Assembly (NCBI GenBank): GCA_963924565.1
Contig: OZ004614.1
Location: forward strand, 558,001 to 622,000
Direction: 5' to 3'
From: Ascidiella aspersa
Lineage: Eukaryota
Length of the DNA stretch: 64,000 nt
Part shown: piece after piece, positions 1 through 64,000 of the stretch
Position numbering within the stretch: the stretch's first letter is position 1
Layout: the number at the start of each line of letters is the position of its first letter
The notes under the pieces: generated by a model
What the model saw: only the letters and a program-made list of their open reading frames with translations
Told to the model about the DNA's origin: nothing
The model's database searches: none
Program-made: the position numbers and the translations under genes

Positions 1-650
1 TTCCCTGGGGACAAGATCGTACACGAAGCCGGTTCCGTTCCTCCAAAATAATCCTTTGACGCTAGGTCGTCTTTAAGGTCGCACGCTGCCGGTGCGGGGA
101 ATGTGAAGGAATTCTGGGCTGTTCGTACGAGAGGATCTTCCCGGGGGCCGTTGAAAGGGCGATGTATCTTCTTCGGAGAGAGACGATTGACTGTCGTCTC
201 TATAATTGTCGAGATATTTAGTCCGTTTTTTTCTGAGACTTGCCTGCTTTTGATTGCAATGTTCTGTCTTCAGATATCTTCCGAAGAACAAGGAGGTCAC
301 CAGTGAAGCGTAGAGGGATAGTTGGGAGCTATAAGAAGGCTGCTGACCCTATAGACGAGGGCCGACGGCTGCCTAAGTCTCTTACAAGTTCTTAATCCGA
401 CTCCAAAGGAGCAGGCCGCTAGAATACCTGTCCTTAACTTCTTGTACTCTAAGCAAAGACAATCCACTCAGTAGATAGTTGCTCTTAGAGTATATTCACA
501 AATCTCAGAAATACAGCGATAAACAGAGCGGTGATTCAAGCCGCTAATCAGTAAGACGTATAAAGTAGAATGAATTGTCAAATGCGGAAAAGCAATTCGC
601 TAGGTGCGGCGGTCACACGTCAGTGGACAATGATCACGTGTATAGTGACG
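1..650 (-). mobile_element. Possible 5' end (5'UTR/ORF1 remnant) of a non-LTR retroelement, truncated by the window edge
   Basis: GC-richer and compositionally distinct from the flanking AT-rich DNA. A minus-strand CACTGACGTGTGACCGC near 610-626 resembles the GACGTG internal-promoter motif of LINE 5' ends. No recognisable protein motif. Confidence 0.25.
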
Positions 651-1739
651 TAAAAGTAGGCTATATGCTACAGATAATCACATTTAAATAAACCTAAGTT
701 GATTTAAAAAAAAAAGTCAATTATATAGGGAAAACAGTACATTTTTAGTGAATATTGATAAAAAAAATGCAAAATGATTTGCAAACGCGCACATTGCTTA
801 TATACTCGATATCTAGACCACCTTTGTGTAAAAAAATGCGGTTCAGTAAAAAACGCTCAACAATTGTCACGTTGAATGAATTTACTGTTGCTGCCAGGTT
901 GTTGTTATTCCGGCAATATCTTTTATTAAATACTTTCGATAAGCTATACAGGACATCTTCATGAGGGCAATAATGTTGGCCGAAAAATATATAAAGAAGT
1001 CAAACAATTAAGAAAAACAGAATGGAACATATTCTTTTTCACCAGTGGTAAAACCAAATGCTCAAGTTTTCTGCTTTAAAATTAAATGCCAGCCAAAAGG
1101 TTAAGATTTAACAGTTTAATACCCGCTCTGTGGTTTGTGGACGTGTATAGGGTTTCGATGCGGCAATGTGCTGGGATTTAATGAGATAAGCCGCGCAAAG
1201 AAGGGACAAGAGTTGGTCTGAGTGCGCAATTATCGCTGGAACAATGCTTAGCGCGTCGCTTGCCATACACAGCATTGTAACTGATATCTGTAGCTGTGGC
1301 TTTATATACGAGGGTGAGGTGAGTTGGCAACACCTGGACTCACATAATGTTGTCTGTCTGGTTTTGCGTTACATAGTGTAGGAAACTAATAATGCAGAAA
1401 AATCAAAAGTTTGAAGCGGTAGTTTAAGAAACGTTGAGCAAAATACAAGAAAGTGTGGCTATGAGAAACAGTGCTTTGTAGTAAATTTGTGTGCATTTTT
1501 TTTGTTTTTGTCGAAAGACAGAGAGAGTAGCGGTGAAAGTTAGCCGAACCGGTCTTCAACCTTATCGAACGGTAACCTTTGGTTTCTACGGTTACACCTT
1601 TTAGACGTCGTTATGACGTAATTTTGTGACGTAATCTGTGAAAATTTTCATGCGTTCGGGGAGATTATTTACTTTTACCCTCGTGTATAACAGGAATTGA
1701 AACCTATGAACCGCCACCAACACCCGCAGTGCCCTGAGC

Positions 1740-2102
1740 CAGGGGTTCCCAAACTGTGGTCCGCGGACCATTGGTGGTGACGACTGCGCATGTGGTCCGT
1801 GGCTATATGATAAAAAATTAACTGTCACACATATACGTTGTACAGTGGGCTACGTAGTACGTACCCTTTCAATAATTGCCGCACCTGTTCACAACTCGAA
1901 GATTTCGAAATATTTTGCTATACACTATCGTAAATCTTACTTGTTGCGCGAAAATTAGTGAGTAAAAAGTTGTTGTAAGGCTGAGCTGACAAACGAAGTG
2001 AAGTTACAGAATAATTTAACTGTGTAGGTAATAACATTGCGGTCCGCGAAAAAAAAACTCACAAATAGTGGTCCGTGGTCCAAAAAAGTTTGGGAAACCC
2101 TG
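1740..2102. mobile_element. hAT (Charlie-type) MITE
   Basis: TIRs CAGGGGTTCCCAAACT / AGTTTGGGAAACCCTG; 8-bp TSD CCCTGAGC (1732-1739) / CCCTAAGC (2103-2110); subterminal GGTCCGC motifs. Confidence 0.85.
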
Positions 2103-2274
2103 CCCTAAGCAAATAAAAGTGATTTAATGTGTAACTATAAAATAACGCTTTTGATATTAAAATGGTGAAATAAAAACTTGCAAAAAAATCTTGAGGGCAA
2201 ACAACCTTGTTTCGTTTTGACGTTGTTATGATTATTCAATATTGAACTAGCTTTTCTATAGCAATGTTTTAAAC

Positions 2275-2563
2275 AAGTGTTTCTCAGCCGCCGGTCCGCA
2301 TCAACTTTCCTGCCGGTCTACTTTGACTTTATCAAACGTGACTTTGCTGCAAGTGCCAGTGTTGCGCCCAACCGTTTAAAAGTGGGCTGCAGCTCGTTAA
2401 AGTCTTAACATTTAAGTCCAGTTGTATACAAAAGCTAAAGAGACTTTAGTTAAATACTTCTGTCGTAATTACATTTTGGTTAGATTTTTTTGATGGTCCA
2501 CCGGTCCGCAAAATTTGTTCTGAAATTTTACCGGCCCGTAAGCTAAAAATTTGAGAACCACTG
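2275..2563. mobile_element. hAT MITE
   Basis: Degenerate TIRs AAGTGTTTCTCAG / TTGAGAACCACTG; TSD TTTTAAAC / CTTTAAAC; CCGGTCCGC subterminal motifs. Confidence 0.7.
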
Positions 2564-2881
2564 CTTTAAACTATTATATTTTTTTATACGTGCCGGTTCT
2601 TTGTCAGGTCGGTTGACTTATTTAAAGTGGAATTTTTGGCGATTATATTTTACTAAAGTATGGGGTTCTTAACTGGGGTCCGTGGAGTAGTTTTTAGCGG
2701 TCCGTAAAGGCCTAGTTGTAAGTATTAAAATATTATTTAAATTGTGGAATAAATATTTGGAAAAAAACGCTTTTGTGCCTTCTCCCTTGAGTGAGGTTCG
2801 AACTCACGACTTCCTGTGATAGCAGGTTAAATACGTAAAGCTGTGATCGTTGTTTGAAAAGCAGCTTCAGAAGGGCTGGAC

Positions 2882-3215
2882 CAGGGGTTCTTGAACTTAT
2901 TTTACCGCGGTCCCCTAACATTTTTTTGGCTTCGCGTGGACCGCGATAGGCAAAAATTTCAAAAAATGACGTCATAAATTGACGTCACATTACAAATAAA
3001 CTTCATAAATCTGTTGATTTCGTTCTAAAAACTGTGAAAGTGATATGAAGTTTTAATACAGTCAGTGCAAAACCGTTTGGTTTTTAATTAAACTGCTTTC
3101 TTTGAAAAATGACTTTTTAAGTATACACTAGTTCTTTAATTACGCCTTCATGAACCCCCTAAAACTAGTTCACGGACCCCCAAGGGGTCCATGGACCCCA
3201 TTTTAAGAACCCCTG
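2882..3215. mobile_element. hAT MITE
   Basis: TIRs CAGGGGTTCTT / AAGAACCCCTG; 8-bp TSD GGCTGGAC / GGCTAGAC. Confidence 0.85.
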
Positions 3216-3405
3216 GGCTAGACGCTAGATCTCAGTTGTTAATAAACACATATGTTTGACTTGTGTATGTATCTTTCATTGAAGTATAATCAATCAGGTT
3301 CAAAATTGCCGAAAAGGTTTGTATTTATTCACTAACACCTGTTGTGTCTTGTTGTGTTGTCGCTATTCTTGTGTTACAAGTTAAAAGGGCCACCTGAAGT
3401 GTAGA

Positions 3406-6400
3406 ATGCCTTCAGCAGGGATCCACACTTACCTGGTGTCCATTTACATCGCAATCATCACCACGCATTGTCTCGCAAACGCAGGTTCGCTACAAACCAT
3501 TGTTAAAAGTGCTTGCTGTTTATAATTCGCCATCGAAATACATACTATTGTGTCTGTTATTTATAAATGGCATTAAAATAAGCGTTTTTATAAAAAATAT
3601 GATGTGATTTGCAAATGTGTGTTTATCGACCAAAATTTAAAAATTCGAAGTAAAATTTGAACTTTAAGCGTTAATAAGTTTGTTGCAAGAAATAAGCTTA
3701 ACCCAAAACAGAAACATCCACCTAACGTGCTCTATGCACAAACTAAGATCTATTTAGTAATTTCATTTGCAAGTTTAGGAAAAAAGTATCTGCGCAAACC
3801 GTAATGGATGACGTCATAACCCCAGAAAAATGGTTGTAAAAAATAAGCAAAGTTTAGGTAAGCGAGTAGGTTTTTGGGAGAGTATAATTAAAAAATTTAA
3901 TTATAAAAACATTTGTCCAATGAAGGTTTCTGCAATGGCATCTTCTACACCTGCTTAACCAAAGGAAGCTTAATGAGCATATTTCCTTGTATAGATCGCC
4001 GACACATTATTGCATTATGCCTGGTTGTAACATTTTATATTTTCTTTTAGTTCCGACTTCAGAAAGACTTTGCGCAACAGAAGATGGAAAACATGAGAAG
4101 TTGTTCAGCATCTTTGAAAACTCGCCAAATGGGACGTAAGTTGAAATGTTTATGAGGCAACCTGTGTCGGAAACAAGTTATTATTGGAGCAAGTCAATTT
4201 CAACTCAATGGCGTTGACTTTCTCTAAGAATGACTCGGAATAAATTAACTAACCTAATTTTATTGAAAAATTCATTGATGATTAACTTCATTTCAACCCA
4301 AATAATTTTGTCCAAATACTTAAGTCAAGTGAAGTCATTGACTTAAGTCATTTACAATGGAAACAAACTTTTTGTAATGCAGCAATAAACGGCGTTTATA
4401 AGTTTTGTTAGAAAGGGACAATAAAATAACTAGAAATCTAAGCAACATGAATTTCTCGGAAACGTGTTTAAAACTTCAAATAACTGAAATTATTTAAATT
4501 GTGTCGCTTAAATTTTTAAAGATACTAACGCTGTGCAATGTCAGTACTAAAGTTAAACCAAATAACGTTGCTTGTTTTGTGTTATTAATTCCAAGCTTGG
4601 CACAATAGTTTACGTTTTGCAAACGTGCATCACAACCACCCACATGGAGTTGCAGTGGATTAGAAGTAATTAAAGTCTTTAAATGGTACAACTTTAATCA
4701 GCTTTACAACTAATTAATCTAGGATATTAAATTATAAGATTATGTAGAACTCGTTACTATGGCCATTGACCAGACTATATAAACCTAATCTTTGAAGATA
4801 CCCGGATATTCAGAGAAAAAGCGTGATTATGGCACTAAAAAAATTAAACAAATAAATATATTAAACCAAACATAGGTAAAATTATAAAAATCAAAATATA
4901 CAGATTTGCAAACGTGGAGGCCCCTACTGGAAAGACACAGATAGATTTTTGATTCCATTGCTTATATAGTAACTTTTTTCTATATTTAACGTCATGAGAA
5001 GAGAAAATAAGTCGACAGGAAAATTTTTTCGCCCATACTTGTTTCAAACAATAAGCTTTTAGTTAAAATTTTGTAAAATCACTTTTAACAAAGGACTGTA
5101 GATAAAACGAACGCTAATATCTCAATAGGTTCCCGGTATTTTTATGGAAAAATAAACCGCACTAATTATATTGTTTTAATTTGCTAGCTTGCCCAAAAAA
5201 TGTTTAAATTTAATAATGTCTTTTATTGCATCCCTTGGGTTACGAAAGTTGTGAGCCGTGTGTTTTAATATGCTGCTACCACTGCGTTAATGAAATCCAT
5301 GTCTACTTAATTTCAATGGGTCTCACTTTGCAGCGCCATATTAAGAGTATGGCTTGAAAGAAGAGACACTTGTAACAATACTAATGTAGTTAAACCTTGT
5401 TGAAATTGATCCAGTTTGTTCAAGTACCATAAGGCCTCTCAGAATATCACGTCTCTCACGTTTAGCTTTTGTACATTCTTTCCAACTTTAAAGCTATTGA
5501 GATATGTTTTTACTTTACAAAACAGAGTTAAATGATTCAGAGTAGCTTATAATATAGCCATTTATATTTGAATGCATTTTACGTGAACTTTAGATAAAAT
5601 TAATCTCATTTTCACTCAAAATATTCGTTTGACACTTTAAACCTAAGGGGCCATGAGCCTTTTTCAAGGGGTCATGAAAAAAATTGAAAAATAAAATTTA
5701 TTTCAGTATATTTTCTACTCCACTAAAACAAAAAACTTAAATTAAAATTTAATGAGCTCTTAAAGCCGCAAGAAGAGATAGCAACCCGATTGAGCTTTGG
5801 GAAAGATAGTTTGACCGCATTTTGGGCAAAACTTAGCAATTCATATCCTAAGCCTAATGAGATGGTCATGCCATGCTGTTGCCTTTCCCATCAACATATC
5901 GTTGTGAATGTGGGTTTTCAACAATGTTACTTCTGAAGACAAATCAGCGCAGTGTGTTGGATGTTCAATGTGACACGCGGCCACCGAACTAGCAATTAAG
6001 ACAAAAGGTTGGGAACCCCTGCTTTAAACCATGGTATTAGGCTTCCACCCATAGGTGTAATTTAAATCACTATGATTTCGATTCTTTATTGAGGCGGTGA
6101 ATTTAACTCATTTGTATATTCAAAAAAAAACTGAAATTCTCACAAAATCAGGTTCGAAAAATGCGATGATTTCCTTAAAAAAAAAATTCCATTTCATTAC
6201 TTTTAGTGATTTACGCGAAAAATGATTAATATTACAGTGTAGCAGATTATTTATCTTCCTTGCCGTACACTTTATATGATTGCACCGACCCGGACAGATT
6301 GTCTTTTTCGTTTCGCTCTCTTCCTGTGCTTTGTGTATTTGTCATTTTTATACTGAACACAAAACTACAGCAAACGTCTAACTTTAATCGTTTATTTCAA

Positions 6401-9400
6401 TTTCCATAAAGTATAAAATGCGGTGATTTGAGAAACAAAAGCTTTTCCTAAAACTTTACTGAATTGAAAACCCACAATTAAACCGTGAATAACTTCGGTT
6501 TAAAGAGATTTGACAGCCCCAAAAATTTAGTAATAATAAAATACTGAAATAAAAAACTTCACCCATTGCCAAACCATTGTTTAAACCGGGTCTTTTATGA
6601 CGTCATACACACGCTATTGTTTTCAGAGTGATCGGATCATTGGACGTTATCGGAAAGGCTTCGTCGGATGAGAGGAACGTAAACCTACGTGTAGTGCCCA
6701 CTGGGGGTCGCTGTGGCGCTGCGGATTGCGAGGATTGGATCGCCTTTGACCTTGCAACGCAAACTTTGACCTTGAGACTGCCGCAAGGTCAACATCTGGA
6801 CAGGGACGTGAGTCGTGAATTTTTGCTTTTAGAAATTGTTAAAGACTCGAGCGAGCGACGACTAGGGCGCGTTCATTATTTCGTACTCGTTTGAAGTTTA
6901 GGGAATTATTTTTTTGCTTATAACTTGAATGCAAATTTTTAAAATTACAACCGATTTGAACAAAATTGCAGATCTTTTGCCGGCTGGGATTAATCAAATA
7001 ATGATAAAACAAGGATCACGTAACAATAAACGAACTAAAAATTATTTTTGCTTATCATAGCATTCTATAACACCCATATGGGGTTATTTACGAAAAGAAA
7101 CCACTATGTGATTTACTGTTGGTCGCGTATTCCCAAGGTGGTAAGTTCGAATCCCACTGAAGCGCCAGACCTGCTGTATTACCAAACCGTATATTTTACC
7201 AATACTATTACGCGATGCCATTGTTTATAACAATCGAGCATTGATTAGGGCGAGGACGGAATCGACACCATAGAAATCACAATCGCTTGTTCTCCGCTTA
7301 CGTCATCAGAGCCTTTTGACGTCAACGTTTTGGTGACGATTAAAGTTGAAGATGTAAACGACAACGAACCGGAGTTTGTAGGGGAGCCTTACCACGTGCA
7401 AGTAAATGAGGTCAGTAATCTCAAGACAAACTAATAATGACAAAGTAGTATGGCTTTTACTAGTGTATACTGATCACCTTATATCCTTGCGTTTTGATTT
7501 TTAATTTAAACTTACCAAGTGCAAATGAATGAGGTCTGTTTAATCTCAAAACTAACCAACAATGACAAAACGCTATGGTTTGCCAGCCGTTCTAATTTTT
7601 GTTTCTACATTTTGCAGACATATAAAAGTACCATTGAAAAAAATCTGAATTTTTTCCTAGAATTTTAATGAGCACATCTATAATTGATATTTGTCGTGTG
7701 ATAAGTGAGTTACTTATTTAGTTGCTTTGGTACTACAGGAGATTAAAATATTTCAAATTGAAAAATATCTAAAAAATCGATATGTCTAACCGTATGCTTA
7801 TCACCTTATATCCCTGCGTTGTGATTTTCTTTTCATTTTGAACCACACGTGTAAGTTAGGTTAAAGGAATGTTATGGCGGTCTATATAGTCTGGCCATTT
7901 TATACCTATATTCTGTTACCAAATTTTAGTTAGATCTGCCTTTTGTAGAATTTGTGCAATTTTGCCGGATTAAAATATTTTAGGAGCACTAATAGGGGTT
8001 TAATTGTTTCAGCTCGCTCAAGTTGGATCAGCTGTTCTTACCGTCGCTGCAACTGACCGTGACCAGTCGCCTCATCTGGCATATAGCATCGTTCCTGACA
8101 GGGTAAGTGTGTCTAGAAAGGGATTTATATTTAGAATATTTCTTCATTTTGCTGTCGTTTTTAATTAAGATTTATTGCAAATATATGAGACAAAGTTGAT
8201 AAATCCATAGCGTTATAAACGAATGGCTTAATAGGTGTGCCATTTTTAATGACTTAATGTTCAATTTCATCACTTATAAGGAAAAAAATTGGTAGAGTTT
8301 ACATTTTTTGAACTATAATTATTTTAACGACTTGTTTATAGATTTTTGGAGCTAAAATGAACAAGATTTACTCGAAACGTAAATGTTACATTTGATATGT
8401 TGTTTACATTTGATATGTCAAACCGAAATGATGTGCAAATTTTCGTTAACGTCTTGTATTTTGGAGAATAATGGCTGGAGGTTGTAGTAAGACGTAATAA
8501 GAATATCAAAGCCCATACAGAAGTAGGAAGCATTTTGAACGTTTTGAATAACTCTTTATTCATTTTTAACATTCAAAGCCATTTGATATTTTTGGCTTTA
8601 AATTTATTATCAGGTTAAAAAAAATAAAAAATGATATAAATAAAATGTTTAATGTTTCCCACGATCAGAAGTGGTCTTCCTACTTCGATATTGCTCGAGC
8701 CATGGAGGGGAGAATCACTCTGAGGCGGAGGTTGGACTTCGAGGAGGTTGTTAGGAATAATGGGAGCAGCTTGGTGATCTTCCAGGTGGAGGTTGAGAAC
8801 AGAGGGAGGAACGGGAGCCAGGTGGTTGTCAGGAGGAAGAAGACGAACATCACGGTAGGAAGAAAATTTACGAAAGTCGGACTATAACTGAATGTGTGGA
8901 ATAAGAAATCTCTCCTCGCCCTTACACGTAAATGACGACAATGACTTGGGAGCAAAACTTCTTTAGGCTTTCATGTCCTTATTAAAGTTAAGCATTTATA
9001 AGTTCTCACTCGCCTTAATGAGGATTTTTATGCAAGCAAGGCCATGCTGTTCGAACTCACTGAGTGTGAGGTTCGAACTCACGACCAAATTCGAACCTCA
9101 CTGTAGGCTAGTTTTGCAAAGAAGATGCAGCAGGCAACGGTGCTATTTTTTTCAAATTTCTATGTTTTGTAAAGCACAACTCTTCCCCACAGGTTCAAGT
9201 TACTGACGGAGACGACCACCCGCCGAGGTTCGAACCCTGTACCCCAGTATCCGGAGCGTGCTTGGATGTGCGATATAAGGCGGTCGTACAACAAGGAACC
9301 ATGGTTTGTAGATATATTAGATGTGCTATAGCTAGTACATTGTCTCGATAGTCAAATGTTGGATTTTAACACCAAGGTCTTTGGATTAAATATCAATTCT

Positions 9401-12400
9401 TTTAATGTTTAATTATTACTGAATACTATTAAACAGACTATAGGCCATCCTCAGGCGAACAACTAGGATTATTTGTAAGCCGTAACATGTTTTTTAAAGA
9501 CGTCACAAAGTTACGTATAAACATGACGTCATAAATAGCTTACCCCCAAAACACCACACAATCAGTTTATTTTGTTTAAGATTGAAAAGGTGTTACTTGT
9601 ATGCTATCGATTAGCGCAAAGCTAGAAATCATTTAAGTTGCTACATACATATTCGAGTGCGCGTTACATATACATCATAATACAAAGCACGCGTCACCAT
9701 ACATTGCACTAGCATGTATACAAGTGTGTAAAGTAGTGAGAGATGTTGTTCTCCTTCCACGGCCGCCAGCTCAGCTCGTAGACGCGCTGTTGCAGAGATT
9801 ATGGACTTTAACGCAATTTTGTTAACCTTTATATTTGACAACCCCCAAAAATTTAATGCCGAAGTATTGCTGCTCATTTGGAAATTTCTTACGGAACCAG
9901 GTCGATCTACTTTTTGTCTACCTCACAATTTTCCTGTGCTGCCTTGTAAACAACTTTATTTTTTCGCTGTTTGAGGTTGGTAAAATACAGCTAATCGTTC
10001 TATAACTTGTATTCTTTTATCTAGAGCAGTGAAGAAATTATCTTGAAGCCCGCTCAATTATTTGCCTTCGATCCTGATTCGCAAATTTCTCAACCAATCA
10101 GATACTCTCTAATCGGGGGTTCCCCTGATACCTACAACTTGTACTTTTCCATAGCGCCATCTAGCGGTCAATTATTTCTTAAGCAAGCGCTCCCTAACGC
10201 CACCCTGTGTCCGACCTACACACTTCACGTTATGGTGAGAACTTCTACTGTAGACGTAATATATAACGTTTAAGTATCACTGTTAAAAATGATTATTATT
10301 TTTTCTTTACAAGAAACTCCACTGAACCTAATCTTGTTGAGATTTATGTGCACATAAGTATAGCTGATCAAAGCTAATAAAACACTGGTATTTACAGCAA
10401 ATGTTTCGGTCGAAAAACTAGTTTATTACACTGAACCTAATTTTACATACACAGCAAATGTCAACTATTTTTATTTTCAATTTTTGTCAATTACCGACTT
10501 TGTTTCATTCATTAAAAACAGTTGACTAATACAGCATTGATTTAGTGATATAGCGAATTAGTAAATTTTGTGGTAAATTTTACTCCTAAAGACATTAAAA
10601 CTAACTACTGTAGGTAGGTTCAAATTACCACCTTCATATTCAACCACACTTAAGTGTGACAAGGAATTAGCATTAGCTATTTATTGTGTGTTTACGCAGG
10701 CGAGTCAGCTTGACAATCCTGACATGAACAACGTGGCTGAGGTAGAGGTCAAAGTCACCAGAGCCGCATTTGACCTTCAAAAACCCGTGATTGCACAACA
10801 GGGGGAATCCCCCCTGCCATGGTAAGACATCAGAGATAAGTTTGTCAAATGAAGTGACTTTTGGGCGCTAATGTTACATTCGATTAAAAATAGAAAATCT
10901 GATTTTTAAAGAGAATAAAGCCACACTTATTTTTGTTGTGCGAAGCATTTTGCAAATTAAATAATTTTCTCTATAATTGAAATGAAAAACGGGAAATTTT
11001 GTTGGTCTGCAGTTCTACAACTTCCTAATATTATATGAAAAACGTTGTTTTGGTGGAAAATCGGTTATTATTCATCCAGACTGTTCTGTAGTGAACAAAA
11101 AGTTAAACTTATTTATATTATTAAAACAAAACGTAGTTAGCAGCAAACTATTATATTTTTTTTTATTTTTTCGCAGTTTCCTTGACGATTCTTACAGCAG
11201 CGAAATATCGACTGTGACGTCACAAGGCAAAGCGCTCGTCCTCCGAGTGATCGACGAGGATTACCCCGGGATAAAGCAACCCGAGTTCAAGTTCACCCTC
11301 ACCCCTAATAACGGGGAATTTTTCGTGACAAAGAGGGGCGTGGTTGGGGCCGACTTGCGGAAGCTTCGGGAAAGTGGGAAAAGCGATTATGACGTCACAG
11401 TAAGTTCGCGCGTATTTTCAGTTGTCGTATCTTTCATTTTTTTTCGTTTTCTGATGAATCGCGAGAAAAAAATTTTTTAACACATTTTAAGGCAGTATTA
11501 TTAGCACTACTTTTTCAGGCTGTCGTGACGTAATACGTCTGGAGTGACGTAATTAGCCTGTTGTGACGTAAAAGCATTAATGAAACTGCCGAGAATGGGG
11601 CATTTGGAAAACTTTTGTTAAAACATATTTGGAAAATATTTTCGACTGTCACGCTTTAGTTTTTTAACGTTTACAACACAAGTGAATTAAACTCGCATCG
11701 CGTTTGTCTACTGTTACGTCATAAAGGTGATAGCTGAGAACGATGACGCAGCTAACGATTCAAATCGCTACAGCGAACCCATGATTCTGCATGTCCAAGT
11801 TTCAACGAACGAGGGAAAGGCGGGTAAGATGAAACTAACAATATAAATGACTTGTCCGATAGTAAGGGATCGGATCAAAAAACGATACTAAGTTGCAGTA
11901 TAGGTACTTGTCCGGTACTTGGAATATAAGATTTTCAGCCATGTTTTGCAATCCAATCAGTTATTTATATCTTGAGGGGTAGGTTTATTAAAAAATAGAA
12001 TTGGTCGCTTTATAAGGAATCTTTCTTGCACGATACGTCAGTAGCATCCTGATGAAGATGTTCTGTACAGCACGTCGAAACGTCGATTGTTTATGTAATA
12101 CTGCTTGTGAGCAACACTTTGTAAACAGCTGAAGGAAACTAAACTTCATAAGTGAAGCAAGCTGTGACCCAAACTCCCATTTAAACGTTTCTATTCCGTC
12201 GATTTTGTTTGGTGACCTTAGTAATGACGTCATTTGGTATCGAACCGGATCGCGATATTTTTTAAGTATCTGTATCGGAATAAAATGTCAAGTATCGGAC
12301 TTTTCTCATTCTGTGGACAAAATATTTTTTGAACTTAAAGTTAAAAACCTGTCATAACGAAGTTGTTGAAAACATAACCCTTGAGATAATAAAGTAGATA

Positions 12401-15400
12401 GGGCATCAAGGCGTTACGTAAAATCCAATAATTCAAAGCGAGGTGGGATTCGAACCAACAACCCCGACCCTAAGGCGCTTTCTGTTCGTCAAAGAACTGT
12501 TTCGGTTAACACTAAAAGCATTAGTTGGACTTCTGGTAAATTACACGCGTATGTGTATCCATGCCAATAACCAGTGTTCCATCTAAGAAAAATTTTACTG
12601 CGCCAATATTTTATAACGTACTTTAACGGATTGGTTACTCGTCCGCAGCCAACGCCAGCGACCCGACGAACTGCTCCTCACAGGCTGGAAGCTTCGTGGC
12701 AGCTTTCGGGGTTTTCTGCGCTCTTTTCATCATTTGCATCCCGGTCATCATTCTGCTCGCCATCCAACTGAGGAAGTACAAAGCAATGAGCGCTCAGCAC
12801 ANNNNNNNNNNNNNNNNNNNNNNNNNNNNNNNNNNNNNNNNNNNNNNNNNNNNNNNNNNNNNNNNNNNNNNNNNNNNNNNNNNNNNNNNNNNNNNNNNNN
12901 NNNNNNNNNNNNNNNNNNNNNNNNNNNNNNNNNNNNNNNGACTTATAATTGACTTGATATATGACTTCACTTGAACTTGGATATTTTACAAATGGCTTGA
13001 CTTGGACTTAAGTTAAATTAGACTTTAGTTACTTCAACATTTTTAAAACACTGGTGATAAGTAAATGTCTTATTCTAGCTGGGAAGTTTCGAACCAGCTA
13101 TTACTTCCAGTGTTAACAAACTTGTATGTTGGCAGATGAACCAGTCGTTCGGGAAGAAGTACGATGGATTCAACTTCGCAAACTCGGCATTCTCGGAGGA
13201 CGCTGGGTCATTTAGAAGCTCCCTGAGGACTCCTGTGGAGGGAAGTGGGAAGATTCTGTCCTCCTCCATAGAGAGGATCGGTCACATGATAAAAGCTCCA
13301 ACTGTGGATGATGAAGTCCCGCACATCGCCCCTCTGCACTCTGTTAAAAGTGGGTGAATGTGGGGTAACTGTGGGTCAAAAGTGGCGAAACTGAGGTTAC
13401 TGTGGGTCAAAAGTGGGTGAAAGTGGGGTTACTGTGGATCAAAAGTGGGTGAAACTTCGGTAACTGTGGGTCAAAGATGGGTGAATGTGGGGTAACTGTG
13501 GGTCATAAGTGGTGAAACTGAGGTTACTGTGGGTCAAAAGTGGGTAAACTGAAGTTACTGTGGGTCAAAAGTGGGTGAAAGTGGGGTAAGTGTGGATCAA
13601 AAGGGGGTAAAACTGAGGTAACTGTGGGTGAAAGTGGGGTAACTGTGGGTCAAAAGTGGGTGAAAGTGGGGTAACTGTGGGTCATAATTGGGTGAAACTG
13701 GGGTAACTGTGGGTCAAAAGTGGTAAAACTGGGGTAACTGTGGGTGAAAGTGGGGTAACTCTGGGTCAAAAGTGGATGAATGTGGGGTAACTGTGGGTCA
13801 AAATGGTTGTTTTATGAAGACCTAAGTCTTACACCATTTTTTAAGAAAGTTAGCCAACTCGGTTCTAATTAGACAGTTTTATTGCAAATGTATAAACGGA
13901 CGACAAATTACTTAATCCAGTAAACAAAGTTTTTATTTCACTAAAATGCAATCAACAACTTTTCAACAAAAGAGTTCGGTAGGACCAGCCTGATCCTGTT
14001 TTTACTTTTAGTTGATTTAAAGAAACTACTTGGCAATTTACAAACTTACATATTATATACCTTTATTACACAACTTTTTGCCCCAGAACCAAAGACCCAG
14101 GTTAAGAAGGAAGACCCCCCAAGTATTGTCCCCTATGGGTCTGACACCCCCACCCATCTGCAGGAATGGAACAACGTTGTCATGGAGGTAAGGGGCAGTT
14201 CATGGTTAAATAGTAGTTTTAACAAATTAAATCGTTTATAGATATAAATATTTTGTGAATAAAATGAACTCGTTTTTTTAAACAAGGTAATTGCATTAAG
14301 AAGACACAAAAAAGTATTTAAATTATATTTTTTATATTAACTGTAATTTTAAAAAAAAGTTAAAACCTTTTTAGATAATTCAGCCAATTGCTTAAAAAAA
14401 TATAATAAATTGAGTACAAAGTAGTTTTTTTTTAATAATAACTCGTAGTGTGAATCTACTCATATTCCAGCACTCACTGAGCTTCGATCAGATCCGAGTT
14501 GAGAATTGGTTGAGCGAGCACGAGTTCAGAAAATGTGGGGTTGGGGAGGTCAATCTGGGGAACCCCCGACCTTGCTTCGTCAAAATAATTACAGGTGAGT
14601 AAAAACGACAAAGTTGCCCGACATTTTAAATTTTATTCCGGTAAATGATGTTTAAAATTGTGGCAGACCTTAAAAATAATATATTTTTTGTTTATTTATT
14701 TTAGTATATTTAGTGTTACAAATAAGTATGTAGGCCAGGGTTTCCATTTCCTAAAAAAGCGAAATCCAAGATACAACCATGACAGATTAAATAATCACCT
14801 GTTGGGTAATAATGTACTATTTGTGTTCATTTAGCTTGTATCTAATAAACACCAACCGTCTCATTCTAACTTTCTACCTAATTGGAATGCTTGAGGTAAA
14901 ATGTTTTTAACAGACACAAAATGGAACGTTAGAATTCCTGGCATGTTCTGAAAACTCTGAAAGTATGACAACTGTAATGTAGGCTCTCATGTGAGGCTTG
15001 GAAGTATACATTCCATTAAATAACAGACACCAATATGGTGTTTACTTAATACATTTCCGTGTAAGGGTAATTGTTAAATTATAAAGTTTACAGTAAGTGT
15101 GGCGTGGATTCATGTTGATTTTAGTTTACCACTGGCTGAAAACGTCGCAGAACCACTGATTTAAAGCTTCCAACATTGTTCTTGTTTGCTGAGCTTGATT
15201 CTTGCTTTAGGTAAATACCCTGATAAGCAGGCCATGTCTGACGACGTCTCAGCCATGAACCAGGTGCTCCACTACGCCACCTGCCGGAACCCAAACATCG
15301 TCAAGTTTTACGGATCGTGTGTCCGCAGAGGTGAGCTGATTGATTCCAAGCAATACAATCTAATGTAGTTGGGTACATCACTATGCACCGGAATGTAACT

Positions 15401-18400
15401 TGATAGTGAATGTCAAAGCCAAAGAGGTCGAGTATATTGACCTCATCTTGATAACGACGTTTTAATACGAACTTGTATCGTCATCAGTTGAAAAAATATT
15501 TCCGATGTAAATGTTTATTTTCCGTATTAACTGACAAAATGATACAAATGCGGGCATAGCAATAGTAATCAAAAAGTAGCTTATCTTGTAATTGTAATTC
15601 TTAACCAACGTTTTGGCAACCTTTCCAAGTCCTGAAGCTATGAAGGCGGTTAACAGTAAACATTACCAGAGGAGCTGTTTTTGAATATTATTTACCCACT
15701 TTGTTAGACAATTTTTCCAGTAGCAAAATACAACACGATTTCAGTTTGCTACGGGTGTTAATTTCGACATTTCGCTAACCCTCCTTTCAACCACAGAATG
15801 TCTTTACATCGTGAACGAGTTCGTTCCATCTCGAAGTCTCAGAAAGGTTTTAATCAGCAGCAGAATGCTCGAACATTCCGCGGTTATTTCAAGTTTATCA
15901 GGGTCACAACTGCTCAACTTTGTTATCGGTAAGTCTTCTTTAACCTTCTAACATAAAAGGTGTTTAATTAAACTGCATACACAGTATTACACATAGGCTA
16001 CGCATCAATTGTAAAATTGTTCTTCCGCCAATATTTATATTAATAAATGTCGACGTTTCGATGACCTATACAGGAAATCCTTATCAGGATCAACTGGGCG
16101 AAAAATGTATATAGTTGCAATAATATTGCCATGATGAAGATTTTAATAGGTTATCTAAATGTCGAAACATTTAATAAAAAAAAGTATATTCAGTAATTTT
16201 GTACAAAACTAAATGGTGTGTGAACTTTTTTCTTTAAAAGACCAAAAAGCAATAATTCCGTAACTATTTCATAAGCCTCGAGAAAAACATTATTTAAATT
16301 CTGTCCACTTTTTAAAGTAAATCGCAAGAATCACTTCGTTTTTTCGTAGACATAGCCGAGGGCCTTTCCTATCTCCATGACAACGACGTGCTCCACGCAT
16401 GCTTGTGCGCAGGTCACGTGCGCATCACTGATTCGCTGACCGCCAAACTGACCGAATGCTGCAGTGAGACCTCGCAGCGGTACAAACTGGTGGGTGCTTT
16501 GGACGCCATCTTTAGTCTGTTTAAATTAAATTGATTGATAGCAACTGGTAAATATTTGTTGGGCCAGAGAGTTGTGGATTGCGTTATTTTTTACTGGTGT
16601 CTTTTTACTGAAGATAATTGTCATTTATGTCCAGACTTTTGACAAAAACCCTTGTCTACTTATTTTACCAGTGGAGCCAAAATTAATGGATTACAAAGAT
16701 AAAAAAGGAAAAGAATGGGTGATCTTAAAATAACCCTTTGAAAACATTGAGCATTCTGCGAAGATAACTTTAAGATTTAATTTTTTCACTTAAAGCAACA
16801 TTTGTCGAAGGATATTCGGGTTTTAATTTTAAATCCTGTTGGATTGGGATTAATATTTGTATCGGCTTTACTCCTGACCTGGTCGCATTTACGAATAAAA
16901 TCGACGTTTTATGCAGAAAAGTAAGAGATGGCTCGCACCTGAAGTTGCCGCTAAGCAACCTTACTCAAACAAGGCTGACGTGTAAGTTTACGTGTGAAAA
17001 TAAAATGAAAAATAAAACAAAATAATTATTAGAATTTTGAGAATTATTTTTAATAATTGTTTTTTTTAAATAATTTTTAAATTTTAAACTTAATCGGTGG
17101 GTTAACTTAAAAATTAAAAAAATAATTGTCTGTAGGTTTTAGTCATTTTAAAATCACCCATAACGTTAATTTTCAAACATCACAACTAACCTAGAAATGA
17201 TTTACATTTTGTTCATGATAAAAGTCATATAACTTGAAAGTGCGTGTTTTCATATATTTCAGATGGTCGTACGGAATTCTGGTCTGGGAAGTTCTCTCGC
17301 TAGGTGGCACACCTTTCGATGACGTCAGTGAAACCATGGTTACCGATTATGTAGAACGGCAGCTGGAGACCGGGAGTTCGGTGTTGCCCGTGACCAGGTG
17401 AAAGGGATCACGAAAATCTTTATTATGATCACTAAAATTATGTTATGATCTCCTTAAAACCTATCATGATCATTAAACCTTATAATGATCGCGAAATTTA
17501 ATCATGATCATGAAAACTAATCACAATCACGAAAAACGAATCATGATCACTAAACTTTAAACGAAGCACATTTTGTATAAAGTAGCACAATACTAGATTG
17601 AGTAAAAACTTAATAAAGTCAGAAAAAACACACCCACACCACAACGTAAAAAATTTCTGACCAATTTAGTCCCTGAGAAAAGTTCATAGAAACGAAACTT
17701 TGACGTTTAAACTTGCTTCGCTTTTGAAATTGTGAATTTCTATGTTCACAAAAACACGACCAAGAGGCTTTGGATCACTAAAGTAATTATGGTCACTTAA
17801 TCTAATCCTAAGCGCAAACCCCCCCCAAAAACATTATAATTATTTTTTTAGAAACACGACCAAGAGGTTTTGGATGATGCTTCAGCGATGTTGGGCAAAA
17901 GAAGCTCACCAGCGCCCACTGATGGAGGATATTAAGAGCTTGTTGTCGAACATGAAAGCTTCGTCGGTGAGAAAAGTGGGGAGCGGGGTGTATGGGGACC
18001 TCGCAATAACATGTGGATTGTTTTTTCTATTTAAAAACTTCTTTTTTCTTCCTAAAAAAAGGATTGGCTTAAAATTTGCTCAAGCTAAAATAGAAAAAGT
18101 ATTTAAGTTTTTTTATTCACCTAAAAAATATTTGAATGATTATGAGTAAAAATTTTGTTTTGTAGTTATTTTTTTCTGTACTCAAATAATAATAAACATC
18201 ATTTTCATTTCGACCGAAAACATAAAACGCAACAATAAAATATTTTTTTGGAAGCGGTTGCAAATTCCCAGGGCGGAAGTTCGAATTCCATCATAGCTTT
18301 AATAAGGAATAGTGAGATTTCTTTCATACAACAATAAAAAAAAAGAAACAAAAAATTCATGTATTGTTTTATAGGAACTTAAAATGGATTTTTTTATTTT

Positions 18401-18495
18401 GTTTAATTTGTTTTCAATTTTTTTATCAGCAGAATGCGATCACGGTTGCGAAGGCGCCAGGATACCATTTCTTTCCCGCCTCAACAATCCAATAA
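3406..18495 (+). CDS. Cadherin-related (CDHR5/PCDH15-like ectodomain) single-pass receptor with a tyrosine-kinase-like pseudokinase domain, ~970 aa, 22 exons
   Basis: Phase-consistent exons: 3406-3484, 4051-4135, 6627-6807, 7249-7410, 8013-8102, 8669-8854, 9193-9303, 10025-10234, 10700-10821, 11177-11399, 11727-11823, 12649-(gap at 12802), 13136-13349, 14087-14187, 14471-14594, 15211-15330, 15797-15928, 16350-16489, 16917-16981, 17263-17397, 17852-17966, 18430-18495. Signal peptide MPSAGIHTYLVSIYIAIITTHCLA. Cadherin motifs LDRD, DVNDNEP, ATDRD, LDFE, DGDDHPP, AFDPD, IDED. TM segment FVAAFGVFCALFIICIPVIILLAI. Kinase-fold motifs [47 protein letters not shown]. Confidence 0.88.
5643..6021 (+). 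mobile_element. Internally deleted hAT (Charlie/Buster, ZBED8/FAM200-type) transposon with a transposase C-terminal remnant
   Basis: Perfect 8-bp TSD CTTTAAAC (5635-5642, 6022-6029); 3' TIR GGTTGGGAACCCCTG; frameshifted peptide AFWAKLSNSYP..LLPFPSTYRCECGFSTMLLLKTNQRSVLDV matches the hAT dimerisation domain. Confidence 0.85.
8470..8560. repeat. Dispersed ~90-bp repeat family (GGCTGGAGGTTGTAG..AATATCAAAGCCCATACAGAAGTAGG..TTGAACGTTT)
   Basis: Further copies at ~26253-26475, ~28354-28500, 41256-41670, ~44090-44170 and ~59865-60060; several occur as inverted pairs. Confidence 0.8.
12045..12090 (+). ncRNA. Minimal Penelope-type hammerhead ribozyme motif
   Basis: CTGATGA (12049-55), extra A, GATG..CGTC stem II, GAAA (12077-80), CG, TC. 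Stem I is short (ATC/GAT). Confidence 0.5.
12802..12939. other. Assembly gap (138 N) interrupting the TM/juxtamembrane exon of gene 1
   Basis: Run of N. Confidence 1.
13346..13802 (+). repeat. G-rich minisatellite, ~33-bp unit AAAAGTGGGTGAAAGTGGGGTAACTGTGGGTC
   Basis: About 14 tandem degenerate copies are visible. Confidence 0.95.
17405..17555. repeat. Degenerate ~20-bp tandem repeat (ATCATGATCACGAAAA-like)
   Basis: Periodic ATGATCA motifs immediately after a splice donor. Confidence 0.7.
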
Positions 18496-20772
18496 ACGTC
18501 ACAATGAGTGGAAATATTCATCCGCGCAACAGCGACATCCAGCGATTAAATATAAAGCGTGGGAAAAAAGAACGAAATTCCACAACTTTACAAAAATAAA
18601 TAAACAAAGATTTAGAAGTGCTTTTCGTATTCAGTTTCTTACGCGACAAACTGACGTTTTCCAAAATGGCCTTTATTGTTATTACGCGTCCTATAGCGTC
18701 GGCCGGATCGGTTGAACCTGTTTAAAGTTAGAACAAAACATCAAGTTAAACTGATTTACCACCACGTCCTGTCTAAAATAAAAACAAAAGTGATCTCGTT
18801 TTATTTCAGCTTTATAAAGCTTTGTTTTATTCGATCTTAAAGTTAGTTATTTGCAGCGTTAGTTGTTTTTTTGCGGCTTCTACATGGAATTTTAGGATAA
18901 AATGAACTGCTAAAAAACAAACAAATTCAAATTTAATTTTCCGAACTTTGTTAGTTTCAATTACAAAACCAAGGTGTGCTTTTAGGTATGTTAGTTGTGA
19001 TGTATTATTCTTTGCAAATTTTACTTTGTTGTCGTATTTGCTCGTATTTTATTCGTAAAATAGAAAAAAATTACCAACTTCTAAAGTATTGAAACTAAGA
19101 TCTCTTATAAGATTCGTAAAGCTCGAAAGTAAAGGACACGAGGAAAGTCGGAAAGTGTTAAAAATAGCAACTTTCGCATTTAAGCAATCTATGCAGAGAT
19201 TAAGATTTAGGAAATGACGCAATTTAAGGTCAAATCAATCTCAAGATTATTTTAGAAAAGTATGAAAATATTAATTAATGTAAATTAATTTATTTCTTCT
19301 TTATATATAAAATAGATTTAAATATTGAACGTTTATAATTTACCTAAAATTAGTTTTATTAAAAGACCTAAAGTGGCTAGCGTTTGACCTAGATAGATAG
19401 CCAAGTGACAATCATTAACGGAAAACATATTTTTGCGCAAAAGAAGTTATTTACGGCTACCGAATGTTTTTTTTAGCACTTTATAATATAATAGCGTGAA
19501 TTTAAAGCGAAGTTTTTTTTGATTTCATTGTTAGGCTATAAAAACACACTTTTTTGCTTCATATCGAACAGTTATAATTACTTTTTGATGTTCAAGTTCA
19601 TAATTTAGCTGAAATTAGTTCACCTGTGGTATTTGGCCTAAAATACAAAGAGTTTCATTCATTAATGTAAAAAAGTTTGCTTTATTGCGAAGTTAAAATG
19701 GTCACTTGCTTTATTGCGAAGTTGGAAATAAATAAACTTAAAATAACTTCAAAGATATTTCATTAATATAAACAAATATATTTCTCTTCAAGCTGAATAT
19801 AATAGTGAGCCTACAGGTTTTCATATTGAAGTTGAAAAATATGCTATAATTTGGTAAAAACAAAACATTGGTGTTTTCCATCTAGCCACACCTTGTAATA
19901 AAAATGATCGGCAATTATTACGGGGAAGCGAGAAGCTTGTAATAAACAATTGAGTGATATCCTGTTGTAGCGAATATCGTGGTAGAACTTGTACAACTGC
20001 TGAAGGCGTCACACTTACGTGGCTTGCAGCCCTCGGGCCATTTGTACCAACTCTCGTGGTAACAGACTCGTCATAACTTGGTTGGGAAGCAATTTGTTAA
20101 GGTTAGCTGCTTGCAAGCAATAAGTGGATTTTTTAAGTTTGTTAAACCTTTGTATTTGTGGCATACATAGTTTAGCCAAACGAACATTTCTTAACTGTTT
20201 TTAGAAATACCTGCAAAGTGTTGTTGTAGTAACCTAACAAAATTTGGAAGATTTAAATACCAGGTTTGGTAGAATTAACGAATTAAGCCGAAAGCGGTTT
20301 TATTGGCTTTTTTTGAAGAATATGTGAACGCTACTGCTGCGGCACTTTGCGCAATGTTATCAAATTTAAATGTTGCACAAATTTTATTTAACTTTAGTTT
20401 TAATTGAATCAAAGGATAAGGGCGATACTATATATAGACTTTGTGATGAAAATTTTAAAAGTAAGTTTTAGTTGTCACAGCTTGAAGATTTCATTTTAAC
20501 ATCAGTGGATTTTGTCTTTTAAAAAGTTGAGATACAACTATTATGCTACGCCACTATTCAAGGTGTTCTTACCAAGCATCCGATTCATAACCAAATATAA
20601 TAGATTCAGGAAAAAACGAAGATGTTAGAAAACCATAAAATGGCTAAATTTGAAACTAATCTTGCGAGTTTTAACTAATAAACAACATTTTGCGATTTTC
20701 TTCCAGAATTTGTGGCTTTAAATTAAAAAACAATAAGAAACCTCTCGGCCGACTTTTGCATCCAAATCTACA

Positions 20773-23700
20773 ATGGCTGGCTTGATCCATCAACGAAGTA
20801 TTTCAGGGACAGTCCCGGGATCGCTTGGCAGAAGGCCGGACTATCAGGTAAAATCACAAAAAGTGGGCTTAATATAAGTGGTTTATAGATTGCCTTGTGT
20901 TTTTAATTATTATAAACTGTCTATAATTAACTTAATAGGTTAAATGGTATCATCGATATTTTCTTAGGCTATAGCTTCTACTTTTTTATTTATGTGTGAA
21001 TTATTATGTGACCTAAACGTTAATTTTAAAGATTCGTTGTTAATTTAACTTAATTTTTTTAATTCATCGGGTTACAGTTCACGAAGATTGGTAAAATTTC
21101 AATTTTTAAAAAAGGTAGCGTTCTAATAAAAGAACTTAAAAGTTAGTTTGGCTTATACTCAAAATCTTGTTAAATTGTTAAATTAACTCAATCTTCAAGA
21201 TTTAAATATCTAGGATTTAAGTTGAAATTTGAATATATCCAAGAAAAGCTACAGGTGACCTCATAAGCTTTTCACACATTATACGGGTATTCCTCTCCAG
21301 GTCTTCAAGTCCAACACTCACAACAACTTGATCTTGAACGGACTCAATGACCTACGTCAAGACAAAATCCTCTGTGACGTCACACTGGTCGCGCAGGAGC
21401 AGCCGTTCCACGCGCACAAGAACGTGTTGGCTTCTTGCAGTCCTTACCTCAGGAATCTATTCAACAGCGACGAGGGAATCAAAATTGAACATGAGGTAAA
21501 TTCAAACTTTAGCATTAAAAGCGCTTTTTAAGATTCCTGAAATATTTAGTTTTCGAAATACATTCATTTTAGCACATTTCGGGTGAATTTTAAAATTGTT
21601 CGTTCAAATGTTAATTTATCTATGTTTTCTCTTCACCTCGTACTAAACTGTTTTTTCTTTTAAGTTTCTTAATGGTATTTTCGGGTTGTTTTATTTAACA
21701 GGGTGATTTGGTAACTTTATGGGGGTAATTTTGATATAAGATGCTGCCTTTGACCACATATAAGTATAAAATTGCATTTTCTTTAGATTGTTTACATTTT
21801 AAGTGCAAATATTATTTTTACACAACGAATTGATTTAATCGCGTTAAGCTTACGGCCCTATACAGAGTCTTAGCCCCACAAACATAGTATTGACGTCATT
21901 TGAAGCATAGTGATGCCGTCATACTAGGCATAGTGATGACGTCATACTAGGCATAGTGATGACGTCATATGGTATGGGATTCGTTGCCGAAACTTTAACT
22001 TAAAATATCAAGTATTAGTGTCGGGTTTAAATGACAAGGACCGGGCATACCTAGGTACACCTCTCCCAGCTAATGACACAAAGAAACGTACAATGCTGTT
22101 CTAGCATTAGTTGCACTTACATCAGATGTACGGCCCTAACCATAGTCTTAGTCTTTACAAACCTCCAACCAGCTAATGTTCAGCTTGTTGAGAACCAATG
22201 GTTGACTGTTGGTTTATATTCTATAACAACATTATGTTTCAGGTTGTTGAGATCCGAGGAGTGAACGCGGAAGGCTTGCGTCACGTGTTGGGATTCATCT
22301 ACACTTCGGAGCTCCAACTGAGCATGAAGAATGTGAAGTGTGTGCTTTCTGCGGCTGGACACATGCAACTCAAACCTATACTTAACTTCTGCAAGGTTTG
22401 TGGGTGTTCAACTTAAAATTAAATGTATCACAATTTTCACATTCGTCGTTTTTTTATTTCTTAAAACTTTTACATGGACATTACCCAATCCTTAACTTGT
22501 CTTTTGCAATAATCTGATATTATTTAAACTGTTTTCAAGTTTTCTTAAAATCCTTGACAAATTCGCGATATTTGTTCTCAACTTTTACGCCCATACATTG
22601 CAGGCGTTCCTTATCTCGGAGATATCTGTATACAACTGCGTGGACATCATCCACATCGCTGAGAGCTACCAGCTTAACGGGGTCGAGGATAAATCGTACA
22701 GCTTCATCGCTGAACATCTGAACGAACTTGTCAAAACTGAGGAGATACAGGTTAGCAGCTGTGGGGCACGGGTTTAATTGTTGAACTCCTGACTCTCGTT
22801 TTAAACTTTTATACTGAAGGTGCAAGTAGGTGTATGCATATTAGGTTTTATTTATCGGACTGATCTACCTTAAATCAAGTTCTGGCAACCTTTGTTCTGG
22901 CAAAGTTAATTTGAGATTTCAAGATTTTTGACTTGACTGCGCTTTAATATTTTAAATTAAACTTGAATTATCAAACTTTCAAATTAAACATGAATTATCA
23001 CTTTCTTCTTTGTAGAAACTCACAGTTGACAACATGACGTTGCTACTCGACTCTTACTCACTGAAGAACGTTTCCGAACTCGAACTCTTCGAAGCGAGTA
23101 GACAATGGTTGCTCTACAAATCTGACAGGTTGGTTGTGCGGCAAGCATGTACCGTAGTTAAGAAACATTTGCAGACAAAAATACTTATGAAGTGCTAAAA
23201 CCAGAGCAGGACATTTTCTTTCGATTCAGCAAAAAAAGTTAAAAGTTCTTTTGCTAAAAATCGCAAACTATATGGAACTTTTTATTTTCTGCCACAATTT
23301 TTTTACTTTTTACAAATTTGCCAGAAACTAGTCGATTTAATTGTATTTGCAGTGAAATACCCGTTTATATGTTCGTAAACCAGTCAAAGTTTCGAAAGTT
23401 ACTGATGCAAAATACTAATATCGCTTCTAATCCCAGTAAATATTCTTGGTTTACTTGGTTCTCAATAAGATGGACGCGAATTCCAGAGGACGTGGGTTCG
23501 AATCTCACCAAAGTAGAAAAAGATTTGTCGAGTTCAATATTGCGAGAACATGATATCGGAAATAAAAATTTTTGCTTATCTTTCGTTTTTGCATTTTGTT
23601 TTCTATACTTATTCTCTTCTCCCGTTTTAGTTTCATGAGCGAACCCATCAATTTTTGTACATTAGCTATAATCAGGTTTATCAAACCGTGCTTATTTCTA

Positions 23701-26700
23701 AGATTTTTGCTTAGTTTTGAGTTGTGTGCTTAGTTTGTCTTATTTTAGAACTTATTAAGCCTCAAATACTGTTTACTATACAAGCTTGGTGTACCCTGGC
23801 CAAACGGAAGTTTCGCCAATTCAACCAAATAAACTATTTTTTTAGCTTTGCGCGATTAAGCTGCTTAAAGGTTCATTTGGCGCAGAGAACAACAAGTGTT
23901 TTTAATAATATAGTATTTGGATGCCTGCCCCCAACAAAATCCTGGATCCGCCCCAAGTTATCATAAGCGTGCTTATTTTTTGGTCTTAGCAGATGGTAAC
24001 CCTGGCTATAATCAATGATTTTTTTTATTGTTATTATCCACTTCATTTAAAGCAGAAATCCATTTGCGTCATCACTGTTTAATTACTTCACACTTTAACC
24101 GAAAATTGTTTTTTTTCCTGTGATTCCTAATTTTCATGAACCGACGTATATTGTTTCACTTTCTTATCAAAACACACAAGTTCCCTTTTTATTCGTAAAA
24201 AAACGAACTTCCGCCCACTGACACCTTTATGACGTCACAGATACGCGCACGTGCGTTCATTGATGGAGAAGATCCACTTCCCGCTGATTCCACCACGTGA
24301 CTTGTTGAGGTACGTGAACTTTGTCGAGTACATGAGACTTGAGTGCAACTACCTCCTGCTGGAAGCTTCCAACTACCACATGCTGCCGCACTCACAACCC
24401 ATACTACAGTCGTCAAGAACACAGGTACAACGTCAAGTGGCAAGTATCGGTACTCGTCCGATACTTAGTGATATCGATATTTGTCCGATACCAAATTAAT
24501 ATGTGAATATTTTACTTTCATTTGCAAACCAACGCAGGTTTGAACCTGGATAGTTAAGCCACAAAGTAAAACATTCACAAACGAAGGTAATTCACAAAAA
24601 TAGTTTAATGAAGATGCAGTTAAATACCACGTTTAAGATAAACCTTTGAAAGGTAATAAAAGAAACGGCCTGACATTTTGCTTCGTAGCTGGAAAGACGG
24701 CTATTTATTCTCGTTCTATTATTACAACAGCGCCACCTTGTGTGTTTAGGTTCGCTCCAACGACCGCCGCATGGTGGTGATAGGGGGCGTGGACCCTCAC
24801 GACCGCGTCTCCAACCAACTCTTCGCCATTAACAGCGACATGTCAAAGTCCGAGTTCCTTCCACCGATGCATGAAGGACTTTGCAGGTGAATTGCACAGA
24901 ATTGAATGTCCCTTAGAAACGGTTCTTGTTAAAATTCACTGATTTTGGAGATCAAACGTTGCCAAGTTCATCAAATAATAAACTCGAATAATCCGATAAT
25001 AATTTCAAGTTTGATTAGAACTGTAATATTGTGCCTATATTGATGTCGTCTCCACAAGTAAACAATCTCGATTAAATGCTGATATTTAAATCCTGGACCC
25101 TATACAAGTTTGCTGTATAAAAAAAATCAAGTCATACGGAAGAAAAACAAAACGTTTAGTTTACAACATAGTCGCAAGTGTTGTTTTTTCGCAGCCACTG
25201 CGCATGCGTACTGAACAACTTCCTCTACGTGTTGGGGGGACAGAACATGTTCGATGAGAGGGGAACCACCGCTGTCAATACCGTCATCAGATACGACCCC
25301 AGGTAACCTTTAACCTTTCACCTACTTCTCATGATGTAGGCCAGAGGTTCTGCAACTTTTGCACAACCGTGCTTTATTAGGTTAAAGTATAAATTCTACT
25401 TTTTTCACTTTGACCTGATAAAGCACGGTTGTGTGAAAGCTTGTCAAGAATCAAATACAATTTGTCTTTATATAGTGCAACCTGATTACCCTATTTAGAA
25501 TTAGACAAATACGGCCATTTACAAAGATTAACATTAATATGGTATTATTGCGATGGTGACATTCGGTAGTTAGGTAATGCTGAATTAATCCTCTATGTTG
25601 AATTGAAGTTGTTGTATAACGAAAGTTGCGTTCAGGTTCAACATTTGGATGCGAATTGCTTCGATGAACGACAAGAGAGCTGGATTCACGACAAGTGTGG
25701 TTGACAACAGACTCTATGCTTTGGGTGAGTCGCTCTAGCAGTACTTTGTACTTTGCTGAAAGAAACCTGTTTGCGAATCCACAGTATAAGGAAAACTATA
25801 CATCTGAGGCTTTCGTAAGGCTATTGCTGAAATCAGTTGGTTTAATTAGGATTGTGGTGCAAGCAATACAAAGCCTTTTAGCTTTTTTTTCTGATTTAGG
25901 TCAACTGCTTTTTAATTAGTCTTTCTGGAGGCAACATATAATATATTTAGTAATCCAAACTATTCATTGAATGACTGATAGCACGGTATTAAGAGTAGTT
26001 ATCAAGGTATATTACTGTGGTTGTGTAGAGAGTTTGCCACGGATTTTTTTATCTATTTTATTGTACCGAAAGCTAAAAAAAACACCATTAGCGTAAATGT
26101 AGGAAATCGATAAAAACACAATGTAAAGCAATTTATTCGGTCATAAAAGTTGCACCGTTGGTGGAGGCGGTACTCGAACCAACAACCTTAGGAATTTGGT
26201 GGTTCGTGTGCAAGACAACGAATAAACGAGAAACAACATATTAATTATAATTGGAATATCAAAGCCCATACAGAAGTAGTATCGTTTTGAGCATTTCGAA
26301 TAACTCTTTGTTTCCTTCTTTCAAACGTCTGCCTCAGCTGTATATATACATTTACAATCAGTGCCTTCTCTTTAGATTGAAAATGTATAAAGAGTTATTC
26401 GAAACGTTCAAAATGTTACCTACTTCTGTATGGGCTTTGATATTTTTATTACGTCTTACTGCAACCTCCAACCATTTATTTATAATATTATCAAATAATT
26501 CTTCAGGAGGATTTTAATAGCACAACAAAAACGCTAAAAATAAGGTTTCATATAGAACTTTGGCATTTGGTTAAAGCAGCAAGGTCCAATCCTTCACTCG
26601 GTCCTAACCCCTTTGTGCTTCCAGGTGGCGTTAACGCGGCTGGCCGGATGTCTTCGATGGAGTGTTACTCACTGGAGGACGACAGGTGGAGGTATGTTGC

Positions 26701-29700
26701 TTCGGTGCAGACAGGATTGTGCGATCACGCGCAATCAGTTCATGGAAACCTCATCTACATCAGCGGCGGATTTAAAGAAGGAAGGTTCACTAACCAACTG
26801 CTCGCCTACAGCCCAAGGTACGTGCTATGCCGGCGTGTCGGTTTAATAAAAGTAAAACGCTGTAGAAAGACTAGTTTATTTGCATATTGACGAGTATTTC
26901 CATTGCCCTTTTTCGTGTATTTTAGAACTTTTTTTTAATATGAATTGACTACAGTTATTATCCCAAATGACTTTAACTTTTAGGTATTTTTTCATGCAAG
27001 ATATTTTACGTTTAACTCCACTCGTAATTAAAATGTTCTGCATCTGAATTTAAGTTGAGTTAATTCGCAAATAGGTTAACTTAGACTTAAGTTATTCGTC
27101 ATTTCACTTGGACTTAAGTTATTTCGCAAAGATCCTGACTTTGAACGAGGTTATTTTGTAAACCACCATAAACTTGAACTTAAGTTACGACTTAAATTGC
27201 AAAAAATTACCCAAACTAAAGTTATTTCAAAGTGACTTGTTATTATTCCACAAGATTATTTGTTCCAGACACGATACTTGGCACGAAAGGAGCCCGATGC
27301 ACTTCGCCAGAGGTTGGCACGCAATGGTTCCATTCGGTGACAGCATCTTCGTGGCCGGAGGGAACGCTGGGCTCAACAAGAGGGTTGACATACACGGTAC
27401 ACACTCCACTGGTTTACAAGATTATACAAGATGCCTATTTATTTGTATATTTTTTCGTATAGCAGAACTGTTGTCGATTTTTTGGTTTTCGTCAGATAGT
27501 AAGCCCATTGATTTTTAATTGTCTACAAAGTTTAACCAAGAATTTAACTCTAATCCTTGGCTAACTTTTTCTCTAAAATTACCCAAAGTTTAGCATAACT
27601 GGATTGTAACAAGGTAAAACTGAAGAGGTCGCAGAAATGCAACACAAGGTTTGTCGTTTTGCAGCAATTTGAATTGAAATTGTTCTTTACTTTTCAGAAA
27701 CTGAGATCTACAACGCGATGACCGACCAGTGGACACTAGTGGCGCCCTTGCCCCTCCCCCATAGTGAGGGAGGATGCGAGTATTACGACGGGAAACTGTT
27801 TGTGGTGAGGTTTCGACTCTGGAGTGGTTTTATGCTTCATTTACTGTCAATATTTTACCTTTCCTTTAGTGCTTGGTTGAGCAGTTTAATCAGTGACTCA
27901 CAGAATAAGTAGAGGTGTACGATAAAACCAAAACTAATTTGTACAGCTTTTTTAGTCTTGGTTATGGTACGCAGTGCTAGAAATTAGTTTGGCGAGAAAA
28001 TAATAAGTTTTTAATCAAAGTAATACACGATTTCAAACACCTCCAACTCAAAAACTATGGCCAATATTATCTCAATATACGACGGTGCAAATGTTTTTCA
28101 CATATAATAGAAACGTTTTTCTAAAAACTTAGACGCGTTGACATTATTCAAAAATTATAACCATTTTTTATATCTGAAGACATTTGTGTGATTTTTAACC
28201 TTATGTTCTTTTAGGTTGGAGGTTACAGTTGGTCTCAACAGAAGTGTCTTGGAACAATTCAATGCTACGACCCATCCAAGGATAGCTGGGATAGCCCAGG
28301 TAAAAGTTCCTCTGCGGCATTCATATTTTGATTAACTTTTAAATTAACTTATAATGGCTGGAGGTTGAAGTTAGACGTAGTAAGAATATCAAATCCCACA
28401 CAGAAGTAGGTAGAAACATTTTGTTAAAAATATTAAAGTTATTCGAAACGTTCAAAATGCTACCTACTTCTGTATGATCTTTGATATTCTCACTACCTTC
28501 ATCCATTATGTTAAGATATATTCGAAACCTTAACAAAATGATTCCTACTTTTACTTTTATACGGTCGAACTGGCCAACAACCACAGCACTGTTTCCTTCT
28601 GGATCAGCATTTCAAACGCTTTATTATTCAAAGCCCTTTTTATTTTACCAGGCAACCTTCCCATTGAACTTTCCGGAGTGCGACTTGCAAACCTCACAAT
28701 CCCATACTCAGTCTCTCCTCGAAGCGGATTGGCTGCTGGAAGTCACGTGCCACTCTCCTGGCCGCCAAGACAAGCTCCTGGACGCTTGGTGGAGCAGGTG
28801 AGCTGAAATAATTAAGAAATGGGCAACTTTAGAATGCAGTTGTTTTAAGCGTCTGATTTAACACTTTAAAATAATGACTTATCGTTCGAGGCTGGGTATG
28901 TTTAATATGAGTAGCCTCCCACAACTGAAAGACGTTAACCTTGGTAGTACAAGATACCTCTTACAAAACAGTTTTATTCCTAAGATCTTAGCTTTCCCCC
29001 ACAAAAAAAATATGTGACATTCAAGGTTAAAAATATTATTTTAATTTAATGTTGAAACTATGGAAGCCCTGTCTGTTTTTCCTTACGGGGAAGATTACAC
29101 AGTTGGTAAACAATAAAAATATGGATTTAGAAAGTTTATTAAGATCTATAGAAATGTGCCACATTGACTGAAGTTTAGCTTATTGTTAATCTGGTAATTT
29201 AAATTTTACTTTATTTTATTTTTTATTTTCTTCAGGACCCCCGTATGATTTCGGGTAATTCCCTATACAACGGCAGCACCCCATCTCAGGTTATTCCCCC
29301 TTATTTGGACCCCTTCGCCATGGGTGACATAAGGGACATGATGAGTGACTACTCGCAACCCAGCAAGTGAGTGCAAGTGTTGGTTAACGAGTACACAGGC
29401 TCGGTGCGAGTATTAGGGATATGATGAGCGCAAGTGAGTGCATATTTTTCCCCAATAGGTCGTAGCTAAACGTCTCTGGCGTAACTCAATAGTTTTCAGC
29501 AATTGAAAAGATCCGAAATTGCTAAATAGCTGAAGCATTGATGTACACAATGTGTTTTCTGTGATCAAGCCCTTCTGGAGTCGTACTGGCCAACGTAACT
29601 AATTTGTAATGACGTAACAATGATCTGTTCCAGGTTCGCCCCTCCACTCGCGGTCGGAAGGTCGGAGTCTGGTCGCTATAGCAACCCCCGTGAGTTCAGG

Positions 29701-31302
29701 ACTCCGGTTGTTCGTGACCTTCCGGTGGATTCAGGGAAGGAGTACAGACTGGAAAGCCAGGAGGGGAGCATTTACAGGTGAAATATGTTAGTAGGGCTGT
29801 CAATCATAAAGGATGTCTATTTATCGAGGTGGCTTTGTAAATTATGTAGATGTCGATCTATGAGATCATTCTACGAATTAGGAAGCTAAATAACTATGTT
29901 AGTAGGAGTACACATAATAGAACAAGTTAAAATAATTTCTTACAATATGGCAGCATCGACTTGTGAGTCGAGCGGGCCAATATACATCAGTGAGATCTCT
30001 TTTATTTATGTCAGGCACAAATTAATGAATTTGAAAGGATAACAACCTCCCTTCAGTAGTTTGCCATTACACTCGTTTATTCAAGCTCGCCCGCAAAACA
30101 AGACAAATCGTAAACGCATTTTATACGTCACAGTCTAACTAATAGCGTCACACGTTGGTGACGTCGCGTTATGCCCACAAGTTAACGACGTAAATAATAT
30201 AATTAATATATTTGATAAGGAAATCGGTTCACATAGTCAGGTGTGATGAATTAAGTATTTGTGCAAATACAAATCCAACTAACAACGTCATTCTTTGAAC
30301 AATGACGTCATGCCAATAAGAACGGCGTCACACCAGCAAGAATGACGTTACGCCCGAAGTTGTCCGGACAACGGCAAAGCGATATTTCTATTAACAATTA
30401 CAACTTCATATGCTTTAATGTTGACGTCATACACCTTATTAATAACGTCATAAACCGATGTGATGTAACGTCACAACCCCATTAATGACGTCCCACCCAA
30501 CTGATGAAGTCATAGACGTTTCTAATAAGAACTTGACAGCTTCCAGTATTGACGTCACGTACCTTATTACTAACGTCACAACCCTATAAATGACGTATCA
30601 ACCATAATAATGACGTCACACCTTATTAATGACGTCATACACGTTGACAGCCACCCTCGCAGCACGAGCATCGACGACTCGAGTTCGATCGCAAGCTCCA
30701 GGGACAAGGACACCGAGGTGGGATCTACTACGTCCAAGAGGAGCGGAGGAGCAAGGAGCAACCAGGAGGAGGAGTGGAAATCTACCTCAGCTGCGTCACG
30801 ATCGTCGAGGTAGGACTTTTAAGCCTGTTGTTTGCAAACCCGTTTAGTTTTTTCCTCTGATAGTATTAAGCCAAGGGGAGAGAATTTGTAATCAACGGGT
30901 AAACTTTACACTTCTTGGTCTATAGTAGTGTTGTAATATAAATTATCTTGACTCGAGTGCACCACTTGTTGCGTCAGGTCTTGTCCTTATCTGTGTTTTG
31001 TTTATTTTGAAATCATAATTTATCTTGATTATACAATGTTATCTACTGGATAGTATAATCATTGCCTTATGATAACTTCTTCTATTTGTGTTTGGTTTAA
31101 ATCATTTAACGTTTAGGTGTAGCTTTTATTTATATATAAACAGCTCATGCAGCTGTGTTAGGTGCGCCACATTGACATACACCTTGCATTTAGTGAGAGC
31201 GATGATGAACGAGAGAATGGGTCAATAATAGAGAGCAAAGCAAAGTCATTGGACGGAGAGAAGCAAGCTGAAGATGGTGAAGAGATTCGAGCTTACCACT
31301 GA
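20773..31302 (+). CDS. Kelch-like BTB-BACK-Kelch protein (KLHL9/KLHL13-like CUL3 adaptor) with an extended C-terminal tail
   Basis: Exons include 20773-20847, 21301-21495 (BTB: CDVTLVAQEQPFHAHKNVLASCSPY), ~22243-22395, ~22604-22749, ~23016-23128, ~24241-24424 (BACK: IHFPLI), six Kelch repeats across ~24751-28797 (NFLYVLGGQ..VIRYDPRFNIW; LYALGG; IYISGG; IFVAGG; LFVVGGYSW), then ~29237-29367, ~29634-29777, 30651-30809 and 31194-31302 (TGA). Confidence 0.9.
21885..21970. repeat. 23-bp tandem repeat GCATAGTGATGACGTCATACTAG
   Basis: Three to four adjacent copies. Confidence 0.85.
30110..30640. repeat. Degenerate TGACGTCA/ACGTCA-rich tandem region
   Basis: Many ACGTCAY motifs at ~20-nt spacing just upstream of the exon at 30651. 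Confidence 0.7.
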
Positions 31303-34300
31303 AGACACCGGGTCAAATGAATAACATTTACTTCGCTTGTGAGCTTCTGTCGCGTTAATTTTTTTTTTGGCTCTCAATATAGTTTTGCTAATTTTTTTCA
31401 ACTTTTTTAGCTCTTAATATTTTGTTGTTGATTTTTTGTTCTTAATATTTTTTTGGTAATTTTCAAAAAAAAACTTTTGGCTCTCAATATTTTTTTTAAT
31501 GTTTTGGGCTCTCTTGTTAAAGACGATCATTACGAGAACATTTTCGTTTGCCTACATTTTTTTAGTTCGCCTCGCAAAGGCATCTGTTGGATATAAACCG
31601 CAGGTAATTCTTGGGAATTGTTTTTCTATTACCGTCCCATCCTCTTTTGTTTTCCTTGTATGCGCAATGTTTTCATTATTGCTATTATTTTAAAAATCAG
31701 ATTGATTATTATCTGAGGTTATGTTTAAAATGCTCTGGCTGTGGTATAATTTGAATAATGAATTTATGACACAAACAAATTTACAATTGTATTTATATTT
31801 ATGCCTTTGCCGTTAAAGTTTTTTGTATGTGTTTTAACCAGAACATTTAATTACCGGTCCCGATATTTTTTATTCTTTAGATGTTTTTAAACAGTTTTGC
31901 CTAATTCGTTATTCAAAAGATGTGCTGTAACTTCATTTTGAGTCATTTTCCAACACATTTTAACGCACTTAACTCACTTTTATCCGAACATATCTTGTGC
32001 CTTTGTGAATACTGAACTCTTGTATTTTCTGTTGTTCAATAAAACATTAACTTTACCAAATGTCTGGCTTAACACGTTGACTGAAACATTAAGAAATATT
32101 TGTCAGTTAAACCAATCGTAGATTTGTTGTTCTAAAGCTAATTCTAAGTTGAATTTAAATTAAATATTCACCAACAATCTAAACGTGATTACAACATTTT
32201 TTTAGATAATTTACGGCATTTAATTTTTTTAAAGCAGAGAAAATAAATGCAGGACTATTTATCCAGTCAGTAGTTGTTGTGGAATACCTTCCAGTGAATA
32301 GAAATGAAAAATTTAAACTTAATCAGAATTTTCTTTCGAATAAAAGATTCTGTCTGAATCCGAATGATTAAAAACAAACGATTCTGGTTGCACATCACTG
32401 ATAGAGATTGAACTAAGTAGAGAACTTACTAAACCAAAAAAACATTTTTTTAGGATGTTTTACAATAAATACAGCCTATTTTACTTCTATGAGAAAACGA
32501 TCAGTATCTATAAAAGCACAACATAGACGGCAGTTTAAATAGAGACTCAAACCAGCTGTTCTTGGCAAGTTGTGCACGACTTGAACCTAATTATGTTTTA
32601 TTATGAGGCTAGCTTTTGCTGGATATACTTAACAAATGTTGGTAGACAGCTAACCTATCTATCTGGAATTTTAAACGCTGATTACGATATAGGCACGAAA
32701 ATGTAAAAATAGAAAAAAGTAAATATCTTTTTGTTTGCATTTTGAAGGAATATTTAAAATTTGATTTCCAGTAGCATTATATTATATTGCAGAAAATAAT
32801 AGTAAAAATACGGTTATTTAGCCCAGGTCTATGTATCAATGGTTTCAATTAAACAAACATGTTTATTTCACATAAAAAAATCAATACGTTTAAGCGTAAG
32901 CATTGACTTCACAATGTTAAAAAAAACTTATGTTATTGTGGGACGGATTGAAAATCAAGTCAAACGATCGTGATTACAACCTTGTAGTGAGTCGCTAATT
33001 AAGCAGATCAATTTGCCAAAGCTTGTAATCTCGGAGAAATCAGTTCGTAACAACTCCACCAAGGCAGTATAATTAAGCCAGTGCGTGATCGTATTGTGTA
33101 TTGCGACAACTTACAATTAAGATGAAAGCCTCATACATTACGTATATGGAAGCCACGCCTAACTTGAATTACAGTACGGAAAATTAATCAGAATACGCTG
33201 ACCGCATGCAACCATCAAGCATCGATGACCCAAAACAATGACTTTAAATGTGGGGCCAGCAAAGCAAAACAAGATTTTTGTCTAAAAACAACGAATCCAA
33301 AAATAGATGAATCAATGAATTATCAGCAAAATGTGCTACAACAGCATCAAATTTATAAACAGGAGTGACGTTTTATTTAAATAAATTTGCTTTGTTTTTT
33401 AGTTTATATAGTCGATTTTCTGGTTGATAGCTAGTGATATCATATCTGGCATATTTTTAACAGTTTTCTCATTGGTATAACTTGATTTAAAACGTTGAAG
33501 TCTAAATAATTGTTGTTCCTCTGTTTAAAACTGGGTCTACCTGGCATTTCTAGCGAATAATTCAAAGTATTTAAACCGGCATATGCGCTTTCAATCTGTG
33601 CAAGTATAGGCGGAAATAACATCGGCGTATTCAATAGGTCTTCCGACTTGTATTGTAAAATTACGCCTGAGAAAAACAATTTTATGCAAATAAAACCACA
33701 AAATACACCAAACCATCGTATTACTGTTGACTAAAGCCATCTTTTAATTTGCATTTCGCCGATGCAAAGATTTAGAAGAGATGCAATGGCTACAAATCCT
33801 GTTTTAAGATCGTTAGGTTGTGAATATTTTAATACAAGAAGTATTAAAAACAAATGCTCCACAATAAACGCTTGTAAGTTTTAGCAGATGTCAGTCATCT
33901 ACTTCCAATATTACCGCTATTTTAAATATATTATGGACCCGAGTAGAAGTGTCTGATAATATCGGCACTCGTCCGATACTTGCTATCGGTGCCGATTTGA
34001 TACCAAGGCAGTATTGGAATATCAGTCATGATTTGCAGTATAATGTAGTGATTCTACCTTACAGCGAAAATTTACCAAAAATAACCCACAATAGTAGGTT
34101 TAAAAACTAGAGTTAACTTAATTAATGAGACAAATTTTAGCCTAATATTCAAAAATACCTTAAAACGCTTCGATTTCGTCTAGTTTGCTTATTTAATGTA
34201 CAAGTTGAAAGTTTAGGGTCTAGATTATTATATCAAAGGGTAAAAATTAAATCACCGGCAAAATAAATGATACGACTTGAGTTGCAAATTTGCACAAAAC

Positions 34301-34689
34301 CAAATAACATATAACTTTTATATCTGTATAACTTGACTCTATAGCCCGGAATATCATGCCAGACATCCACTTTTTAACTTTATCCGCTACATTCCAGTTA
34401 CGTCTACTGGCAATTAAACTTCAAAGCTGCTTTAATTGCGCACAATAAACCCAAACTTCGCCAAACATTTACGCGTTTCGCGAAACCGAACCATTTAAAC
34501 ATAAACAACGAGAGACGACGTCATAATAGAGAAAACAACGTCATAATTACGAGCTTAATTCGCAGTTTAGCTACACAATTCCAATCACGACATTTTGGAT
34601 TCGCTTTTAATTGCTCACGATTGTGAATTATAAACCGACAATTAGGTCGTAATTTGGGATCAAGTTCAACCAGCACCTACAGCGCAAAG

Positions 34690-34697
34690 TATAAAAA
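34690..34697 (+). promoter_or_regulatory. TATA box of the secreted Ser/Lys-rich gene
   Basis: TATAAAAA 86 nt upstream of the ATG at 34776, with an initiator-like ATCACAC about 30 nt downstream. Confidence 0.6.
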
Positions 34698-34775
34698 GGC
34701 GGAACTGGGATGGAACAAATCACACTTTTCTTCCAGTTTCATCTGCAAAGGTTCAAGGTTTCTAAAAAAAACAAG

Positions 34776-37084
34776 ATGTCTCGACTCTCTATCGCCGCCC
34801 TCCTGGTAGTCTACTTTGTGGGGAATTCCCTTGCTTGGCCAGCAATTCGTAAGTAATTTAAAAATATTTTTGTTATAAAGGTTTATTTCTACTGCTGGTC
34901 TAGAATTCTACCACATTTACGTCCAGGGGTGTTTTGGCTAAGAATATTTGGCTTCGGGTGCGAGTTAGCGTCTGGGTTCAGCATTTCATGGGTTGTCTAA
35001 AGCCAAATGGCGCTATACATACTATATCATGTTTTCGTGTAACCTCATAATCTCTACAAAGCGCAGTTTTTTATTTATTTAATTAGATTAAACTATAAAT
35101 GCCGTTTAAACGAGTAATGCGAATCCTTACAAATCTTTAATTTAAAACTTGTGACGCACAAATATTCATCCCCCGTCCAAAAAACAAAATCCTGATACGC
35201 CCATGAAGCCAGCCTTGCTTTTATGCAGAGTTATTTACCACCTCCACCTGATGTAACTTTATGCTGACAATATATCGTGAGGGGGCAAATTGGGTCGGGT
35301 CGGATCTGAACTCGAGATCTTTGGAACTTGCACCGCAATTAATACCACAAGCGGTATATGATTTAAAGTTAGCATCTCCACTTTTTAACACAAGATTTCG
35401 TAAATGCTTACCGAAATCAGTATGTCTGATTAGGAATATAGTGCAAGGCCAGGCTAGAAAAACAACTAGCATGTGGTGAGGTTCGAACTCACGACCTCAA
35501 TCATACCGGGACCGTCGCTCTACCAACTGAGCTTCACAGGCTCAGAGGGGAGCAAGTCGAGAAACAACCATAGCACTGTTGTCTGCTGCATCCTGTTCGT
35601 AAAACTAGCCTGCAGTGAGGTCCGGGACCGTCGCTCTACCAATTGAGCTGACCACAGAATATACATTGTGTTTGAGTTGCACTATTTAAGTATAACTTTT
35701 AAACCAAGGTTTTGAATTGTGCTGTGTTTCAGGTTGTCAGTACGACGACTGGCAAGATTGGTCGGAATGTTTAAGAAGATACTGCGACTCATATGCGCCC
35801 CCTGGTGCCAAGTGCCAGCAGAACGTCCTCACTCCGACCCTAGGATCGCATTACTCGTGCGGCAACAGAGTCGACATTAGACGTAAGTCAACAGCAAACT
35901 GATATATGGACAATGAACGATAATATCGGACCAAAGCGTAAACCTGGTGATTGTAGCGGAACTCGCCCGATACCAAACGTATATAGGGATTTTAGCCATG
36001 GTTTGCGATAATAAGCAATTAACATTAACTAATGGTCATTCAAGTTCGTACCGAAACGCCTAATCAAGATAATGTCAATTACTCACTTTTTGGCCTTTCA
36101 ATTTATTATCAAGCTTCAATAAAGATGTGCATTGCGTACACACGCAATTAAAATCTATCAATAATATTTTCCAACTTCATCTTTTTTGCAAAAATTAACG
36201 TTAAATGTTCCAATTCCAGTTATTTTGCTTGTTTGAGCTTACTAATGACTTTTTTGGTATCAAAACGCGACACTTTTTGCCGAAAAATACTATCGGAATA
36301 TAATGTAGATATTTCCATCTAGGAGGTGCGATAATATCGAGTCTCACTTCCTAACCAGGCCGTAGCATCGGTACTCTGTAACGATCCGATAGCAAAGCGG
36401 CAAATGTAGGTTACGGCCATGGCTTCGGTTTAGATTCTATGACGTAACTTCAAAGGTTAAATTTTATTTAAAAATAGTAATGAATCACTTGAAGGTAAAA
36501 AAGCTTCCTATTTATGCTTCAAAACAAACTCTTACCCAAGCTTATTTTGAGTAGTCGGTCGGACTTTTTAGCCCAAAATACAGGGTTTACGAATAATAAA
36601 ATTGACTCTTTCAACAAATATATTCAGAATAAAGTCGGCTACTAATGTTTTAAAGGTTACGGTAATAGTGACCTGCCTTGTAGGTCCACACTTTGAATGT
36701 ACCAAGTAGATTGTTGCATTTAAGTTGTGATGTCGTTTTGCAGAATGTGAGGTCGAAGTACAATCACCGAAAAGTCCAGGCAAGGGAAGTTCTTCTGATG
36801 ACAGCAGCGACAGCTCGAGCAATTCTAACGGTGGCAGCTCCAGCAGTTCGAACAGCAAAACCTCAAAAGATTCTTCTTCTGATGATTCCAGCAAAAGCTC
36901 AAAGAGCAAGAGTTCAAAGAGCAAGAGTTCAAAGAGCAAAAGTTCAAAGAGCAAGAGTTCAAAGAGCAAGAGTTCAAAGAGCAAGAGTTCGAAGAGCAGC
37001 AAGAGTTCAAAGGGATCAAACAGTTCACAGAGCAGCAAAAGTGGAAGCAATTCACCACAGATTGGCAAGCATACATACCACTAA
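34776..37084 (+). CDS. Secreted 187-aa protein: signal peptide, TSP1-like module and Ser/Asp/Lys-rich tail
   Basis: Exons 34776-34848, 35733-35882 and 36744-37084 (both introns phase 1; 564 nt total). MSRLSIAALLVVYFVGNSLA signal; CQYDDWQDWSEC (WxxWSxC) with six Cys; tail GSSSDDSSDSSS..(KSKSS)6..HTYH*. Confidence 0.85.
35450..35600 (-). mobile_element. tRNA-derived SINE
   Basis: Minus strand AGCTCAGTTGGTAGAGCG (A box) and GTTCGAACCTCACCA (B box) at 35474-35540. Degraded copies at ~2790, ~9065, ~37540 and ~56857-56930, the last sharing the flank CAGGCTAGAAAAACAACTAG. Confidence 0.75.
36902..36991 (+). repeat. Coding 15-bp tandem repeat AAGAGCAAGAGTTCA x6 (KSKSS)
   Basis: Six near-perfect units. 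Confidence 0.95.
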
Positions 37085-37723
37085 GAACATGAATTTATCC
37101 CAGGATTTAAGGAAAATGGATGCTGCTATTTTTATTTAATATTTTTAAACGGGTAGAAATGCTTTAAAATTTAATTCTTTACAGTAAACTTTCCTTTTTC
37201 CAAAAAAACATTGCATTTCCTTTAAAAAGCAGTACAAAAAGTAAAACATAGTTGAATGTAATACTAACAAACGGTTCAATGTATACTCAGTTATTTTAAA
37301 TGCTCTGCAAAGTTTCTTTTTCCATTCGTCTGAGGAGCAACTTGTCTTACACCATATTGATCCAAATATCTTCCCTTACTTTCTTTTGACCATGAATTCG
37401 ACATCCCGCCTTTTGTGGTGCAAAACTAATAAAATACTTGCAAACATTATTTATCGTTGCTGGGAATTTTGTTGAGTCAAATCTATGATAGTGCTGAGGC
37501 CACTTTAAAAAATAAGTGAGATTTTTGGAGAATTGTTTAGCTTAGTTGGTAGAGCGACGGTCCAGGTATGACCCCCTAAATTACAGCAACTGTATATGTT
37601 TTTTTCTTGAAATAGAGAAAAAATCTAAACATTCCCTATCTTACATATAAGTTTATAAACAAATATTACAAATATGTCAAATATATTTAATAGTTGAAGT
37701 ATATAATATTATAAAACCTACTT

Positions 37724-38499
37724 TCATCCTTTAGGATTCAGTTCAGAGACTTCAGATTTAGTTTCAACATCAAATGAAAAAGAAATAACATCGGAGGTCC
37801 GTAAAATTGCTTCTTTTTGCAAACCGCTTGGAGTTTTTAAATTAGAAACCAGTATTTGTAGTTGATCGCTGTCAATTGCTGTTAATATTCCACTAACAGT
37901 TGTATTTTCATGAAGTAGGAATGTTACAGGTTTATCTGAAATTAGTCAATCAATCTTGATTGACATGCCTCTTGAAAACCAACTCACATAGTATTTATTT
38001 TTGTGGTAATAAAAAGCAACAATGCCAATTAAACTGAAAAGGTATTTAAAAGTAAGGAGCTTAAAATTGAAAACGGAGTAAAAGACGATTATAGTTGTAT
38101 TAACAGTACATTCTTTAATTTCACAAAACATAACAAATATTCACTGAATTAATTGGCCCAGTTTTACACCATATAATAAACAAAGTGGATATTTTTAAAC
38201 AAGCTTGTGTGCTTTTTTAGAAGCCTACCACTTTTTTAAAATGAGTTGTGAAAGGTGAATTTGTAAGGAAGAATTAAATAGAATAATACTGCTTGACCTA
38301 CTCAAACCCAAATAGTGTTAGCAATATAAAACGCCCAGAGAAAAATATGGTAGGATTCTAGATCAGTGCCAAACATTCTTACTTCAAATTTCAAAATATA
38401 GGAAAGCAAATGGACAGGGTACTTACCTATTGCATACAGCAATGTTTGTAAATATTTTTCTCGTAAAGCAGCCCTTATTTCCTGTTCTTCTGTGTCCAT
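37724..38499 (-). CDS. GEMIN7: Gem-associated protein 7 (SMN complex), 94 aa, 2 coding exons
   Basis: Exons 38499-38427 and 37935-37724 (phase 1) give EQEIRAALREKYLQTLLYAIDKPVTFLLHENTTVSGILTAIDSDQLQILVSNLKTPSGLQKEAILRTSDVISFSF. This matches the Gemin7 signature (RAALRERYL..LHE..L.TP.G.Q.EALLR.SD). Confidence 0.9.
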
Positions 38500-39875
38500 T
38501 TTTAGGAACTATTTACAACAAAACCATTAAAGTCCAAATTCATAAAAAGAAATGACAAAGAAATAAACCACCTGTAAACATAATACACCTTTAAAATACA
38601 TGAATATTAAAAACAAAACTAAGACCACAATCTCATGTTCAACTTTTTTTTTTTTAAACTTAATTTTAAATTAAAAGTTAAATAAATACATTTTATTCAA
38701 AACAAAATCAACCATTTTGGAAAGAATTTGAGGAACTGAACTTTTTATAGGTCAAAACGGTAGCCATAACTGCTAATATTATTACAGGACAAAACGTTTT
38801 ATTGTCCTCGTTTATTTTATATGTGTCAATATGCAAATAGGTTAACAACGTTGCTTTTATAAAGACTACCCATCTAAATATTTCCAGCCTCTTAGTATAA
38901 CGACAAAATAAACATGTTTTGGTAGCTTTTCGTTTTCTGTTAAATCTAAAATGCCAAGATTTTAAAACAATGTGGTTTTAATTAGGGGGATTTACCGTGT
39001 CGGTCATAAATATCTTTTCAAATGCAAACGTTTTTTATTTCGTGTTCACTTTGCAATGTTAATTTTTAGTTGTTTTTTTTCATTAGAGAACCTTTTTGTT
39101 TGTCATAAAATTAAAAATGTAAAACACAAGAAAAAAACGCCGGCAAAAAGACGTTATGGATGACTGCGTTTCGTGCGCAGCGATGCGTAAACGAGACAAT
39201 GCAAGCTGTGACGTATCAACTTCAGTCAAGGAGATAATTTTGTTGATAGCGACACAATAATTACTTCAAATAAATGAATTAAGTGGACTTAAGTTATTGT
39301 TAGTAATGACTTGACTAAAGTCTGTTGGGCAGAATTACTTGATTGGACGTTATTGTGTAAAATTACTTAAGTTAATAGAATTGTTTTTACTTTGTTTTCT
39401 AAAATTAGGTTGTTTATCTTAATTTTTGGAATTGAAACAGTTTGCCAGTGTGTTGCTATTTTAAGTTGAGTTAAATATTTTAACATTTTGTTTTTATCTC
39501 AATAATTTAATTTCCAGTTGACTTGCTCCAATAATGACTTTCCTGAGTGATGTTAAATTGACATGTTTTAGGTGTTTATTTAAGATTTACGTTTTTCAAT
39601 GTTTGCGAGAATTTACATTTATGTTAAATCTAAGGAGCTTTTAAAACTATTGCAACTTCTTGTTTTTATAAATCGTTAAATGAAAATATAACAACTGCTT
39701 AAAAATTTTGTTGGTAGTTGTTTAATATGTCAGAAAATTTAGGCATATATTTGTTTTTTAGCTTGCTTTTTTAATTTGGAATATTACCTTTGTTTAAACT
39801 TGGTTAGGAATATATCTGCTTACGGTTTTGGTGTTAAAAAGATAAACTTTACTTAACTATAAAATTATTTTTTAG

Positions 39876-42800
39876 ATGTATTGGGATATCACTGCCCGTA
39901 AAAAGGCTCTTTACAAGGGAGTATTAGTTTCTCTTGCCACGGCTGGAATCCTATGTTTAAGTTTCTTAATTTTCTCGAGCCAACAAAAGCCTGTCAGTGC
40001 GAAGGCGATCATTTCCGATCCAACACAACAACATGGATTTTTCTCCAGCGAAAGATTTGACATCGAAAAGTTTGAGGAAGGAAAAGACCCGTTTTCTTCG
40101 AACGACTACTTGCCGAGGAAACTCGCACATCTAGTTTCTTTCTCCGAGAAAGCTTTACATCCAGAAGCCAACTTATCGACGGTCATAGATAATGGTATTT
40201 CGGCTCGTACAAACTTTTCCTACTTGCTTGATGACCTCATTGCAACGGTGAACGTCTACAACTTCTTCTATTACATGTGGGGATGCAAGCAGTTGAAAGA
40301 AATGAAAGTAAGCAATGTTTCACACATCTAAGAATTGTTTTTGAGCTGTTCTACTCCACTTTTTATTAATTGGCAAAAGCAGAACCAAGTTTTGGTAGTA
40401 CTAGATTTATTCCTTATTTGATAATACATCTAATTTATATCTAATAATAAATTGGTTTGTACAGAAGATTAAATTGCTTTGGTTTAAATTAGATGCTTAT
40501 TATATGAAAGTAACAGCAGTTTATACCTATATATAAGTACATACATAATAAAAAATAATCTTATATGTGAATTTATATTAATTTTTAGTTTGATATTTCA
40601 AATTTTCAACTTTTCGAAACTCCCAACCCTAAATAGCTTATTCTATTCTCCAGCCTTTAAATGTTTGTTTTTTAAAGATTTATAAATTCACACACTTTTT
40701 TGAAGCTGTTTCTTTAATTCTTTAAAATATTTTTTCCTGTTGATGAACGATTTATTCCATTTTATTCAGATTGAGGATGTGTTGTACGACACTAAGCACA
40801 AGACTGTTTACCGAGCTATACAAAATGAATACCAAGTTGCTGTAGAAGTGGCAACAGTGGACGTTGACGAGCTGATTTCAGCTCAATGTGGATCGGCAGA
40901 TTCAGATCATTCGCAACAAAACTTGGACAGATGCTTCCTCATCAAATACAGGCATAATTTAATTTTTTTTTTAAGTTAATGTTTGTCAACCTTTTTTTCT
41001 GACGGGATCTAAATAGCAAGCATAACTATAACATCAAAGTGTTTGACGACCTATTGCTATACTTCATTAATGAACTTTTTTCTCATTACTTAACTTTTTG
41101 TAATTGGTCAAAACGTAAGACAAATAACATAACTCAAATTGAATTTAACTAATATGAACCATATTTTATTATTTCTTCTACAATTTTCTTAATTTTAGAG
41201 CAATTTTTAATCATAATTTTAATATTTATAGTGATATTAAACTTTAGAGCATAATAGCTGGAGGTTGTAGTTAGACGTAGAATATCAATGCACATAAAGA
41301 AGTATGTACCATTTGAACGTTGTTGCACTGAATATGTGAATAATAGAAATCACCTTGACCCTTGCAAGATAAATGTCGACCTTAATTCCTGATCAGTAAC
41401 AGCAAAATAATCTAGCAAAGCTAGCAATTCAGGTCAGACACATTAACCAGATCTTAAAAAGATATATATATATTTCGCCAACTAAGGCATCGTCAGTATA
41501 TCTTAATTCGAAGATTCATTCGAATTAAGATATACTGACGATGCCTTAGTTGGCGAAATATATATATATCTTTTTAAGATCTGGTTAATGTGTCTGACCT
41601 GAATTGCTAGCTTTGCTAGATTATTTTGCTGTCCATTTGAACGTTTTAAACAATTCTTTAATTATTTTCAACATTATTATATATATTTTCTTATTTCAGG
41701 CATGTTCTTGAAGAGGCGGTTATATTGTCGCAGTTCTCTCACCCAAACCTTGTCAAAGTTGTTGGATTATGTGTTCAAAGGCCAAATGCCGCTGTTAAAT
41801 ATGGTAAACCAAACTTTTGTTTATATCAGTTTAATTTTATGCATATCAATTTTTGCTACAACTTTAAGAAAATTCAACTTATATTGGGGAGCTAAATATA
41901 TAATGAAATATATTTTAAAATATGCCTAAAATATTCACAAGGTCTTAAATATTGTTAAAAATAAACAAAAATTAACAAAGTTTAAAAAAGTTAAAAAGAT
42001 AGTTTTGCTAAAAAATAAAAATACCCTTTTAACTTGTCTAGTTTAGTCTGTCCTCATTATTGACCACTTAATATTTTTTTCTGTAAAAGTTTACCTTATC
42101 TCAACAGCCATATAATTGGTATATCACCATACTTATAAAACTACTGTATTCATTTGTTTAAATTGTTTTGTTGTAGAGAGCAAGATTTCATCGTCATCTG
42201 GGGTTGTTCTCATCAAAGAAACAGGAACAGCGGTTAACATTGATAAACTAAAGCTCATGACATGGAACCAAAAAATACAAGTAATTTACCTCAAAATTTA
42301 AACAAATAAAAACTGCCAAGAAAATATCAAATTGTTGTTAAAGATTTTTAAACTTTCTAGAAGTAAAGGCAAAAGGTTACCATAGTGTTTAATATTTTTT
42401 TACCAGTAATCCTAACTTTAAAATAATTAAAAGTTGTTTCTAAATTTGTTACTGTTATAAAAACACACTAAATCATATATCTTTGCGATCCTTAGGATTT
42501 AAAAAAACAAAATCCTACCCCTGGTGCCCTCCAGTGTCAACAATGTTCCCTTGCAGATCTGCTTCGACCTTGTGTCGTTCGCAAACTATTTGTCGCGATC
42601 TCCGGTTGGAAGCGTCTTGTTCCAAGGCTGGGACGTCGAAAACTTTATTCTTTCGCCCAAAAGTGGGACGATTAGGCTCCGAACGTTCGGCCAAAACATC
42701 CAGGTGTCCGACCCATCGTGTGTCAACAATGCTGATTGTTATGTGGACGGAACAGACGCAGGTAAACATCTTTTAAGCTTAACGTTGGCAATTTTATGTG

Positions 42801-45800
42801 ACATTTTGTGTCAAATTTAAAGTTTGAATTCCATTGGTTTGTTAGTTAGAGCAGGGCTTATCAAACTTTTTGATAAAAGAAAAACATCGCGGGACAGACA
42901 ACTGTTGCATTTACGATTGCGGGCCGTTATTAATTTTTTGTCATACTCTTTAACTTAAATATATTATCCAAGAAAAGGCACCAAAAACTTGAGTTTTAAT
43001 AAATTGTCATTTAGTTTGAAATTTAATCATCATATTGTTTGGAATTTGTTTATCATGTTGTTTTCTTGTTGTTTTTTACTTATAAAAAGCTATGTGAATA
43101 AAACTTGGTCACAAAAGCTTTGTTGTTACACTTATGTCCGTGATAAAGGTTGAGAAACAATGTAACTAATTACGTCTTGTGCAAGGGAATAGAGTCAGCT
43201 TATTTGAGTTTTTTGTGATTTAAAAACACTTTTGTTTTACTTTTTCCAAAAAAACTGTTAAAACTGTAAATATAATTTTAATGGTGAAAAAAAAACGGCC
43301 CAAATTGACGTAAAAAGCGACAAGTTTATTGTTCAAACATTTCGGCAAATGCTCATGACATGTGGCCTTAATATCACTGATGATGGCATGAGCATTTGCT
43401 GAAACTTTTGAACAATTAAGCATGTTGCTTTTTACTTCTATTTTGGCCGTTATTTTCACCATTAAACTTATGAACAGACCCGTATATAGTGTTCCAATGT
43501 AAATATAATGTTTATTATAGCTCTGCACTATAGTTTTGATTCCTTGATACTTCTGTTTTAGGATAAATTATAAAACAAGATTTTTTTGCTCAAAGCAGTG
43601 AATTAATTTATTCTACATATTCTTTCGGGTGCCTTTGAAACTTTTCTACTACATTACCAGAACTAGTGCTTTATTGTCTCTTGTTAAAAATAAACTTAAC
43701 ACAAATTTCACAAAATAAAATATTTAAAACAGTCAAGGTTAAACTTTTTTATTTATTTCTGTTTTTTTTACAGAACACCCATTCAGTCTATTAAAACAAA
43801 AAATTACCCTAAACCTGCTTTACAAAATTCAATATTTCTCCAGACATTCTGTGCTACAAGAAACGGTGCAAGGGGTACAATGACCTGAAAAATCTGGCAG
43901 ACTTGGGCCAAACCTTCCTGCTCCCCCTTCTCCAGTACGGAGTTCCACCGGCCAACGTGGCCAGCCAGGCCAGGGACATTATCGGCCAGCTGAAAGTAAA
44001 TTCACTCTCCAGCAAAGAACTGCTCTTACGACTGGAGAAGCTGATGCCAAACAGTAAGTAAAGTTACAAGTTGACACGATTAAGTGAGAATATCAAAGTC
44101 GAGACTGCATGAACTATGTTGAAAATGAATAAATAGATGTTTGAAATGTTTCAAATGCTACCTACTTATTGCATATGATGTTCTATGTTGCTTTCAGTAA
44201 CATATGCTGGAAGCTTGCTTGTTGATCAAATTATGTATAAATTAAATTGTCTGACTATAATAAGGGTTCCTAGTTTTAAATTTGTCTAACACATTAAAAA
44301 CTAGTTAATTTGAAAATATTTACTTCAAAATGTATATAGATTTATTTCAATTATCACTTTTTTGCATATATTTTTGTAAACTTTTGTTCAATAATAAAAT
44401 AACAACATCTTAGTTTTATAATGAATGTCAAAGCCCAAAAGAACTTGTATCATCATCAGTTAATGTGACTGAAGTAAATTCAAACCTTGTTCATTAAATC
44501 CTTATTTATCTCAGTTTAATGTCGCAAATTTATTCCAACAGTCCCAGGAATGAACAGGAACGGAGCTAACGAACTCCTCGCACAGCAAGAAGCAAATAAC
44601 AACAACCCTGCCATACTAAGCATGAGAAAGTTACCAGATGGTTCACAGGTTTGTTTGTATGAGCCAGGTCATGTGAGCAACTTAACTTATCAAAAACGTT
44701 TGGGAATCACTGCAGTATATGATATGCAGTAAAACTTGGTATCGTGAAAGTATCTTTACTACAGTCTAGTATCGTATCGAGTAATGTATAAACACTAGGC
44801 TAACCATGACAATAAGTCATAAATTGCTTCATCGTTAATTATACCATCCAACTAGTACCTACCTACTCTGGCCCATTCAAAATGCCCACAAATACTTATT
44901 CTTTGCATCCAACAGGTTGACTCATGGGAACAACACGAAGCCCGGGTGTCAATCAACGAGGTGAACGCTCGAGGCGCAGCCCTAAAAGCACCAGAAAAAG
45001 ACAAAATCGTTGAGCCACTTCAACCTGAGGCTCCACGCAAGCAAGATGTGAGTTGCAGATAAAACTTTATTGGTTATTGGGTATATCAGTCATATAAGTT
45101 TGTAAATTGCAGGACACGAATTTTATGCCTTTGAAAAACGATTTGGGGTAGGTCGGTTTTTCATGCATTTTTATGCCAGCAAATTGGCTGTAAAACTACC
45201 TGCGGTGGGATTCAAATTCACAACCCTAGTCTTAACATTATGTTTAATTGTTTAATTGAAGTTTATAATAATTATTTGCAATTGCAACTCTATTCATATT
45301 TGCATTGACGTGTTAAACAAGTGTTACAAAACACTTTAAACAAATATTTAACACCAGGTAAACTTAGTTGCAGTTTCAATTTGCCGTTTTTTATCCCTTA
45401 TTTGAATTTGTTTTTTATTAATTTTTTAACAAACAAGTTTTTTTTATCACCATCTTCAAACTACTTAATGAAGCCCTTGTCATAAATTTTAAACCACGAC
45501 CCTTTGACCCCATATTTCATTCCCACCCCTAAATCCCTTAAACGGCCCCAAGTCACAAATTCAGCCTCTAACACCAACCTTTTAAATCAAACCCCTCAAG
45601 AGCACCTTAAAGTTATTTCTCAGCTTTAAACGCACACATTAATTGAATTGTAAGCTCTTAAAACCTCTCCAATTTTTAATCAAAGACAGATTTTTTCTTA
45701 TAAGTGAAAATTTCAATAAGTGCAAAAAACACAGCAAAAATCTATTTTTTATGAAAGAAGCCATTAAAGCCCCAACACCCCCAATTTTCATTCTGATTCC

Positions 45801-48800
45801 CCTATACCATCTAAAAATTTCAATATAACAAAGTTAATTTATGAAAAACACACTTTTAACCCCCTAAAAAAATTTTTCACCCCAGCCCCCTCAGAACGCG
45901 GACAGCAAACCATCCCCAGCGGAAGGATACCAGAAGTTCGACAACGCAGACTTCCCAGGTCGTTACGACTACTACTGCCCGAACAGTAAGGCGGAGTGGG
46001 GGTGTGTGATGTCACTAAGGTCACCACAGGAGGCCATGGACAAGTGCAACAGCGACCCCAAGTGCAAGGCATTCGTCACTATTCCGCATCTACGCAAAGA
46101 AGGTGGGAAAAATGGAAAACAAATTTGACGCTTTTTAAGTTATTTTAAATTTTTTTTGGTATAACGTTTGGAAAGAGAAATAAAAGTGGTAAAAGAAAGT
46201 TAAGGGGAAGGAGATTCCTTGATGAGGTTTATAAGTCACTAACTTACTTGGTCGCAGTTCGTTGATGGAAAACGGGTTTTGGTGAAAGGTTTTTTTTTCC
46301 ATTTGGTTTCACTGTCTTTTCTCCAGCGCAAAATAAGTTGAACCTTAATTTTGAGTAGAGCACCCGCCTTTTTCTCTTTAATTTGGCCCCAAACCAATCA
46401 TTTTAAATTTAACCACATAAAACTACCACAGCGACCAAACCAAACGGCTGCACAATTTGAGTCGCGAGACACTGCAATTATCAAGATTGAATTATTAGAT
46501 TTACACACTGGCCGTGGACAAATAACTAAAGCAAACTGCGCCAGCCTTGTGCGAAATGGTGTGTCAACAAATGAGTCGCGTACTTATAACTTTGTTGTAG
46601 TTATCAGAATTAAGTTACTGGATTCATCGCCCTATGCTAACACTTAGTTTGCGACCAGGTGAAACATTATAACATAGTTCGGAATTTGGGAATGTATGTT
46701 GAAAAGTTTCCTCCCTTGAACGAGAATGTCTTATGACCAGGTTGGATAATCGCCATCCTGAAGTCTGACAACTCGAAGCCGGTCGATCACGCTGGAACAA
46801 TGGTCTTTGTTCGCACTTCCGAGAACAAAGGACCCCAGGTGGTTCCCCCCAAAGACGCGGAGCACGAAAAAGTGGAGGTGAGTTTTTTTTATTTCGGGAA
46901 CGCACTTTTGTGCAACTAGATTCTGTTACCTACTGCTGCTGATTTGTAAATTCGTTATTTGTTAAGGTTTTAGTTAGGTTGTCAAGATAATATTGTTAAA
47001 GATTTTTCACTGTGCCAATGAAATAAAGCGTTGTTTGAGAACTATAAGGTTGTTATTCCCTGGCTTGAATATTTTTATGTTGAAGGCAAAATTACGAAAC
47101 TAGATTTTGTTTTCCTCTTCTGCTACTTTGCAAAATTAAAATGATTTAGCATTCATGACTGACATGATAATATTGTGGTTGTTGGTGATAATTTAGAGTT
47201 GGTCTTTTCTGCCACTGACATGCGATGAAAGTTTTTTTAATGAAAGGTTTGATGCGACATCTTGCTGTGGTTGCGATTTAGCATGTTTTACGAAAAGTTG
47301 CAAGATTTAAAATTACTAAAACTTCTTTACCAAGATGATTATTTTAACTATTTGCGAAACTGCAAATATACTCTTCACAAACATAATGAGCAAACACAAG
47401 AAGCGTGTCTTTTAAATCAAGAAAAGTTATCCTTTATGTTTGCTTTTGTTTTGTCAAGATGATTTTTTTCTAATATGTGGCGCTATTAATGCAAAACAGT
47501 ACCAATAGACATATTAATTAAAATGGAATACATCAGTGTTGTTAAATTCCACTAAAGTTAATAGGAGCGCAAATTTTGCAAGTATGCGCAAAGTATGATA
47601 TTTCTCACATATCGTTGTGAAATTATAGTCACACTTGTCGTTAGCGTTTAATATAAACCACATAATGCTTGTCAATGCAGATAGCCTAATACATAGGACA
47701 ACTGCATAAAGCAGTATATGAATATGCGTTACGGCTCGTTAGTGTAAATATCAATGTGTTTGTTCAAGCTTAGCACGTCAATCTAGCTTCCGCTGTACTT
47801 AGCAATAAAAATGTGGGATCACATCGGCTAAAATGAAGCTTACAGATGCGTGTTTCTATTTTACTTCGAACACAGCATTATTTATGTTGCGCCGTTTCGC
47901 ATACTGTTAATTACTTTATGGTTATAAACTGGGTAAGGAATTTATGAAGTACAATTTTATAAGGCACCTATGTTTGCAGCGTGACGTCATGCTAGTAAAT
48001 GAACAACTTAAAACATTTATTTAGTTTGATGCTAAATTAAAACAATAGAAACATATGGAGTGCGTTTGGGTAATATATGAAAATGTTTTGTAGTTCGTTG
48101 ACGAAATAAAAGTAAAAATCTAATCAAAACTAAATAAAAATCAAATTGAAGCAAAATAGAACAAAGCTTAAAATGAGGCCAATGGGGGAATTATGTCAAA
48201 TATTTTCATTCTAATATAACAACAAGGTCCTGGCATATTTCTAAACGCACTAGAATTGTCATGATTAGAAGGCTTTGTTTGTGGTGTTTTGTGAGTGAGG
48301 AGAAACCGGTTTTAAACAACGATCTTTAAACTTTAAACATGTAGTTTAACTTTTTGTTGGCCATCCTATTTAAATAGTACAAGCACCTGCGACAAAATGT
48401 AAATAAGTCTTATATTAGCAGGAATAGAAGATTTTGACACATACTCGGCATTTTTAGTACGACGTCGTTTATTGTTGGTGTGCGAAATGTTGCACTTATG
48501 TGGGTAGGAATTGACATTAAAAATGTCCCGCAGAATGTAGTTTTCTAAACAATTGAGAATCTATTTCTACAATGTTCTTAATTGCAAGACTAACTTTACT
48601 GTTTTTGTTTGACAAAATATAATTTTGGATGAAAATACAGCTTAACTTCCTAGTGGTAGAATCGAACAAATCGGAACTAGTCCAAAATTATAAACTTCTG
48701 CAATACTTGAAGCTTATTTTTAAACTGTGTGCCGCGGAACGTTTTACATTTGGAAAACAACGTATTAGCATTAAAAAATGTTATAAGTAAGCAAACACGT

Positions 48801-51736
48801 GAGAGCTGGATTAAAACGGTTCATTATATAATTGATAATTTGGTAAAATTTACCTACTGAATTGAAGTCTTGCAAGTTACAAGGCTATAAAAACACACAC
48901 ACATTACCAAATGGATTTTTAAACAACTTTATTTTGAAGGAAGTGCATCGGGGGGTTTTATTGTTTTAGTTTTTTTTGTAGTAACCTAAAAAAATCGAGA
49001 AATAGAAAATTTCAGTTATGCGGTGTGAAAAGGATCTCATTACTGTACAACAATAAACCACTTTTTATTACGTCACAAACCACTCATTGTTCATGACAGG
49101 CTTCCGAAACCAAGGACGACTGTTTGAGTGACGTCATAGTGACGCAGAGCCAGGTTCGTGACGCAAGAGAAGCTCAAATGATGAAAAGCTGCGGATGGGC
49201 AGGTCGGTTGTTACGTAACAATTACCAACAATTAACACAATAAGTGTTGTTTATGTTTATTTGAAATACCAGATGAATTTGTACAGATAATGATATTTTG
49301 GAAAACATCATCGGGCTAATCCTAATATTTCGCGCGCAAACTCGATCACGTGACAAACCCATGTTTTGGCGCAGGAATGAAGGACGCTGATTGGCGGAAG
49401 TTGATCGAGGAGAGCAAGGTTGAGAACGCCAACACATTCAAACCAGCTCGTGGAAAGCTGGCTGTTGGAGGGCAGATGAACGTAGATCTGAGGGTTGCCG
49501 GTTCGAACCCCCGCTTGGCCCTCTTCCTATCTAAACGCGGTCCTGAGGAGTTTGAAGTTTCGCAACTGGCTGTTCACCAACTCGATCGAATGCTGGGGGT
49601 AAGTTACCCAATATTATGGATAATTTAGGGGTAAATTACCTAATGTGGGGCAATTTAGGGGTTATAGATCCACCGTTGGTTAATTTAGGTATAATTTTTG
49701 GCATAGATAACTTTTTCTCTTGCTACATTTACTAAAATACAATCTTGTTTTTCTTTTGCATATTTTTAGTTGTTATTTTGAAATGACAAAAATAGCAACG
49801 AATTATTGTCAAGAGATTTGAATTAACCCGAAAAAAAAGTTATTTGTGTTCCACCGGTCGTCAGTCAAACATCGAAACAAGTGACTGGCGACACCAAGAC
49901 ACTAACACAGTACTGTAATGCGTTGCTTTAGCCAATGTAATTCTTCTAGGTATTTTGTAAAAAAATGTATAGATCAAAAAATAATCGCCCTAGTCTTGTT
50001 TTAATCAAAATTCATCAGGATAAATGCTGAAACAGATCGAATCAGCGAGTGAAAATAACCAGTTGTGGTAACGGCTTATCTTTTTCACTTTTATTTTTCT
50101 TGCGAAAGTTGTGGTAACGGCCGATTTATTTTTTACTTTATTCTTCTACTTTTTTGCGTAGTTGTACAAGACGGTTCCTGCCATTGAACGTGAGCTTAGC
50201 GAGGCTGAATTATCAGAAGCTGGATTCCCGGTCGACATCGGTGGCAACCAGTTCGATAAGTTCCGGCCGATGAAGATGGCTGACAACTCACTAAGAGGCG
50301 TCATTATACCACTTGTAAGCCCCCCCCCCTTTGTTTTGTCCAATTAAGCTACGTTTTACTTTCTTGTCGTTTTTTATTAATATTTCTATGAATTATATAA
50401 TTGTAAGTGCCAAGAAAAATGGTAACACTGCCACGCCATAATGTAAACCATGCTATAAAACGAATAATATACTCGCAAAGCGCGTAATTTTGCGTTTAGA
50501 TATTGTTAAAGTTGGCAAAACATATAGTTTGACTACAGGGCCACATTTGGCATGCTGGTAGGAATTTAGACCAGCGCCGATTTTTGCGTTTTAAGTATTA
50601 AATTAACCATCGCCCAATATACTTGCAAGCACCGCGGGACTTGTTAAAACGGACATAAATCATCATTACTATTCTATGTAAGTATATTGTTAAAACGGTT
50701 GGTGCTTTATTGCGTAGATACGATGGTAAAGTCAAGTTACAAAGGTTAGCACAGCACAAACACGCGTTTATAAATGTACACTTGCGAAATAGGAAAAACG
50801 CTTGGATGAGCGTGGATGCACATCGGTAGGTTCGCTACATTGTTGTGTTTGCAGATCCAGGAACGTACGACAGTTGTCCACTACATTTCTGTTCCTCGAT
50901 TGAGTGGAATAACAAACGCAGTTACCCCGTTCAGTAGAAGACAGTGGGACGACATGGAATACCTACTCCTCGGATTCCTCGCAGCAATACCAGTGCCCAC
51001 TAAAGGGCACCAGAGCGTACAAGGTGATGACGTGTTCTTGGTCCTTGATGGAAAGTAGCGCATGATTATGCTCACAAATTTATTTAAACCTTATTTTACT
51101 ACGCCTATTTGAATGAAAGACCGCTAATTCGGCAGAAATTTGCTTTAAAATGTGTATAATTTTTTAGAATTAAAATCGCTTTAATCAAAATGTCTACTTT
51201 AACTCCTTAATTGCAATAGTTGATTCTTCTTGTCAATAAAATGCCCAACCTTTTTCGTAATTATTTTTCTGCACCTTTTTACTAAAATAATTTAACAGAG
51301 TTATACGAAATATATAAGTGGTTAAAAAAATAAATGTAAATTTGCATTTTTGGCCTTTATTTCTTGACGATAATAGAATTAAAAAGAATAAAAAAAAAAC
51401 TAATTTCGGAAAAATAACTCGGGTTGTTACGTCCACTATGCAGGTCGCCTGATGCACATTAAGACCGACGATGCGTTTCTCGAGCACAACGGGAACGATT
51501 ACATTTCCTACCTCTACAACTGCCAGTTCCCACGCCACGTCATCAACACATTACGTCAGGCCGTTGCCAAGCGATGCGACCTGAAACGCCAAATCCACAC
51601 GCGCCTATTGGTCCAGGGGTCGCCCAAGATCGGAGAACTGCTGGAGCGGAACGTGGCGAAGTTACTGGACCTTGTCGATGAATGTCGCACCAAGTTTGGC
51701 ACCAACATGGTTCTGTACGATTCCGTCAAAAAATAA
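39876..51736 (+). CDS. Type II membrane secretory-pathway protein, 923 aa: PKDCC/VLK-like kinase fold, Cys-rich PKDCC C-terminal module, then FAM20/FJX1/GASK-like kinase fold; both kinase folds degenerate
   Basis: 15 phase-consistent exons: 39876-40307, 40770-40951 (GC donor), 41700-41803, 42177-42280, 42557-42761, 43844-44053, 44542-44648, 44916-45047, 45886-46102, 46741-46877, 49100-49202, 49375-49598, 50162-50314, 50855-51023, 51444-51736 (2772 nt). N-terminal signal-anchor. PKDCC-like GCKQL, HPNLVKVVGLC, YLSRSPVGSV, CKGYNDLKNL, DYYCP..WGCV..C..DPKCKAFV. FAM20-like QLAVHQLDRMLGLYKTVPAIER, YLYNCQFP, LLDLVDECRTKFG. Confidence 0.8.
41459..41504 (-). ncRNA. Mirror copy of the hammerhead ribozyme
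   Basis: Exact reverse complement of 41527-41572. Confidence 0.7.
41527..41572 (+). ncRNA. Minimal type I hammerhead ribozyme (PLE-type)
   Basis: Stem I AAGATATA/TATATCTT, core CTGACGA plus T, stem II GCC-TTAGTT-GGC, GAAA, palindromic TATA, UA cleavage site. Confidence 0.7.
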
Positions 51737-51789
51737 ACAAGTTCTCGCGCATTAAGCCCAATATGCTGCCTTGTAACGCATTTAACAGA

Positions 51790-52085
51790 AAAGCGTTTAA
51801 GGCGGGATTCGAACTAACGCACCTTGCAACTTTAAGCCACAATCTGGATTCTATAAAAGCTACCAGAGCTTGATTCTTGCGATTTTATCGCAATTTTATC
51901 ATGTTTTTTGTGCTGTGGAAAAAAGCGTTTGCGGTGGGATTCGAACTCGCGACTTTTGGAACTTGAGGACACAATCTGTATACTGCACAAGTTACTAGAG
52001 CTTGATTCTTGCGATTGTAACGCAATTCTGTCATGTTTTTTGTGCTTGTAATAAGAATCGTTTGTGGGATTCAAACCCTTCGGAA
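51790..52085 (-). repeat. Tandem ~130-bp units with tRNA B-box (SINE-like) in the 3' flank of gene 5
   Basis: Repeated GGGATTCGAACT..GAGCTTGATTCTTGCGATT..TCATGTTTTTTGTGCT. Confidence 0.7.
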
Positions 52086-52426
52086 CTTTTAGACCACCCT
52101 TAGGATCCTGATTGTGATTTAGATTTGTTTTGTAGAATCAAGTCACTGTTCATAAAACCGAATATTTTCTCATTAGGTAGTTAATTTGTTCAATGATATC
52201 TCTACATGAAACTTTTTACCGGAATTATTTGAGGCAAATTTTAATAGGTTTGTTTGGGGGTTGGTTTATACACCATGTTGGTTTTGGGGCGTTTTTCATC
52301 TTTGTAAAACATTTCTAGCACTTAGGCTTAATTATCCCATTTGTGAATCAAAATAATTCTGTTTTTAAGTTTAGCAATTATTTCGGTTTCAATATTTTAG
52401 GAAAACTTAATGGACTTGAAGAAGTA

Positions 52427-52710
52427 TTAATTATAAAGAGGGTTCTTCCGACAATTATTTATTCTGTATCGACGTTTCGATAACCTATCCAAGTAATCTT
52501 CATCAGGGCATTTAAACTTGTAACCTTGCAGAGGTATATATATACAGTGAAGAAAAACGACGAAAAAACAATGTGGCAAAACGAGGCGAAAAAAAAAGAA
52601 AAAAGAAAAAGAAAACAAGGCGCGAATAACGTGAAAACGTGGAAACCGGCTAATTGTCGGAAGAACCCTCTTTATAATTAATACAATGCCTGGCAGCAAC
52701 AGTATATTCA
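52427..52710. mobile_element. Hammerhead-bearing PLE-like repeat with an internal inverted repeat
   Basis: Direct repeat TTGAAGAAGTA (52416-26 / 52711-21); perfect 34-bp inverted repeat 52424-52457 / 52651-52684; minus-strand CTGATGA-A-GAT..ATC-GAAA-CG-TC at 52471-52506. Related copies at ~875-990 and ~16010-16175. Confidence 0.6.
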
Positions 52711-54269
52711 TTGAAGAAGTACATTACTTATGGTTTCACCAATTTAGCGGTTTAACAGGATATAGTGTATTTTTATACCTTACCACACAAATCTGAAGTC
52801 ATACACAATTTTTACACCACTTTTTAATTAATACTGCAATATCAAACAAACAGAAATCCACTGGGAATATTATTCTGTACCTCCGGGAATTATTTCTGTC
52901 TCTTTTCCTTTAGCAGCGGGTTGCCCCCATTTAGTTTTTCAAGCAGTATTTTTTCCTGTGAACACTTATTCGTGCTTACATTTATTTTCTACTTTGATAT
53001 TTATTAAATACTTTGGTTCTATTGATTTTTAACGTTTCTGCGAATTTTATTCTTTTTTGTTTGTGTAAACATTTCCTGGCATTCAAAGTTTATCTAAAAT
53101 TGCGACTTTTTGGTTTCTGTTTGTTTGACGAATTTAATATTTTGCTCTTATTTTCAACAGCATTTTAGTTTTCTGCCAACATTTTATATCCCTTTGCAAT
53201 TGATTGAACGAACCAGGCATTATGCTGGGTTTGACGAAAATGCGGAATTTACAGGTTTTTAGAAAAACTCCACACTTCTTAAACAGCAGCATTTGTCAAC
53301 GTACTTTGCGGATGTACCGTTTTTTTCTTATTTAAATAGTTGTTTTTTGTTATTTGCTTATTGTGGAAGCGTTGTTAAACTTTTACTTTATTTATTGACT
53401 TCGAACTGTCTTCCTTACTGAACTTTTTTCATTTATTATTCTCATAACCTCGTAATTTTGTGCTACCTGCAGTAGACCGCAATTGTTTCGTTGATATTTT
53501 GTCATTTTTACCAGTTGGTTTTTACACCGATAGCACAAACTACGTTTGAAACCATCTGCTCATAGCTGAAAGTATTTTGAGTTGAAACTAACTTTGGTAA
53601 ATGGTGTTTATTAAGTCCCAGTTACGTAATTTGAAAACAACAGAAAATCATTGTCATTTATGCTTTTTGTTCAAACTATTACGACTATAGTTTTATCCCA
53701 AGCAACATTTCGCACAAAAAACACCAAAGTCGGAATTCTAATGGACTCGAGTGATAGCTACTGGCTTGAGTCATTTAAATAATTCCTTACAATCCTACTA
53801 TTCATTCTGATTGCTTCTGCTTCCAAATCTGTATGTTCGGTGTTCTAGTAGCGACGCGGTGTTGCACTTTAGGGGTTAAACCTCCTTGTTTTCAACTGGG
53901 GTTTAGTTAGGGGATTCACCTGGATACATGGGTGTTATGGGAAAATAATTTAAGTGTTCAAACTTCTTTTCTCTGCACTTTTGTCGTCACGCATCAGTAA
54001 CCTGGCTTAAATTACGCACACTGTACGCGGCACCCTGTAGTAAACACGTATTATCTGTATTTTTATTGTGTACATTCAAATCTCATTGTTAAGCAATTGT
54101 TCGGTAATAAGCGATATGATCATTGAAGCCATTGATAAATGATGTATTCAAAGTCCATTGTTAAATTCATTGTCAGCAATTGTTAAAGTGATTGTTGAAT
54201 TCGAATCCATTGTTAAGGTGATCTTTAAAGCGACGACCAGGCCAAATTTTTTTTGTTTCTCGTAAAAAA

Positions 54270-57200
54270 TCAAAACCCGAAAAATAAGACGGAAAGAAAC
54301 ACCAGCTTGAAAAGTGACGTCATCGGTAGTGATGTCACGATGACGTAGATCAGAAAAAGCAGCACCAGTCGTTGAGAAGTCTGCGAAGAAAAGAAGCTTA
54401 TTTTTTAAACTTTTTACAGATCAATGGAGTCGTTATTGTACGTTATCGTGTGACGTGATAACAAGGTAATATTACGTCATAAAGAGAATAGTGTCTAACC
54501 AGCATAACAATGCTATACAGGAAGTCATAAAAAACAGGTATCGGGCAAGTTCCGTTGCTAACAGTTACCTAGCAGCCTTGGTCAATTCGATTTATTTCAG
54601 CTTTTGAAATTAGATAGGAGTCAAATTAGAGCTTTTGAGTTTTTCAAATCAGATTTAAGTAATTCTAAATCAGTTCCAATTGTTTTTTTTTTCTCACAAT
54701 TAGGATATAAATTGTTCCTGCTAATATTGGTAGTTTTTTGTAGAGCATGTGCTTTCCAGGAAATCGTTCCTATCAAAAAGTTTTAATTTAAATTCTTTCG
54801 ACTGAGACACTAAGAAAGCCGCTGGACAAAGTATTTTTGGTAAAATCCAAATCAGATTAGAACCAGAATGCATTCCGTTGTAATATAAAACTAGAATAAC
54901 CTAGTATACTAGACTCTGGACCTTACGCTATTCCTGTAAGTTGATTTAGTTGTTAGTGTCTAAACACAGACAGGCAACCTAGCAAACCAGTTTCATCCTG
55001 TAATGCTGCTAAGTACAAGCAACTCACACTCAGGTTGATTTCTATCAAAGGTTTGCTCCAATCTGTTTCCTCCTCAACTTGACCGTCATTCATGACGTCA
55101 TCATCAGCACGTGATACGTCACGATCCAGCGTCGATGTGACGTCACGCATCATCGAAGTTCCACCCTCTTTAAATCGCTCCACTAGTTCCACCCTGCAAT
55201 CATGGCGTAATTAGTCAAAAAAACAATAAAACTCATGTTTAAAAAGCTGTGTTCAGCGGAAAAGTGATCGACAAGCAGGAACTGCTGCCAATGGTTTTGG
55301 ATACCTTAAAGATACGCCCTTCTATATACTCAACAACAAGTGGTATCAAAATAATCACAATGTAGGCCTACCATATGTCCTCTTTTAGCAGGATTTGTCC
55401 TCTTTTCTCAAAAAAACTGAATGGTCCTCGGAGGACGCCCAAAAATGTCCAAATGTCCTATTTTTTCGCATTTCGAGTTAGTTGCTTATACTTTCAACAA
55501 GACTTTTAAGCAAGACGTTGTATTTATTTCTAAAAAAATAATGTAATTTCCAAGGAAATGTAAAACATCATCAAACTCAAACGTAACAATTCTTCTTTCG
55601 TTCTGTCGGGTGCTGAAAATATGGTAGCCCTACCACAAAGTGTATTTTTTGAAATCTTCTAAGTTTTTTAGTTCAGTGATGTTTAAATTTTAGTACCGCA
55701 AAAAAACAATATTTTTCAATTATCCTACCCTCCTTAAAACAAACACTCAATTAATGGCCGGACAACACTAAATGACAAAGCAGCCAAATGTAGCATTTTA
55801 TGCCGTTGTAACAAAAAAATTGTGTCTTATGAAATAACGTCAACTTTTCAAACGAAGTTATTTTTCTTGCGACTGACGTTTCCGTACACTTCAACCCTGA
55901 TCTATCCATACAAGCGGAGTTTTTTTCTGTATACCGACGTTATAGCTGTAAATCCTAATTGAAGTCTATGGCGACTTAATAGAAGGTTTTCAATATTCAA
56001 AGGGGATACACCAAATTATGGTGTTTCAACCGATGCGTCTGCAAATAGATTATTTCAAACCCTTGTGCAACTTTTAAAGCACGTGGAATTATTTTTATTC
56101 ATTCCCACACAGTGCTTTTTTACGTGCAGCTGACTGGAAGGTCTATTGGACCCATCGCAGCTTCGGCCGTATCGCGCATCAATTTGTTTCTTCTTATACT
56201 TTGTGTATTTTAATTTCACCGCGAACGGAAAATAAACATAACTTACTTACTTTAAAAAATTGCGCTTAAAATTGAATCCCAAATCGTCCACCACGAACCT
56301 GTAAAGAGCAGTTTCCGGTAATTCCTCCTGCTCCAATTGTTCCTCCTCCACCTCATCTACTTCCTCTTCTTCTTCTTCCTGTCTCCTCTCTGATCCACTG
56401 AGTAGGCTCCTTGTAGCAAGAGCAAGGTTGTGGAGTTGATCCACCACTGACCCCACATCTGCATCCCGGGAGCGAGCAAGGAGACGAACAAGTTCCGAAG
56501 ACATCCCTGGAAACAATCCAAATCTTCTTATTTGTTGTTGCTGTTGTTGTTGTTTGTTTTATTGTTGTGCCGTTTTTATTGTTGCTGTGTTTTTGCTGTT
56601 AAAGCTATACTTTATTATTATTATCGTCAATTTTACTGCTGTTTTCGGTGTTGTTGTTTTTCATATTTTTAGCTTCATTGTTATTATTTTGCTGTTGTTG
56701 TTGTTGTTTAATACTCGCCTTTTTTATTTTTTGTTTTTATTGTTGTTTCAGTTTTGCTGTTATTCTTCTAGTTTTATTGTTACAGTCGTTTCTTCTTTTG
56801 TTCGTTCAATTCCTCAACAGACTAACCGAATCTGTCAATCAATTATGCAAACAAGACAGGCTAGAAAAACAACTAGGCTGTGGTGAGGTTCGAACTCACA
56901 ACCTCGGCCATACCGGGACCCTTGCTCTTCACTATTCAAAATCACAACTTAACACAATATTTTATGGTTAAGTTTTACACTTGTAGATATTTTTTGTCTT
57001 ATGATTTTAAACACGCAATATCGCATTACGCCACCTTGTGGTTTGTTAACTTCCGGCGTCTCGAGCATCCTCTGTATGACGTCACTGACCATCATTGTCT
57101 CGGCCGTTTGTGTTTCGGCGTCCATCGCGGTCCGGTAGTGCGTCGCCACCTGTGACGTAGAACGTGACGTCAGGTGCTGTTACAGTTTCTCGCTAAAGTT

Positions 57201-60200
57201 CCATAGACTTGATTTTATATTCCGATTTAGGAACCTGATATTTTACGAACATATAGCCACAATTTTTCTTCAATCTAATACTACCACCACCCAAACCAAA
57301 CGCTAACTCCAACTCTAACCTAAATCAACAATTAATCACGTATGGGTGCGAGTGTAAAAGAGCAATCCGGTCAAATAGCCACTTCATAAAACCTTTGTCG
57401 ACAATTTATCCAGGTCACTGCAGTTGATCGCCGAAATAGTCATTTCACTGTCGGACCTATTCACTCCGCTCATCGGATCTTGGTGCAGGCTCCAGGTCAC
57501 TTGGGAGAGTGACGTCATCTCGTTGGGGGTCCGCACGCCACCTAGTGTCTGAACGCCGGTTGCTACCTGCTCCTTGACGACGGGTCTCTACGCATGCGCA
57601 AAAGTTGTTTTTAATAGAAATACGAATACGCAATACAAACACCGGGGAAATGTTTTAACTTTCCTGCCAAAGGAGGCTCTTAATATTTATTTTCGAACTA
57701 TCTTTGAAATTAAATCTATATGTTTCTATGTTGAAAAACAAGTAAGTTAGAATAAGTTAAAATAACACATCTCTAAAGAAGTATATTATATAAATTAGTT
57801 ATTTTATTGAAACAAATACGCTATACAGGAACGCGTATTTAAATGAACTTTTATAATGTTTATACAAATTTATTCGTCTCTGAAATATTTCACCAAACAT
57901 GTTGTAAGATTATGCATTTGAGCCAGTGTAATTCACTTCATAGTAAAATTTTAACAGAGCGCTAAAAACTTCAATAAACTTAGTGTATCTATGCTTAACA
58001 TGTAATATAAGGTTTCTATTTCGAATAAAATGAAAACTCTAAAATCAGCAGCCAGTCACAAACGGGTGCTGGGTGGGATTTGAACTTGCTACCATGGGAA
58101 AACGCGGTAATTATTCATTAGGATTCCAAAAACGTGAGTTCAACATTACTAAGTAAATATATTTTTCATAGTCGGATTTTCTCACTATTTCCTTCCAATG
58201 AAAACACTAATTATCGCAAAGCTGTCGTCGTTTACGTTCTAATGTAATTACAAACTTGGTTAGAGTATTTTACCTCGGCCAACAAAGTCTTTTCGCGAGA
58301 AATGGCGGCAGCTTTCAGGTTTTCAAGTTGATCTAAAAATGCAATAGGGACGAGTAATGACCAAGTTTAAAGCTTACCAACAAACTTTGCGAAATGTTTT
58401 GTAATATCTTGTGTGAAAACTTGGTGTTACCTTGTATGTGAAAAGTAGCCAAATAATCAAGCGTCAAAGTAAGTAGTTTTAGCGTTCAACCGACCAACCA
58501 TGATTTCATCTCTGGGTTATAAAAAGAATTTTAAGGCTGACATGTTTATTTAATGTTTTGGCTGACTTTAACAAATAAAAGAAAGAGTTGCAACTGAATA
58601 ACGGTTAGTTACAATCGTAAATATCATATTACATGAACTGTTATTACTATAATCAGTTTATCAATAAAATCGCTGCAGCTTTCTCATTAACAGCGAAGCC
58701 TTTTACTTATGGCCTACCTGCGATGTTGACGTTCTGGTCCTCTGCCTCCTGCAGCGCTGTACGTAATGCTTCCACCTCGTCTTCAAGGAATTGTACGTCA
58801 CTAGTGGTCGCCCTGCGAGAGTTCTCTGCCGCCATATTTTCCTGACAAACAAATCAATTTTATAATAAATTGCAAAGCAAAAAAGGTCGAGTCATTCGGC
58901 ATCATCTGGATTAAAACGTTTCGATGTACATCAACTGAGAGTGAGACAAGTTCGTATCTTTATCCTGTAAACAACACTTGGTACACTATGAACGGATCTG
59001 TAATGTAGCTTGATAATAAAGTGAGCCGCAAAGGTCGAGTAGATCGACGTCATCTTAATAAAGACGATTCAATTACGTCTTCTTTTTATAAGTGATGCTT
59101 TGATTTACTTCTCAGTGACATTAATTGAATATGATTCAAGTTCGTATTAAAACGTCTTAATAAAGATGATGTTTCTGTAATGGTGAAAACCCGCGACATT
59201 TATCGAACCAGAATTACCAACAAAACTTTAGCTTGTAATAGCAATTGTTTAGACTTGCGTAATATTTAAGAAAATAATCTCGGCCTCAAACTGCGTCATA
59301 CGTCAAAAACCCTCCCCCCCAAAAAAGTAACAAGTTTGCGACGGCGTTCGCTTGAAATGCGCGACTATAGACGGGAATAGAAAAAGACTATTTTTTTCTT
59401 TCACAAAAAAGGCTAATTTTTCTGTAATTTTTCTGTCTGGGAGCACACGAGTTTCTTTTTATTATATCCGTGGATATACAAGTTTGCTTTGTTTCTCAAC
59501 AAACTAACTAAAAAAAAAATAAATAAATAAAGAAGAGAAAAACAAATCAACTACAAAAATAAAATCAACTTTGTTTTACTTAAATTTATTGACACTTGAA
59601 ATTAAGAAACAGGAGTTCCCACCATATCCTCCATTTGTTTGACGAGGTTCCCGTTCTCCAGCTCCAGGAGCATCACTCTCCTCCCCAGGACTCCAGCTTG
59701 ATCCTCCGCCATCCGGATCCTGATCTTAAGATCCTTGGTCCTCCACTCTTCGTTCTCAAGCGATCTAGAGGAGGGAAGAAGCTCCCCGTGGGTCCTCCGG
59801 TAGCTCTCGGTAAGGTCCTCCAGGGAGTCCTGAAAATGAAAGATTATGACTTCCAATGGATGCTACAACCTGCAACCTCCAACTATTATATTAAGATTTA
59901 TTCAAAACGTTCATAAAAATGCTACCTACTTCTGTATGGGCTTTGATATTTTTACCACGTCTAACTACAACCTCCAACCACTATTTTAAGGCTTATTCGA
60001 AACATTCAAAATGCTAAATAAGCTTTAAAATTCATATTTTTAACTATAACCTCCAGCCATTATGCTACAAAACCCTTACCCTTTGCTTCTCAACTTCTAC
60101 AAGTCTTGAGAGGATCGCCTTGCATTCTTCATCGAGGAACTTGATCTGACGCTGAAGCTCCGGAACCGTTTGCCGCCTCACCGGCGCCTCCTGTGGCGGA

Positions 60201-63073
60201 ACCGACGAGGCGTGGAGACTCATCTGGTCGACCTGACCAAGTGGAGTCGTTACTGACAGAATCAGGTCACGTGACCCGTGTGTTTATGATCTGATATTAG
60301 TTGATGCATGTTGGTAGATTTAGTATCTCGCTTTATCAAGGAAATGGCAAATATGTGTAATGAATACTCCAAAAACATTAGGATGAACAGAAAACACATT
60401 CACAAATGGAGACTTGTGGTGTCACAAAAGGAATTAAAGTTTGTCAAAAAGTTCAAATCGTTTTGATTAATCACATGGAATAAAACTCCGGTTTTTGTAT
60501 AAAAAAGAGATTTCTTTGAATACGATAATTTAATCAAACTTTTTTTTTACAAAGCCTTGAATTTCATGAGAAACGATTTATAGTTTTATTTAAATAATTT
60601 TTAGATTATTTTATAAGATTTGATGCAAAGGCAAATTTGTATATAAATATATCTACCTAGTTTAATGAAAAAGTTCTGTTACTTAAAAATAGTAGATTTA
60701 AATTTTGGACTTTTAAGTAGAAATTTTTTTGAAGTTAAATTCAGTCTATATACATCGCGAAATATTGAATAGAATAATGCTCAAACTCCACACGAACCAT
60801 GTTTCCCAATCCCAGAGCTTCCTTCTCGTAAACTGTTTTCTCAATCTCAGCTGTTGCCAATCTTTGTCGAAGATCGTTGTTTTGGGCTTCGATCTAAATA
60901 CACAAGAAAATAACAAAAACCCACAAAAACAACAAAACTTAAAATAAATCACACTTTGCTAAGTATAGTTCAACCGTAATTAGATAAGATTTTTAAAGCG
61001 CAAAAAATTACTGAAATGTTTATATTTTTCGACTTGGCTTAAATTCAAGGGTGATTTTGCGAAAAAGAAAATGGAAAGTGCTAATTTTTTTTATTTTTTT
61101 TAAATGTCCTTTACCCTTTTTATAATCTGCTCCAATGTCAACCAACCTTCTGTAACTTTTCGTCCACGCTCTGTAGTTCCCAGTGAAGCGAGACGGCCAC
61201 GTGACGACAAAGTTTCGTCTCTTCTTCCAATTCGCCAACCCGTTCCGCATCGCTGGACACCGCCTCGGACCTGGTAATAAGCGTCAGGGGTTAACACCGC
61301 CGCTCAAATCTGGCGTAACATCATACAGTTTAACAAAGGTTTTGCATCGAAGTTGGGAATTCAAGTTTAAAATTTATGTTAAAAGACAATGACGCGGCTT
61401 GGAATTGACATTGACGTAAGACATTTCAAAAAAACTTGTTTAGAAAAAAAAAACAAAAAAAACTTAAACACTTACACTAATTGCTAAAACCTATATGTAC
61501 AAAAACTTCTTCAAAACCATTTAACAAACTGATTTCCAAACCTCATGAGTACTTTAGCGTCTATTATAAGTTTAATATTTACTTTAAAGTGCAAATACGT
61601 GGTTTGAAATTATATCATTATAACAGGCTTTAAATACAAAAACGAAAATTTTTATTGAAATTTTTGAAAATTACCCCACCTAAACGGACTTAATCTACTA
61701 AAAAAAGACCTGTTTACAACACTATTAAAAACTAAATGATAAAGCCTATTTTCCACAAAACCGTGAAAAAACTGCTTTCCAAATCTCATATGCTAAACAT
61801 TTAGGGGTGAGTAGTCTTTATAGAAAGCTTTAAAAAATAAAAAAACAATATTCGCCTACCTCATGAGTTGATACTCTAGGATGCGGCAAGTTCTCCTGGT
61901 GGATTGCAGCTCCCTCCTCAGTTCCTGCATCTTCTCCGCCTCCATCTTCTGATCAGGATCGAAGTCGTCATAAAGCTCGTAAGCCTCGAAAACCACCTGC
62001 TCAAGGTCGTTCAGCAAGGTCAGCGTCGCGTTAGACACGTCGAGGCGACCCTAGTGGCAAGAAATAAAGATATTATTTGCCGCTTGGAGGCGATACAGAT
62101 TCACAGCAAGTCTTGTTTATACAGAATTTATGAATGTGACAGTGCGATTGGTATTTAACTATTATTTATCTGTTTAAATTACCATCATTTAGCGATTCAC
62201 AAAATAAGCGAACAATTAAAACACAAACTACTGTTTAAAAAACTAAAAAAACTTTAAAGGATTCAAAGCAAATGTGTTTTTCTGCTGTTTTTGGATTCAG
62301 TCGCGCACTTTAAGGCGCTTCCAGTGGCATAAAATTAAAAATATTTATAACCGCTTGGCTGTAGTAAAGAGTCAAAAACAAACCAATTAAACACAAGAAA
62401 TTACAAATTAGAGTAAAAATGCAAATAGTTTGTATTTCTGCTCCTTCTGACTCCAGTAGTGATTCCGTAATTATCGAATCACAGCAATAGTTTATAAAAC
62501 AGAACCAAAAGTGACATGTATGTCATAAACAGCTGTAAGTATCACACCTTGTGCTGCACAGTGATGTGGTCTCTGATGCGCCGCAAGCGGTTGTGGATAT
62601 GTTTGCTTCTGTCCGTTAGGTGGCGCCTGAAGTAGGAGTTAGGTGAGAGATCTTCGAATCTTCCATCACATCCCTCGCTCCCATCCAACGATATATCGTC
62701 AACGTAATCATCCTCCGACACTGACGTCACGTATGACGTAGTGGTCTGTGACGCATCGGGAGTGACGTCATCGCACCGTAAGCGGAATATCTCGTCGAGG
62801 GTGGGAGCTTTGCTGTGATCGGTCTGTGATGAAACGTTCTGGCGAGGCCGGGGTTCGAACCCGGAAAGTTCGGTTTGCGAGGAGCGGTGACTCCTCCCGG
62901 AGTGAGAGTGGGAGGAGCTCCTTGCTCTTTGGAGTTTGCTCCGAGGAGTGAATCCGCTCCTGAGGGAAGATGTGGAGTCGGGATGCTCACGGAACGAAAC
63001 CAACTTCCGGGTTTGTTGCTTCTCATTGTTCGGTTTGTCTTCGTCACAATCGAACTTGAATCTTTCCAGAACT
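54270..63073 (-). CDS. SOGA/MTCL family coiled-coil protein, SOGA3/MTCL3-like, 5'-partial
   Basis: Exons 63073-62548, 62050-61860, 61270-61147, 60893-60798, 60232-60080, ~59829-59623, ~58842-58718, ~58332-58274, ~57586-57392, ~57149-57050, ~56506-56299, 55193-55028, 54380-54270. SOGA signatures MQELRRELQSTRRTCRILEYQL, LEEETKLCRHVAVSLHWEL, ELQRQIKFLDEE and DLKIRIRMAEDQAGVLGRRVMLLELEN; hydrophobic C-terminus LFKLVFLSVLFFGF*. Confidence 0.85.
55363..55632. mobile_element. hAT (Blackjack-type) MITE
   Basis: TIRs TAGGCCTACCATAT / ATATGGTAGCCCTA; imperfect 8-bp TSD TCACAATG / CCACAAAG; internal TGTCCTC motifs. Confidence 0.65.
56530..56800. repeat. (GTT)n / T-rich low-complexity intron segment
   Basis: TGTTGTTGC runs; explains the hydrophobic spurious ORFs here. 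Confidence 0.8.
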
Positions 63074-64000
63074 CTGAGACGAACGAAAGATTTTATAAAA
63101 AAATTATTTTATTTGAGGTTTGTTGTCAGCGTCTGAAGCCGCCAATATTTATCACATGAAAAACACAACAACGTTTTCAGACTAAACCATTATTTTAGTG
63201 AATCAATAGGAAGTTATTTGTTGCTAAGGTAACTGGTTGTATTTTTGTCACACATTTTCTTTTCCTGCTGTATTTCCATATTTATTCTTCTAACTCGTCG
63301 GATATGGAAGCAAATTGCATAAAATTAAACAAAAATATGTAAATTATCGACGTTATACTAGGTCTTGCTTGTATTTATTAAAATGTTCTTCAATGTAAAC
63401 TATTCTGGTTTCAAGTCAACATAAATACGAAGATGAGTTCAAATGTTGAAGCTACACTAAAAGCTAAAAATCAAATTAATTCGGTGTTGCAACAAAAATG
63501 CACCAATCACGTTGAAATAGACACCACAATGTAAACTCGACCTGTTTGGCTTAATTGTCCGTTAAATCACAGAAAATACCATAAAAAACACATTTTATTG
63601 TTAAAGCTACATAAAAACAGAATTTAATTCGATGAAAAAATTGCACCAATCACGTTTTTCCGATTGTTGTGTATCAGACAAAAAGTCATTTCGCCTAAAA
63701 TAGAGTTTCCTTACAACATTATTGCACGTATTTGCCAGACAATATCGCGTGACACAAATAAATCGCCCAAGCTATCGAATTGCAAGCAATTAAATCACAA
63801 TATTCCGTTGTGTTTTGCGATTTCCTTCAACCTTAACTTAATGTGTTTACAACCTGCGTGAGACCAAGCATTGAATACCCGCGGTATTTCGCTCAGCACG
63901 GTAAAGCGTGGAAGTAAATGCCATCAGCTGTAAATAGAAACTAAAAAACTCTCGTAAACCAAAAGCACAAAAACCCACCGGGTTTACCAGAAAGGATGCA

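What the first reader, a model, noticed from the sequence alone, without database searches (positions are those of the whole stretch)
3406..18495. CDHR5/PCDH15-type microvillar cadherin ectodomain fused to a tyrosine pseudokinase
Seen in sequence: about four cadherin repeats with clade-typical features (N-terminal Cys and FSIFENSPNGT, DGDDHPPRFEPC..C..Y, YSLIGGSPDTY) and a GFNFANSAF juxtamembrane motif like CDHR5 GFDNQAF. The kinase fold that follows has lost the Gly loop (LSEHEFRKC), HRD (HAC), the catalytic-loop Asn (AGHV) and DFG (ECC), but keeps the beta-3 Lys and the C-lobe motifs. Established: cadherin-RTKs are rare (RET, Cad96Ca/Stitcher) and active, and CDHR5/PCDH15 have no kinase domain. 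Inference: a lineage-specific adhesion receptor using a dead kinase as a scaffold, possibly at microvilli or mechanosensory cells.
Basis: partly seen in the sequence, partly recalled or inferred. Interest (0 to 1): 0.8.

Follow-up and report, generated by a model that had tools for sequence, protein, structure and literature searches.

The report
Sea-squirt cadherin receptor with dead kinase
This sea-squirt gene appears to encode a cell-surface protein with four cadherin adhesion repeats outside the cell and a well-conserved but catalytically dead tyrosine-kinase fold inside, a receptor design not found described elsewhere.

Summary
Observation confirmed. On the + strand, 3406-18495 reads as 22 exons with AG/GT borders and compatible phases. 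They encode a signal peptide, four cadherin repeats, a short stalk, one membrane helix, a roughly 110-residue juxtamembrane stretch and a tyrosine-kinase fold.

The kinase fold lacks the first two loop glycines, the alpha-C Glu, the HRD Asp, the catalytic Asn and the DFG Asp (it reads ECC). The beta-3 Lys and the C-lobe motifs remain.

The N gap begins 12 codons after the membrane helix and hides that exon's 3' end and donor site, so the frame across it cannot be read here. A second ascidian-like species (metagenome contigs L003/L004, no gap) has the same exons, order, intron positions and phases from cadherin repeat 2-3 through to the stop. That includes the phase-1 junction joining the last cadherin exon to the membrane exon.

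Clavelina lepadiformis models (RefSeq name 'FGFR4-like') carry the same dead motifs but begin at the membrane exon. No RNA data were available.

The CDHR5/PCDH15 'microvillar' label is not supported: the repeats are generic cadherin. The kinase fold belongs to no named RTK family, with a weak lean towards arthropod Wsck.

Verdict: a new variant of receptor tyrosine pseudokinase, seen only in ascidians so far. The scan had not noted it on other DNA.

The parts
3406..3508 (+). Exon 0 (proposed): ATG and signal peptide ending in A-N-A; donor phase 1
   Evidence: Reading of frame 1 and splice sites. No ortholog covers it, so it is the least certain exon. An in-frame ATG at 4017 is an alternative start.
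4051..4135 (+). Exon 1: mature N-terminus with Cys and FSIFENSPNG (start of cadherin repeat 1)
   Evidence: strong acceptor tatattttcttttag, donor GAC|gtaagt, phases 2 and 2
6627..6807 (+). Exon 2: body of repeat 1 up to LDRD
   Evidence: Donor GAC|gtgagt was chosen because it gives a repeat of normal length. No Pfam or PDB match for this exon alone.
7249..7410 (+). Exon 3: end of repeat 1 with the DVNDNEPEF calcium linker, start of repeat 2
   Evidence: (solved cadherins to E 3.3e-12)
8013..8102 (+). Exon 4: repeat 2 (ATDRD...YSI)
   Evidence: (Cadherin, E 0.066)
8669..8854 (+). Exon 5: repeat 2 (F-D-I...LDFEE)
   Evidence: (Cadherin, E 0.14)
9193..9303 (+). Exon 6: linker DGDDHPPRF and a Cys pair, start of repeat 3
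   Evidence: orthologous exon in L003/L004 with the same phases
10025..10234 (+). Exon 7: repeat 3 (FDPD...YSLIGGSPDTY)
   Evidence: (Cadherin 27.7 bits, E 3.7e-6)
10700..10821 (+). Exon 8: end of repeat 3; its linker lacks the DxNDN motif
   Evidence: same position and phases in L004; only a 13-residue match
11177..11399 (+). Exon 9: repeat 4 (VIDEDYPG...)
   Evidence: (41% identity to L004, E 1e-12). No PDB cadherin match for this exon alone.
11727..11823 (+). Exon 10: end of repeat 4; donor GG|gtaaga, phase 1
   Evidence: L004 donor AG|gtaaat, also phase 1
12649..12801 (+). Exon 11 (visible part): 15-residue stalk, membrane helix, stop-transfer LRKYK. The acceptor needs 1 base from the exon before. 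The 3' end and donor are hidden in the gap.
12802..12939 (.). Assembly gap (138 N). It hides 3k+2 coding bases and the donor site of exon 11.
   Evidence: Not filled or looked up.
13136..13349 (+). Exon 12: juxtamembrane part with KYDGFNFANSAF and DDEVPHIAPL
   Evidence: 54% identity to L004; phase-0 acceptor and phase-1 donor in both species
14087..14187 (+). Exon 13: juxtamembrane part (IVPY)
14471..14594 (+). Exon 14: QIRVENWL, degenerate Gly loop RKCGVGEV, beta-3 FVKI
   Evidence: 77.5% identity to L004
15211..15330 (+). Exon 15: alpha-C helix (Glu replaced by Asn), beta-4
15797..15928 (+). Exon 16: beta-5, hinge, alpha-D and alpha-E
   Evidence: 78.6% identity to L004
16350..16489 (+). 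Exon 17: catalytic loop HACLCAGHV and ECC in place of DFG
   Evidence: (80% DNA identity to L004)
16917..16981 (+). Exon 18: short activation segment, RWLAPE
17263..17397 (+). Exon 19: WSYGILVWE...LGGTPF (alpha-F)
17852..17966 (+). Exon 20: CW...RP (alpha-H and alpha-I)
18430..18495 (+). Exon 21: conserved tail NAITVAKAPGYHFFP and the stop codon
   Evidence: 76% identity to L004

Best explanation
One gene of about 15 kb and 22 exons encodes a type I membrane protein of roughly 980-990 residues. Its parts in order are a signal peptide, four extracellular cadherin repeats, a 15-residue stalk, one membrane helix, a disordered juxtamembrane segment of about 110 residues with several conserved short motifs, a complete tyrosine-kinase fold and a short conserved tail. 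Repeats 1-2 have a canonical calcium linker, repeats 2-3 a variant one, and repeats 3-4 none.

The kinase fold cannot transfer phosphate. The catalytic Asp, the magnesium-binding Asp, the alpha-C Glu and two loop glycines are gone in every ortholog seen. Even so, this part is the best conserved part of the protein.

The likeliest working (inferred, not shown) is this. The cadherin part binds a partner on another cell, or a ligand, in a calcium-dependent way. The dead kinase and the juxtamembrane motifs then act as a docking or allosteric platform for active kinases or adaptors, as PTK7, ROR, RYK, HER3 and EphB6 do.

Shown here: the exons, their phases, the domain identities, the loss of catalytic residues and the conservation across ascidian sequences. 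Inferred: that all exons sit on one mRNA, and the signalling mode.
For: Gene model:
- All 20 visible acceptors are AG and all 20 visible donors are GT, and every junction is in phase.

Single unit:
- In L003/L004, exons 6-10 (cadherin) lie collinear and upstream of the membrane, juxtamembrane and kinase exons.
- Intron positions and phases are identical for exons 6-12. This includes the phase-1 join of the last cadherin exon to the membrane exon.
- In both species the membrane exon has no in-frame ATG ahead of its helix and begins at a strong acceptor.
- tblastx finds no conserved block in intron 10 (best E 0.66). It shows one collinear chain of conserved blocks that coincides with the listed exons.

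Constraint:
- Only exons align at DNA level between the two species, and exon 17 reaches 80%.
- Protein identity is 33-41% in ectodomain exons, 45% in the membrane exon, 54% in the juxtamembrane exon and 50-79% in kinase exons.

Dead motifs:
- The HRD Asp is absent in 4 of 4 ortholog sequences.
- The DFG Asp is absent in 4 of 4, with an invariant Cys-Cys (ECC three times, NCC once).
- The catalytic Asn is kept in 1 of 4.

Fold:
- An AlphaFold2 model of the Clavelina ortholog has 10-residue block mean pLDDT of 65-98 over residues 171-450, and the juxtamembrane part 68-173 is below 50.
- Its best solved neighbours are the Tie2 and FGFR1 kinase domains, with target TM-scores of 0.74-0.83.
- By sequence the top solved match is Tie2, E 7.6e-28.

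Copy number:
- Exons 7, 9, 12 and 17 each match only themselves in the 308.6-Mb genome.
Against: - There is no transcript evidence at all. The one run search returned 2 holders, and none is on record as RNA.
- The three Clavelina models (413, 368 and 470 aa, from ENA and RefSeq) all begin with a signal-peptide-like Met stretch just ahead of the membrane helix and contain no cadherin part. This may be read-through of the intron before the membrane exon, or it may be a real short form. I could not see the Clavelina DNA.
- The donor of exon 11 and the frame across the gap are unseen.
- Exons 0-5 have no ortholog coverage, because L003 starts at its contig end and L004 at the flank limit.
- Nucleotide binding, binding partners and expression are untested.
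Confidence: 0.72

Rival explanations
1. There are two genes. One is a cadherin-repeat protein ending after exon 10. The other is a short-ectodomain membrane pseudokinase beginning near the membrane exon, like the Clavelina models and similar in layout to STYK1. The two are merely adjacent or share an operon.
For: All three Clavelina gene models start just before the membrane helix. Tunicates use operons and trans-splicing (my own knowledge). No RNA was available.
Against: In the window and in L004 the membrane exon has no in-frame ATG before the helix. The helix itself is conserved as protein (45-58% identity). The phase-1 donor of exon 10 and the matching acceptor are conserved in both species. 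No conserved alternative first exon lies in intron 10. On its own, the cadherin part would have no membrane anchor.
Confidence: 0.13
2. It is a decaying pseudogene of an active cadherin-type RTK, and the lost motifs are simply damage.
For: Many catalytic residues are missing.
Against: All 22 exons are open with intact splice sites. The same substitutions recur in four divergent sequences. The 'dead' exon 17 is the best conserved stretch at DNA level, while introns do not align.
Confidence: 0.02
3. It is a divergent ortholog of RET or Cad96Ca that lost activity in ascidians, not a separate family.
For: It has four cadherin-type repeats ahead of a tyrosine-kinase fold, as in RET. RET kinase scores 88.8 bits, close to the top of the list. 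No RET_CLD1 match was found elsewhere in the genome, although the control was silent too.
Against: No RET_CLD family matched at E <= 1 in any of the 10 ectodomain stretches. No RET chain reached the E limits used (1 or 5) for the five ectodomain exons searched against solved structures. There is no Cys-rich domain, and only 15 residues separate repeat 4 from the helix. Tie2 (100.4 bits), ROS (96.1) and FGFR1 (89.8) score as high or higher. No Cad96Ca sequence was obtained, so that half is untested.
Confidence: 0.1
4. It is an atypical but active kinase that uses other residues, for example the Glu of ECC together with the retained beta-3 Lys.
For: The beta-3 Lys, the third loop Gly and an acidic residue at the DFG position are kept. 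The fold is complete.
Against: No acidic residue sits at the catalytic-base position in 4 of 4 sequences. The Asn is lost in 3 of 4. The alpha-C Glu is lost in 3 of the 3 sequences that cover it.
Confidence: 0.05

Closest known systems
RET (vertebrate and insect receptor tyrosine kinase with cadherin-like domains)
   Same: Four cadherin-type repeats, one membrane helix and a tyrosine-kinase fold. A passage of PMC8662651 seen calls cadherin ectodomains unique to the Ret family among RTK families.
   Different: No Cys-rich domain and no RET_CLD profile match. Repeat 1 has a canonical DxNDN linker. The kinase is dead and is not specifically RET-like by score.
Cad96Ca / Stitcher (insect cadherin-RTK)
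   Same: Cadherin repeat plus tyrosine-kinase fold (recalled from memory).
   Different: As I recall it has one repeat and an active kinase. Here there are four repeats and a dead kinase.
Human receptor tyrosine pseudokinases (PTK7, ROR1/2, RYK, HER3, EphA10, EphB6, STYK1)
   Same: Membrane receptors whose kinase fold lost catalytic residues and signals by scaffolding or allostery (passages and Table 2 of PMC13259870). The depth of loss here resembles EphB6 (HRS....S, RLG) more than PTK7, ROR or RYK, which keep HKD....N.
   Different: None of the eight has a cadherin ectodomain. The ECC motif with its invariant Cys-Cys is not among the states in that table. STYK1 keeps HKD....N and has a 22-residue ectodomain.
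Arthropod Wsck ('putative inactive tyrosine-protein kinase Wsck')
   Same: It is the best non-ascidian hit of the Clavelina ortholog in the word search (113 bits, 34% identity over 233 residues). Both share L-C-A-R in the catalytic loop, VPKI before the DFG position, RW.APE, and a similar tail after the kinase. In a 23-row tree the ascidian sequence sits beside the Wsck clade with support 87/78.
   Different: The Wsck ectodomain is WSC plus fibronectin-III, not cadherin. Seen from Wsck, FGFRs score higher (about 150 bits) than the ascidian protein. The tree has long branches and lacks RET, ROS, PTK7 and Cad96Ca. Named Wsck rows were all arthropod.
CDHR5 / PCDH15
   Same: Cadherin repeats including a calcium-free linker. 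A Protocadherin-15 chain is the top but weak solved match for exons 7 and 5 (E 0.0058 and 0.58).
   Different: Four repeats against eleven in PCDH15 (recalled). No mucin stalk. Exon 3 is closer to CELSR1, protocadherins and classical cadherins. A kinase fold follows the membrane helix.

Membership tests
Cadherin superfamily | Extracellular cadherin repeat detectable by profile or by similarity to solved cadherins | tested here: met
   PF00028 in 3 of 10 exon stretches (E 3.7e-6, 0.066, 0.14). Each is below the 28.8-bit whole-protein cut-off because introns split the repeats. Exon 3 matches solved cadherins to E 3.3e-12.
Cadherin superfamily | Calcium-binding linker motifs (xEx, DRE, DxNDN, DxD) between repeats | tested here: met
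   Read. Repeats 1-2 are canonical (ENS, LDRD, DVNDNEPEF, DRD). Repeats 2-3 are a variant (LDFEE, DGDDHPPRF, DPD). Repeats 3-4 lack DxNDN.
Tyrosine-kinase fold (TK group) | Match to PF07714 and to solved tyrosine kinases; complete two-lobe fold | tested here: met
   Ortholog P0079 matches Tie2 at E 7.6e-28. Model against Tie2 and FGFR1 gives target TM-scores of 0.74-0.83.
Active receptor tyrosine kinase | GxGxxG, VAIK Lys, alpha-C Glu, HRDxxxxN, DFG | tested here: not met
   Only the Lys and the third Gly remain. HRD reads HAC, Asn is replaced by His, DFG reads ECC and alpha-C Glu is replaced by Asn in the window. The same classes of loss occur in the orthologs.
Receptor tyrosine pseudokinase (functional class) | Kinase fold without catalytic residues, kept under constraint, in a membrane receptor | tested here: met
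   (kinase exons 50-79% identical between species while introns do not align).
RET | RET-type cadherin-like domains (Pfam RET_CLD1/3/4) | tested here: not met
   No RET_CLD family at E <= 1 in any of 10 ectodomain stretches. Power is low for single exons.
RET | Cys-rich domain between the last cadherin-like domain and the membrane | tested here: not met
   Only a 15-residue stalk with one Cys lies between exon 10 and the helix.
RET | Kinase domain groups with RET | tested here: inconclusive
   RET scores 88.8 bits against Tie2 100.4, ROS 96.1 and FGFR1 89.8. No tree with RET could be built.
Cad96Ca | Kinase or ectodomain groups with Cad96Ca | not tested
   No Cad96Ca sequence was returned by any search.
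CDHR5 / PCDH15 clade | Ectodomain repeats closest to CDHR5 or PCDH15 | tested here: inconclusive
   Protocadherin-15 is top for 2 of 5 exons but weak. It is not top for exon 3. Two exons gave no cadherin match. No CDHR5 chain appeared in the rows listed.
CDHR5 / PCDH15 clade | Architecture: mucin stalk (CDHR5) or 11 repeats (PCDH15), and no kinase | tested here: not met
   Four repeats, a 15-residue stalk, and a kinase fold present.
Wsck | WSC and fibronectin-III ectodomain | tested here: not met
   The ectodomain exons give only Cadherin. WSC matches in the genome lie elsewhere.
Wsck | Kinase domain groups with Wsck | tested here: inconclusive
   The tree places it beside the Wsck clade at 87/78 with a long-branch warning. 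Reciprocal ranking is not met.

The most novel reading that the evidence does not exclude
This is an undescribed class of receptor tyrosine pseudokinase. A calcium-dependent cadherin adhesion module is wired to a deeply dead kinase fold that is nevertheless the most conserved part of the protein. Its pseudo-active site carries an invariant Cys-Cys in place of the F-G of DFG, which could act as a redox, metal or lipid switch. The cytoplasmic part may descend from the same old bilaterian lineage as arthropod Wsck, with the ectodomain swapped (WSC and FN3 in arthropods, cadherin in ascidians) and the lineage lost in vertebrates.
Probability: 0.2. Interest if true: 0.75.

Novelty: new variant of a known kind. 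Interest (0 to 1): 0.55.

Why it matters
Receptor pseudokinases are few, and a passage of a 2021 survey of tyrosine kinases calls a cadherin ectodomain unique to the Ret family among RTK families. Here a cadherin ectodomain is joined to a dead kinase fold in the sister group of vertebrates. That would be a clean natural case of domain shuffling producing an adhesion receptor that must signal without catalysis. Strong conservation of the dead catalytic loop and of the Cys-Cys motif gives a concrete site to mutate. It also shows that the public Clavelina model named 'FGFR4-like' is misnamed and may be truncated at its 5' end.

Tried and rejected
Searches and tests that gave little:
- Searching for full-length annotated orthologs. 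The all-library search with exon 17 gave 77 proteins at E <= 0.001. I read 5 of the 77 (P0003, P0009, P0012, P0015, P0042). Three are orthologs and two are unrelated multi-kinase proteins. The other 72 were not read; most had several matched stretches and 25-45% identity.
- The word search with Clavelina P0079, whole and as residues 176-470, found only the Clavelina cluster as ortholog. No hit carried PF00028 (21 and 20 rows).
- The Wsck kinase region gave 221 proteins at E <= 1e-20. None of the 120 listed carried PF00028.
- Searching the own genome with Wsck gave 38 matches, none in the window, because the window's exons are too short for this test. A reciprocal-best test was therefore not possible.
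- L003 and L004 proved to be one species (99.5-99.8% identical over the two long aligned blocks; 2 differences in 1,996 exon bases against 22 in 10,307 other bases). They are useless for dN/dS.
- RET_CLD1 gave no match in the own genome, and the control rang nowhere, so this says nothing.
- ARAGORN found no tRNA in 1-20000.
- The literature searches surfaced no paper describing a cadherin-ectodomain pseudokinase or this ascidian gene. I saw search listings only, except for passages of PMC8662651, PMC4898815 and PMC13259870.
- The supplementary intron tables of PMC4898815 might allow an intron-position comparison with RTK subfamilies. Supplements were closed and I did not ask for them.

Considered and rejected:
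- The stop-free stretch before exon 17 (SQESLRFFV...) is not coding. The real acceptor is at 16349/16350.
- A start at the ATG at 4017 is less likely than exon 0, because the hydrophobic stretch there is the translated polypyrimidine tract of a strong acceptor.

Not done:
- Read laying was not used. Both holders appear to be DNA assemblies: each holds about 300 million letters, close to genome size, and X1 holds 78% of a mostly intronic stretch. They cannot show expression, and laying them over the gap would mean reading its letters from another copy, which is barred.
Every search was done exon by exon or with natural proteins, and the protein length comes from arithmetic on exon lengths.


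Full report
**What is in the sequence.** The window lies in a 308.6-Mb genome (G000, contig C8, 558001-622000). This fits the orthologs found here, the closest named one being from the ascidian Clavelina lepadiformis. Listing AG acceptors and GT donors around each stretch gives one chain of 22 exons. All 20 visible acceptors are AG, all 20 visible donors are GT, and each junction keeps the frame. The visible exons sum to 2,935 bases, about 977 codons. The part hidden in the gap must add 3k+2 bases. Every search was made exon by exon or with natural proteins from other species.

**The gap.** The only N run is 12802-12939. It begins one base after the codon for the His of ...LRKYKAMSAQH, 12 codons after the membrane helix. 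The letters after it look intronic up to the acceptor ...tgttggcag|ATG at 13135/13136, which opens exon 12 in phase 0. So the gap hides the last few codons and the donor of the membrane exon, not a gene boundary that can be seen. The frame across it cannot be checked in this assembly.

Orthologous DNA from another species (L004, no N) has the same membrane exon. It runs on for nine codons past the aligned E-M-S and ends GCG|gtgaga in phase 0. It is followed by the orthologous exon 12, opening in phase 0 with M-K-E-S-F-G. The three Clavelina protein models also run from the helix through the juxtamembrane part into the kinase fold.

**Domain identities.**
- Pfam, exon by exon, gave Cadherin in 3 of 10 ectodomain stretches (E 3.7e-6, 0.066, 0.14). 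It gave PK_Tyr_Ser-Thr in 3 of 10 cytoplasmic stretches (28.4, 23.1 and 13.3 bits; cut-off 23.1).
- Exon 3, with DVNDNEPEF, matches solved cadherins to E 3.3e-12.
- Exon 19 matches 385 solved sequences at E <= 0.01, and all 60 listed are tyrosine kinases.
- Reading the exons gives four repeats. Repeats 1-2 have a canonical calcium linker, repeats 2-3 a variant (DGDDHPPRF), and repeats 3-4 none.
- A 15-residue stalk and a helix of about 24 residues followed by LRKYK come next.

**Orthologs.** A search of 1.84 billion representatives with exon 17 gave 77 proteins at E <= 0.001. I read 5 of them. Three are orthologs:
- P0009: Clavelina lepadiformis, 413 aa, with siblings of 368 and 470 aa. The 470-aa one is RefSeq XP_076817508.1, named 'fibroblast growth factor receptor 4-like'.
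- P0003: JGI metagenome, 122 aa.
- P0042: Logan, 83 aa.

P0003 led to two metagenome contigs, L003 and L004. They are one species, 99.5-99.8% identical over the two long aligned blocks.

tblastn of the Clavelina protein gives ten collinear segments in each of the window, L003 and L004. This includes a 65-base exon (16917-16981) that I had missed by eye.

**One gene or two.** The points in favour of one gene are these:
- In L003/L004 the window's cadherin exons 6, 7, 9 and 10 have clear counterparts (E 1e-5 to 6e-15). Exon 8 has a weak one (E 0.36). All lie in the same order and strand directly upstream of the membrane exon.
- Intron positions and phases are the same in both species for exons 6 to 12. 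In both, the last cadherin exon ends in phase 1 at a strong donor, and the membrane exon starts at a strong acceptor that needs exactly one base.
- In both species the membrane exon has a stop upstream in frame and no ATG before the helix, so it cannot start a protein.
- The helix is conserved as protein (45-58% identity).
- tblastx finds nothing conserved in intron 10 (best E 0.66). Along the gene it finds only one collinear chain of blocks, which coincides with the listed exons.

Against this, all three Clavelina models start with a Met and a signal-peptide-like stretch right before the helix and lack cadherin repeats. That stretch ends in ...A-V-Q, as the end of an intron read through to its CAG would. 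Without the DNA I cannot tell read-through from a real short form. I put one gene at about 0.85 for this species.

**The kinase fold is dead but constrained.** Aligned with fish FGFR1b (P0130) and others:

| Motif | Window | Orthologs |
|---|---|---|
| Gly loop | RKCGVGEV, only the third Gly in register | same pattern, (K/R)KCGVGEV |
| beta-3 Lys | kept (FVKI) | kept |
| alpha-C Glu position* | Asn | Asn in Clavelina, Gln in L004 |
| HRD | HAC | HAA, HGA, HGS |
| Catalytic Asn | His | Asn, Ser, His |
| DFG | ECC | ECC, ECC, NCC |

*Identified by recall as the first Glu of S-E-M-E-M-M in FGFR1b, on an ungapped stretch.

RW.APE, DVWS(Y/F)G, LGG.PF and CW...RP are kept, and the activation segment is about eight residues shorter than in FGFR1b. 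So the catalytic Asp and the DFG Asp are missing in 4 of 4 sequences, and the Cys-Cys is present in 4 of 4.

Between the window and L004 only three stretches align at DNA level, all exonic, and the best is exon 17 at 80% over 122 bases. Protein identity is 33-41% for ectodomain exons, 45% for the membrane exon, 54% for exon 12 and 50-79% for the kinase exons.

An AlphaFold2 model of the Clavelina protein was built from a 52-row alignment. It has mean pLDDT 73, a confident two-lobe fold over about 175-455, and a juxtamembrane part 68-173 below 50. Foldseek puts Tie2 and FGFR1 kinase domains first, with target TM-scores of 0.74-0.83. This is a pseudokinase, not a pseudogene.

**Which family.**

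*Kinase part.* The Clavelina protein scores Tie2 100.4, ROS 96.1, FGFR1 89.8, RET 88.8 and PTK7 87.0 bits against solved structures, so no family stands out. In the word search its best non-ascidian hits are arthropod Wsck proteins (113, 98, 87 bits). BLASTP against Artemia Wsck gives 34% identity over 233 residues.

The two share L-C-A-R in the catalytic loop, VPKI, RW.APE, a similar tail after the kinase, and an N-x-A-F stretch in the juxtamembrane part. A 23-row tree puts the Clavelina sequence next to a tick sequence and the Wsck clade. Support is 87/78, with a long-branch warning, and RET, ROS, PTK7 and Cad96Ca are absent from it.

Seen from Wsck, FGFRs (about 150 bits) are closer than the ascidian protein. 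None of the 120 listed relatives has a cadherin domain. So the Wsck link is a lead, not a result.

*Ectodomain.* No RET_CLD profile matched, and no RET chain came up within the E limits used. A Protocadherin-15 chain is top for exon 7 (E 0.0058, beside protocadherin gamma-C4 at 0.014) and for exon 5 (E 0.58). Exon 3 is closest to CELSR1, protocadherins and cadherin-8, and exons 2 and 9 match no cadherin. The ectodomain is a divergent, generic cadherin. The CDHR5/PCDH15 label is not supported, and the 'microvillar' idea has no evidence.

*Copy number.* The gene is single-copy: exons 7, 9, 12 and 17 find only themselves in the genome. Unchecked first-reader notes report 'CDHR5-like' cadherins on other pieces of this genome. 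They are not close paralogs of exons 7 or 9 by that test.

**How it likely works (inferred).** The protein is a type I receptor whose cadherin repeats bind in a calcium-dependent way. Its cytoplasmic part signals by docking.
- The dead fold may pair with or present substrates to an active kinase, as reviewed for the eight human receptor pseudokinases (passages and Table 2 of PMC13259870).
- The disordered juxtamembrane segment offers conserved short motifs: K-Y-D-x-F-x-F-x-N-S-A-F, D-D-E-V-P-H-I-A-P-L and I-V-P-Y.
- The N-x-x-F motif could bind PTB-type adaptors. This is my own knowledge and is speculative.

**Novelty.** A passage of PMC8662651 calls cadherin ectodomains unique to the Ret family among RTK families. 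The text of PMC4898815, which used Ciona sequences, does not contain the word cadherin. Five literature searches surfaced no description of this gene or of a cadherin-ectodomain pseudokinase; these are search listings, not proof of absence. I rate it a new variant of a known kind. The lack of RNA evidence and of full-length orthologs keeps the interest moderate.

Noticed in passing
window 13346-13807: A 32-bp minisatellite (about 14 copies, 80-90% matches) begins exactly at the donor of exon 12. Each unit repeats donor-like strings (AAAA|GTGGGT, GAG|GTAACT), so the exon is followed by an array of possible cryptic 5' splice sites.
   Followed up: partly
window 17406-17559: Short tandem repeats (19-38 bp units) in the intron after exon 19.
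   Followed up: no
window 2691-2816, 9002-9103, 12422-12583, 56880-57155: Translations with ...EVRTHD... or ...GFEPTTP... or ...VRFELTT... recur in introns and flanks, as tRNA-derived SINE-like repeats often give. ARAGORN finds no tRNA gene in 1-20000.
   Followed up: no
window 26567-27518 (+): Two open stretches that look like kelch-repeat exons (…GNLIYISGG…, …DSIFVAGGN…) of a neighbouring gene.
   Followed up: no
Clavelina lepadiformis XP_076817508.1 / CAK8697128.1 (P0079, P0009): The public models are named 'FGFR4-like' or 'unnamed protein product'. They carry HGA and ECC in place of HRD and DFG, so they are pseudokinases, and they may lack upstream cadherin exons.
   Followed up: partly
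window 16316-16349: The open stretch just before exon 17 (SKSQESLRFFV) is intron read-through that by chance resembles the end of exon 16 (…LLNFVI). The true acceptor is at 16349/16350.
   Followed up: yes
chain 8t7t_A: Among solved chains, the dead catalytic loop of exon 17 matches residues 405-445 of GCN2 (VVHKVLSASNVLV), which also lacks HRD, about as well as it matches active kinases.
   Followed up: no

Follow-up and report, generated by a model that had tools for sequence, protein, structure and literature searches.

The window, i.e., the whole stretch of 64,000 nt of Ascidiella aspersa DNA that was analysed, includes a series of kinase-like exons (40770-42820), in which the catalytic motifs look altered relative to what we take to be the consensus. 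Two of these exons, both with RNA depth on the + strand and with no splice joint among the RNA reads, flank an older dispersed repeat that is split by a short insertion (Table 1). The upstream exon is followed by a probable GC donor at 40952. We infer that the insertion sits in an intron of the kinase-like gene, where the end of its palindrome is 67 nt ahead of the acceptor AG at 41698-41699, in agreement with the distance of about 70 nt given in a preliminary description of the locus. Elsewhere in the window, hammerhead-like cores at 12046-12086, 16050-16090 and 52468-52507 belong to another repeat family and fail our motif scan, and a tRNA-derived repeat, probably a SINE, is found at 35468-35541, with similar starts at 2791, 9066, and 56883.

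Table 1. Features of the insertion and of the surrounding host gene (window positions).
Feature	Position	Strand	Basis or remark
Left target-site duplication, 13 bp	41309..41321	.	Single copy in paralogues of the older repeat
Right target-site duplication, 13 bp	41633..41645	.	
Tail-bearing arm with part of the leader, the hammerhead, the 3' segment and the tail (element positions 7-197)	41322..41512	-	
PLE tail, 77 nt, between two recurrent 3' ends	41322..41398	-	
Tail-less arm, element positions 1-120	41513..41632	+	
Minimal type-I hammerhead, left arm, antisense to host gene	41459..41504	-	Motif scan
Minimal type-I hammerhead, right arm; predicted cut between 41564 and 41565	41527..41572	+	Motif scan
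Spliced leader nucleotides 6-16, left arm	41502..41512	-	
Extra G preceding the leader, inferred RNA-cap copy	41513..41513	+	T at this place in leader genes
Complete 16-nt leader (SL2), joined at PLE splice acceptor	41514..41529	+	Leader genes; same-base acceptor in unspliced copies
Older dispersed repeat, split by the insertion	41251..41675	.	Repeat families D6, D9, D15; alignment
Inferred upstream host exon; donor would be GC	40770..40951	+	Sequence; sparse + strand RNA depth
Downstream host exon, kinase-like	41700..41803	+	PF07714 E=4e-4, below family cut-off; RNA depth

The insertion consists of 311 nt, namely a palindrome plus a 77-nt tail that lies outside the palindrome and is part of the left arm. 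As previously described, the palindrome arms (41399-41512 and 41519-41632; 114 nt) are 100% complementary around a 6-nt spacer, and the direct repeat bordering the insertion is identical at 13 of 13 positions; it extends on neither side, and two paralogues of the older repeat in the window carry the target sequence once. Two opposed minimal hammerheads, one per arm, were likewise recovered with an 8-bp helix I, CUGACGA, an extra U, a GCC/GGC helix II, and GAAA-UAUA-UA. They were the sole matches of our own motif scan on both strands of the window, whereas Rfam returned none at gathering scores. The outer three pairs of helix I in the right arm are supplied by the AAG of a spliced leader. The palindrome is no chance feature, as the genome contains 167 exact matches to the 35-nt hammerhead core and 0 to its reversed control. 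While the structure given in the preliminary description stood, it had missed the 77-nt tail, the older repeat around the insertion, and the leader in the spacer, which is composed of one extra G and leader bases 1-5; the right arm is joined bluntly to a left arm without those six bases. The palindrome as such is ordinary, since its inverted structure is that known for insertions of Penelope-like elements (PLEs) and opposed hammerheads have already been reported in Schistosoma (PMC4209133). The spliced leader is its unusual part.

The proposed PLE origin is borne out by longer copies, in which the same repeat runs on upstream into a 3' UTR and then a frame with reverse transcriptase (RT), a CxxCxxC linker, and GIY-YIG; the hammerhead repeat lies about 260 nt past the stop of this frame. 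In one longer copy (L032), the 77-nt tail is followed by the ORF start. The frame at L130 has 660 aa, with RVT_1 (E=3.8e-4) and GIY-YIG (E=2.7e-3) both below the Pfam cut-offs, and 56 homologues at E<=1e-20 have RT and PF26215 domains; the only named one is from Phallusia mammillata, which, together with the leaders described below, points to an ascidian host. The family therefore combines the features of an EN+ PLE, i.e., an ORF linking RT to a C-terminal GIY-YIG, a minimal hammerhead in the pLTR, a tail at one end, inversion, and target-site duplication. At L033, CxxCxxC stands ahead of the GIY-YIG motif, and a cysteine motif in the RT-EN linker defines the Neptune and Nematis clades (PMC8557442). 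From this linker motif, the element is probably of Neptune/Nematis type, the two clades not being told apart. No intact master of the family to which the insertion belongs (family A) was found among 16 long loci, the longest frame being the one of 660 aa, which is without its N-terminus. Only 2 of 14 matches to the family A ORF start have >90% identity over >100 nt, and no tandem pLTR-ORF-pLTR source copy was found for family A. The related family C has tandem full-length copies at L139 with a period of 3,422 bp, in which the ORF stands directly behind the hammerhead in an operon-like arrangement. A search with the arm, in which 40 of 965 candidates were scored, listed 62 matches, of which 12 are 100% identical over all 114 nt (two being the window's own arms), which supports the recent activity claimed earlier. 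The perfect identity of one arm to the other, also taken as a sign of youth, carries no such weight, as it follows from the mode of insertion.

Copies of the family end at two recurrent places. Among 87 matches, the 3' end of the arm falls at positions 195-197 in 45 and at 118-125 in 37, and the raw DNA reads place one family end at 41321 (714 loose-end reads) and a second at 41398 (105 loose-end reads). Where both ends of a two-armed locus were mapped (35 loci), one was always a 120 end and the other a 197 end; 34 of these 35 are bordered by a duplication of 12-18 nt, allowing one mismatch, versus 1 of 280 swapped controls. Four of the copies (L017-L020; G000:C2, 28.69-29.11 Mb) are a single insertion multiplied by segmental duplication.

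The 16-nt sequence at the centre of the palindrome corresponds to the leader exon of a multicopy host gene. Followed by GTAA, this 16-mer (SL2) has 2,275 exact genomic copies, which among the first 100 places listed lie largely in a 429-bp tandem array on C7, at about 14.77-14.83 Mb (L072). Downstream of the leader, the SL2 gene has a GT donor, a small stem-loop, and a U-rich run that we read as Sm-like; the base preceding the leader is T. SL2 can be aligned with the Ciona leader, whose sequence is printed in PMC7986045 and PMC1488885, over 14 positions with two one-base gaps. A second 16-mer (SL1), with 623 exact matches, is identical to the published Ciona leader, which is known from host mRNAs (PMC1488885). 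SL1 genes are arrayed on C3 at intervals of 584 bp, at about 5.24-5.29 Mb (L175), and have a GTAAG donor. The two arrays thus differ in site, in 16-nt leader, and in intron part, and both comprise multiple copies of a leader exon, a GT donor, and a short intron part with an Sm-like site. On the basis of genomic DNA, in which they are known here, we consider both 16-mers to be putative host spliced leaders, SL1 by its identity with Ciona. One major leader is described in Ciona (PMC1488885). A division of labour between the SL1 and SL2 arrays, like that of SL1 and SL2 in nematodes, is possible. Other copies of the leader gene, dispersed on C7 (L063-L069), differ in their upstream flank, are AT-rich on the downstream side, and seem to be carried within another repeat.

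Comparison of short and long PLE copies locates the leader at a splice acceptor of the element. The short copies, including that of the window, have in common a fixed 5' end that is absent from the long copies. An initiator and a second ribozyme cut had been considered for this end, and both were dropped after the leader genes were found. In the long copies, a polypyrimidine-CAG precedes the first body base of the short copies, inside helix I of the hammerhead, and SL1 and SL2 both join family A at this same AG, an unpaired acceptor; for both leaders, the acceptor is read in DNA retrocopies. A hand count of family A arms in the first 100 of 181 matches gave 67 unspliced, 24 SL2, and 9 SL1; the pattern behind it admits all three forms and misses arms with eroded leaders, and the 24 SL2 rows include two with a one-base change and four from one segmental duplication. 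Splicing changes the length of helix I from 7 to 8 bp in family A, and in family B from 5 to mostly 6 bp. No cis-spliced form was found among 80 arms examined, no leader-headed long copy among the 16 long loci, and no SL intron part in any hammerhead-bearing arm examined. Of 35 arms of this genome (G000) that have both leader and hammerhead, 17 show a G ahead of the leader (p=3.5e-5 against 18%); this is only about half, partly through erosion of the junction. Reverse transcriptases are known to copy an extra base opposite the RNA cap, and this G is presumably such a copy.

The two arms of an insertion belong to one class. The first 100 core matches include 20 opposite-strand pairs, of which 16 are unspliced/unspliced, 4 leader/leader, and none mixed, for which the probability under independence of the arms, calculated by hand, is about 4e-4. 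Each insertion event would thus seem to draw on a single RNA or RNA pool. However, 10 differences separate the two arms of L030, and the arms of L060 are unlike at the first exon base, and hence both arms do not always derive from one RNA molecule.

Leader-headed copies extend beyond family A. By a script rule, 8 of 26 family B cores carry SL2; SL1 or variant leaders were seen at L118, L120 and L124, and most others have the polypyrimidine-CAG acceptor. In all five families with a hammerhead among the 16 long loci, a YAG lies 3-5 nt ahead of the core, and three of these five include leader-headed copies. Metagenome contigs were also scanned for a leader of Ciona type ahead of the first core motif, giving at least 122 stretches at 116 distinct sites, which may count one host repeatedly across assemblies. 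A G precedes the leader at 76 of the 116, and at 71 the leader runs into a complete hammerhead by our own rule. The metagenome and G000 have different PLE families, and the phenomenon therefore occurs in at least one further host. As separate observations, a Ciona-type leader heads LINE-like ORF1 sequences at about 1501 in L158, L159, and L160; L160 has a 287-aa ORF1-like frame and then an endonuclease-like start, and in L158 and L160 a degenerate second leader follows directly behind the first. At least two further leader-headed repeat families, hammerhead-free by our own rule, are found at L052, L056, L061, L062, L145, L153, and L168-L174.

According to folding predictions, the host pre-mRNA would contain a 114-bp hairpin (-197.0 versus -8.9 kcal/mol for the hammerhead) with the sense ribozyme hidden inside it, in line with the sequestration suggested earlier. 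The description of the insertion as self-silenced was overstated, in that no special design is required; opposed hammerheads are a by-product of PLE integration. The copy in the window would probably be inert either way, because a single minimal hammerhead from Schistosoma, a system with opposed hammerheads, showed no cleavage (PMC4209133). At 41423, A>G is present in 5 of 23 reads of RNA run X16, as against 14 of 1,214 DNA reads; at 41422, the corresponding figures for T>C are 3 of 23 and 0 of 1,223. Both changes are on the strand expected for editing. These changes were not counted as RNA editing; differences of non-editing type are equally frequent (41330 G>T, 11/44; 41443 T>A, 9/17), and the reads, which stem from any family copy and from another individual, are not attributable to the locus. 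No joint of an empty-site allele was present among the 15 joints listed (43 more being unlisted), at about fivefold single-copy depth.

The best explanation, to which we assign a probability of roughly 0.85, is that the insertion consists of two head-to-head PLE front ends, each starting with a host leader at the element's acceptor, and likely reverse-transcribed from capped, trans-spliced, uncleaved sense RNA. The ends, the duplication, the acceptor, the leaders with their genes, the extra G, and the uncut ribozyme of the template are seen directly in the DNA. PLE transcripts would be trans-spliced at the AG within hammerhead helix I, giving an RNA with the order cap, leader, hammerhead, tail, and ORF. 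The PLE protein would nick both target strands about 13 bp apart and prime two cDNAs, the first at position 197 and the second at 120, corresponding to the pair of internal starts described for PLEs. On spliced RNA these sites would lie less than 200 nt from the cap, such that the cDNAs would run off the 5' end, would often gain a base opposite the cap, and would then join head to head. On unspliced RNA, the same two sites would give long arms that retain the acceptor. The resulting stub would be a dead end, with its ribozyme inert in the predicted pre-mRNA hairpin. What we infer in this sequence of events is that the RNA is trans-spliced, that both nicks prime synthesis at the two sites, that the cDNAs run off at the cap, and that they are joined head to head. 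A start at the ribozyme cut shows no excess, with 8 pattern matches, at most 3 of which are arms starting there, versus 6 uninspected control matches, and this agrees with PMC11167929. A class of copies starting at the cut, suggested by a loose end in the RNA reads, was rejected; the loose end corresponds to L310, a hammerhead that is intact and has an insertion.

Several other explanations have to be weighed. That sequencing or assembly produced the palindrome as a fold-back artefact is hardly conceivable: although no read across the junction of the window locus itself was singled out, the flanks are unmirrored, one arm is longer than the other, the 13-bp duplication has remained intact, junctions vary between loci, and head-to-head joints of the family are present in raw Illumina DNA reads. 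A biological fold-back, in which the second arm is a self-primed copy of the first cDNA and requires no independent priming, would account for arms that are always of the same class, for private variants common to both arms in L021, L033, and L041, and for short snap-back additions at the junctions of L001, L003, L026, and L030; self-priming is also proposed in PMC3846280. Yet only the tail-bearing arm could be the first, and it is the tail-less arm that extends further 5' in the window insertion and in eight further loci (L002, L013, L015, L017, L021, L023, L028, and L029), so that pure fold-back is insufficient; the 10 differences between the L030 arms also speak against it, and we regard it as unlikely.

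Two further alternatives concern the origin of the leader. The RT could have switched from PLE RNA to the abundant SL RNA as a template without any splicing, as the very large number of SL genes, the short jumps and snap-backs at junctions, and the final AG common to acceptor and leader might allow. The join, however, is exact to the base between leader donor and element acceptor, for two leaders, in three families, and in another host, and none of the hammerhead-bearing arms examined includes the intron part of the SL gene, which makes such switching highly improbable. Self-amplification of one or a few leader-headed stubs as SINE-like masters would fit the many identical stubs and the failure to find an intact autonomous master, but the same family is headed by two different leaders, 4-T and 5-T variants occur in both the leader and the unspliced class, and the stubs begin at leader base 1 with no upstream promoter sequence common to the loci. 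Trans-splicing would still be needed for the first stubs, and we give this proposal little chance. Trans-splicing of the element's own RNA, followed by run-off from two start sites, remains our preferred reading.

Spliced leaders in DNA are known as marks of retrocopies in dinoflagellates, where host retrogenes are leader-tagged; there the copies are of host genes, whereas in the present case the leader marks copies of RNA from the retroelement itself. Retrozymes and hammerhead SINE-like repeats are short, non-coding, hammerhead-bearing retrocopies. In contrast to tandem retrozyme monomers bounded by ribozyme cuts, the stubs described here end at the leader and at the RT start sites (120/197) and keep an uncut hammerhead, and no tandem monomers were seen. 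The inverted pLTR insertions of EN+ PLEs (PMC8557442, PMC3846280) are alike in their head-to-head arms, tail on one arm, target-site duplication, and RT followed by GIY-YIG. They differ in a tail of 30-40 versus 77 nt here, and in random 5' truncation, whereas a third of the listed arms here start with the leader, often with an extra G. The system described in PMC4209133 also has an extra base after A9, a palindromic helix III, and opposed motifs 100-700 bp apart. In Drosophila virilis Penelope, the same source describes a leader intron ending at helix I, with the acceptor, as here, at the 5' strand of this helix and different ribozymes before and after splicing; there it is a leader intron, while here a trans-spliced leader would come from separate genes. 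In PAc, a Poseidon element of Anolis (PMC11167929), two internal RT start sites bound the tail, both target strands are extended, and the template is uncleaved RNA. The sites of the present family are 77 nt apart, ahead of the ORF, and are used once each in every two-armed insertion examined. This strict 120/197 pairing is not explained by the PAc work, which gave no difference in start site between strands in vitro. A literature search of titles and abstracts, with most subscription papers outside it, found none on PLEs or other retrotransposons with a spliced leader or trans-splicing; tunicate PLE repeats may be included in the supplements of PMC4209133 and PMC8557442. What is likely new, judging from the sequences, is that an otherwise ordinary inverted PLE stub would preserve, at its centre, the trace of a leader trans-spliced onto the RNA of the element.

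PMC3846280 left open how splice sites are retained through reverse transcription, and whether head-to-head copies derive from a sense or an antisense template. The leader and the extra G point to sense, spliced, capped RNA and could hardly have come from any other, and therefore the stubs are a built-in record of their template. Our data also suggest a basis for intron retention, in that internal priming makes only short, dead copies from spliced RNA, and long ones only from unspliced 3' repeats. Tentatively, tunicate PLEs may have made the leader intron an outron, such that host trans-splicing would resolve tandem transcripts into capped single messages and lengthen helix I; cleavage 51 nt from the 5' end, with the help of a protein, would remove the cap and stop translation, and spliced RNA would give dead stubs only, hence mobile copies would keep the splice site. 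In general, the results point to a second leader type in an ascidian, and to a retroelement that uses host trans-splicing as operons do.

Follow-up and report, generated by a model that had tools for sequence, protein, structure and literature searches.

PKDCC/VLK belongs to the PKDCC-FAM69/DIPK-POMK group, whose members are kinases of the secretory pathway. Vertebrate PKDCC contains about 490 residues, and its C-terminus lies just beyond a PAN-like module. FAM20A is a secretory pseudokinase that forms a complex with FAM20C and activates it allosterically. The catalytic set of Fam20C comprises D478, D458, the ion pair K285/E311 and E306; FAM20A has lost only E306, which is replaced by Gln, and retains the metal Asp, the catalytic Asp and K285/E311 (PMC4421793). 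GASK1A/B (FAM198A/B) and FJX1 form the remaining branches of the FAM20 superfamily; the known proteins are single-domain, and kinase activity has likewise not been demonstrated for FAM198 proteins (PMC7948968).

The window analyzed here (64,000 nucleotides of Ascidiella aspersa DNA) contains a predicted gene model on the + strand between 39876 and 51736, with 923 codons spread over 15 coding exons. This single-copy gene likely encodes a membrane protein of the secretory pathway, in which a signal anchor precedes a PKDCC/VLK-like domain and a PAN/apple module, and a short linker with a Cys leads on to a FAM20-fold domain, with both the PKDCC/VLK-like and the FAM20-fold domains being pseudokinases. 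The exons are as follows.

Exon 1, 39876..40307, + strand: start ATG, basic stretch, 19-residue hydrophobic segment, poorly conserved stalk and first part of the kinase-like domain; phase-0 donor GTAAGC; aligned to Clavelina residues 14-138.
Exon 2, 40770..40951, + strand: degenerate Gly-loop YDTKHK, VAVE replacing VAxK, and a Cys/Asp-rich insert; requires a non-canonical GC donor at 40952.
Exon 3, 41700..41803, + strand: helix alpha-C region HVLEEAVILSQFSHPNLVKVVGLC; match to PF07714 (E=0.0012).
Exon 4, 42177..42280, + strand: hinge and start of the C-lobe; within the span of the initial annotation.
Exon 5, 42557..42761, + strand: catalytic-loop equivalent FQGWDVENF (HRD Asp to Gly) and DFG equivalent TFG (Asp to Thr).
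Exon 6, 43844..44053, + strand: remaining C-lobe, CKGYNDLKNL...
Exon 7, 44542..44648, + strand: linker of low conservation; a second possible acceptor, 6 nt downstream, would fit the phase equally well.
Exon 8, 44916..45047, + strand: linker with conserved VDSWEQHE motif; donor GTGAGT.
Exon 9, 45886..46102, + strand: opening part of the PAN/apple module, YDYYCPNSKAEWGC...KCKAFVTIPHLRKE; one of the best conserved regions of the gene.
Exon 10, 46741..46877, + strand: remainder of the PAN/apple module, then the beginning of the inter-domain linker; phase-0 GTGAGT donor at 46878.
Exon 11, 49100..49202, + strand: linker Cys and N-terminal helix of the FAM20-like domain; phase-1 donor at 49203.
Exon 12, 49375..49598, + strand: N-lobe strands of the FAM20-like domain and helix alpha-C SQLAVHQLDRMLG; ion-pair Glu to Gln.
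Exon 13, 50162..50314, + strand: LYKTVPAIER...GFPVDIGGNQFDKFRP; 80% identity to the Phallusia orthologue.
Exon 14, 50855..51023, + strand: catalytic-loop equivalent LGFLAAIPVPTKGHQSVQ, which lacks acidic residues; the donor at 51024, GTGATG, is in phase 1.
Exon 15, 51444..51736, + strand: HIKT replacing FAM20 HLDN (metal-binding Asp to Lys), and C-terminal helices; stop TAA at 51734-51736.

All 15 exons have an open frame, and all 14 introns are phase-compatible, with GT-AG ends in 13. The initial annotation had proposed a single polypeptide in which a phase-0 donor and a phase-0 acceptor join the two domains, and both sites were confirmed in the sequence. Exon 10 ends at 46877 in phase 0 with the frame ...PPKDAEHEKVE, and the acceptor AG occupies 49098-49099, with the next exon starting in phase 0. 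The frame beyond 49100, described there as uninterrupted, is in fact interrupted by four further introns (49203-49374, 49599-50161, 50315-50854 and 51024-51443), all of compatible phase. The N-terminal half also requires the small exons 4, 6 and 8 (42177-42280, 43844-44053 and 44916-45047). A tblastn comparison of the Clavelina protein XP_076811342.1 with the window gave a collinear alignment of residues 14-887 that runs straight across 46877/49100, and the junction is therefore not a chance match. With a phase-compatible junction and collinearity with full-length orthologues, a single polypeptide carrying both domains is supported. The locus is the only one matching XP_076811342.1 in the 308.6-Mb genome.

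Orthologues of 840-976 residues are found in Clavelina, Styela, Phallusia, Ciona and three Branchiostoma species, and a continuous two-domain ORF is present in at least ten orthologues. One ORF passes through both domains in seven independent transcript-sized contigs and in RefSeq models from eight species. Since the seven ORFs are complete and unbroken on contigs of just 2.6-4.8 kb, these contigs were taken as spliced transcripts; in the tree they fall within the tunicates, with amphioxus as sister and the hemichordate Ptychodera as outgroup. The same architecture, for which a survey of invertebrates had been suggested, thus occurs in further sea squirts as well as in amphioxus. The two-domain architecture is not unique to A. 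aspersa, as RefSeq and UniProt already list its orthologues under the name 'uncharacterized protein' (one amphioxus entry was automatically named 'PKDCC'). Among invertebrate chordates, in tunicates and amphioxus, the fusion is old and has been conserved. Literature searches found no publication on a PKDCC-like and FAM20-like fusion, and the earlier statement that no protein of this architecture had been characterized agrees with them. The best conserved exons are those of the C-terminal domain and the PAN module, with 62-83% identity to Phallusia.

The identities of the domains were set on the orthologues, and the window's membership in PIP49_C (PF12260) follows by orthology, through the Clavelina alignment. 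PIP49_C scores above its curated cut-off in each of the 13 full-length orthologues, with a best E of 7.5e-12, and PKDCC is the closest cluster in the Atlas (0.97), in accord with the original assignment of the N-terminal half as PKDCC-like. Among solved kinases, the family profile reaches BIK1 (9.5e-6) and POMK (6.6e-4), and the structure model matches Csk, POMK and TKL kinases. Searched exon by exon, the window gave only the PF07714 match in exon 3 and a PAN_4 match in exon 9 (E=0.07 at best), and a PF12260 scan of the species' own genome did not pick up the locus. In exon 1, the hydrophobic segment GVLVSLATAGILCLSFLIF follows RKKALYK and has an equivalent in all orthologues; from its sequence, it is a putative type II signal anchor.

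The sea-squirt protein thus resembles PKDCC/VLK in its N-terminal anchor, in a Cys-rich kinase fold matched by PIP49_C and in a PAN/apple-like module after the kinase domain. It differs by an extra C-terminal FAM20-fold domain of about 310 residues (total length about 923 residues versus 484 in the Atlas PKDCC cluster), and by the replacement of the catalytic set: the beta3 Lys by Glu (VAVE), the HRD Asp by Gly and the DFG Asp by Thr. A profile alignment to BIK1 and RIPK set the positions of the HRD and DFG columns, and the Lys column was placed by pattern only. The replacing residues vary by lineage (E/Q, G/N/S/D and T/N/S/D/E, respectively). The catalytic-loop Asn and the alpha-C Glu are kept in the Ascidiella gene. 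The PAN fold of an orthologue model superposes on the N/PAN domains of plasminogen and HGF with Z of 9.5-10.2 and an rmsd of 2.2-2.9 Å over 74-77 residues. The module contains four nearly invariant cysteines; the invariant cysteines are compatible with a lumenal location.

The fold of the C-terminal domain was assessed on an AlphaFold2 model of the orthologue P0003 (pLDDT 71). Comparison with Fam20C, Fam20A and Fam20B, including the Hydra and C. elegans Fam20 structures, gave Foldseek E-values near 1e-10 and, across 268-292 residues, VIA Z of 20-22; the next-best fold was PI4K II (Z 13.7). In a search of the PDB with a profile of this domain alone, only the Hydra (4.8e-5) and C. elegans (2.3e-3) Fam20 sequences were matched. 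Since the family profile reaches Fam20 sequences in the PDB, the homology is real but remote. The C-terminal half has no Pfam family match: Fam20C (PF06702) matched none of 15 family members, and FAM198 (PF15051) was sub-threshold in seven of the 15 (best E 0.035, at the alpha-C motif) and gave nothing in the genome scan. By Atlas feature scores the domain is similar to FJX1 (0.93) and GASK1A (0.90), and no hit reaches the cut-off of any family. With its fold established at this level and no signal sequence in exons 11-12, the C-terminal half is, as first proposed, FAM20-like without a signal or anchor of its own.

In the HMMER alignment, HLDN is replaced by HIKT (Asp to Lys) and NAE by SQL (Glu to Gln), and the catalytic-loop segment contains no Asp or Glu. 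A Lys/Arg is conserved at the metal-Asp position. An acidic residue (PEEF) aligned to Fam20C E306 and a Lys (RGK) aligned to K271 are retained. The K285 column is not conserved, and the ambiguous alignment of the N-lobe strands leaves doubt as to whether the ion-pair Lys is kept. The motifs quoted in the initial annotation (YDTKHK, VAVE, FQGWDVENF, RTFGQ, LGFLAAIPVPTKGH and HIKTD) are all present in the exon translations, and the canonical catalytic residues are absent from both halves, being replaced mostly across the family as well. The analogy drawn with FAM20A holds for the shared fold (Z 22.1 to 5wrr/5wrs); both proteins would also be lumenal, and both are predicted to be inactive through a lost ATP- or metal-site residue. 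The analogy fails for the residues lost, which are the reverse of those in FAM20A: the C-terminal domain keeps an acidic residue near E306, has Gln at E311 and Lys at D478, and lacks the catalytic Asp.

A stand-alone version of this domain, behind its own N-terminal anchor, is found in the hemichordate Ptychodera flava (XP_070554245.1, 419 residues). It is homologous to the fused domain from end to end, with an E of 6.6e-35 to amphioxus, sharing the invariant Gln and the C-terminal helices, and it differs in having no PKDCC or PAN part, in keeping the Asp at the HLDN position (VIDSD) and in carrying a DNQH motif in place of the Fam20 DRHH. This protein may still be active, since the HLDN-position Asp and DNQH are kept.

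Both domains of the sea-squirt protein appear, from these replacements, to be pseudokinases. An unlikely alternative is that at least one domain of the fused protein is active as an atypical kinase or nucleotide-dependent transferase with non-canonical residues, a glycan or protein kinase by substrate class, on the model of POMK and SelO. Both of these turned out to be active with non-canonical residue sets. POMK was once thought inactive (PMC5865150). Activity would fit the strong conservation of the C-terminal domain (Ciona and Styela are 50% identical, tunicates and amphioxus 35%), its residues aligned to K271 and E306, a Lys/Arg that could touch phosphate directly, the Asn and Glu kept in the N-terminal domain, and the Asp and DNQH of the hemichordate protein. 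Against this, each domain lacks at least three canonical residues, the lineage-specific replacements in the N-terminal domain are the pattern of a relaxed catalytic constraint, and the catalytic loop of the C-terminal domain is devoid of acidic residues.

It is highly improbable that the locus comprises two neighboring genes, a PKDCC-like gene ending at 46917 and an independent FAM20-like gene with its first exon in 46900-49400, which would make the spliced junction a coincidence and the orthologue models read-through artefacts. If the donor at 46878 is unused, the frame does reach a stop 13 codons on, at 46917, and two genes would also match the vertebrate PKDCC C-terminus and the separately anchored hemichordate protein. 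An AATAAA lies at 47022 but is uninformative, since the window contains 250 such motifs. In 46900-49100 no ORF combines an ATG with a hydrophobic anchor, exons 11-12 provide no signal sequence, the linker matches the orthologues residue by residue across the junction, and the transcript-sized contigs and RefSeq models each contain a single two-domain ORF. Within a single gene, a short isoform stopping at 46917, or a transcript of the C-terminal domain alone from an intronic promoter, may be produced. A decaying PKDCC copy with a degenerate, functionless appendage is barely credible: it would account for the catalytic residues lost from both domains and for a C-terminal half unrecognized by Pfam, but not for 15 open exons of compatible phase, a single-copy gene, or a C-terminal domain and PAN module whose conservation spans tunicates and amphioxus and includes invariant Cys, Gly, Gln and Asp columns.

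As a fused double pseudokinase, the protein would act without phosphotransfer by either domain, within the lumen of the Golgi or on the cell surface. It would be a disulfide-stabilized module for binding or regulation, and might for instance serve an active secretory kinase as its allosteric partner or substrate adaptor. Metal-independent nucleotide binding would be possible. No support emerged for intramolecular docking between the N- and C-terminal domains, and the full-length structure model has a pTM of 0.41. The more specific idea in the initial annotation, of a scaffold that would couple VLK and FAM20C signaling, is weakened, since Fam20C is reported lost in tunicates (PMC5865150). A PF06702 scan of the species' own genome found a single locus, on contig 9, which looks Fam20B-like and carries a DNAK...FGNP motif, as in the Hydra xylosylkinase.

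A broader evolutionary reading, which we regard as quite unlikely, is that the ancestral chordate gene of the PKDCC family was itself two-domain, having captured a FAM20-superfamily module that then lost catalysis. The captured module would be the one that is still free-standing, and possibly active, in hemichordates. The fused protein would be a lumenal, nucleotide-sensing regulator of an active secretory kinase, and in tunicates a candidate target would be a Fam20B-type xylosylkinase controlling proteoglycan synthesis. If this ancestral two-domain reading is true, the single-domain VLK of vertebrates, and perhaps GASK1, would have arisen from this gene when the second domain was lost or split off.

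The window is eukaryotic, with a G+C content of ~35%, and belongs to a 308.6-Mb assembly of 75 contigs. From stop-free segments with GT/AG boundaries, a gene of 15 coding exons and 14 introns was assembled on the + strand, spanning 11.9 kb (39876-51736):

39876-40307, + strand, exon 1
40770-40951, + strand, exon 2
41700-41803, + strand, exon 3
42177-42280, + strand, exon 4
42557-42761, + strand, exon 5
43844-44053, + strand, exon 6
44542-44648, + strand, exon 7
44916-45047, + strand, exon 8
45886-46102, + strand, exon 9
46741-46877, + strand, exon 10
49100-49202, + strand, exon 11
49375-49598, + strand, exon 12
50162-50314, + strand, exon 13
50855-51023, + strand, exon 14
51444-51736, + strand, exon 15

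The exon lengths total 2772 nt (923 codons and a stop), and the phase is compatible at every exon junction. The initial annotation had joined a PKDCC/VLK-like N-half to a FAM20-like C-half between exons 10 and 11, and the sites it proposed are present: GTGAGT runs from 46878 after a complete codon, and the AG at 49098-49099 precedes an exon that begins on a codon boundary. The motifs quoted there were all found as well, but the frame said to run uninterrupted after 49100 is broken by four more introns. Intron 2 (40952-41699) apparently pairs a non-canonical GC donor (AG/GCATAA) with a normal AG acceptor; no GT donor in it yields the KYR/HVLEE junction conserved in orthologues, and both exon edges carry the hexamer AGGCAT. 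The same intron contains a perfect palindrome (41399-41632) of two 114-nt arms, 100% complementary and separated by a 6-nt gap, for which Rfam returned only sub-threshold matches to generic hairpins (miRNA precursors); at neither E<=1 nor the gathering score did a hammerhead family match.

Whether these exons represent one gene or two was answered by comparison with orthologues of other species. Searched exhaustively by HMMER, the last exon (51446-51733) matched 11 proteins, five of which (804-953 aa) match at their extreme C-terminus. The orthologues comprise Clavelina lepadiformis XP_076811342.1 (890 aa), Styela clava LOC120325659 (954 aa), a Phallusia mammillata protein (910 aa), Ciona intestinalis LOC100184284 (894 aa), and proteins of 864-927 aa from Branchiostoma belcheri, B. 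floridae and B. lanceolatum; all are named 'uncharacterized' in the databases, save one named 'PKDCC' automatically. Seven further complete ORFs (838-976 aa) lie on contigs of just 2.6-4.8 kb and, since the gene in the window occupies 11.9 kb with 14 introns, we infer from contig versus ORF length only that these contigs are spliced mRNAs spanning both domains. In a C-domain tree the short contigs nest within the tunicates, with amphioxus as sister group. The Clavelina protein aligns collinearly with the window by tblastn over residues 14-887, including 46740-46850, 49112-49204 and 49362-49613, and has no match elsewhere in the 308.6-Mb genome. Identity per exon is greatest to Phallusia, reaching 62-83% in the C-domain. 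Word-indexed searches with the amphioxus N-half and C-half returned amphioxus proteins only.

At the level of sequence, these comparisons show that a PKDCC-like and a FAM20-like member have been joined in one predicted lumenal polypeptide since before the tunicate/amphioxus split. Two separate products would be favored by the stop codon at 46917, which is reached if the 46878 donor is skipped; given the full-length orthologues, such an arrangement is unlikely as the main product and formally possible as a minor isoform. Two RefSeq amphioxus isoforms (P0016 and P0019) start at residues 335 and 227 of an 875-aa protein, inside the N-domain rather than at a domain boundary, and N-terminally truncated products may thus exist in Branchiostoma.

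For the single fused protein, domain identities were set on orthologues sharing 45-83% identity with the exons of the window. The latter were themselves searched singly, and the exon-by-exon Pfam scan of the window gave just PF07714 (E=0.0012) and PAN_4 (E=0.07). Among full-length family members, 13/13 match PIP49_C (PF12260) above the cut-off. The family profile matched the solved kinases BIK1 (9.5e-6) and POMK (6.6e-4), the full-length AF2 model matched Csk, POMK and TKL kinases structurally, and the ESM-Atlas cluster closest to the N-half is 'extracellular tyrosine-protein kinase PKDCC' (0.97). Residues 81-171 of the orthologue P0003 match PAN/apple modules with Z of 9.5-10.2. Pfam scans of the Ascidiella genome with PF06702, PF12260 and PF15051 did not pick up the locus; of two weak PF12260 matches elsewhere, considered as a second PKDCC, one proved to be a RIPK-like cytoplasmic kinase and the other an unclear ORF. 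In the ESM Atlas, residues 95-575 of the protein P0013 fall near (score 0.92) a PIP49_C-bearing cluster of 60 mollusc 'hypothetical proteins', whose length of ~939 aa hints that protostomes too may have a PKDCC-like domain attached to a large extra part.

The C-domain was modeled with AF2 on P0003 (pLDDT 71). Its top Foldseek matches are to the Fam20 family only (E ~1e-10), and VIA gave Z of 20-22 over 268-292 residues against Fam20, with the next fold at Z 13.7. A profile of the C-domain alone, searched against the whole PDB, matched Hydra Fam20 (4.8e-5), C. elegans Fam20 (2.3e-3) and no others. Neither a phmmer search of the PDB with exons 12, 14 and 15, which gave nothing relevant, nor an hhalign comparison of the family with one exon of the genome's own Fam20 gene (probability 0.1) detected the relationship. 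Since the Atlas scores are alike for FAM20B, FAM20A, FJX1 and GASK1A (0.90-0.93), Pfam Fam20C does not recognize the domain, and FAM198 gives only sub-threshold matches in 7/15 members, the C-domain is best assigned to the FAM20 superfamily, as a remote and so far unclassified branch. The last ~55 C-domain residues were also matched in five stretches of P0010, a 4014-aa Petromyzon marinus protein (XP_075909057.1; E 2.5e-4), which has no BLASTP alignment to the amphioxus orthologue; the match may be due to chance or to a repeated C-terminal helical hairpin.

In the N-domain, the HRD-Asp and DFG-Asp columns were fixed by profile alignment to BIK1 and RIPK, and the beta3 Lys was assigned by pattern. 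The HRD Asp is Gly in the window gene (FQGWDVENF) and D, S, N or G in the family; the DFG Asp is Thr (TFG) and N, D, S, T or E, respectively; and the beta3 Lys is Glu (VAVE), being E/Q in all tunicates and K in amphioxus. The window gene retains the alpha-C Glu and the catalytic-loop Asn. These lineage-specific replacements indicate a probable long-standing loss of catalytic constraint.

C-domain residues were mapped by HMMER alignment to Hydra Fam20, using the Fam20C set of metal-binding D478, catalytic D458, the ion pair K285/E311, and E306 (Cui et al., PMC4421793). The alpha-C motif NAEIAAFHLDRLLG aligns unambiguously with SQLAVHQLDRMLG; hence, the ion-pair Glu corresponds to an invariant Gln. 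The metal Asp is replaced by Lys (HLDNAKSF versus HIKTDDAF), and every chordate member has Lys or Arg in this column. Not one acidic residue occurs in the catalytic-loop segment LGFLAAIPVPTKGHQSVQG. The ion-pair Lys column depends on the choice between two strand alignments and is conserved in neither. Equating Fam20 'ALFKP' with 'ALFLSK', which places Leu at the ion-pair Lys, was set aside as the HMMER alignment better fits the strand count and lengths, and the column is therefore reported as ambiguous. The stretch GDDVFLVLDG, which closes the exon-14 ORF, was likewise rejected as the HLDN equivalent because the orthologue alignment identifies it as reading into the intron past the phase-1 donor (51024). 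Opposite E306 the domain retains an acidic residue (PEEF), and opposite K271 a Lys (RGK). Overall, the pattern of losses is the reverse of that in FAM20A, which loses E306 alone. In these alignments both kinase folds of the window gene lack catalytic residues, and the initial annotation holds on this point as on the FAM20-like fold of the C-half. Atypical activity of a domain would be possible, with POMK as precedent.

A stand-alone C-domain homologue of 419 aa, with its own N-terminal anchor, is found in Ptychodera flava (XP_070554245.1, P0006). At the HLDN position it keeps an Asp (VIDSD), and the DRHH of Fam20 corresponds to DNQH in this protein, which points to a loss of catalysis either together with the fusion or later. 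With Asp at both catalytic positions, this protein may be an undescribed active FAM20-superfamily member.

The anchored two-kinase-fold polypeptide has many invariant cysteines besides its PAN module, and conservation per exon is strongest in the PAN and C-domains. The N- and C-domains could act as a lumenal or cell-surface non-catalytic module in the role of an adaptor or allosteric partner, and the C-domain, given the basic residue in place of the metal Asp, may bind nucleotide without metal. The earlier proposal of a Golgi scaffold coupling VLK and FAM20C found no support: tunicates are reported to have lost Fam20C (PMC5865150), and the genome's only Fam20C-profile locus (G000:C9:13132273-13142659, L001-L004) has intact DRHH and MDNAK motifs, an FGNP...LAPLQQCC exon, and the DNAK...FGNP motif of Hydra xylosylkinase. 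This locus looks Fam20B-type, which fits the published lack of Fam20C. A predicted complex of the N-half with the C-domain scored 0.00 and the full-length model had a pTM of 0.41, values with no bearing on an interface either way.

Full-text literature searches found no account of this architecture, in agreement with the initial statement that no such protein is known to have been characterized, and reviews treat FAM20/FJX1/FAM198 and PKDCC/FAM69/POMK as separate single-domain groups (PMC7948968, PMC3696010). The orthologues were already in public databases, unnamed; they form a conserved domain fusion and define a FAM20-fold subfamily invisible to Pfam. One member each of two unrelated-looking kinase groups, hitherto treated as separate single-domain enzymes, is fused here, and the second domain is strongly conserved despite its lost catalytic residues. 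The free-standing hemichordate relative and the fused protein provide a before/after pair for the transition from kinase to pseudokinase, and the Ciona orthologue LOC100184284 offers a genetically tractable case for secretory pseudokinase function. The fusion is also relevant to how vertebrate VLK, and possibly GASK1, arose.
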